Part shown: positions 1-64,000 of the stretch, one piece after another
Position numbering within the stretch: the first letter of the stretch is position 1
Layout of the letters: every line of letters begins with the position of its first letter
DNA from: Anolis carolinensis
Lineage: Eukaryota
Reading direction: 5' to 3'
Assembly (NCBI RefSeq): GCF_035594765.1
Contig: NC_085846.1
Span: 7,551,190-7,615,189, forward strand
DNA length: 64,000 nucleotides
The notes under the pieces: model-generated
Database searches by the model: none
What the model was told of the DNA's origin: nothing
The model's input: the letters and a program-made list of their open reading frames with translations, nothing else
Made by a program: the position numbers and the translations under genes

Positions 1-72
1 GATCATGACTTTGGATTACGTGATTTTAATGACTGATATAACTGTTTTTATATGTTTTAATCCTTGTGTGTG

Positions 73-385
73 CCCCTCCTGGGCACACAGAAGACTGGGC
101 GACTTGGATGGCACTGAACAGACTGCGCTGCACTATGGCACCACGGGATTCAGAGCCAGCCTTAAGAAATGGGGCTACAAAGTAGAGTCCACAACATGCA
201 AACCACAAACCTACTACAATGCAGTCTGAGCCCTGCCACATGCACAACCAGAGGCACTCCCAAGTGACCAGCTAAATGTCAAAGGACATTTAGTATAATG
301 CCATGTTATTAACTTTGTTTGTGTTTTTAAATACATTGCAAATATACCCTAGGTTCGCTTCTGACATGATAAAAAATAAAAAAAA
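73..385 (+). mobile_element. Vingi-type non-LTR retrotransposon 3' fragment
   Basis: Degenerate ORF end (DWATW..LNRLR / ASLKKWGYKVESTTC) and tail GCTTCTGACATGAT followed by an A-rich run. Confidence 0.6.
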
Positions 386-453
386 CCACACCAAAAATGG
401 GGTGCAACTATTACGCAACGGCGACTATTGTGCGATGAAATATGGGTATTTAC

Positions 454-3400
454 CTCTTTCTGGTGCTGCTGTCCTGTCTCCTCTCCCCATGCTATCAGGG
501 GTTTTGCATCCCCAGTGCCAGGCTTCCCAGCCAGTCGTGGCCTCTCGCACACAGCGCACAGCACTGTGGCTGCCTCGTTCTCAAAGGTGCAGGACTGACA
601 TGACCATCGGCCCCGGGCCAGATGTCCCAAGCTCTTGTGCTCTTCCTCTGTGTTGGCGCTCACAGGTGTCTTGCAGCCGCGAGGACGGTCACAAGCTACG
701 CACAAGATGGCGCGGGCGTCATTGTTCATGTGGCAGGCTGCGCAGCACCAGGGAGGGCGTTGAGTGGGAACGCTGAGCCAGGAAGTCGGGAGGGAGTCAG
801 TCGGCGGCCGCAAAGATGCAGCATCGGGAGTTATGACAGACACGCTTCAAACAAACCAGAATCACACCTTTAATAGACGTTCGCACTTCATAGGGAGTCA
901 ACCATTCATTCATATCTGAACTACAAATTAGGTACTGAAAAGATTTACTTTTTGGGCCACAGTTCCCAGAATCCCCCTCCCAGCTACCACGGTTCTTTTC
1001 TGTTGTCAAGCAAAGTCACTTTGCTAGGCTTGCAAGGACTGAACAGTTTATTTCCTGATTTTAAAAAGAGCCCTCACTAAATTTCAGTTTTAAAAAGTTG
1101 ACTGAAAATTAAAATTGGATGTATACCTTGAGAAAGGTTCTGCTAAAAAAAAAATTGAAACTAAATGTGAGATATGGTGACTGCAGCACAAACAGTTTAT
1201 GCTAAATATTGGGAATGGGTTGATAGCTCTTCAAATGTAGGTTGGTTAAAATGTTTTGGAATCAGAAGAAATTGATAAATTAACCCATTAAGGGATAGAA
1301 TTGGAGATAATGGAGTTTATTTACAAAATATTTGGAAAGAACATAAAAAGATTGAATGATAATATGCTTCGAGGAATGAAAATTATGGACATATTACAAA
1401 TGGGCATATTACAAAGAGTACACCTTTTGCTGCTGCGCATTACATTCATCAAAAAATCCTTTTTTTGGTTTCAGGGTTTTGAAAATTGAGATGCGCATTA
1501 TTTATTTACAGTATTTATATTCTGCCCTTCTCACCCCGAAGGGGACTCAGGGTGGATTACAATGAACACATATATGGCAAACATTCAACAGCCAAACAAC
1601 ATATATAGACAGACACAGAGGCATTTAACATTTTTTTTCCAGCTTCACGATTCCGGCCACAGGGGGAGCTATTGCTTCACTGTCCACTAGTGGCTGTACT
1701 TCCTCATTCCTTTCCTCGTGTTTTGCTGGCAGTTTTTATGATGTTGTAAATTAGTTAAATTAGCCTCCCACACAAAGCGTACCTAAATTTCCCTACTTGA
1801 CAGATGCAACTGTCTTTCGGGGCTGCATAGGTCAACAGCAAGCTGGGCTATTTAATGGTCGGGGGCTTAACCCGACCCGGGCTTCAAACTCATGACCTCT
1901 CGGTCAGTAGTGATTTATTGTAGCTGGTTACTAGCCAGCTACGCCACAGCTGACACCATTAGACTTAAGTAAATATGGGTAGTTGTAGTACAAAATAGCT
2001 ATTATGGATATGGCAAATCAAATAAATAGTTGGCCTTGAGTGGTTTTGTTTTACATTTAAATTCAATACATTTTGAATTAGATTTTAAAGAATTTTTGTG
2101 GAACTCCTATGATGCTTTTGTGGAACCCTAGAGTTCTGTGGGACAGTTTGGGAACCACTGTTCTTGGATACCTGGGAGGTGGCGCCGGCGGAGGGCTGCG
2201 CCAGGCTTGGTTATTCAGGGGCGCTCGGTGGTGATGGGTCCGCGAAGGGTGTTTGTGGAAGAGGAGGTCGCAGTCTGGGCACAAGGACTGGGCGCAGGCC
2301 GAGCAATGCAGGGAGGGAGGCTCCAGCCCACAGAGCAGGCAGGCATCCGGGGGTAAGTACCCTGCAGGGGAGAACAAAAGAGGAAGCAGGGGCGAATTTA
2401 CCTTCCAAACCTTCACAGAAAACTGAGTGATCAAATGACCTCAAAGTGGACTAGAGACTTGAATTGCAAACTCCATTCCTGAATCACAAACTGGAAAGAA
2501 TTCTCTTTCAATGCCCGTCTCAGGGGTGTAAATTCCCAGGATCCCATACTATGTGCCAGACAATAAATTTCATCAAGTGAAAAATGTTCAATATTTTTTA
2601 CTAGAAAAAACTGTGGGCCTTTTAGGTCACCAGCCTCTGGAGGTCACATTACCTGTGTGTGAAAATGCTGGAACTGGGTGCTGGGGACTTTGTTCTTGAA
2701 CAGACACAGGGAAAGTGTCTGTCATGAGGCTGGCCTGAAAAGCAAAAGAGACACTCCATATAAGGGGAAGAGTTTTATTTATGCTTCCATGCCTTCAAGG
2801 AGGCCACATAAAAGGCTCTGGACACTTCTACGCCTTTCCAGTGGTATCCTTCTGCTTTTAAGTGGATTTCACGTGCTGAAACGTTCAATTTGTGGTTTAA
2901 CATTCTACTTCTTTTATCTTGTTTTACTATGATTATGTTTGCTGTGGCCAGACTTCACCACCCATATGATCCTTTTTTGACCAGTAGGCAATTTAAAATT
3001 GAAATGGTAAAAATAAATACATAAAATTAACATGGTCTGCCTATGATTGCCCTTGAAAAGTTTTTTAGTTTAAAGAGGGATGCAGATTTAAAATCTAAAC
3101 ACCTAAGAAAGTGTTGCATGGATCAGCTGTGCTTTGCAGGCTGGAAAGGTGTGTAGAACTAGATCCTGGCTTGCAGTGCAAATACACACAGCTGAGTTTT
3201 GTTTTGAAACCCAGAAAGTTGAGCTCTCTTTTGCAGTCTGAGAAAGTACCTCAGGCAGTTAGGCTCTGCTTTGCAATTCAGACTCACCCTTAAATTGTCA
3301 CCTCCCTGCATTAACTCATGCAGCACCAGAGGATTAGGGTGGTTATCCTGAAAGGGAAAAAGAACCATGTATATTCTTCAACTCACAGCAGGGCTTCAAT

Positions 3401-5290
3401 ACTTCCCCACCTCTTCCCCTCCTTACTCCCCACTTTAATCCAATATTTTTGGGGATCCCGGCCTTATCGTACCGAAAGGAGGAGATTCAGTTCAGCGCGC
3501 AATAAAATCACATCCACTGTGATGGAGGCAACAAGGGGGATGTCTGGTTCCTGTAGATGTTCAGGGAAGCACAGCCCATCCGTCTGTTCTTCAGAGTAGC
3601 CATAAAGGCGAAGGACATCCCGGCCACCCTGCCAGAAACACAGAAGCTAATAAGCAAATGCAACACAGGGTGTCTCTTCTCCAGAGTCAGGCTGATTCTT
3701 CCCAATGGCTGGGAATGCCTTCATGATTTGAAGCCAAGCTGGCAATGACATAAAACGGGGTTTGTGGTGGTCACTTTCCTACTGAACATTCTGCCAAGGT
3801 CAGCCAGGCACCTTTTGGGGGAGGGGTGGGAGAGATAGTGCATTAGGGAGCTGGGGATGTTTAGCTTGGAGAAAGATGGAAAGGATATCACATTGAGGAG
3901 TGGGCAAGCTTGCTTTTTCCTGCTTTAGAAACTGGGAAACAGTGCAGCAAAGGATTCAAATTGCAGGAAAAGAGATTCCACCTAAACATTAGGAAAAACG
4001 TAGCTTGGTATCAAAAAGACTAACTTGGAGCCAGGTTATCATCCCAGGGGGGCAGGGGCAGAAAGTCCACAGATTCAAGAGACCACCACTGAGAAAGCCA
4101 TCTTCCAAGTACCCAGATATTCTGCTTCTGTTATAAGGACCACTGCAGTTAAGTGGTGTCAAACTGCATTAATTTTACAGTGTAGATATATCATTAAAAT
4201 AGATGGTTTTTTACGATTACATAACAAAAAGGAAGAGAAAACAAAAGTGAAGCAGAATGGATGGGGGAAAGACAAAAGTGTATGTGGCTTGAGTCAGTGA
4301 GATGTGAATATCTTTCTCACCTGGATGGTATCCACTGTGTCACGGAAGACGGGATTGTTGAACTTAACCGTTCGCCAGAACCGGGGCTTGTGGGGGTTCA
4401 AGAGATTGCGGCCGTATTTCTCCAAGATATTCAAGGCAGTGGAGATTTTGTGAAAATCCTTTTCATGCTGGGAAGGAGTAGGGGGATTGGACTTAACATC
4501 TTATCAGACTCTGCACATTTACACAAACACAACCCTTATGGAAATCAACTCTACAACACTTTCAGACACAATACAACTGGTCTCTGAGACCCCATATGGA
4601 AGAGATATTATCAACTATTATTTATTTATTTATTTATTTATTGCAATATTTATATCCCGCCCTTCTCACCCAACAGGGGACTCAGGGCGGCTTACAATAA
4701 AACACATATATAAAAATTGTACAATGCACTATAAAACAGTTAAAATTATTAACTTACATCGGACATTCATAAAACACATTCTAAAATACAGATGGGCGTG
4801 TTCAATTTTAAATGACTGGGTCTGTCAATTGAGTTCCAGCGTACATAATAATAATTAGCACTGCTAATTGTTATTCGAATGCCTGGCCCCACAACCAAGT
4901 TTTAACCTTCCTATGGAAGGATAGGAGGGAGGGAGACTGCGTGACTTCACTGGGGAGGGCGTTCTATTATCAACCAACTAACTCCTAAGGACTACCGTGT
5001 TTCCCCGAAAATAAGACAGTGTCTTATATTAGTTTTTACTCCCAAAGATGTTCTAGGGCTTATTTTCAGGGGTTGTCCTATTTTTCCATGAAGAAGAATT
5101 CATATTCATTGTTGAACAAAAAAAATGAACATTGATTCTATACTGTACAGTAGTTGCCATCACAAACCAACATAACTAAACCAGACAAACTGTAACAAAT
5201 TTCTTGTTACTACCATTATTTCCATATACAACTGGTATGTAAGCTGCCCCGAGTCCCTCTGGGGAGATGGAGGTGGGGTATAAAAATAAA

Positions 5291-5349
<59 letters not shown>

Positions 5350-6171
5350 GTACATTTACCAATCCTGCATGCTATGGTCTTTTGTTTGGCGGGTGCCGGG
5401 CATGCTTCCAAACAAAAACTTTGCTAGGTCTTACTTTCGGGGGAGGCCTTATATTTAGCAATTCAGCAAAACTTCTACTAGGTCTTATTTTTTGGGAATG
5501 TCTTATTTTCAGGGAAACAGGGTAGAAGCTTACTTCTCAGTGTCTAAAAATGGAAGTTCGTGTTCTTAGGACTCTACACCACTCAGTCATGTCTTATGTA
5601 ACTACCTACAATAAATGCAAATTTAATTATAACCCATCCTACCAGTCTAGGTTTTAGTACCCTCATGCCAAGATTTCTTAATACTTACTCACTATACCTT
5701 GATCCTTACAACTATAGCTTCCCTGCCTCACCTATGTTGTTTTTGTTGTGGTTACTTCATGTTGTTGCTGTTGTTCTCTTCTTGCTCCTCCTTTTCCTCT
5801 TCCTCTTCTCTTCCTCCTCCATATATTCATGACAGACATTGCACATTCTGCTTATTCAGATACTTAAAGCCCCCAAACCATTCCAGAAAGTAGGGACATC
5901 ATCACACTACTCTCATCTCCATGGCTTCCAGGCTGTCCACTCATTTCAACCTCTATTCTTATACCTGATTTCCAAAATGTCCCCTTACCTGTCCCTGGGC
6001 ATTGGCTTGTATGAGGCCCCTGGCGTCTATTTCCTGGTACTTTTGAGTCACGGGCAATGTCACCTCCACCAAGCGCTGGACAGATTCCGGATTCTGCTCC
6101 GCAGGGCTCTTAATCAGAGCAGCCACCAATTCATCACGAAGGGCAGTGAACTTCCGCTCCACTTCCTCCAT
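454..6171 (-). CDS. RNF31: E3 ubiquitin ligase RNF31/HOIP (LUBAC catalytic subunit), first 7 coding exons; gene continues off the left end of the window
   Basis: Exons (minus): 6171-5989 (ATG; MEEVERKF...), 4467-4321 and 3628-3473 (PUB domain, ALNILEKYGRNLL..WRTVKFNNPVF / GGRDVLRLYGY), 3347-3288, 2734-2653, 2361-2172 (B-box CLLC..CSAC..CPDCD..FHKHPSR), 844-454 (ZF WCCAAC..CVAC and NZF1 WSCQSCTFEN..CAVCERP). All GT-AG with matching phases. Confidence 0.97.
1500..1950 (-). mobile_element. tRNA-derived squamate SINE with LINE-derived tail
   Basis: Reverse complement of the copy at 7306-7995 (GGCTGTGGCG head, B-box-like GAGTTTGAAGCC, A-rich tail). Confidence 0.6.
4993..5524. mobile_element. Non-autonomous Tc2/pogo-like DNA transposon containing an (ATT)n-tailed LINE end
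   Basis: TIRs CCGTGTTTCCCCGAAAATAAGACA / TGTCTTATTTTCAGGGAAACAGG with TA flanks. Confidence 0.7.
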
Positions 6172-6343
6172 GGCTGCCAACAAAATAAGTAGAGGGAAGG
6201 TGGAAGAACATAGTAAAAGATACAGAGAAAAGCAGACAAAGAGAAGTGAGAATGTTTCTTATAAACTATCTATCAGTGCTTTTCTTCAAGGAGTCAAGGC
6301 AGATTCTTATTGTATGGTAGAGATACAATCCTTTCTATCTTTC

Positions 6344-6380
<37 letters not shown>

Positions 6381-6984
6381 TTTTTATGTTATATCTATTC
6401 CTTCAAATATATATATTTAACTTTTAAATTTTATACATTATATACATTATAAAAGGTAGAGGTTTCCCCTGACATTAAGTCTATTATTATTTACAGCATT
6501 TACAGCATTTACAGCATTTATATTTCGCCCTTCTCACCCTGAAGGGGACTCAGGGCGGATCACATTACACATATAGACAAACATACAATGCCTTTTAACA
6601 TAGAACAAAGACAAGACAAACATAGGCTCCGAGCGGGCCTCGAACTCATGACCTCCTGGTCAGAGTGATTCATTGCAGCTGGTTACAGCTGGCTTGCTCT
6701 CCAGCCTGCGCCACAGCCCGAGCCCATTATTATTATTTATTCATTTCTATCCCGCTTTTCTCCCGTGGGTGGGATTCAAAGTGGCATACAACATATAAAA
6801 TTCATACAAATACATCAAACAGCAATACATAATCAATTAAAACATCATATCCCAATATAAAATTCCAATTAACATATCAAATAAAACAATTTTTAAAACT
6901 TACAGCAAGCACCATTTAAAGATATCCATAACCTCCAGCCAGTCAAGTTATTTGTCAAGTATTATAAAAAAAAATTTTTTTAGT

Positions 6985-7272
6985 TGAGTCCAACTCTGGG
7001 GGTTGGTGCTCATCTCCATTTTTAAGCCGAAGAGCCGGCATTGTCTGTAGACACCTCCAGGGTCATGTAGCCGGCATGACTGCATGGAGTGCCATTACCT
7101 TCCCGCCAAAGCGGTACCTATTGATCTACTCGCATTTGCATATTTTCAAACTGCTAGGTTGGCAGAAGCTGGGGCTAATAGCTGGAGCTCACTCTGCTCC
7201 CTGGATTCGAACCACCAACTGTTCAGTCCGCAAGTTCAGCAGCTCAGCGGTTTAACTTTTGTGCCACCATGG
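6985..7272 (-). mobile_element. Sauria SINE (tail displaced to ~6455-6480 by nested insertions)
   Basis: Matches copies at 47574-47795 and 51550-51852 (GGTACC..GATCTACT core, AAAGGT tail). Confidence 0.75.
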
Positions 7273-7305
7273 CCCCTCTTTATACATTATACATTCCTTT
7301 AAAAG

Positions 7306-7995
7306 GCTGGGCTGTGGTGCAGGCTAGTTAGCAGCCAGATGCAGTAAATCATTCTGACCAAGAGGTCATGAGTTTGAGGCCAGCCTGTGTCGGGGTGAGC
7401 ACCCGACAAAAATTAAAATATAGCTCCTGTTCGTTGCTGACCTACAACCCGAAAGATAGTTGCATCTATCAAGCAGGAAATTTAGGTACCACTTATATGT
7501 GGGGAGGCTAATTTACGACACCATAAAAATCATCCAGCCGCCACAGTGGATGATGAAGCAGCTGCTCCCCCTGTGGCCGGAATCAAGCATACCCTCGGGA
7601 AGTGTTGTCGAAGGCTTTCATGGCCGGGATCACAGGGTTGTTGTATGTCTTTCGGGCTGTGTGGCCATGTTCCAGAAGTATTCTCTCCTGACGTTTCGCC
7701 CACATCTATGGCAGGCTTGGATACCACACAACGTCTGAGAATGCCTGCCATAGATGTGGGCGAAACGTCAGGAGAGAATACTTCTGGAACATGGCCGCAC
7801 AGCCCGAAAGACATTCAACAACCCTGTACCCTCAGGAAGCTGGAGATAGTTTAAATTGCCTCTGTGTCTGTCTCTGTATTTGTTCTGTTATATGGCATTG
7901 AATGTTTGCCTTATATGTGTACAATGTGATCCGCCCTAAGTCCCCTTCGGGGTGAGAAAGAAGGGCGGAATATAAATACTGTAAATAAATAAATA
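7306..7995 (+). mobile_element. tRNA-derived SINE interrupted by an inverted Penelope pseudo-LTR pair (7603-7827)
   Basis: The insert is flanked by the duplication TACCCTC(G/A)GGAAG and is an ~80-bp-arm inverted repeat. Confidence 0.75.
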
Positions 7996-8195
7996 AACAT
8001 TTAACTTTTATGTACCATTGAGTCCTCTAAATATACCTTTATGTATTATATAGTCCTTTAAATATATCTATTTAACGTTTAACTTTAGCTTGCATAGATT
8101 ATGTATTCCACTATTAAATATATATTTCAGTTTTATGTATTATAGAGTCCTTTAAACATACATTTAATGTTTATATGTTAACTATTCCTTTAAAC

Positions 8196-8389
8196 CAGGC
8201 CTGGGCCAACTTGGGCCCTCCAGGGGTTTTGGACTTCAACTCCCAGAATTCTTAACAGCCTCAGGCCCTTTCCTTTTCCCCCTCAGCCGCTTAAGCGGCT
8301 GAGGGGGAAAAGGAAGGGGCCTGAGGCTGTTAAGAATTCTGGGAGTTGAAGTCCAAAACCCCTGGAGGGCCCAAGTTGGCCCAGGCCTG
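8196..8389. mobile_element. Palindromic hAT-like MITE (long form)
   Basis: Near-perfect 194-bp palindrome centred on CCGCTTAAGCGG with CAGG...CCTG ends. Confidence 0.85.
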
Positions 8390-8507
8390 GTTTAAATATA
8401 TATTAAACTTTTAACTATTTGTATAGATTATCTATTCCTTTAAATATACGTTTAACTTCTGTGTAGAAATGGGAAGGAGAGACCCCCCAAAACGGGGTCC
8501 TGCTTAC

Positions 8508-8760
8508 CAACTTGGGCCGGAAGTCGAGCCCCTTCCTCTTCTAATGAGCCCCAACAGCTGAAGGCTGAAGCGGAAGAGAGAAAACGGACGAGAAACGAAA
8601 GGGAAGGGCAAAGCAAGGGACGCCGACAGCGGCGCCATCTGGCAGGAGGAGGAACTGCAGCCCTGCTGAGCCAAGACGCACAGGGGACGCCTAACGAGGA
8701 CGCCTCTGCGCATGTCCAGAATACGTGGGGACTCCAATCTTGGGAAAGTGTATTGCTTTT
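8508..8760 (-). promoter_or_regulatory. RNF31: RNF31 CpG-rich promoter and probable non-coding first exon
   Basis: Minus-strand donor TG|GTAAGC at 8508/8507; the ATG exon begins after an acceptor (ttggcag|CCATG at 6173). ETS CCGGAAGT 8517-8524, CTCF/YY1-like CTGCCAGATGGCGC ~8632-8645, NRF1-like TGCGCATG ~8707. Confidence 0.7.
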
Positions 8761-8869
8761 TACTGTGTTAGCCACTTTGGGTCTCCTTTTTAGAGAGATA
8801 AACTGGGATGGTAATCATAATAATAATCATAACAATCATAGTTCCTTTTTGGGGAGAGTGGATATAAGA

Positions 8870-11190
8870 ACTGCTGTGCGCATAAAGTACTCTGCACATG
8901 GTCAGAGGCATTACAATGCAAATTTAAATGTGGCAGAATGGAAAAGGAGATCTGCTTCTATTCCAAAAAGCACTCTGTGCATGGTCAGAGACATTATAAG
9001 GCAAGCTTAAATGGGGAATAATGGGGAATGAGCACTGCCTATACTTCAAAAGGCACTCTGTGCATGCTCGGAGGCATTACAATGCAAACTTGAATGGGGA
9101 AGAAGGGAACAGGAGCTCTGTCTGTACTCCAAACAGCACTCTGTGCATGGTCAGAGGCATTACAATGCAAACTTAAATGAGGAAAAATGGTAAAGGAAAT
9201 TGGCCTGTACTCCAAAAGGCACTCTATGTATGGTCAGAGGCATTACAGTCGGGAAGAATGGAAAAGGAGCTTTGTAGTCCAAAAAGCACTCTGCACTTGG
9301 TCAGGGGCATTACAATGCAAACTTAAATTGGGGAGACTGGTAAAGGAGATTGGCTTGTGCTCCAAAAGGCACTCCGTGCATGGTCAAAGGCATTATAATG
9401 CAAGCTTAAATGGGGAATAATGGGGAATGAGCACTGCCTGTCCTCCAAAAGGCACTCTGTGCATGCTCAGAGGCATTACAATGCAAACTTGGATGGGGAA
9501 GAAGGGAACAGGAGCTCTGTCTGTACTCCAAACAGCACTCTGTGCATGGTCAGAGGCATTATAATGCAAACTTAGATGGGGTAGAATGGAAAATAAGATC
9601 TGCCTATACTCCAAGAGGCACTCTGTACATGTTCAGAGGCATTGCAATGCAAACTTAGATGGGGATGAATGGTGAACTTGTACTCTAAAAGGCACTCTGC
9701 GTATGGTCAGAGACATTACAATTCAAACCTAAATGGGGAAGCATGGAAAAGGAGATCTGCTTCTATTCCAAAAGATGCTCTGTGCATGCTCAGAGGCATT
9801 ACAATGCAAACTTAGATGGGGAAGAATGAACAAGGAGATCTGCCTAAACTCCAAAAGGCACTCTGTGCATGGTCAGAGACATTACAATGGGGAAGAATGG
9901 GAAAAGGAGCACTGTCTGTACTCCAAGAAGCACTCTGTGCATGGTCAGAGACATTGCAGTGCAATCCTAAATGGGGAAGAATGGAAAAGGAGATCTGCCT
10001 ATGTTCCTGAGAGCACTCTGTACATGCTCAGAGGCATTGCAATGCAAAGTTAGATGGGGATGAATGGTGAACCTGCACTCCAAAAGGCACTCTGTGTATG
10101 ATCAGAGGCATTACAATGCAAACTTAAATGGAGAAGAATGGAAAGGGAGATCTGCCTATATCCCTAAAAGCACTCTGCACATGATCAGAGGCATTATAAT
10201 GCAAACTTAGACGGGGAACAACTGAAAAGGAGCTCTGTCTGTACTCCAAAAGGCACTCTGTGCATGGTCAGAGACATTGCAATGCAAACTTAAATGGAAA
10301 AGAATGGAAAAGGAGCTCTGTCTGTAGTCCAAGAAGCACTCTGTGCATGGTCAGAGGCATTGCAATGCAAACCTAAATGGGGAAGAATGGAAAAGGAGAT
10401 CTGCTTCTATTCCAAAAGATGCTCTGTGCATGGTCAGAGGCATTACAATGCAAACCTAAATGGAGAAGCATGGAAAAGGAGCTCTGCCTGTACTCCAAAA
10501 GGCACTCTGTGCATGGTCAGAGGCATTACAATGGGAAATAATAGAAAAGGGGCTCTGCCTGTACTCCAAAAGGCACTCTGTGCATGGTCAGAGACATTAC
10601 AATGGGAAATAATGGAAAGGGGGCTCTGCCTGTACTCCAAGAGGCACTCTGTGCATGCTCAGAGGCATTGCAATGCAAACTTAAATGGGGAAGAATGGAA
10701 AAGGAGTTCTGCCTGTACTCCAAGGGGCACTCTGTACATGCTCAGAGGCATTATAATGCAAACTTAAATAGGGGAGAATGGCAAAGGAGATCTGCCTGTA
10801 CACTACGCACATGATCAGAGGCATTACAATGGGGAAGAATGGAAAAGGAGTTCTGCCTGTACTCCAAGGGGCACTCTGTGCATGCTCAGAGGCATTGCAA
10901 TGTAAACTTAGATGGGGAAGAATGGAAAATAAGACCGGCTTATACTCCAAAAGTCACTCTGTGTATGGTCAGAGGCATTGCAGTGCAAACCTAAATTGGG
11001 AAGAATGGAAAAGGGAGATCTGCCTGTACTCCAAAAGGCACTCTGTGCATGGTCAGAGGCATTACAATGGGGAAGATTGGAAGAGAAACTCTGCCTGAAC
11101 TCCAAACGGCACTCTGTGCATGGTCAGAGGCATTGCAATGCAAACTTAAATGTGGAAGAATGGGAAAAGGAGCTCTGTCTGTACTCCAAG
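8870..11190. repeat. Tandem array of ~29 copies of an ~83-bp unit (with 67-74 bp deletion variants)
   Basis: Consensus ACTCCAAAAGGCACTCTGTGCATGGTCAGAGGCATTACAATGCAAACTTAAATGGGGAAGAATGGAAAAGGAGATCTGCCTGT; the CACTC anchor recurs at 8971, 9054, 9137, 9220, 9287, 9370, 9453, 9536, 9619 ... 11110. Confidence 0.95.
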
Positions 11191-11194
11191 AAGT

Positions 11195-11359
11195 CATGCT
11201 TTGAGGGCGGGGCAGGGATCGCGTGGTGGGCGGAACGTGTGAATGCGAAAGCGAAAGACGCGTCCAGAGGTGGCTCAGCATTTGCAAAAAGAGTCTTTGT
11301 TTTTCCATTTATCTCCCTAACTTTGGCTTTGTCTCTCCCTGGAAAACCTGAGAATCAGC
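11195..11359 (+). promoter_or_regulatory. PSME2: PSME2 promoter/5'UTR with GC box and IRF-E/ISRE-like element
   Basis: GGGCGGGGC 11205-11213; GAAAGCGAAAG 11247-11257 (GAAANNGAAA); CpG-rich. PA28 genes are known to be interferon-gamma inducible. Confidence 0.75.
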
Positions 11360-14300
11360 ATGTCCAGGTCCTGCACCGCCCTCCAGATCAGCAAGGAGAC
11401 CCAAGGAAAGGTGGGCAGCAGGGGAATCCATGGGGGGCAATTGCAAAACCCAGCAAAGGGTTGGGGGAGAAAGCAGAGAAGGAAGGACCTTTTACTTTTA
11501 CTTTGCAAGGGAGGGGGATTTCCATGGCATGCAAGGATAGGGGAAGTTAGCCTTCAGGGGGACTACAAGTCCCATCATCCCCATTGAACTGGATTATGCA
11601 GCAGTGTGGACCAGGCATGGGTTAACCTGGGGTCCTGCTAGGTGTTTTGGACTGCAACTCCCAGCATTCCTAACAGCCTCAGGCCCTTTCCTTTTGCCCC
11701 TCAGCCGCTTAAGCGGCTGAGGGGCAAAAGGAAGGGGCCTGAGGCTGTTAGGAATGCTGGGAGTTGCAGTCCAAAACACCCGAAGAGCCCAAGTTCACCC
11801 ATGCCTGGTCCACACTGCTGTATATTATTATTATTCTGAAACATTCACGCCTTTCGTTTTAATCTCTTTCCAGATGGACCTTTTCCGCAAATCCCTTTTA
11901 AAAGAGGTAAGCTTCTATTTATACCCTTTCTCGAGTGCATCTACACTGTCAAATTAATGCAGTTTGACACCACTTCTATTGCTCAATGTTACGATATCCT
12001 GGGAGTTTGTAGTTTTAGCCAAAAACTCAGCAGACTACGACTCCCAGGATCCCATAGCGTCGAGCCACGCAAAGTGGTGTCAAACTGCGTTAATTTGACA
12101 GTGTTTTCAAATTCTCAAATCTTTCATATATTCAAGATAAATTGATTCTCGCATTTCCTGCTCAGGGAGAAGATTTCCTTTGCCGTTTTTTACCCACGAA
12201 AATATCGCAGTTGGACAAGCTCTTGAAGGTAAGTGACAGACTCCCTTGGTGTGGAATTTGCATAACCCCGCCCACTGACTCTCCCATAACCCTTTCCTGC
12301 TCTTTTTAATGGCACACAGCAAACACAGGAATTGATCAGCAACTGAACATACTGGAGGGGTTTGGGGAGAATTCACTATGATGGAATTTGCATAACCCCG
12401 CCCACTGACTCTCCCATAACCCTTTCCTACTCTTTTTAATGGCACACAGCAAATAAGGGAATTGATCAGCAACTGAACATACTGGATGGGTTTGGGGAGA
12501 ATTCACTATGATTTATAGGAGTTGTACTCCTGGGATGTATAGTTTACCTTCAGTCTAAGAACACTCTGAACTCCACCAACAATATACCTGGAAATAAATT
12601 GGCACACACAAACCCCATGACCAACAAAAAATATTGGAGGTCTTTGGAGGGATTTATAGGAGTTGTAGTTCACCTACATCCAGAGCGCACTATGAATCCA
12701 AACAATGATGGATCTGGACCAAACTTAGCACACATACCCAATATGCCCAAATTGGAATAATGGTGGGTTTTAATGGGAATTGGCATGGACATTTTGGAGT
12801 TGTAGGTACTGGGATTTATAGTTCACCTGCAATCAATGAGCACTCTGAACTCCACCAAAGATGGAATTGGCCCAAACTTCGCACACAGAACCCTCTTGAC
12901 CAGCAAAAATTACTGGAGATCTTTGGGGGAAATTCACCTTGATTTGGGGGAGTTGTAGTTCACCTACATCCAGAGAGCACTGTGAACACTTGATTGATCT
13001 AGATCAAACTTGGCACACATGCCTGATACCTGATTACTGTTGAAGGGTTTGGGAAGAACTGGCCTTCATTTCTGGGAGTTGTAGTTCACCCACAACCAGA
13101 GAAACTGTGACCTCCACTGATGATGGACCTGGTCCAAATTTGGCACACAGAAGACCCATGACTAATTCAACCTACTGGAGCGGTTTGAGGGGACTGACTC
13201 ACCATAGTGGGAGTTGTAGTTCACCCTACAGCCAGAGAGCACACAAAACACACCGATGATGCATCCAGAGTAGACTTGCCCAGTCAGTCAGTCAGTAGCC
13301 TTTATTTCGGTCAACAAACCATTGGCTAGGATCAAGTTACAGTACAATGATGGAATACAGCATTTGAGTAATTTATGACATTGCATTTGGCTTATGGTTA
13401 GTAACAAGTATGTCCAGTCTCTATTGGTTATTTGACTATCATTATAATCTAAAACAAAAACTGATTACAGATTAGTACTTGCCCAACATAACAAAACTTT
13501 AACATCTAATTTTTAAGTTAAGATGGAATTTCTTAGGGTTAACCTGGCATGAATATATTGCACAAGATTTATCTAGCCTACAATGATACACTTTAATATA
13601 TTGGGTTTATGGTTCCCGTCCCCTTGATCAAGTTGTGTAAGTGTTATTTATTGCTATATAATTGTATTGTTTTACCTTGCTTAATAATGTGTTATTATGT
13701 TGTTATGTAATGTATGTGTTGTTTTTATGATTGGAAACCGCCCTGAGTCCCATCCGGGAGATAGGGCGGTATATAAATAAAGTTTTTTTATTATTATATT
13801 ATTATGATGCCAGTTGTAGTTCATCCACAACCTTATGCAAAAAATTGCAATGCCGAGTACCCAATCTAGTACAGTAGAGTCTCACGTATCCAACACTTGC
13901 TTATCCAACGTTCTGGATTATCCAACACATTTTTGTAGTCAATATTTTCAATACATCGTGATATTTTGGTGCTAAATTCATAAATACAGTAATTACTACG
14001 TAGCATTACTGCATATTGAACTACTTTTTCTGTCAAATTTGTTATATAACATGATATTTTGGTGCTTAATTTGTAAAATCATAACCTAATTTGGTGTTTA
14101 ATAGGCTTCTCCTTAATCTCTCCTTATTATCCAACATATTCGCTTATCCAACATTGTGCCGGCCCATTTATGTTGGATAAGTGAGACTCTACTGTAGTAG
14201 AATAAATGAAGCTTGACACTTTTTAACTGCCAAGGCTTAATACTATGGGATTATGGGAGTTGTAGTTTTCACAAGGTCTTCAGCTATGTCTGCCAACGAG

Positions 14301-17300
14301 TGCTGGCGCCTCACCAAACTACAACTCCCAGGATCCTATCACATGCAGTTAAAGTGGTATCAAACTGCATTAACTCTGCAGTGTAGTTGTATTCTGAGTT
14401 TATGGACTCTGCTTTTCCCACCTTATATTTTTATTTCTTTCTTCTTTTTTTCCAGGAAGATGCTCTGAATGTCAAAGATCTGGCTTCTCTCCGTGCTCCG
14501 CTGGATATCCCCATTCCAGATCCTCCTCCCAAAGATGATGAAGTGAGTTACTCAACTAAAGCCAGTGCCTAATTTTGGGTCCATCCACAATGCAGAATTA
14601 ATGCTGTTTGATGTCACTTTAACTGTCATGGTCAATGCTATGGAAATGGCTCTTAAAACAAGGGTTGGAAGGGCATCTTTAGGGAGTGCCTTAGTTGTGT
14701 ATCCCTGTGTGGCAAAATGGGGTTGGACTAGATGACCTTTAGGAGTCCCTTCCAAGATTATATTATTTTAAATGTTTTTTTCCCCTCCAGATGGAAACAG
14801 AGAAGGAAGAGAAAGAAGGTGAGCAGAGAACACTCTAGGAAAGGCAGGGAATGGGGTCTGCAGGTGGGGTAATCATGATAGTATTTTATGGGCTGCCCTT
14901 GATTATGTGCTCTCCTTCTCAGCTCCCAAATGCGGCTACCTGAAGGGCAACGAAGCCATCCTTTCGCTTCTGGATCGCGTCAAACCCGAAGTGCGGGAGT
15001 TCAAGGAGAAATGCGCCTTGGTGAGTTGGAACCAAGCAAATACTCTGTTTACGAGATATAATACATACTAGGCATCTGTATGGTGCTAGATGTGCTGTTT
15101 TCCTAAATTTGTGCCTCAGTTTCCCCTTCTCATTCCATCAGGTCACAACCTGGATTCAGTTCATGATTCCCAAAATTGAAGACGGCAATGATTTTGGGGT
15201 GGCGGTTCAGGTAAGATCAATGTGGATCTGTATTTCCCTGAACCCAACTGAGCATGGATCCCATGTGAACCATATCATAACGAAACGGAACGGAACATAC
15301 AAAAACATAACAAACCAAAACATAACATTAACTTTAACATTAACATAACCATCCAAAACATAACCATAACCATTTTACTTTGCTTTACTTTACTCTGGTG
15401 TGTGTGTGTGTGTATACACACACCGCTATACACACAAAGGTATGCATACACACACGTAAACAAACAAGCATATACTCAAATGCATGCATATTTAACCATC
15501 CAAACAACCATAACTATTNNNNNNNNNNNNNNNNNNNNNNNNNNNNNNNNNNNNNNNNNNNNNNNNNNNNNNNNNNNNNNNNNNNNNNNNNNNNNNNNNN
15601 NNNNNNNNNNNNNNNNNNNNNNNNNNNNNNNNNNNNNNNNNNNNNNNNNNNNNNNNNNNNNNNNNNNNNNNTATACACACAAAGGTATGCATACACACAC
15701 ATATACACACAAGCATATGCTCAAATACATATTTATATACACACATATGCACACCTATATGGATACAATGATATATGGACACACACACACATATATGTAC
15801 ATACACACACACACACACACACATATATATACACACACATGTGCCATAGTAGAAGCCGCATAAATATTGCTTGTGGTTGCTTGAGAGTTACTATTAAAAA
15901 TAGGCCTAGTACTATACCCTATATGATACCATACCATTAACTCTGTATTGACTTTAGATTAATATTGAAATACAGTCATTCAAAGCATATTAAGGCCAGT
16001 ACAGACAAACCTAACTTAACAAAGTTTTACCATATTCTAAAAACGGATTGACTGTATTATAGAAATTGATTGTATTTTAATTTTTATTTAAAGTATTATT
16101 TCTTCAACATATTTGGCTGGCTGTTTGAGAGTTCTAGTTGCTTAAGTTCCAGTTAATTGGAAGTCTACTGTGTACACACACATATACACACACATGTATA
16201 CTCAGACATACAGTACATCTATACATACACATATTTTTATATATACGTATGCCTTGTTTATTTTCTTGTTTCTCAACAGGAGAAGGTACTTGAACGGATC
16301 ACGGCTCTGAAGACCAAGGCAGAAGCCTTCCAGACTGCCATCGCCAAGTAAGCGCAAGGGTTATAAGGACCTTCATGTGGCTTTTAAACAGGCTGGGTGG
16401 CCATCTGTTGGGGGTGCTTTGATTGTGCTTTTCCTGCATGGCAATACAAACTCTTTTGGCGCCCATTGCAAGTTGGGTATCACCTGTCTGAAATAACTGT
16501 TCCCCTTTTAGGATTTTGGGGGAGGGATTTAGAATTATTGCATATACATAATGAGATATCATGGGCAGGAGACTTGAGTTATAAATACAAATCCCAGGAT
16601 TTCCATAGGATGAAATAATGCCAGTTCAAGTAGTAGAAAATTGTTATAAAATGACAAATGGTGCATCTACACTTTTGAATTAATGCAGTTTGACGCCCCT
16701 TTAACTATCAAAGTTCAATGCTATGGAATCACGGCAGTTGTCGTTTTTCAATTTCTTTGGCAAAATTAGGCCTAAGCGGGAAATAAGCTCTAGCATTAAC
16801 TGTGGTTTATTTTTGCAACACACAATGGGCATACTGAATTATAAAATCATAAAGTCCTAATATTAATATATAATTGAATATAAATACATAATGTTACAGA
16901 CATAATATGGCAAGAGTTCCAGAAAATGATTATTTGACTGTATCTGAATAAAAGTAGATTTTTGTACATGAATAAGTTAGCCATCCCCTAAAAATAAGCC
17001 CTAATGCATCTTTTGGGGCAAAAATTAATATAAAACCCGGTCTTATTTTGGGGGGAAATGCAGTAGTGCCTCACCAAACTAATTCCCAGGATATTATAAG
17101 AAGCAACCACATAACCATTGGTACACTTTTTCTTCTTTTAGGTATTACCTGGAACGTGGAGACGCAGTGGCCAAGGCCTCCAAGGACACTCATGTGGTCA
17201 GTAAGGGAGGAAAGGAGATTCTAGTTGGTCCTGAGATTTATGGGTTTTGAAAAGTCCCAAGACCTGAACCTTTGCCAAGAATGCTTTGAAATATATCTGG

Positions 17301-17876
17301 GGACATATCTACACTGTCGAATTAACCCAGTTTGACATTGATTTAACTATTATGGCTCCATGTGCAGTTTGGATACTCCAGCATTCTTGGGCAGAGAAGC
17401 CTGAAGAAACTATAATTCCTACAAGTCTGTAGCACTGAGCCATGGGAATTAAAGTAGGGTAAAACTGTATTTATTCTACAGTGTAGATGCACGCTTTACT
17501 GATTTACCTGCTTTATTTTTTTCCCCAGATGGATTATCGCAGCCTTGTTCACGAACGGGATGAAGCTATCTACCGGGAAATACAGACAGTGGTACTTGAT
17601 ATCCGTGGATTTTATGTGAGTAAGCATTGGTTTGGGGTTTTAGGGTACATCTACACAGTCAAATTAATGCAGTTTGAAATCACTTTAACCCCATGGAATC
17701 ATGGGAGTTGTAGTTTTGCAAGATTTTTCACCTTCTCTGCCAAAGAGTGCTGGTGCTTCCACAAACAACAACTCCCAGGGTTCTATAGCATTGAGCCATG
17801 TTGGTTAAAGTGGTGTCAAACTGTTCTACTGTGTAGGTGCATCCACAATGACCATCCAATCCAACCCCCTGCCATG

Positions 17877-17939
<63 letters not shown>

Positions 17940-18598
17940 CATCATCACAATTATCACTATTATTATTTATTGGGTTGCTCTGAGTTTTCCAGGCTGTATG
18001 GCCATGCTCCAGAAGCATTTTCTCCTGACGTTTCGCCCACATCTATGGCAACATTTATATCACAAAGATTGTGAGGTCTGCTGGAAACTAGGCAAGTGGG
18101 GTTTATATGTCTGGAATGTCCAGAGTGGGAGAAAAAACTCTTTGTCTGTTGGAGGCAACAACTCCTAACAAAGGATTACCACAGGTAGGAAGCAAGCAGG
18201 CTTTGAAGCTGCAAGGCTATTCAATGTTAATCAAGCTGGCCAATTGCCACATTCACACTTGCCTCCAAAAGACAAGAATTCTTTCTTTCTCCCACCCTGG
18301 ACATCATTCCACAGATTTATAAACCCCTCTTGCCTAGTTTCCGTCAGACCTCACAACCTGTGAGGATGCCTGCCATACATGTGGGTGAAACGTCAGGAGG
18401 GAATGCTTCTGGAATATGGCCAGACAGCCCAGAAATCTCGCAGCAACCCAGTGATTCTGGCCATGAAAGCCTTTGACAATACATTATTATTATTAATCCT
18501 GATTTTTATGCACACAGGCCGAGCTGTACCACAACTTGAGCCAAAACCTGGAGAAGCTGACCAACCCTAAGGGCGAAGAAAAGCCATCCATGTATTGA
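11360..18598 (+). CDS. PSME2: Proteasome activator PA28 beta (11S regulator subunit 2), 11 coding exons
   Basis: Exons: 11360-11410 ([17 protein letters not shown]), 11874-11906, 12166-12228, 14456-14542 ([18 protein letters not shown]), 14791-14818, 14923-15020, 15142-15210 ([15 protein letters not shown], activation loop), 16280-16347, 17142-17196, 17529-17615, 18518-18598 (..[11 protein letters not shown]). All GT-AG, phases consistent. Confidence 0.98.
11612..11807. mobile_element. Palindromic hAT-like MITE (long form)
   Basis: Same family as 8196-8389. Confidence 0.85.
12250..13870 (+). mobile_element. Non-autonomous Helitron-like element with internal subrepeats
   Basis: Repeated GGGAGTTGTAGTTCACC..AAACTTGGCACACA units, ending ...GCCGAGTACCCAATCTAGT. 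A related fragment starting TCTATAC lies at ~19668-19920. Confidence 0.55.
13872..14194. mobile_element. Tigger/pogo-like MITE; other copies at 27200-27649, 32027-32349, 40941-41263, 42536-42842
   Basis: TIR CAGTAGAGTCTCACTTATCCAAC with TA target duplications. Confidence 0.85.
15398..15842. repeat. (CA/TA)n low-complexity region spanning an assembly gap (15519-15671)
   Basis: Dinucleotide runs; TATACACACAAAGGTATGCATACACAC occurs on both sides of the N run. Confidence 0.85.
17970..18482. mobile_element. Penelope-like element remnant (inverted pseudo-LTR pair); similar remnants at 19290-19610, 25925-26352, 30262-30900, 33768-33960, 36080-36530, 42968-43620, 51325-51470
   Basis: Shared CTGAGGATGCCTGCCATAGATGTGGGCGAAACGTCAGGAGAGAATGCTTCTGGAACATGGCC motif; adjoining copies encode a GIY-YIG C-terminus (REAIEIHKH.DNFNRKEE). 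Confidence 0.8.
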
Positions 18599-20019
18599 GG
18601 ATAGACTTCTTCACCAGAGAAACTTCTGTCAAATTTAAAAAAGATTAAATACTGAGGTGGAAAGGAAAGGGCCGATGATGAATTAAATTAAATACACTGG
18701 TATCTGTTCCTGGATTGGAGGAAATTCCTAAACGAATCATGCTTTGAGTTTGGGTGCATCTAAGCCCTGGGAGGAAAACTATGCCTTATTTTCCTACGGG
18801 AAGGTTTTCGCTTTCTATGCTTTTCTTTGATGCTATCTATTCATACTCTGAAACCTGCCCTTGAAGATTTCTTTCATTGTAATTGCATTTCAAGCCAGTG
18901 TTTGATCTCAAGGTCAGCCTGACCAAGACCTCAATAATAGCAAAGATCTGGAACCCAGATTAGGATTAACTGCGTGTCCTAAATTTCTGCACTTCATGGT
19001 AGACACATTGCTGTTTGAAATGTCCAGAAGGTCCAGTAATAATAGTATATTTTTAAAATGTTTTGTGTCCCTTGTTTTCTGCGTCTTGGGATTTCGTTTT
19101 GCACTGATCGTGTTAGCTAAACAGTGCCAGTACTTGGATGGGAGACCGCCAGTGAATGCTGTTGTGCTGAAGGCTACATTTCAAATGAAGGGACTGGATT
19201 CTTAAGGAAAACCCTATGAAATGAATGAGATCACCAAAACTTCCAAAAAGACAAGTAAATCAGAGTAAATCAAGAACTATTCTAAGTTACTGGGTTGTGA
19301 GTTTTCCGGGCTGTATGGCCATGTTCCAGAAACATTCTCTTCTGACATTTCACCCACATCTGTGGCAGGCATCCTTAGAGATTGTGGGGTGTGTTGGAAA
19401 ACTAGGTAAGTGGGATACACACACACACACATACATATATACATGTGAAATGTCCAGAGTGGGAGAAAGAACTCTCTTTTAGAGGCCAGTGTGAATGTTA
19501 TAATTAATCACCTTGATTAACATTAATGGTCGTGCCAGCTTCAAGGCCTGGCTTCTTCCTGCTTGGGGGAATCCTTTGTTTGGAGATGTTAGCTGGCCCT
19601 GATTCATTCATTTCAAGCTACAACTCCCAGGATTCAATTGCATTGAGCCAGGTTAATGAAAACAATAATCTATACACATAATAAAAAGGAATTGGCCTGA
19701 TATTTTGGAGTTACTGGGATTTATAGTTCATCTGACCACTCTGAACTCCACCAAAGCTGGAACTGGACCATACTTGGCACACAAAGCCCTTGTGACCAAC
19801 AAAAAATACTGGAAGTCTTTGGGGAAAAATCACCTTGATTTGTGGGAGTTGTAGTTCACCTACATCCAGAGAAGACTGTGAATCCAAACTGATGGATTTG
19901 AACCAAACTTGGCACACATGAAGTGAGTAGTTTAATAATAATAAATACTGCTAGTAATAAATAGTTAAAAGTGATGTCAAACCATTAATTCTACAGTGCA
20001 GATGAGACGCAGCCTTGGT

Positions 20020-20400
20020 GTCACTTCCTAGTTTGTCCTTTTGGGGGAGATGAAGTTTCCCTTGGAGTCCGGAAGTGAGTAGAAACAGCAAGAATGGTGT
20101 ATCTCTATGGTCAAAAGGAAACACTCAATGGGGAAATGAGCAGAACAGCGAGGGATAAAGTCAGGCCAATCAGAATAAACGGTGTATTAACCAATGAGAG
20201 GGAGGGAAGTGGACTGAGTGAAAGTAGCGCGCTCTGTGATTGGTCTATTTGGCGCTCGCCAACCAGGAAGTTTGAAAGAGAAAGGAGGGGGTCCCTGCAG
20301 CCGGAAAGGGGGACCGTGAGCAACGACAGACGGGGCTGGAATCAGGGCAGAGGTGGGTCTCTCCTTTCTGGGAAGACTAGGGCATTGGGAAGACAGTGAG
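20020..20400 (+). promoter_or_regulatory. EMC9: EMC9 promoter and probable non-coding first exon
   Basis: CCGGAAGT 20069-20076, CCAAT 20166 and 20191, ATTGG 20239, further GGAAG cores, CpG enrichment. The EMC9 ATG exon starts directly after an acceptor (ttggcag|GATG), so an upstream exon is needed. Confidence 0.65.
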
Positions 20401-21456
20401 AAGGACAATGCTGCTTCTTCTCCATCAAGACCCTTCCGGAAGCTGGTCCCTTTCCCAGGCTTTGCTCAAAAGGGAGAGAAATGGGGATGTTGGGAGTTGT
20501 AGTCCAGGACTTGGAGTGGGGCAGAGTTTTGTGACCTTGTGAAATGGGGGCTGGTTGAAGGGAGAGGAAATCAGAGTCTAGGAAAAGATTGGGCAGAATG
20601 CAAGCTGCACTCTATTGGACTGTAGATCCCATGTTCCTTTGGCCTTGGCAAAGACTGATGGGAGTTGTAGTCGAGCAGTAGTTAGCTCCAAGAGGAATTT
20701 ATGAAGTTTCCTGAGGCTGCAGTGGAAAAAGAGACAGAAGACAGGACCAAGAAGTAGTGGTTCCCAAACTTGGGTCATCCAGTGGCTTTGGACTTCAGTT
20801 CCCAGCCATCTTGGCCAACATTCACCAAATCTGGGACTTGAAGTCCAAAACACCTAGAGGAGAAAAAGTTTGGGAGCCACTAGCCAAGTGTAAAAAGGAC
20901 TTCAAGATTTTTGGGAGGACTTCACAGTCCATCATCCCCATGCCAGCATGGACAGTGGCATGAGTCAGAGATGGGTGATAAGCAGGCTTTGAGACTACAC
21001 AGAGAAGCCATTGAAACTTGCAGGTTCCCAAGTTGCCACTGACACACACACAAAACTGGCCCTGATTGTTTCATGTCTGGAATTCCCCTGTTTTCAGAGT
21101 ATTATTTGTTCTTTATTTACTGTCCTGATTGTGATTGAAATCCACAAGCATGTGGACACTTTCAACAGAAAGGACAAAACCAAGAAAATGAACAAAATCT
21201 GCCTACCATTATTGAAAAAAACCCCTCTAAAATCAGGACAGTAAATAAAGGACAACACTCAGAAAACAGGGGAATTCCAGACAGGAAACAATCAGAGCCA
21301 GCTAACACCTCTCAACAAAGGCTTCCCCCAGGCAAGTATCAGCCAGGCCCAGAAGCTGCAAGGCTTTTCAGTGCTAATCAAGGTGATTAATTGCAACATT
21401 CACACTTGCCTCAAGCAGACAAGAGTTATTTCTCCCACCCTGGACATTTTGCAGAT

Positions 21457-22079
21457 ACTGTATATACTCGAGTATAAGCCTAGTTTTTCAGCACTTTTTT
21501 TAAGACTGAAAAAGCGCCCCTGGGCTTATACTCAGGTGAGGGTCCTGGTTTGCTTATATTTGGGTCATCTTATACTCGAGAATATATGGTACATTTATTA
21601 TTTTTCTCTATTATTGTTGCTACTATTACATTTATTTTACTCTATTTTTATTATTATTATTAATACATTTATTTTTTCACTCTGATATTATTATTATTAT
21701 TATTATTGCATTTATTATTTTACTCTATTTATTTTTACATGTATTATTTTCCTATATTTTTATTATTATTATTATTACATGTATTATTTTACTCTATTAT
21801 TATTAAAAGATACATAAACACATTTACATTGAAGAAGATGAGAATAATGATTTGATCAGAGTTGGACAGTCTTATCTTAAATTTGAGCTTTATGTAAATA
21901 TTCAAAAACATTTAACCTACTGATGCCTCAATTAATGTAATTTTATTGGTATCTATTTTTATTTCTGAAATTTACCACTCTCAGCTTATACTGGAGTCAA
22001 TGTTTTCCCATTTTTTTTGTGGTAAAATTAGGTGCCTCGGCTTATATTCGGGTCGGCTTATACTCGAGTATATATGGTA
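21457..22079. mobile_element. Tc2/pogo-like non-autonomous DNA transposon inserted in a Penelope remnant; other copies 40658-41584 and 47447-48985
   Basis: TIRs (C)TGTATATACTCGAGTATAAGCC / GGCTTATACTCGAGTATATA.GG, TA flanks, AT-rich interior. Confidence 0.8.
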
Positions 22080-23076
22080 TATAAATCCCACTTGCCTAGT
22101 TTCCAACAGACTTCCCAACCTCTGAGGGTGCCTGCCATAGATGTGGGTGAAATGTCAGGAGAGAATGCTTCTGGAACATGGCCATACAGCCTGGAAAACG
22201 TACAGCAACCCAGGCTTTGAGATGTTTGACTGCAGCTCCGATCATTCCTCATCCTTATCCATGCGGAATAGGGCTGCGCAGGCCCATCCTTTGTGTAAAG
22301 GATGATGAGATCTGTAGTTGAAAGGATTTGGAAGGTCAAAGGTTCCTCCCAGCCTTGCTTTAACACACGCCAGGTGGAATGGAAATGCAAGGGAGCTTCA
22401 ATAGGAGGATACTGTTTTGGCTGAGAGTTAATCACAATCCCACCGTATTCTGCTTTGGCAGAATAAACCTGTGTCCATTTCTGGTCAAAGCAATGCAAAA
22501 GGGCTCTGGGCAAACTGGAAGGTATCCAGAGAAGGTCAACCAAAAGGTTTGCAAGCCAGGCCCTCTGAGGAACAGATTAGGGGGCTGAGACAGAGGCTAT
22601 GACAATGAAGCAGTAAACAATAGGAAAAACTTCCTGACGATCAGAACTATTCAAAAGTGGAATATACTGCCAGCAGAGTCTCCTTCTCTGGAAGTTTTTA
22701 ATCGGAGGCCAGATGATCATCGGTTGGGAGAGGTTTCACTTGTGTCCCCTGCCTGGCAAAGGGGGTTGGCAGTTTCCTTTGTTTATGCCTTCCCCAGCAC
22801 TTTAATGGGACAATAGTTCTGGTATTGTCCTCTCCCTGATTGTATCTGACACTACTGACACTTTCTTTGGCCCAGTCCCATTTTAGGAGCCAACCCAGGA
22901 TTTTATCAAAGTACAGTATGTCTGTTTTATGTGACCTTATTAGTTTTATGATTTGTTTTATTGTTGATTGATTTGTTTTATTGTGGTGTTTTTCCATTGC
23001 CTGTTTAGCCTGGGCTTGGTCCCATGTAAGCCGCCCCGAGTCCCTTCGGGGAGATGGGGCGGGGTATAAAAATAAA

Positions 23077-23118
<42 letters not shown>

Positions 23119-23119
23119 T

Positions 23120-23418
23120 TATTATGTCACAGCAAACAAGATAGATATGCTGGATTTCGTATCACAAAATCAGAAGTTGAACACTTCCCAAGTGTCTAGG
23201 ACTGTGTGATGTATTTTCGGATGATGCATGCAGATCCCAATCGGGTGGCCTTTTGCAGTTGGCAGATTGTGATTTTGTCAATGTCTGTTGTTTCCAAATG
23301 CTGGCTGAGATCTTTTGGCACGGCACCCAATGTGCCAATCACCACTCGGACCACCTGTAGTGGTTTTTGCCAGAGTCTTTGCAGTTCGATCTTGAGGTCT
23401 TGATAGCGGCTGAGTTTT
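23120..23418 (-). mobile_element. R4/Dong-clade LINE 3' fragment (runs into gap 23419-23558)
   Basis: Matches the 3' end of the copies at 34024-34720 and 47960-48568; abuts an (ATT)n tract. Confidence 0.75.
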
Positions 23419-24003
23419 NNNNNNNNNNNNNNNNNNNNNNNNNNNNNNNNNNNNNNNNNNNNNNNNNNNNNNNNNNNNNNNNNNNNNNNNNNNNNNNNNN
23501 NNNNNNNNNNNNNNNNNNNNNNNNNNNNNNNNNNNNNNNNNNNNNNNNNNNNNNNNNNTCCAGAGAAAGGTGACCCAAATGTATACAGTTTGTTAAATTG
23601 TGTCAGAAGTGACTTGAGAACAAGTTGCTTCTGGTGTGAGAGAATTGGTTGTCTACTAAGATGTTGCCCAGGGGACGCTGGGATGTTTTAGCTGGGAAAC
23701 TTCTCTCATGTCCCCGCAAGCTAGAGCTGACAGACGGGAGCTCACCCAGTCTCACGGATTTAAACGGGCAACCTTCAGGCCAGCAGATCAGCCAGCACAA
23801 AGGTTTAACCCATTGCGCCATACACTGCGCCTTGGAGTCTGGTGGAATTCCCCTCCCTGGAAGTTTTTAAGCAGAGGCTGGATGGCTATCTGTCAGGAGT
23901 GCTTTGATTGTGTTTTCCTACATGGAAAAGCATTGGACTGCTTGGTCCTTGTGGTCCCTTCCAACGCTCTGATTCTGTCCACTGTGTTTCTTTCCTTGGC
24001 AGG

Positions 24004-27000
24004 ATGGCTGAAGTGGAGATCTCAGCCCGGGCGTACGTCAAGATGTGCCTCCATGCAGCGCGCTATCCCCATGCGGAGGTGAATGGGCTGCTTTTGGCAC
24101 AGAGGCGGCAGGCCACAGGCGGGCAGCTGGAATGCCTCTGCATCACCGACTGCGTCCCTCTCTTCCACAGCCACCTGTCACTCACAGTGATGCTGGAAGT
24201 GGCCCTTAACCAGGTATGAGTAAAGTGCTAGAGGACTTGATGGTCTCTCGAGTGGCAATATTTCAAGGGGTGGCAATACATTGCTTTCCCCCCATAGAAA
24301 TGTCCCAAGGCTGAATAAGCTTTGGCTAGAGACCTAAGTATATAACTACGGTAGACTCTCTACATTTACAGGTTTAATCTCTTATTATTCATGGATTGGA
24401 TTCAAATGTTTTTATTAGGGATCACTTGGTCCTCTAGCACAATTCTGTGGTCAACCTCTGGTAGAAATTAACCATCGAGTTGCACTGGAAGACATAGAAT
24501 CATATAATCATACAGTTGGAAGAAACCCCCAGGGCCATCCAGTTTAACCCCATTCAGCCATGCATGAAGACACAATCAAAGCCCTCCTAACGGATGGCCA
24601 TCCAGCTTCTGCTGAAAAAGCTCCGGAGAAGGAAACTCCACTTCTCAACAATGACATTCCATCTCCCTTCCTTTGGAGACATGAAAATATCACAATATTG
24701 GTTTCATTCAGGCATCAGAATAATTTAGGGTTTCCTAGAAAGATTATATCAGGCATGGGCAAACTTGGGCCCTCCAGGTGTTTTGGATTTCAACTCCCAC
24801 AATTCCTAACAGCCGGTAGGCTGTTAGGAATTGTGGGAGTTGAAGTCCAAAACACCTGGAGGGCCCAAGTTTGCTCATACCTGGATTATATGTATCACAT
24901 CTGGAAATGTGGTGATCCAATTGTAGAAGAGTTCTAGATGTGAATGGCATTTCATTAGGGAGGGCATAATTCCCATAACTGGTATGGATTTAATATAGCA
25001 GAAGGTTTTTTTTGAACTACAGAAATGTGTGCTGTAACAAATCAACACATCTTCAAAGTTCCATGAGACTGAGAATTAATCCTAGATTAGACGGAGAAGG
25101 AAACAATAGAAGTTTTGTAGGTAAAGGCAAAACTCGTTCCTTATTGTTAGAAGCCAAGGTTTAGGAAATACTCAACCCTTCCTTTAGAATACCCAAATTA
25201 GACTTTTGGAGATGTTTTGCATTGTGGTTACTGCAACTAGTTAAAAATGAGGCATTATGAATAATACTTTATTTGCTTATCAGTCCTGGAACTTGCCTGT
25301 CTTTGCAGGTCGATGCCTGGAGTTTGGAGACAGATTTGCTCCTGGCCGGATATTATCAGGCCAATGCTGGGATTGACGACAAAAGGTGAGTTTAGGCAGC
25401 AGTTTGCAAATGGGGCGGCGTTTCTTTCTCTGTTTTCTTTCTTCCCTTATTTTCCTCCTTTCTCTTTTTCCTGCAGTCCCTCGCTTCTTGCGCAAAAGGC
25501 CGCTGGGCGCATTGCAGAGCTTTACGATCACGCCGTCCTTATTATGGTGAGAGATTGAAATTTGCAAAACAGCGTGTGGATTATTGGGATCCAGATGGAC
25601 AGTATTTATCCTTGCCACAGCCCTTTACTAGTTTCTGATCTTTTTCAGCCCAAAACTGTCTCATTTATGGGCCATTTTCTGGCATATGGGGTGAATTCCT
25701 AGGTGATGAATTGTACAAAAACTTGCCCCAAAGGATTTAGAATACTACAGTGGAAAGCGAAAAAGTTTTAAGTTGTGAATCTGCATTTCATCAGTGAATT
25801 TTAATTTCTATTTTCATTTGTGTATCTTGTTGTATGTGTTTTCATAGTGTTTTATCTGGTTTTAATAATATTGTACATCTTGAGCTGCAGGGAGAGACAG
25901 ATAACAAATATGATTATTGTTAAGTTGCTGTTTGGTCATGTTCCAGAAGCATTTTCTCCTGATGTTTCACCCACACCTATGGCAGGCATCCCCAGAAGTT
26001 GTGAACTCTGTTGGAAACTAGGCAAGTGGGGTTTATATCCCTGTGGAATGATGTCCAGGGTGGGAGAAAGAACTCTTGTCTCTTGGAGGCAAGTGTGAAT
26101 GTTGCAAATTGGCAACCTTGATTAGCAATGACACTCACATTTTCCTCAAACAGAGTTCTTTCTCCCACCCTGGACATTATTCCACAGACATATAAACCCC
26201 ACTTGCTTAATTTCCAACACACTTCACAACTTCTGAGGATGCCTACCATAGATGTGGGTGAAACGTCAGGAGAGAATGCTTCTGGAACATGTCCATACAG
26301 CCCGGAAAACTCACAGCAGCGCTGGGATTCCGGCCATGAAAGCCTTTGACAACACTTTGTTGTTGTTGTTATTTCTCCCTTCCTCCAGATTATTGCACTC
26401 AACCTTTCCAATTTCTTCCCCAGTTAGATAATCACAAATTCACCATAAATCCCAGAGTCCCTCCGATAATCGTATTGGAGCAGAAGGATCGGCAATGGGT
26501 TCCCAAAGACAAAAACCTGTGAGTTGCCGATATCTAGTGGGTGTTGTTATGTGCTTTCAAGTCCAATTTCTTGCTATTTTCTCCTAGGTTTTCCTTGGCC
26601 ATAATTATTGAGGTTTGCCATTGCCTTGGATCACCCAGTAGGTTTCCATGGCAGAGAGGAAATTTAAATCTGTTTTTCATATTTTTAATAATTTTGTGCA
26701 AAGTTCCAAGTCAGGGAAACAAAGTCTACATTGGACCCTCAAAAAGCAAAGATGCTACTATCTCCATCTCCCATTTGGATAATTTTAGATTATGAAATAT
26801 TCTGGATAAGGAATGCTCCACCTGTATTTTATCTATTTATTGACTGTATACCCTTCCTTCTCCCCGAAATTGGGACTCAAAGCATCTTCTCTGCATTCTA
26901 ATCGGTAGAATGAGCCTAACATTTTAGCATTTTACTTTTGGGAAGTTGCACTTTCCAGAAACCCCAAAATAGTTAATGTGCTCACTGTTGGGCTTATTAA

Positions 27001-28834
27001 CAAAAGACTCTCCCCATAAATGCACAGTAGAGTAACATATTAGCAGCAGCGTGACCCAGCATCAGTAGCCAAAAGTGATAAACAAGAACACACAGACCAA
27101 TGTTATCTCTTCCTTTGGGAGCTTTTCTTTGTAGCAAAATAATATGGTTTCACTATTCACAAGAAGGTGGTTTCCATGACACCAATAAAGTTCTTTATAC
27201 AGTAGAGTCTCACTTATCCAACATTTGCTTATCCAACGTTCTGGATTATCCAACGCAGTCTGCCTCCTGTCCGGATCCACAGCTGTTTCTCTAGGCAGCA
27301 AGGACTGAACTTTTACAGGTTTAATTTCCAACAATGTTGTTACTATAAGTTCATTTTATGCAATTCTATATTTATTTTGTAGTCAATTTGTTATTGGTCA
27401 ATGTTTTCAATACATTGCAATGTTTTGGTGCTAAATTTGTAAATACAATAATTGCTACATAACGTGACCATGTATTGAACTGCTTTTTCTGTCAATTTGT
27501 TGTAAAACATGTTTTGGTGCTTAATTTGTAAAATCATAATGTAATTTGATGTTGAATAGGCTTTTCCTTAGTCCCTTCTTATTATCCAACATTTTCGCTG
27601 ATCCAGCGTTCTGCCGGCCCATTTATGTTGGATAAGTGAGACTCTACTGTACTTCCTTCTTTGCTTCCACGCTGGGCTTCTTTCTCATGCAGATAAACAG
27701 CTTCGCTCTCACAGAACCTCCTCTCATACTGAATTTACGCAGGAGCTTCACACAGTAGCTTGACACACAGCAGTCTTCACATAGTAGCTTGACTCACAGC
27801 AGTCTTCACATAGTAGCTTGACTCACAGCAGCCTTCACACGAGCTTGACACAGCAGCCTTCACACTGGAGCTTGACACACAGCAGCCTTCACACTGGAAC
27901 TTGACACACAGCAGCCTTCACACTAGAGCTTGACATAGCAGCCTTCACACTGGAGCTTGACACACAGGAGAGCCTTCACACTGGAGCTTGACACACAGCA
28001 GCCTTCACACTGGAGCTTGACACACAGCAGCCTTCACACTGGAGCTTGACACACAGCAGCCTTCACACTGGAGCTTGACACACAGCAGCCTTCACACTGG
28101 AGCTTGACATAGCAGAGCCTTCACACTGGAGCTTGACATAGCAGAGCCTTCACACTGGAGCTTGACACATAGCAGCCTTCACACTGGAGCTTGACACACA
28201 GCAGAGCCTTCACACTGGAGCTTGACACACAGCAGAGCCTTCACACAGGAGCTTCACACAGCAGCCTTCACACAGGAGCTTGACACACAGCAGCCTTCAC
28301 ACTGGAGCTTGACACACGAGGCTTTCAACCTGGGGCGTCTCACACTGAGGCCTACTCAGCTTATATTGAACTACAGCTTTTGCTCAGTCATTGCATCCAT
28401 TTAACCATTTCAGTTCTTGAGTCACATTTTTGTGATTAAAAATGCCTAATTTTTAAAATATTTCTGGGGATTCTGGGAATTATAGTTAAAATATCCAGAC
28501 TGCATGAGAACTAGAAAAAGTGAGAATCGAGACAAGAAGTATCATTGAATCTAAGCTTCTTCCCAGACTGGGTCTCATGCCTAGGAGAGGGTTGAAGGAA
28601 ATGAAAACTCCATATTAGATGTGAAAAATGACTTTTTCTTTGGCTTGTTCCAGGGTCATGTGGAGCGACTGGGAATCCTCCCGCCACACCTGCAAGTCCC
28701 TCCTGGAAGCCAAGGCTTACTCCCAGTTGGTGGACTTCGATGCCCACCTGGATGACATCAGAGAGGACTGGACCAATCAGAAACTGAACACGGAAATCGC
28801 CCAGCTGGTCTCGGTGGCCAATGGCAATGCTTAA
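24004..28834 (+). CDS. EMC9: ER membrane protein complex subunit 9 (MPN domain, FAM158A), 210 aa
   Basis: Exons: 24004-24213 (MAEVEISARAYVKMCLHAARYPHAEVNGLLL), 25309-25385, 25477-25546, 26424-26518, 28654-28834 (LVDFDAHLDDIREDWTNQKLN). Position between PSME1 and PSME2 supports EMC9 rather than EMC8. Confidence 0.96.
24750..24883. mobile_element. Palindromic hAT-like MITE (short form)
   Basis: CAGGCATGGGCAAACTT...AAGTTTGCTCATACCTG palindrome. Confidence 0.8.
26230..26270 (+). ncRNA. Minimal type I hammerhead ribozyme motif (Penelope-derived), sense in EMC9 intron
   Basis: ctt-CTGAGGA-T-GCCTAC-catagat-GTGGGT-GAAA-C-GTC-agg: CUGANGA box, 6-bp helix II, GAAA, palindromic ACGU helix III, GUC cleavage triplet. 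Confidence 0.55.
27740..28320. repeat. Minisatellite, ~19 copies of a 27-31 bp unit
   Basis: Unit CACACAGCAGCCTTCACACTGGAGCTTGA. Confidence 0.95.
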
Positions 28835-28919
28835 AGGAAGCCTTTTTTTGCAGCAAAGAAATGCAACCAGAAGCATAGAGCATACTGTTTGGAAAACATG
28901 AGCAATGCTGGTTATATAT

Positions 28920-29113
28920 CAGGTCTGGGCCAACTTGGGCCCTCCAGGTGTTTTGGATTGCAACTCCCACCATTCCTAACAGCCTCAGGCCCCTTCCTTT
29001 TGCCCCTCAGCCGCTTAAGCGGCTGAGGGGCAAAAGGAAAGGGCCTGAGGCTGTTAGGAATGGTGGGAGTTGCAGTCCAAAACACCTGGAGGGCCCAAGT
29101 TGGCCCATGGCTG
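28920..29113. mobile_element. Palindromic hAT-like MITE in the EMC9 3' region
   Basis: Same 194-bp palindrome family, starting 86 bp after the EMC9 stop. Confidence 0.85.
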
Positions 29114-29260
29114 ATATAAATGCTAGTATTATAAATAATTCATATGCAGATTTGGGGTTTGTTTATAAACTTTGCCATTCTGAACAATCCCAGTTTGAAG
29201 CCTTTTCCTTCCCTTCTTTGGTTTTGCAACACAAATACATCCCCAAAATGTTAAAATGAC

Positions 29261-29266
29261 TTTATT
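29261..29266 (-). terminator. PSME1: Probable PSME1 polyadenylation signal (AATAAA)
   Basis: TTTATT on the plus strand ~110 nt past the PSME1 stop codon. Confidence 0.6.
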
Positions 29267-29376
29267 TCCAAAGGGTCAGGAGTAAGTTAACAGAGAAAAA
29301 GGAAGCAGGAAATTTCAGTGCCTGGCTGCCGGGAAGTCTGTCTGTCTTCCATCTCCAATTTTTTCTCTCTCTCCAC

Positions 29377-32300
29377 TTAATAGATCATCCCTTTGTTTTC
29401 GTCCCGGGGCTTCTTTATCTTGTCGAAGTTCTTCAGCACACTGTCGTAAACCACGGCCTAAGGAGTGCAAAAGAAAATCATGGGTTTGGAGGTTACAGAC
29501 TCCTAAAGTTGGGAGAGACCCTGTGGGTCATCTAGAATCCTAGAGTTTGGAGAGATCTCATGGGTCATCCAATCCAACCCCATTCTGCCCAGAAGCAGGA
29601 AAATCGCATCCAAAGCACACCCGACAGATGGCCATCCAGAGTATATTTAAAAGCCTCCAAAGGAGCTTCTTCTACCACACCCTGGGGCAGAGAGTTCCAC
29701 TGCTGAACAACTCTCACAGTAAGGAAGTTCTTCCTAATGTTCAGGTGGAATCTCCTTTCCTGTAGTTTGAAGCCAATGTTCTGTGTCCTAGTCTCCTGGG
29801 CAGCAAAAAACAAGCTTGGCAGAGAGTTCCACTGCTGAACAACTCTCACAGTGAGGAAGTTCTTTCCAATGTTCAGGTGGAATCCTGTAGTTTGAAGCCA
29901 TTGTTATGTGTCCTAGTCTCCAGGGCAGCAGAAAACAAGCTTACTCCCTCCTCCCTATGACTTCCTCTCACATATTGATCCATGGCCCTCATCATGTATC
30001 TTCTCAGCCTTCTCTTCTGCAGACTAAACATGCCCAGTTCTTTAAGCCGCTCCTCATAGGGCTTTTTCTCCAGACCCTTGATCATTTCAGTCACCCTCCT
30101 CTGGACACATTTCAACTTGTCAACATCTCCCTTGGACACAGTGTGATTCGAGGTGTGGTCTGACCAAGGCAGAATAGAATACAGGGGTAGCATGACTTCC
30201 CTGGATCTAGACACTAGATTCCTATTGATGCAGGCCAAAATCCCATTGGCTTTTTAGCCGCATTGTTTGGGAACACAGAAATGCTGGACCACTCTAACAA
30301 CCACCATGTCAGACTACATAGAGAGGCCATTGAGATCCAAAAGCACATGGACAATTTCAACAGAAAGGAGGAAACCATGAAAATGAACAAAATCTGGCTA
30401 CCAGTATTTTAAAAACTCTAAAATCAGGACAGTAAATAAGTAACAACACTCTGAAAATGGGAATTTTAGATAGGAAACAATCAAGGTCAGCTAATACCTC
30501 CCAACAAAGGATTCCACCCAGGCAGGTTATTTAATGCTAATCAAGGTGGCCAATGGCAACATACACACTTGCCTCCAACAGACAAGAGTTGTGTTGTCGA
30601 AGGCTTTCATGGCCGGGATCACAGGGATGTTGTATGTTTTCCGGGCAATATGGCCATGTTCTAGAAGTATTCTCTCCTGACGTTTCGCCCACATCTATGG
30701 CAGGCATCCTCAGAGATTGTGAGGTATTAGAGAGTTCTTTCTCCCACCCTGGACATTATTCCACAGGTACATAAACCACACTTGCCTAGTTTCCAACAGA
30801 CCTCATAATTTGAGGATGCCTGCCATAGATGTGGACAAAACGTCAGGAGGGAATGTTTCTGGAACACGTCCATACAGCCTCGAAAACTCACAGCAACCCA
30901 AATGTGTATGTATGAACATCGGATAAAAAAGAGTATCTATAGGAAGTTGTGGGTGCGTTCCACGGATCAAGTCCTCCATGTGTATTACTCTACTTCTTTG
31001 CCAAGTAAATGTCTAGGGAAGCAGACAGTTTCTTGGCAAAATGAATGTTGGCAAATGCCCTGGTTTCTGGATCTATTTGACCCGTGGTTCCAAAAATGTG
31101 GAACTGTGGTTCTCCCAGTATCAGCTCTAGTTTTTGAGATACAGAGCATATGCCATATACCTATTTAATCCCATAGAAACTTGTGATAACCATATCTAAG
31201 GAATTAGAGAGAATGGGGGTCTATCCAGTGCAATTTTCTGAATCAGTGTCCCAAATAACCCTGAGTACAAACCTAAAACCAACACAACAAGATTTTTGTT
31301 GTGTTTGGGTTCTAATTTCAATACAAATCCCCCTGTGCTGGTGCAACTTACGTAAATGTTCCTAAGTTCATTGATCATGTACCGGATCTCCGCATATTCT
31401 GCCTCGTCGATCTCATGCACAAGTTGGCGGTAGTCACCCTGCAAGATGCAGAGAAGAACAAGAAAAGTTATAGGGTTTTTGTGTAGCTTTTATTACCATT
31501 AACATGGGATGAAAGAGTCAAACTCACCACGTGTGGGCTCTTGGATGCTTTCGATACCGCGTCGCCTCTTTCAGAATAATACCTGGGGAGAAAAAGACAA
31601 ACAAATGTCAAAATTGAGGTGGGTAACTCATGGGCAGTCAGATTGCAGAAGTTTCTGCCAAAGAGAATTTATTTATTTCATCAATTCAGTGTGAATCCTG
31701 GTCTGTCTTAGTAGCATACAATCCTAGAGTTACAGGGGATCCCCAGTGGTGCAGTGGGTTAAATAATAATAATAACAACAACAACAACTTTATTCTTATA
31801 CCCCGCCACTATCTCTCCGAAGGGACTTGGGGCCGCTTACATGGGGTCGTGTCCAGGTAAAAACAATAATGAAGTAAAGCACATCAAATGAAAGAAAGTG
31901 CAGTTATAAAATTTTAAACATTAACATATAGAGATAAAATAGCAACTTAATAAAACATGATTGAAACACAAAATTTTAAAAACATACAGGGTTAAGTGCA
32001 CCGTATCAATCTGTAGGCATGAGGTACAGTAGAGTCTCACTTATCCAACATTCGCTTATCCAACATTCTGGATTATCCAACGCATTTTTGTAATCAATGT
32101 TTTCAATATATCGTGATTTTTGGGTGCTAAATTCGTAAATACAGTAATTACTACGTAGCATTGCTGCATATTGAACTACTTTTTCTGTCAAATTTGTTGT
32201 ATAACATGATGTTTTGGTACTTAATTTGTAAAATCATAACCTAATTTGATGTTTAATAGGCTTTTCCTTAATCTCTCATTATTATCCAACATATTCGCTT

Positions 32301-33974
32301 ATCCAACATTCTGCCGGCCCATTTATGTTGGATAAGTGAGACTCTACTGTAGCTGATAAACTGCTACCCTTGTGCCGGCAGGACTGCTGACCTGAAGGTT
32401 GCCGGTTCGAATCCAACCTCAGGAGAGCACGGATGAGCTCCCTCTATCAGCTCCAGCTCCATGCAGGGACATGAGAGAAGCCTCTCACAAGGATGGTAAA
32501 AACATCCAGGGCAACGTCCTTGCAGACAGCCAATTCTCTCACACCAGAAGCGACTTGCAGTTTCTCAAGTCGCCCCTGACACAGAAAAAAAGGGGAGATC
32601 CCCAAGGGCCATCCAGTCCAACCCCATTCGGACACACAATCAAAGCTCTCCCAATAGATGGCCATCCACAATGCCTCTATAAAAGGCATGGGCCAACTTG
32701 GGCCGTCCAGGTGTTTTGGACTGCAACTCCCACCATTCCTAACAGCCTCAGGCCCCTTCCTTTTGCCCCTCAGCCGCTTAAGCTGAGGGGCAAAAGGAAG
32801 GGGCCTGAGGCTGTTAGGAATGGTGGGAGTTGCAGTCCAAAACACCTGGGCAGCCCAAGTTCGCCCATACCTGCTCTACAAGCCTTTTCTGGGTTTGGAA
32901 ACTGTCCAGTTCTAGGAATATATGGAAAAAATTATTATGATTCACAAGAGCTGGGTTTCCCACAAAAAGGAATTTATTGTCAGGCGTATTTCAGAATGCT
33001 TTGTCTGTCAAGTGGCAAATTGACAGGGGACGCTGGTAAAAAGGGAGGAAACCGACCCAAAACTTGATGAGGTTGGCTGAAAAACTGGCAGGAAGCATCA
33101 TTTAATTAAGTGCGTGAACAACAGACTCGGGGAACATTACAGGCGACTCCCTCGGCCAATTTAAAATAAAAAAAAAAGGATTGGAGGTTATTTTTTATTT
33201 AACGAGAAGCAGCGAGACATGGGGCTTTAAGACCTGGGTTCAAGTTCCTACTCATGTTGACATTGCTCATATTCCTACCTACTTCTTCAATTCAGTACAA
33301 TGGATCAAAGTCCACAGCGCTGTTTATTTTCCTGCTCCTCCCATATATATGGCCTTTTCCAACAATACATCTGAGTTAACCTTTGCCTTGCCCGTTTTAA
33401 AAGTGCTTTCCCCCATATCTAGAAATAGCAAGGCTTGGAAGCTCCCCACAGTGAATCCACTTTGGGTTGCAGTCCGAACTTTAAATGAAATCTCCAAACT
33501 ACCAAACCTATTGGAGGGAGAGTTTGAGAACAAGGCAAAGAAGCCCTATCACTTCCATTACTCTTTGCACTTGAACCTTGTAAAAAACATTAAAGGAGTG
33601 GAGGGTGAAGGTGCTCATTATGAAATCAAGTTATGGGCACGGCTTACATTTAATGATCAAGTTTTGGTTTAACGATTAAGTTTGCGCTTTTTGGCTCAGC
33701 TGCAGCAGCAAAGATGCTGAGATAATCCAGAAAGGTTCCTGGAGTTTTCAGGGAGAGATTTGCTCACAGGGTTGCTGTGAGTTTTCCAGGCTGTATGGCC
33801 ATGTTCCATAAGCATTCTCTCCTGACGTTTCACCCACATCTATGGCAGGCATCCTCAGAGGTTGTGAGGTCTGTTGGAAACCTCACATTCTGTGGAATGT
33901 TCAGGATGGGAGAAAAAACTCTTGTCTGTTGGAGGCAAGTAAGAATCTTGCAATGAATCCCCTTGATGATGATG

Positions 33975-34024
<50 letters not shown>

Positions 34025-35369
34025 TGAAGAAGGAGACAGAAAGCCTGATCCTTGCAGCCCAGGAGCAAGCCATCAGGACAAATGCAATTAAGGCCAAGAT
34101 CGAAAAATCAGCTGATGACCCAAAATGCAGACTCTGCAAGGAAACCGACGAAACCATTGATCATATCCTCAGCTGCTGTAAGAAAATCACACAGACTACA
34201 AACAAAGGCACAACTATGTCGCCCAAATGATTCATTGGAACTTATGCCTCAAGTACCATCTCCCAGCAGCAAAGAACTGGTGGGATCACAAACCTGCAAA
34301 AGTATTGGAAAATGAGCACGCAAAGATACTGTGGGACTTCCGAATCCAGACTGACAAAGTTCTGGATCACAACACAACAGACATCACAGTTGTGGAAAAG
34401 AAAAAGATTTGGATCATTGATGTCGCCATCCCAGGTGACAGTCGCATTGACGAAAAACAACAGGAAAAACTCAGCTGATATCAGGACCTCAAGATTGAAC
34501 TTCAAAGACTCTGGCAGAAACCAGTGCAGGTGGTCCCGGTGGTGATCGGCACACTGGGTGCCGTGCCAAAAGATCTCAGCCGGCATTTGGAAACAATAGA
34601 CATTGACAAAATTACGATCTGCCAACTGCAAAAGGCCACCCGACTGGGATCTGCATGCATCATCCGAAAATACATCACACAGTCCTAGACACTTGGGAAG
34701 TGTTCGACTTGTGATTTTGTGATACGAAATCCAGCATATCTATCTTTGTTTGCTGTGTCATATAATAAAATAATAATAATAAAAAACTTTATTTATATCC
34801 CGCTCCATCTTTCAAAAGACTTGGGGCGGCTTACACTGGGACAAGCCCAAAACGGTATTACATCAATAAAAATAGTAACACAATAAAATCACAATATAAT
34901 AACACATCTTACAAAATAGCATTGCAGCTTCAAAGCCTGGCTGTTTCCTGCCTGGGGGAATCCTTTGTTGGGAGGTGTTAGCTGGCCCTGATTATTTCTT
35001 GTCCTGAATTCCCGTTTTCTGAGTGTTGTTCTAGAGTGCTGGATCACTCTTGACAACCATTGTGTCAAGACGACACAGAGAAGCCATTGAAATCCACAAG
35101 CATGAGGACAATTTCAACAGAAAGAAGGAAACCATGAAAATGAATACCCAGTCTTTTACAACCTCTTCGTTTTAATTCATGTTTTATTAGTTAGTATTAA
35201 GTTTGCTACTTATTTTTATAGGTTACTGTTTAAGTTTTATAATTGTGCATGTTTTTCGTCCATTGATGTGTTTTACATTGTTATTGTTTTTATCTGGGCT
35301 CGGCCCCATGTAAGCTGCCCCGAGTCCCCTCTGGGGAGACGGAGGCGGGGTATAAAAATAAAGTTGTTG

Positions 35370-35412
<43 letters not shown>

Positions 35413-38400
35413 GAATATTAGGCTATCCGTATTAAAAACTCTAAAATCAGGACAGTAAATAAAGAACAACACACAGAAAACTGGGGAATTCCAGACAGGA
35501 AACAATCAGGGCCAGTTACAAATAAATAATCATAGTAAAACTTTATTTATATACCGCCCTATCTCCCCAAGAGGACTCAGGGCAGTTTCCAACAGAAGCA
35601 AAACATTCAATTGCCTCCTTTTGAGACCATACAACAAAATTAAACATCATGAAACAAAAACATACAATCCTGCTTTTTTTTCCCTGTGTCAGGAGCAACC
35701 GGAGTTGCTACTGGAGTGAGAGAATTGGCCGTCTGCAAGGACGTTGCCCAGGGGACATTGCCCGGATGTTTTGATGTTTTACCATCCTTGTGGGAGGCTT
35801 CTCTCATGTCCCCGCATGTAGCTGGAGCTTACAAAGGGAGCTCATCCACGCTCTCTCCGGGTGGGATTTGAACCTAGCAGCTTTCAGGTCAGGAACCCAA
35901 CCATCAAGTCACGAGGCTTTTATCCCCTAGGCCACCAGAGGCTCCTACAATCATGCTAAAACAAGCACAAAATTTAAAAGTCCAGTTTCAGTTTACGCCA
36001 TCAGATGGGTTCAAAATACCAATGGCCAGAAATTCAGAATGGACATGGCCAACTATAAAGGGCTGGGCAAAGCCTAGCACGACCTCCCAACAAAAGATTT
36101 CCCTCAGGCAGGAAGCAGCCAGGCTTTGAAGCTGCAAGGCTTTTCAATGCTAATCAAGGCGATTCATTGCAACATTTATACTTGCCTCCAACAAACAAAG
36201 AGTTCTTTCTCCCACCCTGGACTTTCCACAGATATATAAACCTCACTTGCCTTACTTGCCTAGTTTCCAACAGACCGCACAACCTCTGAGGATGCCTGCC
36301 ATAGAGGTGGGCAAAACGTCAGGAGAGAATGCTTCTGGAACATCGCGAGAACAATGTGCATTGTTCTGCACACAGACAAGAGTTCTTTCTCCCAAACTGG
36401 ATTTTCCACAGATATATAAACCCCACTTGTCTAGTTTCCAACAGACCTCACAACCTCTGAGGATGCCTGCCATAGAGGTGGGCAAAATGTCAGGAGAGAA
36501 TGCTTCTGGAACATGGCGAGAACAATGTGCATTGTTCTGCAGCTCTGCTCCTGCTGATGCAACCGGATGCAATGTCAGGGTGCTCCATCTCCCTCGGGCT
36601 TGGAGATCTAATCGGTGTGGCACAAACCGGCTCAATCTTCTTTGGATCTGGAGGCAGGGCTGCAACCCGGGAACCAGTTTGCATTCCTCAAGCTGCCAAG
36701 GCCGGGAGGGAGTGGAGAGAAATCCACCAGGAAGCTCCCTTCATCCTCCCTTGTTCCCTCCAGGGAAGGCTGGACGGAGCAGTCGCCTTGTTTGACGTTT
36801 ATTTGTTTTTAATTAGGCAGTTGTGCCTTCGTAGGGCTGGACTAGATGCCTCTGGGTGCCCCTTCCAACTCTTTGCTTCTTATTCTAATCCTGCCCTCTT
36901 CCTGATTTTTTTTCCCGTGAAAAACTGCAAGTCGCTTCTGGTGTGAGAGAATAGGCCATCTGAAAAGACGTTATCCAGGGGACACCCAGATGTTTTACCA
37001 TCCTGTGGGAGGCTTTTCTCATGTCCCTGCATGGGAAGCTGGAGCTGACAGACAAGAGCTCACCCTGCTCCAGATTCGAACTGCTGACCTTTCAGTCAGC
37101 AGTCCTGCCGGCACAAGGGTTTAACCCATTGCGCCATCTCAATGCATTTCCTTTTTTTTGAACTAAAAAATAAAATAGTCTTTTGGAGGATTACAACACC
37201 CCAAATCCACCCAGCCAGGAATTTGTGCATATCCAAGAATCAAAAGCTGGCTGTTTCTCTCCAGTTCTTACTCACTTGCCAATATGTGTTTGAAACCCTT
37301 CCAGCTTCGTTCGGGATGCAGTCAGCAGCTCATACACTTTTTCCTAGGAAAGGAGAAAAGAGCGAGGATAAAATGTGAAAAATAGGATGCGGTCACCGTG
37401 GTGGAAGTTTGAGTTGAGTCCTGGGGTCGACATCTACGGGTGCATCTGTAATGTAGATTTAATGCAGTTCAACATCACTTGAACTGCTATGGCGCAGTGC
37501 TATGGAATCCTGGGAGCTGTAGTTTTACACCATCTTTAGTATGGATGACTACCATAGATGTGGGCGAAATGTCAGGAGAGAATGCTTCTCTAACATGGCC
37601 ATACAGCTCACAACCTGAGGATGCCTGCCATAGATGTGGGCGAAATGTCAGGAGAGAATGCTTCTGGAACATGGCCATACAGCTCACAACCTGAGGATGC
37701 CTGCCATAGATGTGGGCAAAATGACAGGAGAGAATGCTTCTGGAACATGACCATACAGCTCACAACATCTGAGGATGATTACCATAGATATGGGTGAAAT
37801 GTCAGGAGAGAATGCTTCTGGAATATGACCATACAGCTCACAACCTCTGAGGATGACTACTATAAATAGGGGCGAAATGTCAGGAGAGAATGCTTCTCTA
37901 ACATGGCCATACAGCTCACAACTTGAGGATGATTGCCATAGATGTGGGCGAAATGTCAGGAGAGAATGCTTCTGGAACATGGCCATACAGCCTGGAAAAC
38001 TTACAGCAACCCAAAATGTATATTGTTATCATTATTATATCCCGTTTTCTTCTCTTAATGAGACTCGAAGCGACTCAAGCACTAAACACAGTATAAATTA
38101 TAATTTACCGCCTAAACCATATGAAAAAATATTTGCCTGAGTTTGGGTATCTATGGAGGTGGGCATTGGGGGAAACACACTCTCACCTGGACCGCAACCC
38201 CAAAATTATTGCCATCTTCAATCCGGGGCACCAGGAGTTGGAGCCAGAGAGAAATCTGGAAACAAGGGAGGAAGAAAAAGGAGATGATTCGGGATGGATG
38301 TGCCTCTGAGCATGTGCAAACCAACCGATGATTGTGAGCACCGCTTTCCGCTACCAACTCACTATATTCAGTTTCTCTTTTGTTCCTTGGATTTCTGGCT

Positions 38401-41400
38401 TCACCCGGTTCAGCAAAGCGGTGATCTTCTCGTTGTGGCAAATTGGACCACAAGGTGGGGCTGAGAAGAGGAAAAAAAGTTACGGAATTCGAACTCAGAC
38501 CTTCCTTTGAACAAAATGGGAGAGATCTGTACATCAGAGAAGCGGCTTCTCTGCATCTACACTGCAGAATTAATGCAGTTTAACGCCACTTCCGACTACC
38601 GTGCCTCAATGGTATGGATTCATGGGAATTGTAGAACACTTTGGCAGAGAAGGCTAAAGGCCTTGTAAAATTACAACTTCCAGGATCCCATATAGACTCG
38701 AACCATGGCAATTAAGGTGGTGCCAAACTGCATTAACTCTACAGTCTAGACACAACCCAGGATTCCATAGCAGATTTGGAAGTCCCTTGAAAGTGAATGA
38801 AGGAATTCTCCAAATGTCTACCTTTCTCCTCATCATCAGATTTCTTCTTGCTACTTTTTTCTTCTTTGCCAGCATCCTTCTCTTCTTTCTGAATGAGAGG
38901 AACAGATAGACGGATATGGTTGTATATTGATTTTTTTCACCCTGACTTTCCAATGGATATGGTTCCTATGGATATGGTTCATATCCATAATACATAACAT
39001 TAAAAGACAAATAATACCATTCTCAAATGACCCGGGCATCGCCGGGTCCCCAAGCTAGTCTATATATTTAAAAAAATGCAATGTGCATAATTAGGACCGA
39101 GTTAACAACAAAACCACTGGGACAAATTGCACCAAATTTGGCTACAATACTCATCACGTTCCAAGGAGTGACCTTGCAGCTTCAAAGCCTGGCTGCTCCA
39201 TACCTAGGGGACTCCATTGTTGGCCAACTTGAATACCACTGAATAGCCTTGCATCTTCAAAGCCTGGCTGCTCCATACCTAGGGGACTCCATTGTTGGCC
39301 AACTTGAATACCATTGAATAGCCTTGCAGCTTCAAAGCCTGGCTGCTCCATACCTAGGGGACCCCATTGTTGGCCAACTTGAATACCACTGAATAGTCTT
39401 GCAGCTTCAAAGCCTGGCTGCATCATACCTAGGGGACTCCATTGTTGGCCAACTTGAATACCATTGAATAGCCTTGCAGCTTCAAAGCCTGGCTGCTCCA
39501 TACCTAGGGGACTCCATTGTTGGCCAACCTGAATACCATTGAATAGCCTTGCAGCTTCAAAGCCTGGCTGCTTCATACGTAGTGGATTTCATTGTTGCCA
39601 ACTTGAATACCATTGAATAGCCTTGCAGCTTCAAAGCCTGGCTGCTTCATACCTAGGGGACTCCATTGTTGGCCACCTTGAATACCACTGAATAGCCTTG
39701 CAGCTTCAAAGCCTGGCTGCTCCATACCTAGGGGACTCCATTGTTGGCCAACTTGAATACCACTGAATAGCCTTGCAGCTTCAAAGCCTGGCTGCTCCAT
39801 ACCTAGGGGACTCCATTGTTGGCCAACTTGAATATCATTGAATAGCCTTGCAGCTTCAAAGCCTTCTCCCACACAGCAGACCAGAGGGAAGGGAGGAGGA
39901 AAAGCCAAATAATTACAGCGTAGGAAGATCTCTGGGGCAATTATGGGATTCCTGTCCCAGATCGAGACCAAAAGGAAGGCAACAACACCTTGGAAAGCCA
40001 TATTTAAGAATAAAGAGAGATAAAGAGCAGCTCCACCCTATAGTTCAGAAGCGAAGGTGCAAATTAAGTTGGGAAACAAATGGGAGAGAGATCTCAAGCT
40101 TTTGTTTTGCAAAACAACTGAGAAAACAGGGATGCAACCACACTAACCACACTGTTATGCAACCACTAACAGCCGGTAGGCTGTTAGGAATTGTGGGAGT
40201 TGAAGTCCAAAACACCTGGAGGGCCCAAGTTTGCAAATACCTGCTATAGAATGAATGCATCTTGATAGGACTTTATCTGCTAAGGCTTAATACTATAGAA
40301 CTCCCAGGGTTCCATAGCATTGAGACAATGCAGTTAAAGTGCATTAGTTTTACAGTGTAGATGCATCCTATATACCAACTAAACTGCTCTCTTTCCTAAT
40401 TTGGAGGTTTATCCTTGCTTTCCCCAAACTCACTTCTTGCTTTTTGCGCCGTTCTTCGTCCTTCTTCGGGTCCGGCACCGGGATGTCTAGTTCGACACGG
40501 AGCGAGATGAGATCCGAAACATTCAGGTCCGAGAACTAGGGGAGAGAGAGGAAATTCCGTTCATTCCAAACCTTTAATTCATTTTAATCTTGGCATGCAA
40601 GTACTCTCTCTCAGCATGAAAAAATGTAAACAAAACAATATATAAACAAATAAATATATTGTATATACTCGAGTATAAACCTAGTTTTTCAGCCCCTTTT
40701 TTAGGACTAAAAAAGCCCCCCTCGGCTTATACTCGGGTGAGGATCCTGGTTGGCTTATATTTGGGTCAGCTTATACTCAAGAATATATGGTACATTTATT
40801 ATTTTTCTCTATTATTATTGATATTATTACATTTATTATTTTACTCTATTATTATTACATTTATTATTGTACTCTATTATTGTTGCTACTATTACATTTA
40901 TTTTACTCTATTTTTATTTTTAATATTAATACATTTATTACAGTAGAGCCTCACTTATCCAAGCCTCGCTTATCCAAGCCTTTGGATTATCCAAGCCATT
41001 TTTGTAGTCAATGTTTTCAATATATCTTGATATTTTGGTGCTAAATTCGTAAATACAGTAATTACAGCATAACATTACTGTGTATTGAACTACTTTTTCT
41101 GTCAAATTTGTTATATAACATGATGTTTTAGTGCTTAATTTGTAAAATCATAACCTAATTTGATATTTAATAGGCTTTTCCTTAATCCCTCCTTATTATC
41201 CAACATATTCGCTTATCCAAGCTTCTGCCAACCCGTTTAGCTTGGATAAGTGAGACTCTACTATATTTCAATCTGTTATTATTATTATTACATTTATTAT
41301 TCTACTCTATTATTATTAAAAGGATACATAAGCACATTTGCATTAAAGATGAGAATAATGATTTAATCAGAGTTGGACAGTCTTAAATTAGAGCTTGATG

Positions 41401-44400
41401 TAAATATTCAAAAACATTTTAACCTACTGATACCTCAATTAATGTAATTTTTTGGTATCTATTTTTATTTCTGAAATTTCCCACCCTCGGCTTATACTTG
41501 AGTCAATGATTTCCCAGTTTTTTTGTGGTAAAATTAGATGCCTCGGCTTATATCGGGTCGGCTTATATTTGAGTATATATGGTAGGTTTAAACAGGTTGT
41601 ATTTGAGTCATTGAACTAATTTCCAGAAATAATTTCCTTGTACTTTCTTCAGTTTGATTGAATAGGTTTAGATCTTGCCTTTCTTTCCATACTCATATAC
41701 ACTGCAGAATTAATGCAGTTTGATACCACTTTAACTGCCTTAGCTCCATGCTTTGGAAGTTACCATGGGAATTAAGGAGCCTTGTGCCAGCTGAACTGCT
41801 GACCTGAAGACTTGAAGGTCAGGGGTTCGAATTTGCTTCTGACATGACAAAAAAAACAAACCATTGGAATTGTAGTTTGATGAGGCACCAGCACCATTGG
41901 GCAAAGGTGGTCTTGGAAAACTACAACTCCCAGGATTGCATAGCATTGAGCCCATGGCAATTAAAGTGGTATCACTGGGTTGTTGTGAGTTTTCCAGGTT
42001 GTGAATTTTCTCTTTTGATGTTTCACCCACAAAGTGGTATCAAACTGAATTCATTCTACTGTGTAGATGCGCCCAAAGTGTAATAATAAACGGCTCCTTG
42101 GTTTTGCAGCTGAAATAATGACAACTTAAACCACTCACAAAATAGTTCAGTATTACCCACCTTCAGGAGATCGCTGAGTTCCACAATTTTTTCCGGGAAA
42201 CGAGTCGAGACCAGTTCTTCAGCCTTTGGAAATATTGGGTGCCAAAAATAAGGGAGAGGAAAGGAACACGAGAAGGCAAAACATCACGAAACAAAAGGCG
42301 CCTTTTCAGAGCTGTCATGCAACCAAATACCCAAACTAACCAACACACTATTTATATTGTGGAACTAATATTTCGGCAACGTTTCGCTTTTGCAAGAAGG
42401 AAAAACAATTTATTATGAAAGCGAATCATCCAAAAGTGAAAGTTGATCATCATCAGCCCCAAAAAGAACCTAAAAAGATAGGATGATAATAATATATAAT
42501 AATTGATCAATATATATTATCTATATCTATAGATACAGTAGAGTCTCACTTATCCAATGTTCTGGATTATCCAACGCATTTTTGTAGTCAATGTTTTCAA
42601 TACATCGTGATATTTTGGTGCTAAATTCGTAAATACAGTATTACTACATAGCTTTACTGTGTATTGAACTACTTTTTCTGTCAAATTTGTTCTATAACAT
42701 GATGTTTTGGTGCTTAATTTGCAAAATCATAACCTAATTTAATGTTTAATAGGCTTTTCCTTCATCTCTCCTTATTATCCAACATATTCGCTTATCCAAC
42801 GTTCTCCTGGCCCGTTTACGTTGGATAAGCGAGACTGTACTGTATATTGATATAGATAATATAACACCATCACCATCAACTTTTGTCTCTTGACCAAGAC
42901 GCAAAGCAATTCGCAACATTAATAAAGAAGAAATGCAATTTAAAATCCACAATATACATATATCCAATGTATTGTCGAAGGCTTTCATAGCCAGAATCAC
43001 TAGGTTGCTGTGAGTTTTCCGGGCTGTATGGCCATATTCCAGAAGCACTCTCTCCTGACGTTTCACCCACATCTATGGCAGGCGTCCTCAGAGGTTGTGG
43101 GGTCTGTTGGAAACTACAGACCATACAGAGAAGCCATTGAAATCCACAAGATGCATGTGGACAATTTCAACAGAATGGAGGAAACTATGAAAATGAACAA
43201 AAACTGCCCACCAGTATTTAAAAATTCTAAAAACCAGGAAGTAAATAAAGAAGAACATTAAGAAACAGGGACTTCCAGAAGGAAACAATCCAGGCCAGCT
43301 AACACCTCCCAACAAAGGATTCCTCCAGGCAGGAAGCAGCCAGGCTTTGAAGCTGCAAGGCCATACAATGCTAATCAAGCTGGCCAATGGCAACATTCAC
43401 ATTTGCCTCCAACATACAAGAGTTCTTGCTCCCACCCTGGACCTTCCACAGATCTATAAACCCCACTTGCCTAATTTCCAACAGACCTCACAATCTCTGG
43501 GGATGCCTGCCATAGATGTGGGTGAAATTTCAGGAGAGAATGCTTCTGGAACACAGTCATGCAGTCCGGAAAACTCACAGCAACACAGTTATTCTGGCCA
43601 TGAAGGCCTTTGACAATACATTACCATTATATTTATTATCCTTGTTGTTTATATCCAACTTTCATCTCTTGACTGAGACGCAAAGTCCCTCACAACATCA
43701 ATATAAAAACAACGCAATTAAATATCTACAACATGCATATATTAAATCAGGATGAAGCATACAAGTCAATTAAATAATATTACCATCATCATAATGATTA
43801 TTGTTGTGGGCAGAGGAGGACAACAACAACTTTGATCAAGAACCAAACCTGTCTGGAATTTGCTAACTTTGATATTTGATTTCAAAGGCGTACATGGCTG
43901 TCTGTGGGATATGCACTCTGCCCATGCTCAGAAGCTATGTTTCCCCTTTGAAAAAAGGTAACCCGTTCTCACCTGAGCACAGAGCTTCTCCTTGAAGGAC
44001 TTCACCTGAAGAAGAGAAAGTGAAAGAGACAAAGAAGAGAGAGAAATATGAAACTATTGGGAAGGACACCTGCCAGGGCTTTCGAGTTCGATCTCCCCGT
44101 AAATTAATTTTACATCTTAATTTAATAGGTTCCATATAGAGAGGAGAACCTGTTGGATTTCTGCCTGCCAACCCATGGCTTACAAGTGGTGCTAGAGTCC
44201 TCTTTTTGTCTGAACCGCACTCTTGTAGCAAGACATTCAACTGGTAAAGGGAAACCTGTCCTACAAAAAGATATCCAACCAATAAAGCTTCCCAGACCCA
44301 CAATGGGATATCAGTGCAATGCCTATTGGATTTCTGCCTGCATTATTTAAGAAGATTGCTATAACCCAATCTTTTTTAAACCACACTCCTCCAACAGGCA

Positions 44401-46633
44401 GATACCCAACTGGTTGAGTTTCCCAGGTCCACAATGTAGTATCGATACAGAGGGGAAGCTATAGAAAGGTATCCAACTGGTAAAGCTTCCCAGGTTCAAG
44501 ATATCCAACTGGTAAAGCTTCCCAGAACCACAATGTAATATTAACACAAAGGAAAACCTATAGAAAGATATCCAACTGGTAAAGCTTCCCAGGTTCAAGA
44601 TATCCAACTGGTAAAGCTTCCCAGAACCACAATGTAATAATAATAATAATAATAATACTTTATTTGCACCCCACCCTCTTTCTTCAGAGGGAATCAATAT
44701 AATATCAATACAGAGGAGAACCTATACAAAGATATCCAACTGGTAAAGCTTCCCAGAACCACAATGTAATATCAACACAGAGGAAAACCTATAGAAAGAT
44801 ATCCAACTGGTAAAGCTTTATAGACCCACCAATGGAATGTGAATAAGAGAAACTTGCACTACAGCAAGATATCCCACTGGTAAAACTTCCCAAATCGACT
44901 ATTATATCAATGCAGCACTACAGGCAGATATCCAACTGGTAAAGCTTCCCACACAACCATGGAATGCCAATAATGTACCTGCTGGATACTTGCCTGCCAA
45001 ATATTTGCTTTCAAGGAGTGCTAGAACCCTCTTTTTCAACCCACTGCTCCTTATAGGAAGATATTCAACTGGTAAAGCTTCCCAAATCTACAATATTAGA
45101 TCAATGCAGAGAGGAACCTGTACTACAGAACAATATTCAACCGATAAAGCTTCCCAGGCCCACAATTGAACGTTAGTACTGGATTTCTGCCTGCCTTGCC
45201 ATTACTTCCAAGGGATGTTAGAACCCATGCCTCCAGCCCTTTTACTCCACTCTTCCTACAGAAAGATATCCAACTGGTAAAGCTTCCAGACTCACCATGG
45301 AATACAAATAAAGAGAACTTTTTACTACAGACAGATATCCAACTGGTAAAGCTCCCCAGACCCACAATGTAATATTAATACAGAAGGGAACCTGTCCTAT
45401 AGAAAGATATCCAACTGGTAAAGCTTCATAGACTCAACAATAGAATATCAGTATGAGAACCTTGTACTACAGACAGATACCCAACTGGTAAAGCTTCCCA
45501 GACCCACAATGTAATATTAATACAGAAGGGAACCTGTCCTATAGAAAGATATCCAACTGGTAAAGCTTCCAGACCCATCATGGAATACAAATAAAGAGCA
45601 CCTTGTACTACAGACAGATATCCAACCGGTAAAGCATCTCAGACCCACAATGTAATATCAATATAGAGGGGAACTTGTCCTATCGAAAGATATCCAACTG
45701 GTAAAGCTTCCAGACCCACCATGGAATACAAATAAAGAGAACCTTGTACTACAGAGAGATACCCAACTGGTAAAGCTTCCCAGACCCACAATGTAATATT
45801 AATACAGATGGGAACCTGTCCTATAGAAAGATATCCAACTGGTAAAGCTTCCAGACCCACTATGGAATACAAATAAAGAGAACCTTGTACTACAGACAGG
45901 TATCCAACTGGTAAAGCTTCCCAGACCCACAATGTAATATCAATATAGAGGAAAACCTGTCCTATAGAAAGATATCCAACTGGTAAATCTTCCAGACCCG
46001 CCATGGAATACAATAAAGAGAACTTTGTACTACAGACAGATATTCAACTGGTAAAGCTTCCCAGACCCACAATGTAATATCAATATAGAGGAAAACCTGT
46101 CCTATAGAAAGATATCCAACTGGTAAATCTTCCAGACCCGCCATGGAATACAATAAAGAGAACTTTGTACTACAGACAGATATCCAACTGGTAAAGCTTC
46201 CCAAATTGACTGTATTATATATCAACATAAAGAGAGGAACCCGTACTACAGACAGAAATCCAACTGGTAAAGCTTCCCAGATCAACAATGTAGTATCAAT
46301 ACAGAGATGAACCTGTAAGAAAGATATCCAACTGGTAAAGCTTCCCACACCACCATGTAATACCAATACAGTACCTGTTGGATTTTTACCTCCCCAGAAC
46401 CCACTTTAATGTTGTTCCAGTCTAGACATGGGCCAACCTGGGCCCTCCAGGGGTTTTGGACTTCAACTCCCACAATTCCTAACAGCCTACCGGCTGTTAG
46501 GAATTGTGGGAGTTGAAGTCCAAAACCCCTGGAGGGCCCAGGTTGGCCCATGCCTGTTCCAGGTAGTTTAGGAGTCAAAAGAGCCGAGCTTTACCTGGGC
46601 CTCGCATTCTGGGGGCACCTCCAAGGTGGCCAT
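29377..46633 (-). CDS. PSME1: Proteasome activator PA28 alpha (11S regulator subunit 1), 11 coding exons
   Basis: Exons (minus): 46633-46595 (MATLEVPPECEAQ), 44005-43973, 42223-42161, 40535-40434 (LDIPVPDP), 38888-38822 (KEKE-like), 38460-38363, 38255-38187 (VPRIEDGNNFGVAVQ), 37343-37276, 31582-31528, 31438-31352, 29457-29377 (..KKPRDENKGMIY*). Confidence 0.98.
29505..30260 (-). mobile_element. CR1 LINE 3' fragment
   Basis: ORF2 C-terminal remnants (CINRNLVSRSREVMLPLYS..YEERLKELGMFSLQKRRLR; FHLNIRKNFLTVRVVQQWNSLP). Confidence 0.9.
30676..30716 (-). ncRNA. Minimal hammerhead ribozyme motif, intact core, sense in PSME1 intron 10
   Basis: Minus strand reads tct-CTGAGGA-T-GCCTGC-catagat-GTGGGC-GAAA-C-GTC-agg. 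Confidence 0.6.
31735..32590 (+). mobile_element. tRNA-derived SINE with Vingi-like tail, interrupted by a LINE end and a MITE; related copies 23600-23820, 35675-35945, 36905-37138 (minus)
   Basis: Head GGTGCAGTGGGTTA..GGTTCGAATCC; tail GTCGCCCCTGACACAG-A7. Confidence 0.7.
32684..32873. mobile_element. Palindromic hAT-like MITE (long form)
   Basis: Same family as 8196-8389. Confidence 0.8.
33821..33861 (-). ncRNA. Minimal hammerhead ribozyme motif, sense in PSME1 intron 8
   Basis: Minus strand reads cct-CTGAGGA-T-GCCTGC-catagat-GTGGGT-GAAA-C-GTC-agg. Confidence 0.55.
34024..34720 (+). mobile_element. R4/Dong-clade LINE 3' fragment (CCHC knuckle + restriction-like endonuclease)
   Basis: CRLCKETDETIDHILSCC; KILWDFRIQTDK..DITVVEKKKIWIIDVAIPGD; frameshifted; (TAA)n on both sides. 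Confidence 0.85.
37543..38012 (+). repeat. Six head-to-tail 76-78 bp units, each centred on the Penelope hammerhead motif
   Basis: (C/T)TGAGGA at 37615, 37691, 37769, 37847, 37923, plus a 5'-truncated first unit at 37543. Confidence 0.9.
39172..39865. repeat. ~9 copies of a 75-bp unit inside a Helitron-like element
   Basis: Unit CCTTGCAGCTTCAAAGCCTGGCTGCTCCATACCTAGGGGACTCCATTGTTGGCCAACTTGAATACCACTGAATAG; explains the 25-aa repeats in ORFs 39154-40001. Confidence 0.95.
43054..43094 (-). ncRNA. Minimal hammerhead ribozyme motif, sense in PSME1 intron 2
   Basis: Minus strand reads cct-CTGAGGA-C-GCCTGC-catagat-GTGGGT-GAAA-C-GTC-agg. Confidence 0.5.
44145..46400. repeat. Complex tandem array (~29 copies of a 25-bp core, ~70-bp period, ~140-bp dimer) filling PSME1 intron 1
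   Basis: Core GATATCCAACTGGTAAAGCTTCCCA with alternating related spacers. Confidence 0.95.
46424..46555. mobile_element. Palindromic hAT-like MITE (short form), 40 bp past the PSME1 exon 1 donor
   Basis: CATGGGCCAACCTGGGCCCTCCAGGGG...CCCCTGGAGGGCCCAGGTTGGCCCATG. Confidence 0.85.
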
Positions 46634-46639
46634 GCTGGG

Positions 46640-46945
46640 CTGTTGTGAGTGCACCTGGGCAGGTGTGAGTGCAGGCTCAGGTGTGGGGCTGGCAAGACCG
46701 GCCGGGCGAACCCCAAAACCCGCGGGGCGAGTCTCGACGTGGCTTCAAAGGCAGGAGGAGGGAGGCGAGCAAGTCATGCATGAAAAGCGAAAATGAAAGG
46801 AAAAGGGGAGGAGAGAAGGAGAGAGAGAAAGAAAGAAAAGGGGAACTTGAAAAAAAACAACACCGAGAAGGGACTTCCCACTTTGCAAAGGATTGCCAAA
46901 AAAGGGGGTGGGACTTCAATGCAAAAGGGGGGCTTTCCTTGCTTT
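46640..46945 (-). promoter_or_regulatory. PSME1: PSME1 promoter with ISRE-like element and two NF-kB consensus sites
   Basis: CpG-rich 46695-46770; GAAAAGCGAAAATGAAAG 46782-46799; GGGACTTCCC 46870-46879 and GGGGCTTTCC 46929-46938 (both fit GGGRNWYYCC). Confidence 0.7.
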
Positions 46946-47317
46946 CTTTTTTTAAAACAATATCAGTGTATTGCTTTCAGGTGGAAGAGCTTTCCCAGTT
47001 GGATTTCCCAACCTGTCTAGGATAAGGAACAAAAACTATTGCAAAGTTTCTATAGTCGCAAATTATTGAAAAATTATTGAAAGCGAGTGCATAAATAAAT
47101 ATGCCTAATGGCCCAACGATAAAGTGTCACCAGCCAGAGGCCTATAAATATCTGGGCATATTAGAGCACCCAACTCTCTTCTGCCTTGCAGGAAAAGCAC
47201 ACAATCAAAGCACCCCCCACAGATGGCCATCCAGCCTCTGCTGAAACGCCTCCACAGAAGGAGGATCCATTGGACTCCTAAGTCACTTTTAAGTCTTGTT
47301 TAAGCGAAGGGAGGATA

Positions 47318-48642
47318 GGGTTGCTGTGAGGTTTCCAGGTTGCATGGCTATGTTCCAGAAGCATTCTCTCCTAACGTTTCGCCCACATCTATGGCAAGCA
47401 TCCTCAGAGGTGGTGAGGTCTGTTGGAAACTAGGCAATTGGGGTTTACTGTATATACTCGAGTATAAGCCTAGTTTTTCAGCCCCCTTTTTAAGACTGAA
47501 AAAGCCCCCCTCGGCTTATACTCAGGTGAGGGTCCTGGTTGGCTTATATTTGGGTCAGCTTATACTCGAGAATCTCCTGCCAACCTAGCAGTTCGAAAAC
47601 ATGTCAATGTGAGTAGATCAATAGGTACCGCTCCGGAGGGAAGGTAACGGCACTCCATGCAGTCATGCCGGCCACATGACCTTGGAGGTGTTTACGGAGA
47701 ACGCCGGCTCTTCGGCTTAGAAATGGAGATGAGTACCAACCCCCAGAGTCAGACATGACTGGACTTAACGTCAGGGGAAACCTTTACATTTACCCTATAC
47801 TCGAGAATATATGGTACATTTATTATTTTTCTCTATTATTATTGATATTATTACATTTATTATTTTTCTCTATTATTGTTTCTACTATTACATTTATTTT
47901 ACTCTATTTTTATTATTAATAATAATACATTTATTATTTCACTCTGGTCTTATTATTATTATTATTATATTGTATGACACAGCAAACAAGATAGATATGC
48001 TGGATTTCATATCACAAAATCACAAGTCGAACACTTCCCAAGTGTCTAGGACTGTGTGATGTATTTTCGGATGATGTGTGCAGATCCCAGTAGGGTGGCC
48101 TTTTGCAGTTGACAGATTGTAATTTTGTCAATGTCTCTTGTTTCCAAATGCCGGCTGATATCTTTTGGCACAGCACCCAATGTGCCGATCACCACCGGGA
48201 CCACCTGCACTGGTTTCTGCCAGAGTCTTTGAAGTTCAATCTTGAGGTCCTGATAGCGGCTGAGTTTTTCCTGTTGTTTTTTGTCAATGCGACTGTCACC
48301 TGGGATGGCGACATCAATGATCCAAACCTTTTTCTTTTCCACAACTGTGATGTCTGGTGTGTTGTGTTCCAGAACTTTGTCAGTCTGGATTCGGAAGTCC
48401 CACAGTATCTTTGCGTGCTCATTCTCCAATATTTTTGCAGGTTTGTGATTCCACCAGTTCTTTACTGCTGGGAGGTGGTACTTGAGGCATAAGTTCCAAT
48501 GAATCATTTGGGCCACATGGTTGTGCCTCTGTTTGTAGTCTGTCTGTGCAATTTTCTTACAGCAGCTGATTTCACTCTGGTCTTATTATTATTGCATTTA
48601 TTATTTTACTCTATTTATTATTAAATGTATTATTTTCCTGTA

Positions 48643-48683
<41 letters not shown>

Positions 48684-50092
48684 ATGTATTATTTTACTCT
48701 ATTATTATTAAAAGGATACATAAGCATATTTACATGGAAGATGATGAGAATAATGATTTGATCAGAGTTGGACAGTCTTATCTTAAATTTGAGCTTTATG
48801 TAAATATTCAAAAACATTTAACCTACTGATGCCTCAATTAATGTAATTTTATTAGTATCTATTTTTATTTCTGAAATTTCCCACCCTCGGCTTATACTGG
48901 AGTCAATGTTTTCCCACTTTTTTTGCGGTAAAATTAGGTGCCTCGGCTTATATTCGGGTCGGCTTATACTCGAGTATATGCGGTATATATCTGTGGAATA
49001 ATATCCAGGCTGGGAGAAAGAACTCTTGTCTGTGAATGTTACAATTGGCCTTCCTGATTAGCATTTCATAGCCTTGTAGCTAGCAGTTTGAAAACATGCA
49101 AATGTGAGTAGATCAATAGGTACCGCTCCGGCGGGAAGGTAACGGGTCTCCATGCAGTCATGCCGGCCACATGACCTTGGAGGTGTCTATGGACAACACC
49201 GGCTCTTCAGCTTAGAAATGGAGATGAGCACCAACCCTAGAGTCGGACACGGCTGGAGTTAATGTCAGGGGAAAACCTCTACCAGCTTCAAAGCCTGGCT
49301 GATTCCTGCCTGGGGGATCCTTTGTTGGGAGGTGTTAGCTGGCCCTGATTGTTTTCCTGTCTGGAATTCCTCTGTTCTTTGAGCTTTGCTCTTTATTACT
49401 AACCTAATTTAAGAGTTTTTTCAATGCTGAGAAACAGATTTTGTTCAAGGAACGTGAAAGGCATTGCAGACTAACCCAACCAGAGAAGTGAGCCATAGCA
49501 GAACATTTGGTGAACCAACCTGGACACAGCATATTATCTGAGAACACACTTGATCTTAGCCAAAAGGCCGGGAAGCAATTTGAGAACACAGAAATGCTGG
49601 ACCACTCTAGCAACCACTGTGTCAGATTACACAGAGAAGCTGTTGAGATCCACATGCAGGTGGACAATTTCAACAGAAAGGAGAAAAACATGAAAATGAA
49701 CAAAATCTGGTTACCAGTATTATAAAACTCCAAAATCAGGACAGTAAATAAAGAACAACATTCAGAAAATGGGAATTCCAAACAGGAAACAATCAGGGCC
49801 AGCTAATACCTCCCAACAAAGGATTTCCCTAGGCAGGAAGCAGCCAGGCTTTGAAGCTACAAGGCTATTAAATGCTAATCAAGGTGATGAATTGCAACAT
49901 TCACACGGCTCCAACAGACAAAGAGTTCTTTCTCCCACCTGGATATTATTCCACGGATATCTAAACCCACTTGTCTAGTTTCCAGCAGATCTCACTGTCT
50001 CTGAGGATGCCTGCCATAGATGTGGGCGAAACGTCAGGAGATAACATGAGTCTACACTGCTTCTGGAACATGGCCATAAACTCACAGCAACC
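47318..50092. mobile_element. Penelope-like element (inverted pseudo-LTRs, GIY-YIG C-terminal remnant 49445-49725) hosting a nested MITE, two Sauria SINEs (47574-47795, 49078-49283) and an R4/Dong LINE (47960-48568)
   Basis: ERHCRLTQPEK*AIAEHLVNQPGHSI..FENTEMLDHS..RLHREAVEIH..DNFNRKE; TSD TATACTCGAGAAT around the first SINE; TTTCACTCTGGTCTTATTATT duplicated around the LINE. Confidence 0.85.
49998..50038 (+). ncRNA. Minimal hammerhead ribozyme motif, consensus copy
   Basis: tct-CTGAGGA(50001-50007)-T-GCCTGC-catagat-GTGGGC-GAAA-C-GTC(50033-50035)-agg. Confidence 0.6.
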
Positions 50093-51549
50093 CAATTAAA
50101 AGCAAATTAAGACAAAGCAAACTTAAACTTACACGAATGAAGTGTGTAGTTCTTCGGAGGCTGATGGACTACAATTCCTATCAAGCCTACGTACCGTGAA
50201 TCGGCAAGAATGATGGGGAGTCCTATCTAGAAATTACGCTTTTCCTTGAATTTACTTTCCCTCTTATATCTCATCTCTATGAGAACTACCGGTAGGTATC
50301 TTTCAATATTCCTAGCGATTGTTCTGTAACTTGAGTGCTTCTAAGCATAAGCAGAATGTTTTTCTTTGGAAACAGACTAAGTACGTCAGTTTTCAAGTGG
50401 AGGCGTTGGTTTTACAATTAGCTGGGCAAGATTTCCACAATTTGCCTGGGGAACTCCTTGTGCTGGGATGTTGTGCAGTTGCAGCACATGCAGCGTGTGT
50501 TTCCAAAGTGAGGTGTTTCAGAACAGTTGCCTCATGCCAGTCACTCCTCTTTCTGGATGGGGGTGTGTTGTTTTTTAATCCCAAGTCACACCACTTTTAT
50601 TTCTTGACAGGCTCAGAGTGGGTGTTTCTATGGTGCCACCCCTCTTTTCTTTCTTTAGCCCTTGAGCAGTGCTCTGTCCTGTATTAATTCCACTTCAAAT
50701 GCATTGACTACAGCCTGGGATTTGTAGTCTGGTTCTTCTTATATTTATTTATACTCCCCTTTCTTAAACAAGACTTTAAAGTGGCTCTAGAGCAGGCATA
50801 GGCAAACTTGGGCCCTCCAGGTGTTTTGGACTGCGAGTCCCATAATTCCTAACAGCCAGTAGGCCCAGGTTTGCCCATGCCTGGTCTTGGGAGCCTAATG
50901 GATTCTCCTTCTGTGGAGGCTTTTCAGCAAAGGCTGGATGGCCTTCTGTTGGGGGTGCTTGGATTGTGTTTTTCCCTGCCTGGCAGAAAAGGGTTGGACT
51001 AGATGGGCTTTGGAGATCCCTTCCAACTCTATAATTTGCAACTGTAGAAACTTTGCATTAGTTTTTTTCCCCATCCCAGCTGGGCTCCTGTATCTTTAAC
51101 AGAATGAGAAATCCAACCGGGAAAGCTCTTTCATCTGAAAGCAATGGACTGTCTTGGGAGTCCAATGGATTCTCCTTCTGTGGAGACTTTTCAGCAGAGG
51201 CTGGATGGCCATCTGTCGGAGGTGTTTAGAGTGTGTACTTTTCCCGCAAAGCAGAAGAGGGTTGGACTGGATAGCCCTTGTGGGTCCCTTCCAACTCAGT
51301 AATTTGCAACTATAGAAACTTTGGATTGCTGTGAGTTTTTTGGGCTATGTGGCAGTGTTCCAAAAGTATTCTCTCCTGACGTTTTGCCCACATCTATGTC
51401 AGGCATCCTCAGAAGTTGTGCTGTCTGTTGGACCTCAAAACCTCTGAGGATGCCTGCCATAGATGTGTCCTGATTTTTGACAACACGTTGCTTTTAACTA
51501 CTTATAGTTAGGCCTCTTTTCCATAGTACCCCTCAAGCAACCAGAAACT

Positions 51550-51852
51550 ACAAGTCCAATCATGTCCGACTCTGGGGGTTGGTGCTCATCTCCATTTCTA
51601 AGCCGAAGAGCCGGCGTTGTCCATAGACACCTCCAAGGTCATGTGGCCGGCATGACTGCATGGAGCGCCGTTACCTTCCCTCCGGAGCGGTACCTATTGA
51701 TCTACTCACATAGCATGTTTTGGTACTGCTAGGTTGGCAGAAGCTGGAGCAACAGCGGGCTCTCACTCCGTTCCCAGGATTTGAACCTGGGACCTTTTGG
51801 TCTGCAAATTAGGCAGCTCAGTGCTTTAACACACTTCACCATCGGGGCTCCT
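51550..51852 (-). mobile_element. Sauria SINE
   Basis: Near full-length reverse copy with tRNA-like head ending at GGGGCTCC. Confidence 0.8.
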
Positions 51853-52303
51853 TTGAGTCCCCTTCTACACTGCCATATAATTCAGTTTTTCAATTAATCC
51901 ACATTATCTGCTTTGAACTCCATTATATGGCAGTGTAGACTCATGTAATCGAGGCTCAATCAACACTGTCATATAATCCAGATTATCAAAGCAGATAATC
52001 CAGATTATTTTTGAACTGGATTATGAGTCTCCACTGCCATATAATGGAGTTCAGAGCAGATAGCCTGGATTTTATATGACAGTGTAGAACCAGCCTGAGA
52101 GTCTACTGTACCTATTTTGGGAATCTTAGAAATTGGTTCTAGTTTGGCCACCTTTGTGCAGGATTAGGCACAAAATAACCTTTTAGACATTGAACCTACT
52201 CCACACCCTCATTTTCTGGATTCCAAAGTCTCTCCTCATCCCCCCAAAAAACACACACAGAGACGCTTAGGGGAGAACACAGCTCTGGAAAGGGTCCTTG
52301 TTT

Positions 52304-52309
52304 TTTATT
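52304..52309 (-). terminator. FITM1: Probable FITM1 polyadenylation signal (AATAAA)
   Basis: TTTATT on the plus strand ~70 nt past the stop codon. Confidence 0.55.
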
Positions 52310-52377
52310 TCCCTCGGAAGGGATGCCGAACTCTTGCTACGCTTCTCTGCTGGCCATCTGGGCTTCTGGGAGGGGGT

Positions 52378-54252
52378 TCAGTTCCGTTTCTTGGCCTCTC
52401 CCGCCGCCCCTTTGACGAAGAGGCCTGCTCCGGGTCTGCCGGGAGACCATCGCCAGCGGTACCATCCCCGGTAGGTGAGGTACCAGCAGAGGGTGGCCAT
52501 GGCAGCCCCCACGACCTTGTGGCTGTATTCGTAGAGATACACCACGGTGCAAGCCAGGAGGAAGTTCCACAGGGCGAGGAGCAGGACGTTGAGGAGGAAG
52601 ATGAGCCGCAAAGGGATGCCGGCAGGCAGGCCCTGGGCCAGGTACCGCCGGAAGACGGAGGTCTCCTCCACCATCAGGAGGCAGCAGAAGGTGAGCAGGA
52701 AGGTGTGGCCGGAGACGTCGTAGCCGTGCCACTTGTGGCCTTTGTGGAGGCAGGACCACTTGTCCGGAAGCGTGTTGACCAGGATGCCTTCGGGCACAGA
52801 GTCAAAGCAGTAGCCCGTAAGGTTTTCTATGAGCAGGAAGGTCTCCGTGGCGCCCAACCAGAGCCCGGCCCCCACCGCCAGGCGGCACAGGTGGCGCACA
52901 GTGAGCAGGACCCGCCCAGTGGCCAGGTACACAACCAGCAGGATGAAGCCGCCCAGGAAGATGCACGTCCAGCCCCAGGCAGACCGGACAAATTTTCTGC
53001 AAAGCAAGGAGCACAAGAAGTAAAGGTGAATTTCCAAAAATTATAGCGGTGTAAACAAAAATCCCACTGCCTGCCCTTACTAAAAGGGATAGGAACTTTT
53101 GCAGCAAGTTAAACCCATTTGTGAAAGGGATTTAGGGGCCTTAGTAGTCTGCCAATTGAGCATGCGTCAACAGCATGATGCAACAGCTAAAAAAGCCAAT
53201 GTGCTTCTAAGCTGCATCAATAGTGTAGTGTCGAGTATAACCTCTTCTGCATTGGTCAGGCCTCTTCAGGAATAACCCTGTTTCCAGTTCTAGGCATCAG
53301 AATATGATATGGACAAGCTGGGATGTGTCCAGAGAAGGGCAATCAAAAGGGTAAAGAATCTCTATGAGAAGCAGCTTAGGAAGTTGGGGATGTTTATCTT
53401 GGAGAAAGGGCTGAGAGGGAACGTGCGAGCTATGTTTCAATATCTGAAAAGAGGTCTCATTGAGGAGGGGGCAATCTTGTTTTCTGCTGCTCTGGAGACA
53501 AGGACACAATACAGCAATGGATGCAAACTGCAGGAAAAAGATGAGAAAAGTTAAGAGTTATTCAACCATGGAATCTCCTGCCTGGGAGTCCCGTGGAGTC
53601 TCTCGGGAAGGTTTTCTGGAGGTTTTAAAGCAGAGGCTGGTTAACCAAGTAAAAACACCTGAAAAGGTTACAGTGGGAAAAAGTCATTTATGGAGTACCC
53701 AAAATGCACCAACCTTTAACATCATTATGTAATGGGACACTAGAGCAAAATTGTAGCACTAGACTCTGGAGGTAGCATTTGTTTTTTGGCTGGAAATGAC
53801 AGCTCCCCTGGATTAGGATTCATCGGGAAGATTCCCAGAGGCTGGGACTCAGCAAATCTGACGCTCAAGGACAGGATGACCTTACTCAGAATGCTTGGGA
53901 ATCTAAATGTGGGTTTTGATGCCACTTTTGCCTCTAAGGTGACCTCTTCCCCCACCCACGTAGTCCTTCCCTCTCCTTATAGATGCGAGGCTCCCAAGAT
54001 GACTCACATGTTAAAGAAGTTGTGATGATTGGCAAAGATCGCCCGCGGGTTCACATAGAACTGAAGCAGAGGGCCAAATATCACGACGGCCGCCAGCCAG
54101 AGGTGGTAAGCACGCCGGAGGAACGGCACCCCCAGCAGCCACGCAAACTGGTTGCTCCAAAAATTCACCAAGCCTCGGCAAAGGGCTTGAGCCCAGCCGG
54201 CCGCTGTGGCCAGCAGTGAGAAAGGCTTCTTGGGTTTGGATCCTTCTGCCAT
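52378..54252 (-). CDS. FITM1: Fat storage-inducing transmembrane protein 1, 287 aa, 2 exons
   Basis: Exon 1 54252-54008 (..RRAYHLWLAAVVIFGPLLQFYVNPRAIFANHHNFFN), exon 2 52996-52378 (KFVRSAWGWTC..SGHTFLLTFCCLLMVEE..WSPGRPG); phase-2 junction AT|A. Confidence 0.96.
53140..53640 (+). mobile_element. CR1 LINE fragment in the FITM1 intron
   Basis: DKLGCVQRRA..YEKQLRKLGMF remnants homologous to 29873-30238. Confidence 0.75.
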
Positions 54253-54553
54253 CTCACCCCAAGATCAGGGCCCTTGCACTGCACCCCAGAGATGCCCTGC
54301 TGCTGCCTCCTCCTCCTCCGTCCGGAGAGGAAGGGGAAAAGAGTTGAAGGGAAACCGTCACTGGGACTGACATTTGAAGACAGCTGTGAGGGATCAACTC
54401 TGAGGATAGAATGAACAGCTGATCAGGAGCAGAAGGATGAAACAGCCATGGGACGAGGGGGTGGGAAAGGACTGCCCCAAAGCGCATTTGGATTTTGAAC
54501 ACCAACTCCTTAAAAAAAAACACAACAAACCTGCAAAGAAAATTTCCGTAACT

Positions 54554-54559
54554 TTTATT
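54554..54559 (-). terminator. DCAF11: Candidate DCAF11 polyadenylation signal
   Basis: AATAAA on minus followed ~25 nt later by a GU/U-rich tract (plus AAAAAAAAACACAACAAAC 54512-54530). Confidence 0.5.
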
Positions 54560-55947
54560 TGACACAGACAGCAGTTTGCACAGGTGGATGGGAGTGTGCG
54601 GAACCCCACGAAAGGAGACGCTCCCCTTACATCTGGTCCTAGCAGCCCCCGCTTTGCTAAAGGGTCGGGAAGACGGTTCTCCCTACAAATGGAGAACCTA
54701 AGCTAGGCTGTTCCCGCCCCACCTACCCCAAACTTCAAAACAAGAACAGCTTATTTTACATATATTTTAAAGAAAACCTCATTGTACTGCACTTTCCCCA
54801 CCCACTTAATATCCACATTAGTGTCAGAGAAACAGGTGTAAAAACCCCAAAGGGAGAACAAAATAAATCAAAAGGAGCCTTCTATTTTGTCCCAGGAAAT
54901 GGGGACACAATTAGGGCAGGAAAGGGGGGGGGGCAGCCAGATGATTCTCATGGCCACCTCATAAGAAACCTGACACTTGTAAAGGTGGGGAGAGATCCTT
55001 GAAGAGGATTACTAGAGGAAAGGGGCAGATCTGATCTGGAGCCTGTGGTCAGTCAAGGACAACACGCAGAAGGAAAAGCTGGATATATGCTACAGGACAA
55101 GGCTTCCCCTTGGCCCAACTAACTGTCCCTTCTGCTGCAATCTATTTCTGTCTTTTTCTGCCCCCATTTGCAGAGAAGATAAAATATCTGCAAGCAGAGG
55201 GTAGTGGATGAGCTATATATGTGTCCTCCTCCATAGGACTTTTTTATTACTCCTAAGTCAAGGAGAAAGAGCTCCAGCCCCACAGAAGCACCCTGATGCT
55301 GAAAGAAAGGTAGTTGCTAAATATCTTCCCCCACTGACTCACTTGGCCCCAGAGAGGAAACGGTGCCCAAATGCTGCTTCTCCCTGTATTCCCCAAACCA
55401 GGCCAACTCTTAACATAGAACGTGGGGGGGGGGGGGGGACCCCTCCCCCTTTGTGCCTTTCATACAAAAACATCCAGCTAGCCTGGAACATATTACAACC
55501 CAACCCTAATAGGTAAGGGGTGGAGAAAAATACATGCCCTGGAATGCACAAAACCAAATTCGGTGGAGCAGTTTGGCTTTATACTTGTTCATGATTTTTT
55601 TTCAAAAAATTCCCTTGCAGACCAAGGAGGATTATTGAATTGCAAAACTCAATCCCAATGGCCTCCCTAAGAAGTTGCAATACATCCTAAGTTTACTTCC
55701 CCGCAGCTATCAGACTGAAAAGCAACACATAGAATGGTGCCTGCTTTCCCAGGCCTCACATTTTTCGATTTTCAGTAAGAAAAGAGCTACAATTTGATGG
55801 GGCGTGTGATGTCACCCCCCCTTCCCCTCCCCCATGACGTTTTCCAAGGCCACAGGCAATACAAGGTAGACTTTCCCCTCTTCCCTTCCCCTCCCTGCCC
55901 CACGGCAAGTCCACAATTGGAGAATGGCAGCAAGCAGCGAGGCAAGG

Positions 55948-56464
55948 CTACTGCTCAGCGGCTCCTGAGGATTTAGAGCGCAGCTCTCTGGTGCTAGGGA
56001 GTTGCTGGGGGTCTCCGAGATCATCTTCGTCGTACTCTGTTTGGTGGTACTCCCAGAGTCGTATGTTCCCATCCCACTATCAGGAGAAACAAATGGAAGA
56101 AGAAAAAGGAGGGGGAAAGGAGAGAAAATGATTAATCCATACCTGTTATTTTAGTATATCAAGTGTTTTAAAATTCTTCATTCATATGAACAACAATCCA
56201 GTTGTCCCTCCACATCTGAGCATTAAGCATCTGTGGATTCGATTATTCATGGATTTCTGCATTTGCTGCTGCCACCTCCACGGCTGCCTTATATGTGACT
56301 GAAAAAAAAATGTCCTCTGGCACTATTTTGTGGTCTACTTCTGCCAGAGAAAACACTTCACTGAGCATTTCTAGGTCCCCCAGCACAATTCTATGATCAA
56401 TTTCAATTGGAAACTAACCACAGAATCATGCAGCGGGACCTAGAAATGCCTATAATAAAATAAT

Positions 56465-56496
<32 letters not shown>

Positions 56497-59400
56497 CTTT
56501 ATTTTTGTATGCCGCCTCCATCTCCCTAATGAGGACTCGGAGCGGCTCACACGGGGACAAGCCCAATACAAATCACATAACAATATAAAATCAAACAGTT
56601 AAAACAACAAGCATCACATTTAAAAACAAATTAAACAGGTCATAGTTTAAAAAACATAATTAAGAGCAGGAAATATAAACAATCATCCACAGCATTAAAA
56701 GGTCCAATATGGACATAAAGAAGTGTTCTTTCAGGATAAACAGATAGTGTTCACAACATTTTATATATTTTTCCATTTTCACAGAGATCCTATACTCCTA
56801 AACTCTGCAAAGATTAAGGGGTAGACTCTACTGAGCGAAACGCCTTTTTGGAGATAGGAAAGCATGAAACAGAATTGGGCAACTCCACAGAGTCCAGGGA
56901 CCGATGTCCACACGTCACTCAGAACCAAAGACTCGGTTTCCTCTGCAGTCCTTCTCAAAATGGCAGCCAGATAGGATGTTGTGTCTAAACCACCCAAAAT
57001 AGCAAGGAAAGATCAGCTGAAGGTGTCTTGCCCCAGGTTCCATCTTATTTTGAGGCCAAGTCAGACTTTCTTTGTTTGCTACCCCTTTCCTGCACAATTC
57101 TGCCTTTCACAAGCTGCACATTAAATATCCTCCTTTCACCCACTCCCCCCCTTGTAGGGAATTCTACAGAGTGATCAAAGGTAGCTCCTTCCATTATGCT
57201 TTCAGGTCATATCTTATCTTAGATGTCTGTTGTTGGTTATTAGGAGCTGCCTTGGAACAACAATCTGAAGGGAGAAATGCACACTGGCTCCTCCCTAAGT
57301 GTGTTGTTGCATAGACACTGGGCAGACACTCCCCTTCAGAGGCAAGGAAGCACTGGGAAGGATCAGAATTGAAGCAGGAGGTTTTTAAGGAGGAATGGAG
57401 GAGTAGTAATGCTGGAAAAGGCAAGCAGACCCTTGCTTCTGACCTCTATTCTGAGAATTTCTGGGAAAATGGGTTCAGCCAACTTCCTTGCCCTCCACCC
57501 TAGTAATTCCTTCCCAATACTTGCCGAGCTGCTGACAATCTTCTCCTCGTAGGGGTGCCAGCTGACGTCTCGGACACAAGCCTTGTGGTTGGTTAGCTTC
57601 TTCACAATATGGCCAGTCAGGAGGTCATATACTGAAAAGGAGGGGAAAAGTGAGATGCTAATACACTCAAGGTTGCCTCTTGTCCCTGTTCCTTCCACTG
57701 CAGTTGTTCAATATTAAAGAGATGAACTGGACACTCACTGGGTGACCTTGAGCAAGTCACATACACTCTGAGTCCCACAGGAAGGTCATGCCAAAACACT
57801 CTGAACAAATCTTGCCAAGAAAACTCCATGAAAGGTTCATACCATAAGTTGGAAACAACTTGAAGACAGACAACACATTCATCCCAATCTTGACAGCCAC
57901 AAGAGTTAGAAAATTGCTAATCTCTCTCCAAGAAAAAGAAACAAGGCTTTCCTTGCATACCAAAAGGCAGTGTAAAGTATACAAAGAAAACACCATACTT
58001 CTACAGAAATGTAAACTAATTCCTTCTGCTCTGCACAGCCTAGGTGCCGATCCTCTTCCCTCCTCTCTACCCATCCCTCCTCTATTCCCAGGCTACTCAC
58101 CAACGACTTTCCCAGTGGAGCAGCCACTATAGATGTATTGCTGGCCAGTACTTTGAGGTGGTGAGAAACGACAGCGGATGAGCGTATGGAGCACCCCGTG
58201 GCCTCGATAGGTCATGAGGGAGGTGTCGCCAGGAAGTTTGGACTTGCGACGTGCTGAGTGGGGCAAAAAAAGAGGGAAAAGGGCAGATAAGGGTGGATTC
58301 CTCCACAGAACTCCCACCTCCCGCCCTTTCAAAGATGAAAATGCTAAGGAAATAAACGTGTAAAGGAAAATGGGAAGGTGTCTTGCCCTTCTACCCACCT
58401 TTTTTGGGCACCTGCTGCCAACGATAATCCCAGTTCTGTTGGGTGACGGCTTGGCGGGAGGCTTCTAGTCCCTCATTGCCAGAGAACTTCCGCATGTCCC
58501 ACAGCTTAATCGTCTGGTCCTTCGAGTTAGAGATGAGATACCGCGCGTCGCCCTGGAGAAAGAAGAAAACCTCTGTTTTCAGGAAACTTAATATCCACCC
58601 CCACCCTCATGGGCAAAGGAAAGCAAAGTTATGGCAGTCCAAATATTTTCAGGCTGCAACTATAATCAGGCCTGACAAACCACAGCAATATTGAGAAATG
58701 CTGGGAGTTACAGTAACAATATCTGAAGGACGCAGGTTTGCTCACTCCTGCTACAAGCACAATGACATTTTCCCCTACACAGTACAGACATCTATGATGG
58801 CAGATTCTCTCCAATTAAAGGCACCATGGCTTTAGGTTACTTTTCTTTGTATGACCATCTAGGCATAAAAGGAATACAGGTATACTATCTCCATTACTAA
58901 AGTAGATACTTTCATGGGTATTCCTTCTTTAACAGAAATTTTGATATCAGAGGCAGAAATGATATAGAAAGAATAGGGACAAATTTCTGTACCACAAAAG
59001 AACACAGTTCTATGTGTTTCGGTAGACTTTTTTTTTCAAAACGAACAAAATACACATGTGAAATGACACAAAAGGTGGCAAAAGCCATGCATTAAGTAAA
59101 AACATTTTGGAACCTCTAGAGGCTGAAGGGTTCTTCTAAAATGTTTTTGGCAATGGGCTTTAGATTGATTTCTATTATTGTGTCCAAACTTCGAGATCTA
59201 TCTTTTTTTAATATGTTGGGAGATATGATGAGGCAGACTCATCTGCTTTCCTCTTTGGCGTTTTGCTATTCATGTATTCTCAGTAAGGGATTCTGGAAGC
59301 AGCAGAAGTTTACACCTTGCCATCATCATCACCATTATTACTATGATTTCTATCCCAAATGAGGACTCAAAACACCCGACAACTTTAAAAAAAAACCCAG

Positions 59401-62400
59401 AAGATACCAAAGTCAAAATAATATTAACCAATAAACATATTTAAAAATGTATCATTAAATATACACAACAGTACAATATGGTACATTATTTTGGTGAGAT
59501 GGACCTTATATAGTCAATCATCAAACAACTCTCTAAACAGAAAAGTCTCTACATGTCTGCAAAAAGAAAATAGGGTCCATGCAATAGTAAACTTGGCCAC
59601 AGAAGAATCCCACTTTTTCCTGTATTAGCTTTGTTTCTAGCACTATTCACTGCACACACTATAAGGCAACTTGTCACTGTCTGTACTTCTCCAACCTTCT
59701 TTCAGCATCCTCCCAATGCTTCTGATAAAAATGTCCAACTACACAGAGGATAAGGAATATCAAGGAGGGGGTTGGGTGGGTAGACAATGAATCTTCAGTC
59801 TGAGACTTTGTTAACAGAGGCATATCTGTTTCTACTTCAACAAAAACATACAGAGATTCAGTAGCAACTAGAAGTAACTGAAATTGACAAGCACATTGAC
59901 AATTTCATCAGTAAGAAAGAAACTATGAAAATGAATAAAATTTGGTACCACTTGAAAAACACCAGAATCAAAACAGTAACAAGTCAGACACAGGAGACCT
60001 CCAGGTAACAAGCATTCGAGGACTAGTGAACACCCTCAGACAAAGGATGTGTTCAAGCAATAAACAATTCAAAAGGACCAAAGGCCAGGCTACTTCTAGG
60101 CAGATGCCCTTACTATAACTTTCTTAGTTACTCACATCCTAATGGAGGGATCCCACTCAAATATTTGCAAATTCAAGCTTGCTAATTGCAACCTTCACAT
60201 TTGGTTAACAGACACTGGTTCTTTTCCCCCATCCTGGACACCCGACAGGGATATATATACTCCACTTGCTTTACCACCATCAGAATGGCCAGCCACAGCT
60301 ACTAGAACATGGGCATAAAGCCTGGAAACCACACAACACCCCAACTGTGATTTAATTTGGAATGGGACAAAGTGTGATATTCCAGAAGTTGGACTGCAAT
60401 TCCCATCAGCGGGCGGAGAAGACTGGGAGCCATAGTATAACAACATGTTGAATATCAGACTTTGCTCACTTTTGACATGGGCCCCTTCCACACAGCTGTA
60501 TAAAATCCACATTGAACTGCATTCTCTGCCTTGATATTCTGGGTTATATGGCTGTGTGGAAGGGCCCTTAGAATGCAATTGAATTAAGTGAATAACTGTT
60601 CAATATCTCTAAGTGTATTACATGAATTGTTCCACAAATAAGAGGAATAAAAATCTGTTACAAGTGAGATTCCTCAAAGGCAAGAAGTCCAAGCAGTTCC
60701 CCAAAATGAACTTTCAGGTTAAAATCAAATACTGTTCAAGATTCATGAGGCTGAAAGAAAAGTATACACACTTTACTGTCGATGAAGGTGATGCCATCTT
60801 GGTGCCCAGCCAGAATCCCCACTGGTCGGGGGTCATCCTCCCTCATGGTGCGGCGGTCCCATACTTTGCAAATGGCATCGTCGCCCCCAGAGAATAAGAT
60901 GTGGGAACTGGTGTCTGCAAAGGCCACGGCATTCACATCATCTTCATGGGATTCAATCTGGGGAGGCAAAGGGCAGAAAATGTTCTACAATGCTGACAGG
61001 TACTACATGCCATGCCACACACACACACACATTTAGAAACAAGGACCTTAGCAAATTCTGCAAGAAACAATCCCAATAAATTTGATTAAAGCAGTCAAAG
61101 GAACAGACCACAGCTCAATGGAACATGTGCTTTCACATTTCAGTTCTAGTTATTTCCAGTTTTTAAGAAGAGAGGAAGCGGAAGAGATCCACCATCCTTG
61201 TCCTGGATTAATGGGATAAGTACAAGTAAGCACATAGAAGATTTGGTCACCAACAATCTTTATTTATTTATAAGGAAGTTCAGATGTGGGAGAAAATATA
61301 GAGACATTTATCAAGATATCTGGTATTTTAAAAATGAATTCTGTTTTAATGCCTTCTTCATTTTAAAAAAAGGATTATGTATTTATTTAAAATAAATGAC
61401 ACTTATAAGAAATAGAACTTAAAAGTGGTCATTAAAAAAAGAAGGCACAAGAGGAAAAAAGAGACAGGATCAGGAAGCAAATGAGATTAGGAAGTGGAAC
61501 AAGGATGCAACAATGAAACAGCAGAACAAAATACCTTGAGTGTCCGTTTATTCTGCTCCATGTCAAACACATAGACGCAGCCATAGTTGGCCCTAGGTTT
61601 AAAACCAAATCAAGTGTGTGAATAGGGGGGAGGGGAAACAACGTAACACAGGATGGAAGCAGAAACACAGATCCATAAAGCTAAAACTGGGCTACATTTT
61701 TACATCAGAAAAGTCCCTGTAAAGTAGGGACAGAAATTCAAGTACTCTTCAGATGTTATTTATTTATTCAATTTATATACTGCTCTTCTCCCCCAGGAAA
61801 ACTGCATTTCTCACTGTTAGCTGACCAGCACGAAGAACATTGTAATTCAGTAATATCTGATTATTTTAGAGCAGAGTTCAGCAAAGTGTGGAATTTTCAA
61901 TAAATACAGGGCAATGCAAGTTCTGGTATTTGTATGCAATTTTTTAAAAGAAAGACCTTGCAAAGTAAACACAATCCCTCAACATTTTGAATTTGTATTG
62001 CTTTGTCCTGACATCAGTATGAGAGGGGGTCATTTTGCACCAAATAGCAAGCACGACAGAGCTCTTGGTGAAGGGGAGTCACATAGCAAAAGATTCCCAG
62101 AGTCTTCTTGTCCAAAGGGAAGGCAAGAAAGAGACTAAAACACCTGCACTACTACAGAAGAACCAGCTCTTGTTTAGCTTAGATCAGATTCAGGTGCCAT
62201 CTTGGTCAAAGCAGAAAAGTTCACACATCTTCATGAGAGAAGGAGTGGCTTCAGGAACAGCTAAGGCCAAATCTCACTTACCCACCAAGCACTTCTCTTC
62301 CATCTGAGGAGACGGCAAGGGAAAAGACAGCAAAGCGGCGCTCATCCGGTCTGTGAAAAAGAGAAAAACATTGGAACTAGATGTAGTACTTCTCTCATTC

Positions 62401-62718
62401 AATCGGAATGACTGGGCTACCCTCCATACCTCAGATCCAGTGCTGTGTGGGTATCAGTCTCACCATAAATGTTGCAAATGTGAACTAAGGAAGAGAAAGA
62501 AAGGGTCAAGGGACCTCGGGGGGCTAACACAGAACTCTGTTCCCCCCTTCCTGGTAGTTAGCCACACTCACTGTAATCTGACCAGCTGGAATAAAGGAAA
62601 TGGGCCCCATCAGGAGTGAAGGCTACATCCAAAACGCTCCAACCAACATCTCGGGCTTTGACGCTCCTAAACTTCCGGAATGCTCCATAGGCGCAATCAT
62701 ATAAGCGGATTCTCTGAT
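55948..62718 (-). CDS. DCAF11: DDB1- and CUL4-associated factor 11 (WDR23), last 9 coding exons; 5' part lies beyond the right end
   Basis: Exons (minus): 62718-62572 (KARDVGWSVLDVAFTPDG), 62484-62430, 62350-62282, 61592-61535, 60957-60772 (GGDDAICKVWDRR), 58552-58399 (SKDQTIKLWDMRK), 58253-58101, 57631-57525 (GC donor), 56076-55948 (WDGNIRLW..AAEQ*). WD40 repeats with WDxR motifs. Confidence 0.96.
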
Positions 62719-64000
62719 CTGAAGAAAAAGATTTGGGTAGCAAAGAAAGAAGATTTTTGCCCACAAGTCGAAGCAACCTAGATAGCCACATACACACAAC
62801 CTGATATTTAATCATGTAGCATTGGCTAGGATACCAAATGTAGAAACAAAATAATGGGAGAATTATCTTAGTGCATTACTATGAATGCTGATGGATTCTG
62901 AGAGTTTGCTTATCGCAGTAGAAAACAGATGCTGCTTTTGGTATGGGTGAAACTAAAAAGCCTGTACTTTTCATTTATCTAATCATGAAGTCTTTTCCTA
63001 AACCATGATAAACCCATAAACAGAATATGACTTCAAGACTACCATTCTTCTTGATGCTGTATCATTTTAAGTGGGGACAGGGGGAGTTGTAGATTTCACA
63101 CAGATAACCTGTCAGGCTGTTCACCCACCCCTTGCAGCCATTTGACCAGAAATGATATAGAGATTAACAGTTAAAAGATTACTCATTTGTAAAATATATA
63201 CCACCCCAATGTTTAATCTCAACAAAGGGAATCTGATAAGAAATGGGTTTTATTGTTTTTTTAAAAAAATAAATAAATTGGTCAGATTAACTCATCCAAA
63301 GAACCAATTTTTAAGAAATTCTACATATTTTTTAATTTTTTAAATTTCTATTAAAATTTACGAACGTAATAAATACACACAGTATTGTATCATACACAAT
63401 ACCACATATAAGGCAATTCTTTTGCCCACGTCCTATACAAAGTTGATCCCTATCCCACTCACCCATGCACCCACCACCTTGACTTCTATCCCTAGTCACT
63501 ATGATGCCTATAACAATTCCTATTTACCCTTTTAGCCATAAATTCCTCTTGGGGCTTTATATAATTCACTTCTTCACTCTCCTTCCAGATATTTACATCT
63601 CTTTAAGAACTCTTCATTGTTTTTACTCGCCAAATTATTGGATAACTTGGCCATTTGTATATAATCCATCACTTTAATCTCTCCAACCCTTTTTGGTTAG
63701 TGCTTTTTCCCCTTTCTAATTTCTAATAATTGTCAATCTTGTGGCTGAAAAATTGTATTGGCATATTTATCATCCCAGTTGGTGCCTTCCCTAAATAAGC
63801 CCAGCAGGTTTTTAAAAACCTTATTGCTCAACATCAAAGGGCAAAAAGGAAGATTTATTTTTTTGGGAAATCAGAACACCAGTTCAACTTCCACACTGTT
63901 TTAAAACTGATAAATAAGTCATGCTGCATTTCATGATCCAGTAAAAAGTTGTCCCATGGATCTTCACAAGGAAAATTGTTAAAATTTTGTGACAGTGTCT

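What the first reader, a model, noticed from the sequence alone, without database searches (positions are those of the whole stretch)
30676..43094. Intact hammerhead ribozyme motifs on the sense strand of PSME1 introns
The Penelope pseudo-LTR motif folds as a minimal type I hammerhead: 3-bp helix I, CUGAGGA, one extra nucleotide, 6-bp helix II, GAAA, palindromic ACGU, GUC cleavage site. Such minimal hammerheads are known from Penelope-like elements and are thought to act as dimers. Within PSME1, all three sense copies (43054-43094, 33821-33861, 30676-30716) keep the full core. The antisense copies (~30810, ~36286, ~36457, ~43497 and the 37.5-kb array) each have core or helix defects. An intact sense copy also lies in EMC9 (26230-26270). 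Inference: several copies in one pre-mRNA could pair through helix III and cut introns co-transcriptionally. The numbers are small, so the strand bias may be chance.
Basis: partly seen in the sequence, partly recalled or inferred. Interest (0 to 1): 0.7.

Follow-up and report, generated by a model that had tools for sequence, protein, structure and literature searches.

The report
Decaying Penelope hammerheads in lizard introns
These are leftover ends of a very common lizard jumping gene whose small self-cutting RNA motif has already been described and tested; the three copies in this gene look intact, but a wider sample of introns shows no significant strand preference, so they are likely silent passengers.

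Summary
The motifs are present as described: three sense copies in PSME1 introns keep the hammerhead core, and ten antisense copies are damaged. They are truncated ends of a Penelope element matching anole PAc/Poseidon (PMC11167929): cut site 26 nt after the ATG, copy ends at about +83 and +114-123. The genome holds 19,343 copies with an intact core. Published PAc hammerhead cleaves only with PAc protein, and no RNA-seq ends were found at its cut site. In 1.92 Mb of gene interiors (99 full copies), 13 of 43 sense and 10 of 56 antisense copies were intact (P=0.16; arrays collapsed 13/43 vs 10/49, P=0.34). That excludes an all-or-none rule but not a weak trend. In sense copies the core decays as fast as the loop (3.2% vs 3.3%). 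Two of the three PSME1 copies are predicted to be locked by upstream antisense copies, two carry G10.1-U11.1, and the three lie in separate introns. Broken sense copies sit in neighbouring genes. The scan has noted this element before on other DNA. Known and ordinary.

The parts
43054..43094 (-). Hammerhead motif, sense in PSME1 intron 2; core kept, G10.1-U11.1, element start codon reads ACG; predicted cut after 43057
42967..43114 (-). Short inverted arm of a Penelope insertion (hammerhead plus 30-40 nt tail, ends about +117-119 of the element ORF)
43115..43620 (+). Long arm of the same insertion (inferred from direct abutment): endonuclease C-terminal remnant, pseudo-LTR and damaged antisense hammerhead 43494-43534
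33821..33861 (-). Hammerhead motif, sense in PSME1 intron 8; core kept, G10.1-U11.1; element ends at +83 (33770); predicted cut after 33824
30676..30716 (-). Hammerhead motif, sense in last PSME1 intron; consensus except U-G in helix I; predicted cut after 30679
30591..30730 (-). Sense stub (hammerhead plus tail), flanked by a 6-bp repeat at 30585 and 30731; likely inserted into the antisense copy
30251..30899 (+). Antisense Penelope end interrupted by the stub above: endonuclease C-terminal remnant, pseudo-LTR, damaged hammerhead 30807-30847
36283..36494 (+). Two antisense hammerhead copies (36283-36323, 36454-36494), both G12 to A; same intron as, and upstream of, the 33821 copy
37536..37960 (+). 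Tandem array of six antisense units of about 76-78 bp in intron 7, all with an altered ACGU palindrome
29375..46634 (-). Host gene PSME1 (PA28 family), 11 coding exons
26230..26270 (+). Sense copy in EMC9 (UPF0172) intron, core kept, wobble pairs in helix I and at 10.1-11.1; inverted antisense partner at 25958-25998 is damaged
22119..22159 (+). Broken sense copy upstream of the first EMC9 coding exon (in a 5' intron if the gene starts near 20.3 kb, inferred); counter-example
18357..18397 (+). Broken sense copy (C3 to G) in the last intron of the second PA28 gene (PSME2); counter-example
49998..50038 (+). Intact consensus copy between PSME1 and the FIT-family gene, antisense to both; preceded by endonuclease remnant and pseudo-LTR

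Best explanation
The three motifs are the hammerheads of truncated copies of a high-copy Penelope-like retroelement (likely PAc/Poseidon of the green anole) lying in PSME1 introns, where they are likely silent passengers decaying by mutation. The hammerhead sits in the pseudo-LTR across the element's start codon, and reverse transcription starts just downstream of it (published), so most 5'-truncated insertions carry it (inferred). After insertion it decays mainly at its two CpG sites (shown in the sample). In the pre-mRNA it is predicted to misfold or to pair with nearby antisense copies. The copies also end at +83 to +119, short of the first 172 nt that the element's protein needed in vitro, so protein-assisted folding would be impaired (inferred). 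The sense-intact pattern in PSME1 is likely a small-number coincidence, helped by the 30676 copy likely being younger than its antisense host.
For: Copy number: 12,921 exact 40-mers; 47,251 exact helix II/loop 18-mers, of which 19,343 (41%) keep the whole core. PAc landmarks: 26 nt between start codon and cut in 5 of 5 copies checked; of 122 sampled copies, 47 end at +81-83 and 42 at +113-123, matching the two RT start sites and 30-40 nt tail of PMC11167929; an ORF with a GIY-YIG-like motif (read by eye) runs into the pseudo-LTR and hammerhead at L095. Orientation test on 200 stretches (1.92 Mb) inside Pfam-oriented genes: 99 full-span copies of 138 hits; intact 13/43 sense vs 10/56 antisense, OR 1.98 (0.70-5.76), P=0.16; core letters only 21/43 vs 24/56, P=0.68; arrays collapsed 13/43 vs 10/49, P=0.34. 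No depletion of sense copies (43 vs 56, P=0.23). Main subfamily (80 of 99): non-CpG core 31/795 changed vs loop 21/557 (P=1.0); sense core 11/347 vs sense loop 8/242; CpG sites 85/319; 51 of 76 non-intact copies have a CpG-type defect. Folding: helix I probability about 0 in all contexts tried; with upstream sequence, 30676 and 43054 are 92% and 87% paired to outside sequence. PMC11167929: no cleavage without PAc protein, no RNA-seq reads starting or ending at the site. PMC4209133: monomer inactive, dimers and trimers low. Spliced junctions across introns 10 and 2, and exon 8 letters joined to exon 9, appear in presumed RNA contigs.
Against: At the sampled base rate, 3/3 sense and 0/5 antisense has probability 0.003-0.009 for one gene picked in advance. 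Among 21 inverted pairs, 6 had only the sense arm intact and 3 only the antisense arm. Flank divergence does not clearly separate the PSME1 sense and antisense copies by age. Nearest-neighbour energies ignore tertiary structure, Mg2+ and proteins. Contigs cannot show RNA ends, so cleavage was not tested. Identity with PAc rests on landmarks; the paper's sequence file (.gbk) and figures could not be read. The sampled genes are four or five protein families, and 40 of the 200 stretches are extensions assumed to be intragenic.
Confidence: 0.85

Rival explanations
1. One reading: intact sense copies in one PSME1 pre-mRNA pair through the ACGU palindrome and cut introns during transcription, and are kept intact for that role.
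For: Core, palindrome and helices are present in 3 of 3 sense copies. Minimal Penelope hammerheads show low cleavage as dimers or trimers in vitro (PMC4209133). An intronic ribozyme that tunes splicing is reported for CPEB3 (PMC10919898).
Against: Separate introns, 3.1 and 9.2 kb apart. The active-like dimer (-11 kcal/mol) is far above two misfolded monomers (-25 to -27) and sense/antisense duplexes (-67 to -80). PAc RNA at 500 nM did not cleave without protein. No core-specific conservation in 35 sense copies. Slow hammerheads in introns were reported not to block splicing (as summarised in PMC2995048 and PMC10919898).
Confidence: 0.04
2. A weak genome-wide excess of intact sense copies is real, and reflects occasional cleavage triggered in trans by the element's own protein in cells where it is expressed, or some other selective or mutational asymmetry.
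For: OR 1.5-2.0 for full intactness in the pooled and collapsed analyses; window genes 4/6 vs 0/7; the PAc hammerhead is protein-assisted and the element is transcribed (PMC11167929).
Against: No subset is significant. Antisense copies are slightly more changed in most site classes, including the loop, which points to age or noise, not to the core. CpG transitions are symmetric between strands (42 vs 39 of 160 each). Harmful cleavage would predict fewer intact sense copies, not more. The stubs lack +120 to +172.
Confidence: 0.09
3. The functional feature, if any, is the long sense/antisense hairpin formed by inverted arms in the pre-mRNA (a possible editing or splicing-modulating structure), not the ribozyme.
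For: Predicted stable duplexes at 30.6-30.9 kb and 43.0-43.6 kb; 56 of 99 sampled copies have an inverted partner within 700 nt.
Against: Inverted arms are the ordinary product of Penelope insertion (PMC8557442). No editing or conservation evidence was obtained here.
Confidence: 0.02

Closest known systems
Hammerhead of PAc (Repbase Poseidon_Ac, Anolis carolinensis); Frangieh et al. 2024, PMC11167929 (read: parts 1-2 of 4 of the text, further passages; supplements searched without a hit, .gbk unreadable)
   Same: ORF start at helix II, cut 26 nt after the start codon, C3 and G8 before the start codon, copy ends clustered at two sites 30-40 nt apart with the far one at about +111-118, endonuclease C-terminus followed by pseudo-LTR.
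   Different: These copies are stubs with no RT and no sequence beyond about +119, have point changes, and lie in host introns. Letter-for-letter identity to the published sequence was not checked.
Minimal type I hammerheads of metazoan Penelope-like elements; Cervera and De la Pena 2014, PMC4209133 (read: parts 1-2 of 4)
   Same: Short helix I, long helix II, extra nucleotide between 9 and 10.1, palindromic 15.2-16.2 region, mostly dispersed single copies, opposite-strand pairs 100-700 bp apart.
   Different: Two of three copies have G10.1-U11.1 instead of G-C. The parts read test Schistosoma, Drosophila and fungal examples, not the anole one.
Domesticated intronic ribozymes: CPEB3 HDV-like ribozyme (PMC10919898, passages) and amniote intronic hammerheads (mention and citation in PMC6765202 and PMC10919898 only)
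   Same: Self-cleaving motif on the sense strand of an intron.
   Different: Those are described as conserved, and CPEB3 self-cleaves with a 2-3 min half-life. These are members of a repeat with tens of thousands of copies whose core changes as often as its loop.

Membership tests
Minimal type I hammerhead of Penelope-like elements | Conserved core CUGANGA, GAAA and a UH cleavage site | tested here: met
   3 of 3 sense copies
Minimal type I hammerhead of Penelope-like elements | Helix II of 6 or more pairs with an extra nucleotide after A9 | tested here: met
   Helix II pair probability 0.95-0.98 in the isolated 41-mers; 7 of 19 second-subfamily copies replace both central wobble pairs with Watson-Crick pairs
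Minimal type I hammerhead of Penelope-like elements | G10.1-C11.1 pair | tested here: inconclusive
   Met in 30676 and in the family majority; G-U in 33821 and 43054
Minimal type I hammerhead of Penelope-like elements | Palindromic helix III allowing a dimer | tested here: met
   ACGU in 3 of 3; the dimer itself is not favoured in the energy model
Minimal type I hammerhead of Penelope-like elements | Self-cleavage | not testable with these tools
   Only contigs were available
Rfam hammerhead families | Covariance-model match | tested here: not met
   No hammerhead family among 75 matches at E<=5 over the window; lowers membership in the Rfam models, not the resemblance
PAc / Poseidon_Ac Penelope-like element | Cut site 26 nt downstream of the ORF start codon, which lies at the start of helix II | tested here: met
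   5 of 5 copies checked; 43054 reads ACG at that codon
PAc / Poseidon_Ac Penelope-like element | Insertion ends at two RT start sites, giving a 30-40 nt tail | tested here: met
   47 of 122 ends at +81-83 and 42 of 122 at +113-123
PAc / Poseidon_Ac Penelope-like element | C-terminal GIY-YIG endonuclease upstream of the pseudo-LTR | tested here: inconclusive
   A GIY-YIG-like motif is seen by eye in the L095 ORF contiguous with the window's remnant peptide; no Pfam hit; the ten PF01541 loci carried no such pseudo-LTR
PAc / Poseidon_Ac Penelope-like element | Full RT-endonuclease ORF | tested here: inconclusive
   No such ORF beside these copies; relatives of the endonuclease end number 21,155 candidates, with open frames up to 645 aa among the 150 scored, but the RT was not examined
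PAc / Poseidon_Ac Penelope-like element | Sequence identity to the Repbase consensus | not testable with these tools
   Supplementary .gbk unreadable; text supplements hold no match
Domesticated intronic ribozyme | Core conserved beyond neutral sites in sense copies | tested here: not met
   Sense core 11/347 vs sense loop 8/242; tested on the family sample, not on orthologues of the PSME1 copies
Domesticated intronic ribozyme | Orthologous copy conserved across species | not testable with these tools
   The genome has no relatives here

The most novel reading that the evidence does not exclude
Thousands of intact sense-strand Penelope hammerheads in anole introns form a latent, protein-switched network: where the element's own protein is expressed it folds and fires them in trans, cutting host pre-mRNAs such as PSME1, and this leaves a weak genome-wide excess of intact sense copies.
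Probability: 0.06. Interest if true: 0.7.

Novelty: already known. Interest (0 to 1): 0.14.

Why it matters
If intronic Penelope hammerheads cut pre-mRNA, a lizard genome with about 19,000 intact copies would carry a large, transposon-controlled layer of RNA processing. The evidence here says they most likely do not: the sample shows neutral-looking decay and no significant strand bias. The useful by-product is a first, small orientation test for this family, which sets the size (about 300 copies per strand) that a decisive annotated test needs.

Tried and rejected
Rfam scan at E<=5: no hammerhead family. Transcription-linked CpG asymmetry as a neutral cause of the bias (G-U tolerated on one strand, G12 lost on the other): fits six of the window copies by eye but rejected in the sample, 42 vs 39 of 160. 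Shielding model (intact sense copies survive only beside an antisense arm): paired 8/25 vs 6/31, unpaired 5/18 vs 4/25, same odds ratio. Age as the full explanation: flank mismatches do not separate the PSME1 copies clearly. Pooling window and sample gives 17/49 vs 10/56, P=0.07; not used, because the window generated the hypothesis. Sequencing runs: no RNA holder listed on record; all were contigs, RNA status guessed, so RNA ends could not be examined. PF01541 search did not lead to a full element. Lunse et al. 2017 on dimer cleavage was not held under the DOI I recalled; seen only as a citation. One paper search for an orientation-bias study of these hammerheads listed 6 papers, none on that by title or abstract start; this is not proof that none exists. 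Rows dropped before counts: 39 of 138 BLAST hits did not span the 41-mer; 19 second-subfamily copies were left out; domain intervals under about 7 kb were mostly not fetched.
Full report
Observation. A scan of both strands finds 25 matches to the 41-nt motif in the window, some truncated. The three named copies are on the minus strand, which is the sense strand of an 11-exon PA28 gene (exons; PA28_N and PA28_C hits). They lie in introns 2, 8 and 10. Each has CUGAGGA, one extra nucleotide, a 6-bp helix II, GAA-ACGU-C and a 3-bp helix I. Ten antisense copies in the gene are all damaged. The description is therefore correct. Three points weaken it. Copies 33821, 43054 and 26230 have G10.1-U11.1, whereas PMC4209133 lists G10.1-C11.1 as highly conserved. 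Broken sense copies at 18357 (second PA28 gene) and 22119 (EMC9 5' intron, inferred) were not mentioned. Rfam gives no hammerhead match among 75 hits at E<=5.

What it is. The motif is a genome-wide repeat: 12,921 exact 40-mers, 47,251 exact helix II/loop 18-mers, and 19,343 of those with the whole core; reversed controls are 0. It matches the landmarks of the anole Penelope element PAc (PMC11167929). The cut lies 26 nt after a start codon placed at helix II in 5 of 5 copies checked. Of 122 sampled copies, 47 end at +81-83 and 42 at +113-123, matching the two reverse-transcription start sites and the 30-40 nt tail. Endonuclease C-terminal remnants precede the pseudo-LTR at 30251, 43115 and 49561. 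A longer copy at L095 extends this peptide into a GIY-YIG-like motif read by eye (no Pfam hit). The 43.0-43.6 kb unit has the inverted-arm layout described for these elements (PMC8557442 passages). The 30591-30730 stub is flanked by a 6-bp repeat and interrupts an antisense copy, so it is likely the younger of the two. The paper's sequence file could not be read, so identity rests on landmarks.

What is published on activity. The PAc hammerhead cleaved only when PAc protein was added; core mutants abolished cleavage; cleavage was not needed for insertion; no RNA-seq reads began or ended at the site; and the first 172 nt of the ORF were the minimum template. The PSME1 copies stop at +83 to about +119. 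For Schistosoma minimal hammerheads, monomers were inactive and dimers or trimers low. Two papers summarise that slow hammerheads placed in introns did not block splicing while fast ribozymes did (passages).

Strand-bias test. I oriented gene interiors by collinear Pfam exon hits (myosin, kinesin, anoctamin, SNF, HECT) and fetched 200 stretches, 1.92 Mb; 160 lie between domain exons and 40 are mostly extensions assumed intragenic. The sample is representative for the exact motif (14 found, 13.4 expected). Of 138 hits, 99 span the motif. With arrays collapsed it is 13/43 vs 10/49 (P=0.34). Sense copies are not significantly depleted (43 vs 56, P=0.23). None of the ten sampled genes or stretches with four or more copies repeats the PSME1 pattern. 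In the main subfamily (80 of 99), non-CpG core sites differ at 31/795 and loop sites at 21/557 (P=1.0); in sense copies 11/347 and 8/242; CpG sites at 85/319. The core thus shows no sign of protection after insertion. Against my reading: every intactness measure leans towards sense, the PSME1 pattern would have probability 0.003-0.009 for a gene chosen in advance, and about 300 copies per strand are needed to detect an OR of 1.7. The all-or-none rule is refuted; a weak trend is open.

Folding (predictions). Alone, each 41-mer forms helix II but pairs its CUGA core with the UCAG at the cut site, and helix I has probability near 0. With upstream sequence, 30676 and 43054 are 92% and 87% paired to outside sequence, namely antisense arms transcribed earlier; 33821 is 30-61% paired outside, and has antisense copies 2.4-2.6 kb upstream in the same intron. 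The active-like dimer evaluates at about -11 kcal/mol, two misfolded monomers at -25 to -27, and sense/antisense duplexes at -67 to -80. These energies omit tertiary contacts, Mg2+ and proteins.

Expression. Only contigs of runs guessed to be RNA were available. They show junctions skipping intron 10 (three runs) and intron 2 (one run), and exon 8 letters joined to exon 9 (one run). So spliced PSME1 RNA is likely made; contigs cannot show cleavage ends.

Verdict. Real, known and ordinary: decaying ends of a published element. Earlier AI notes of this scan reached similar readings on other parts of this genome; I saw them after my own tests and do not count them as support.

Noticed in passing
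window 42223-42557 (run X4 record 9; also low-depth contigs in X7, X13): In one presumed RNA run the main spliced PSME1 contig continues from exon 3 into the 3' part of intron 2 instead of exon 2. A cut at 43057 would give such a molecule, but so would partial splicing or an assembly path choice; X7 also has a contig on the 5' side of the motif. Not diagnostic.
   Followed up: partly
L177:3833-4298 (sense-oriented coordinates), L193, S9, S18 and others: A second subfamily (19 of 99 copies) has a changed helix II 3' strand, in 7 copies replacing both wobble pairs with Watson-Crick pairs, and often varies at the free N7 position; this suggests structure is maintained in the active lineages.
   Followed up: partly
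window 7630-7827: Head-to-head pair of hammerhead stubs, one truncated and one with G8 to A, in an intron of a minus-strand gene (RNF31 by recalled synteny, not tested).
   Followed up: no
window 51323-51467: Another inverted pair of damaged hammerhead stubs about 1 kb past the end of the FIT-family gene.
   Followed up: no
window 47370-47410 (-): Copy upstream of the PSME1 start with a GUU instead of GUC cleavage triplet.
   Followed up: no
window 44230-46360, 39170-39865, 27740-28320, 8900-11190: Four unrelated tandem arrays (PSME1 introns 1 and 4, an EMC9 intron, and the region between two gene starts).
   Followed up: no
window 34023-34760 (+), 47960-48570 (-), 23115-23419 (-): 3' fragments of a different non-LTR element flanked by AAT/ATT microsatellites; the 33821 stub's upstream end lies about 100 nt from the first.
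   Followed up: no
window 8222-8363, 11640-11781, 28946-29087, 32709-32847, 24776-24857, 46449-46530: Near-perfect palindromic repeats that give spurious miRNA-family matches below Rfam's gathering scores.
   Followed up: no
G000:C6:7.06 Mb, C20:3.33 Mb, C23:0.30 Mb, C25:0.75 Mb; C24:1.05 Mb and C74: Kinesin and HECT exon sets with near-identical scores on several contigs, suggesting recent duplications or redundant haplotype contigs in the assembly.
   Followed up: no
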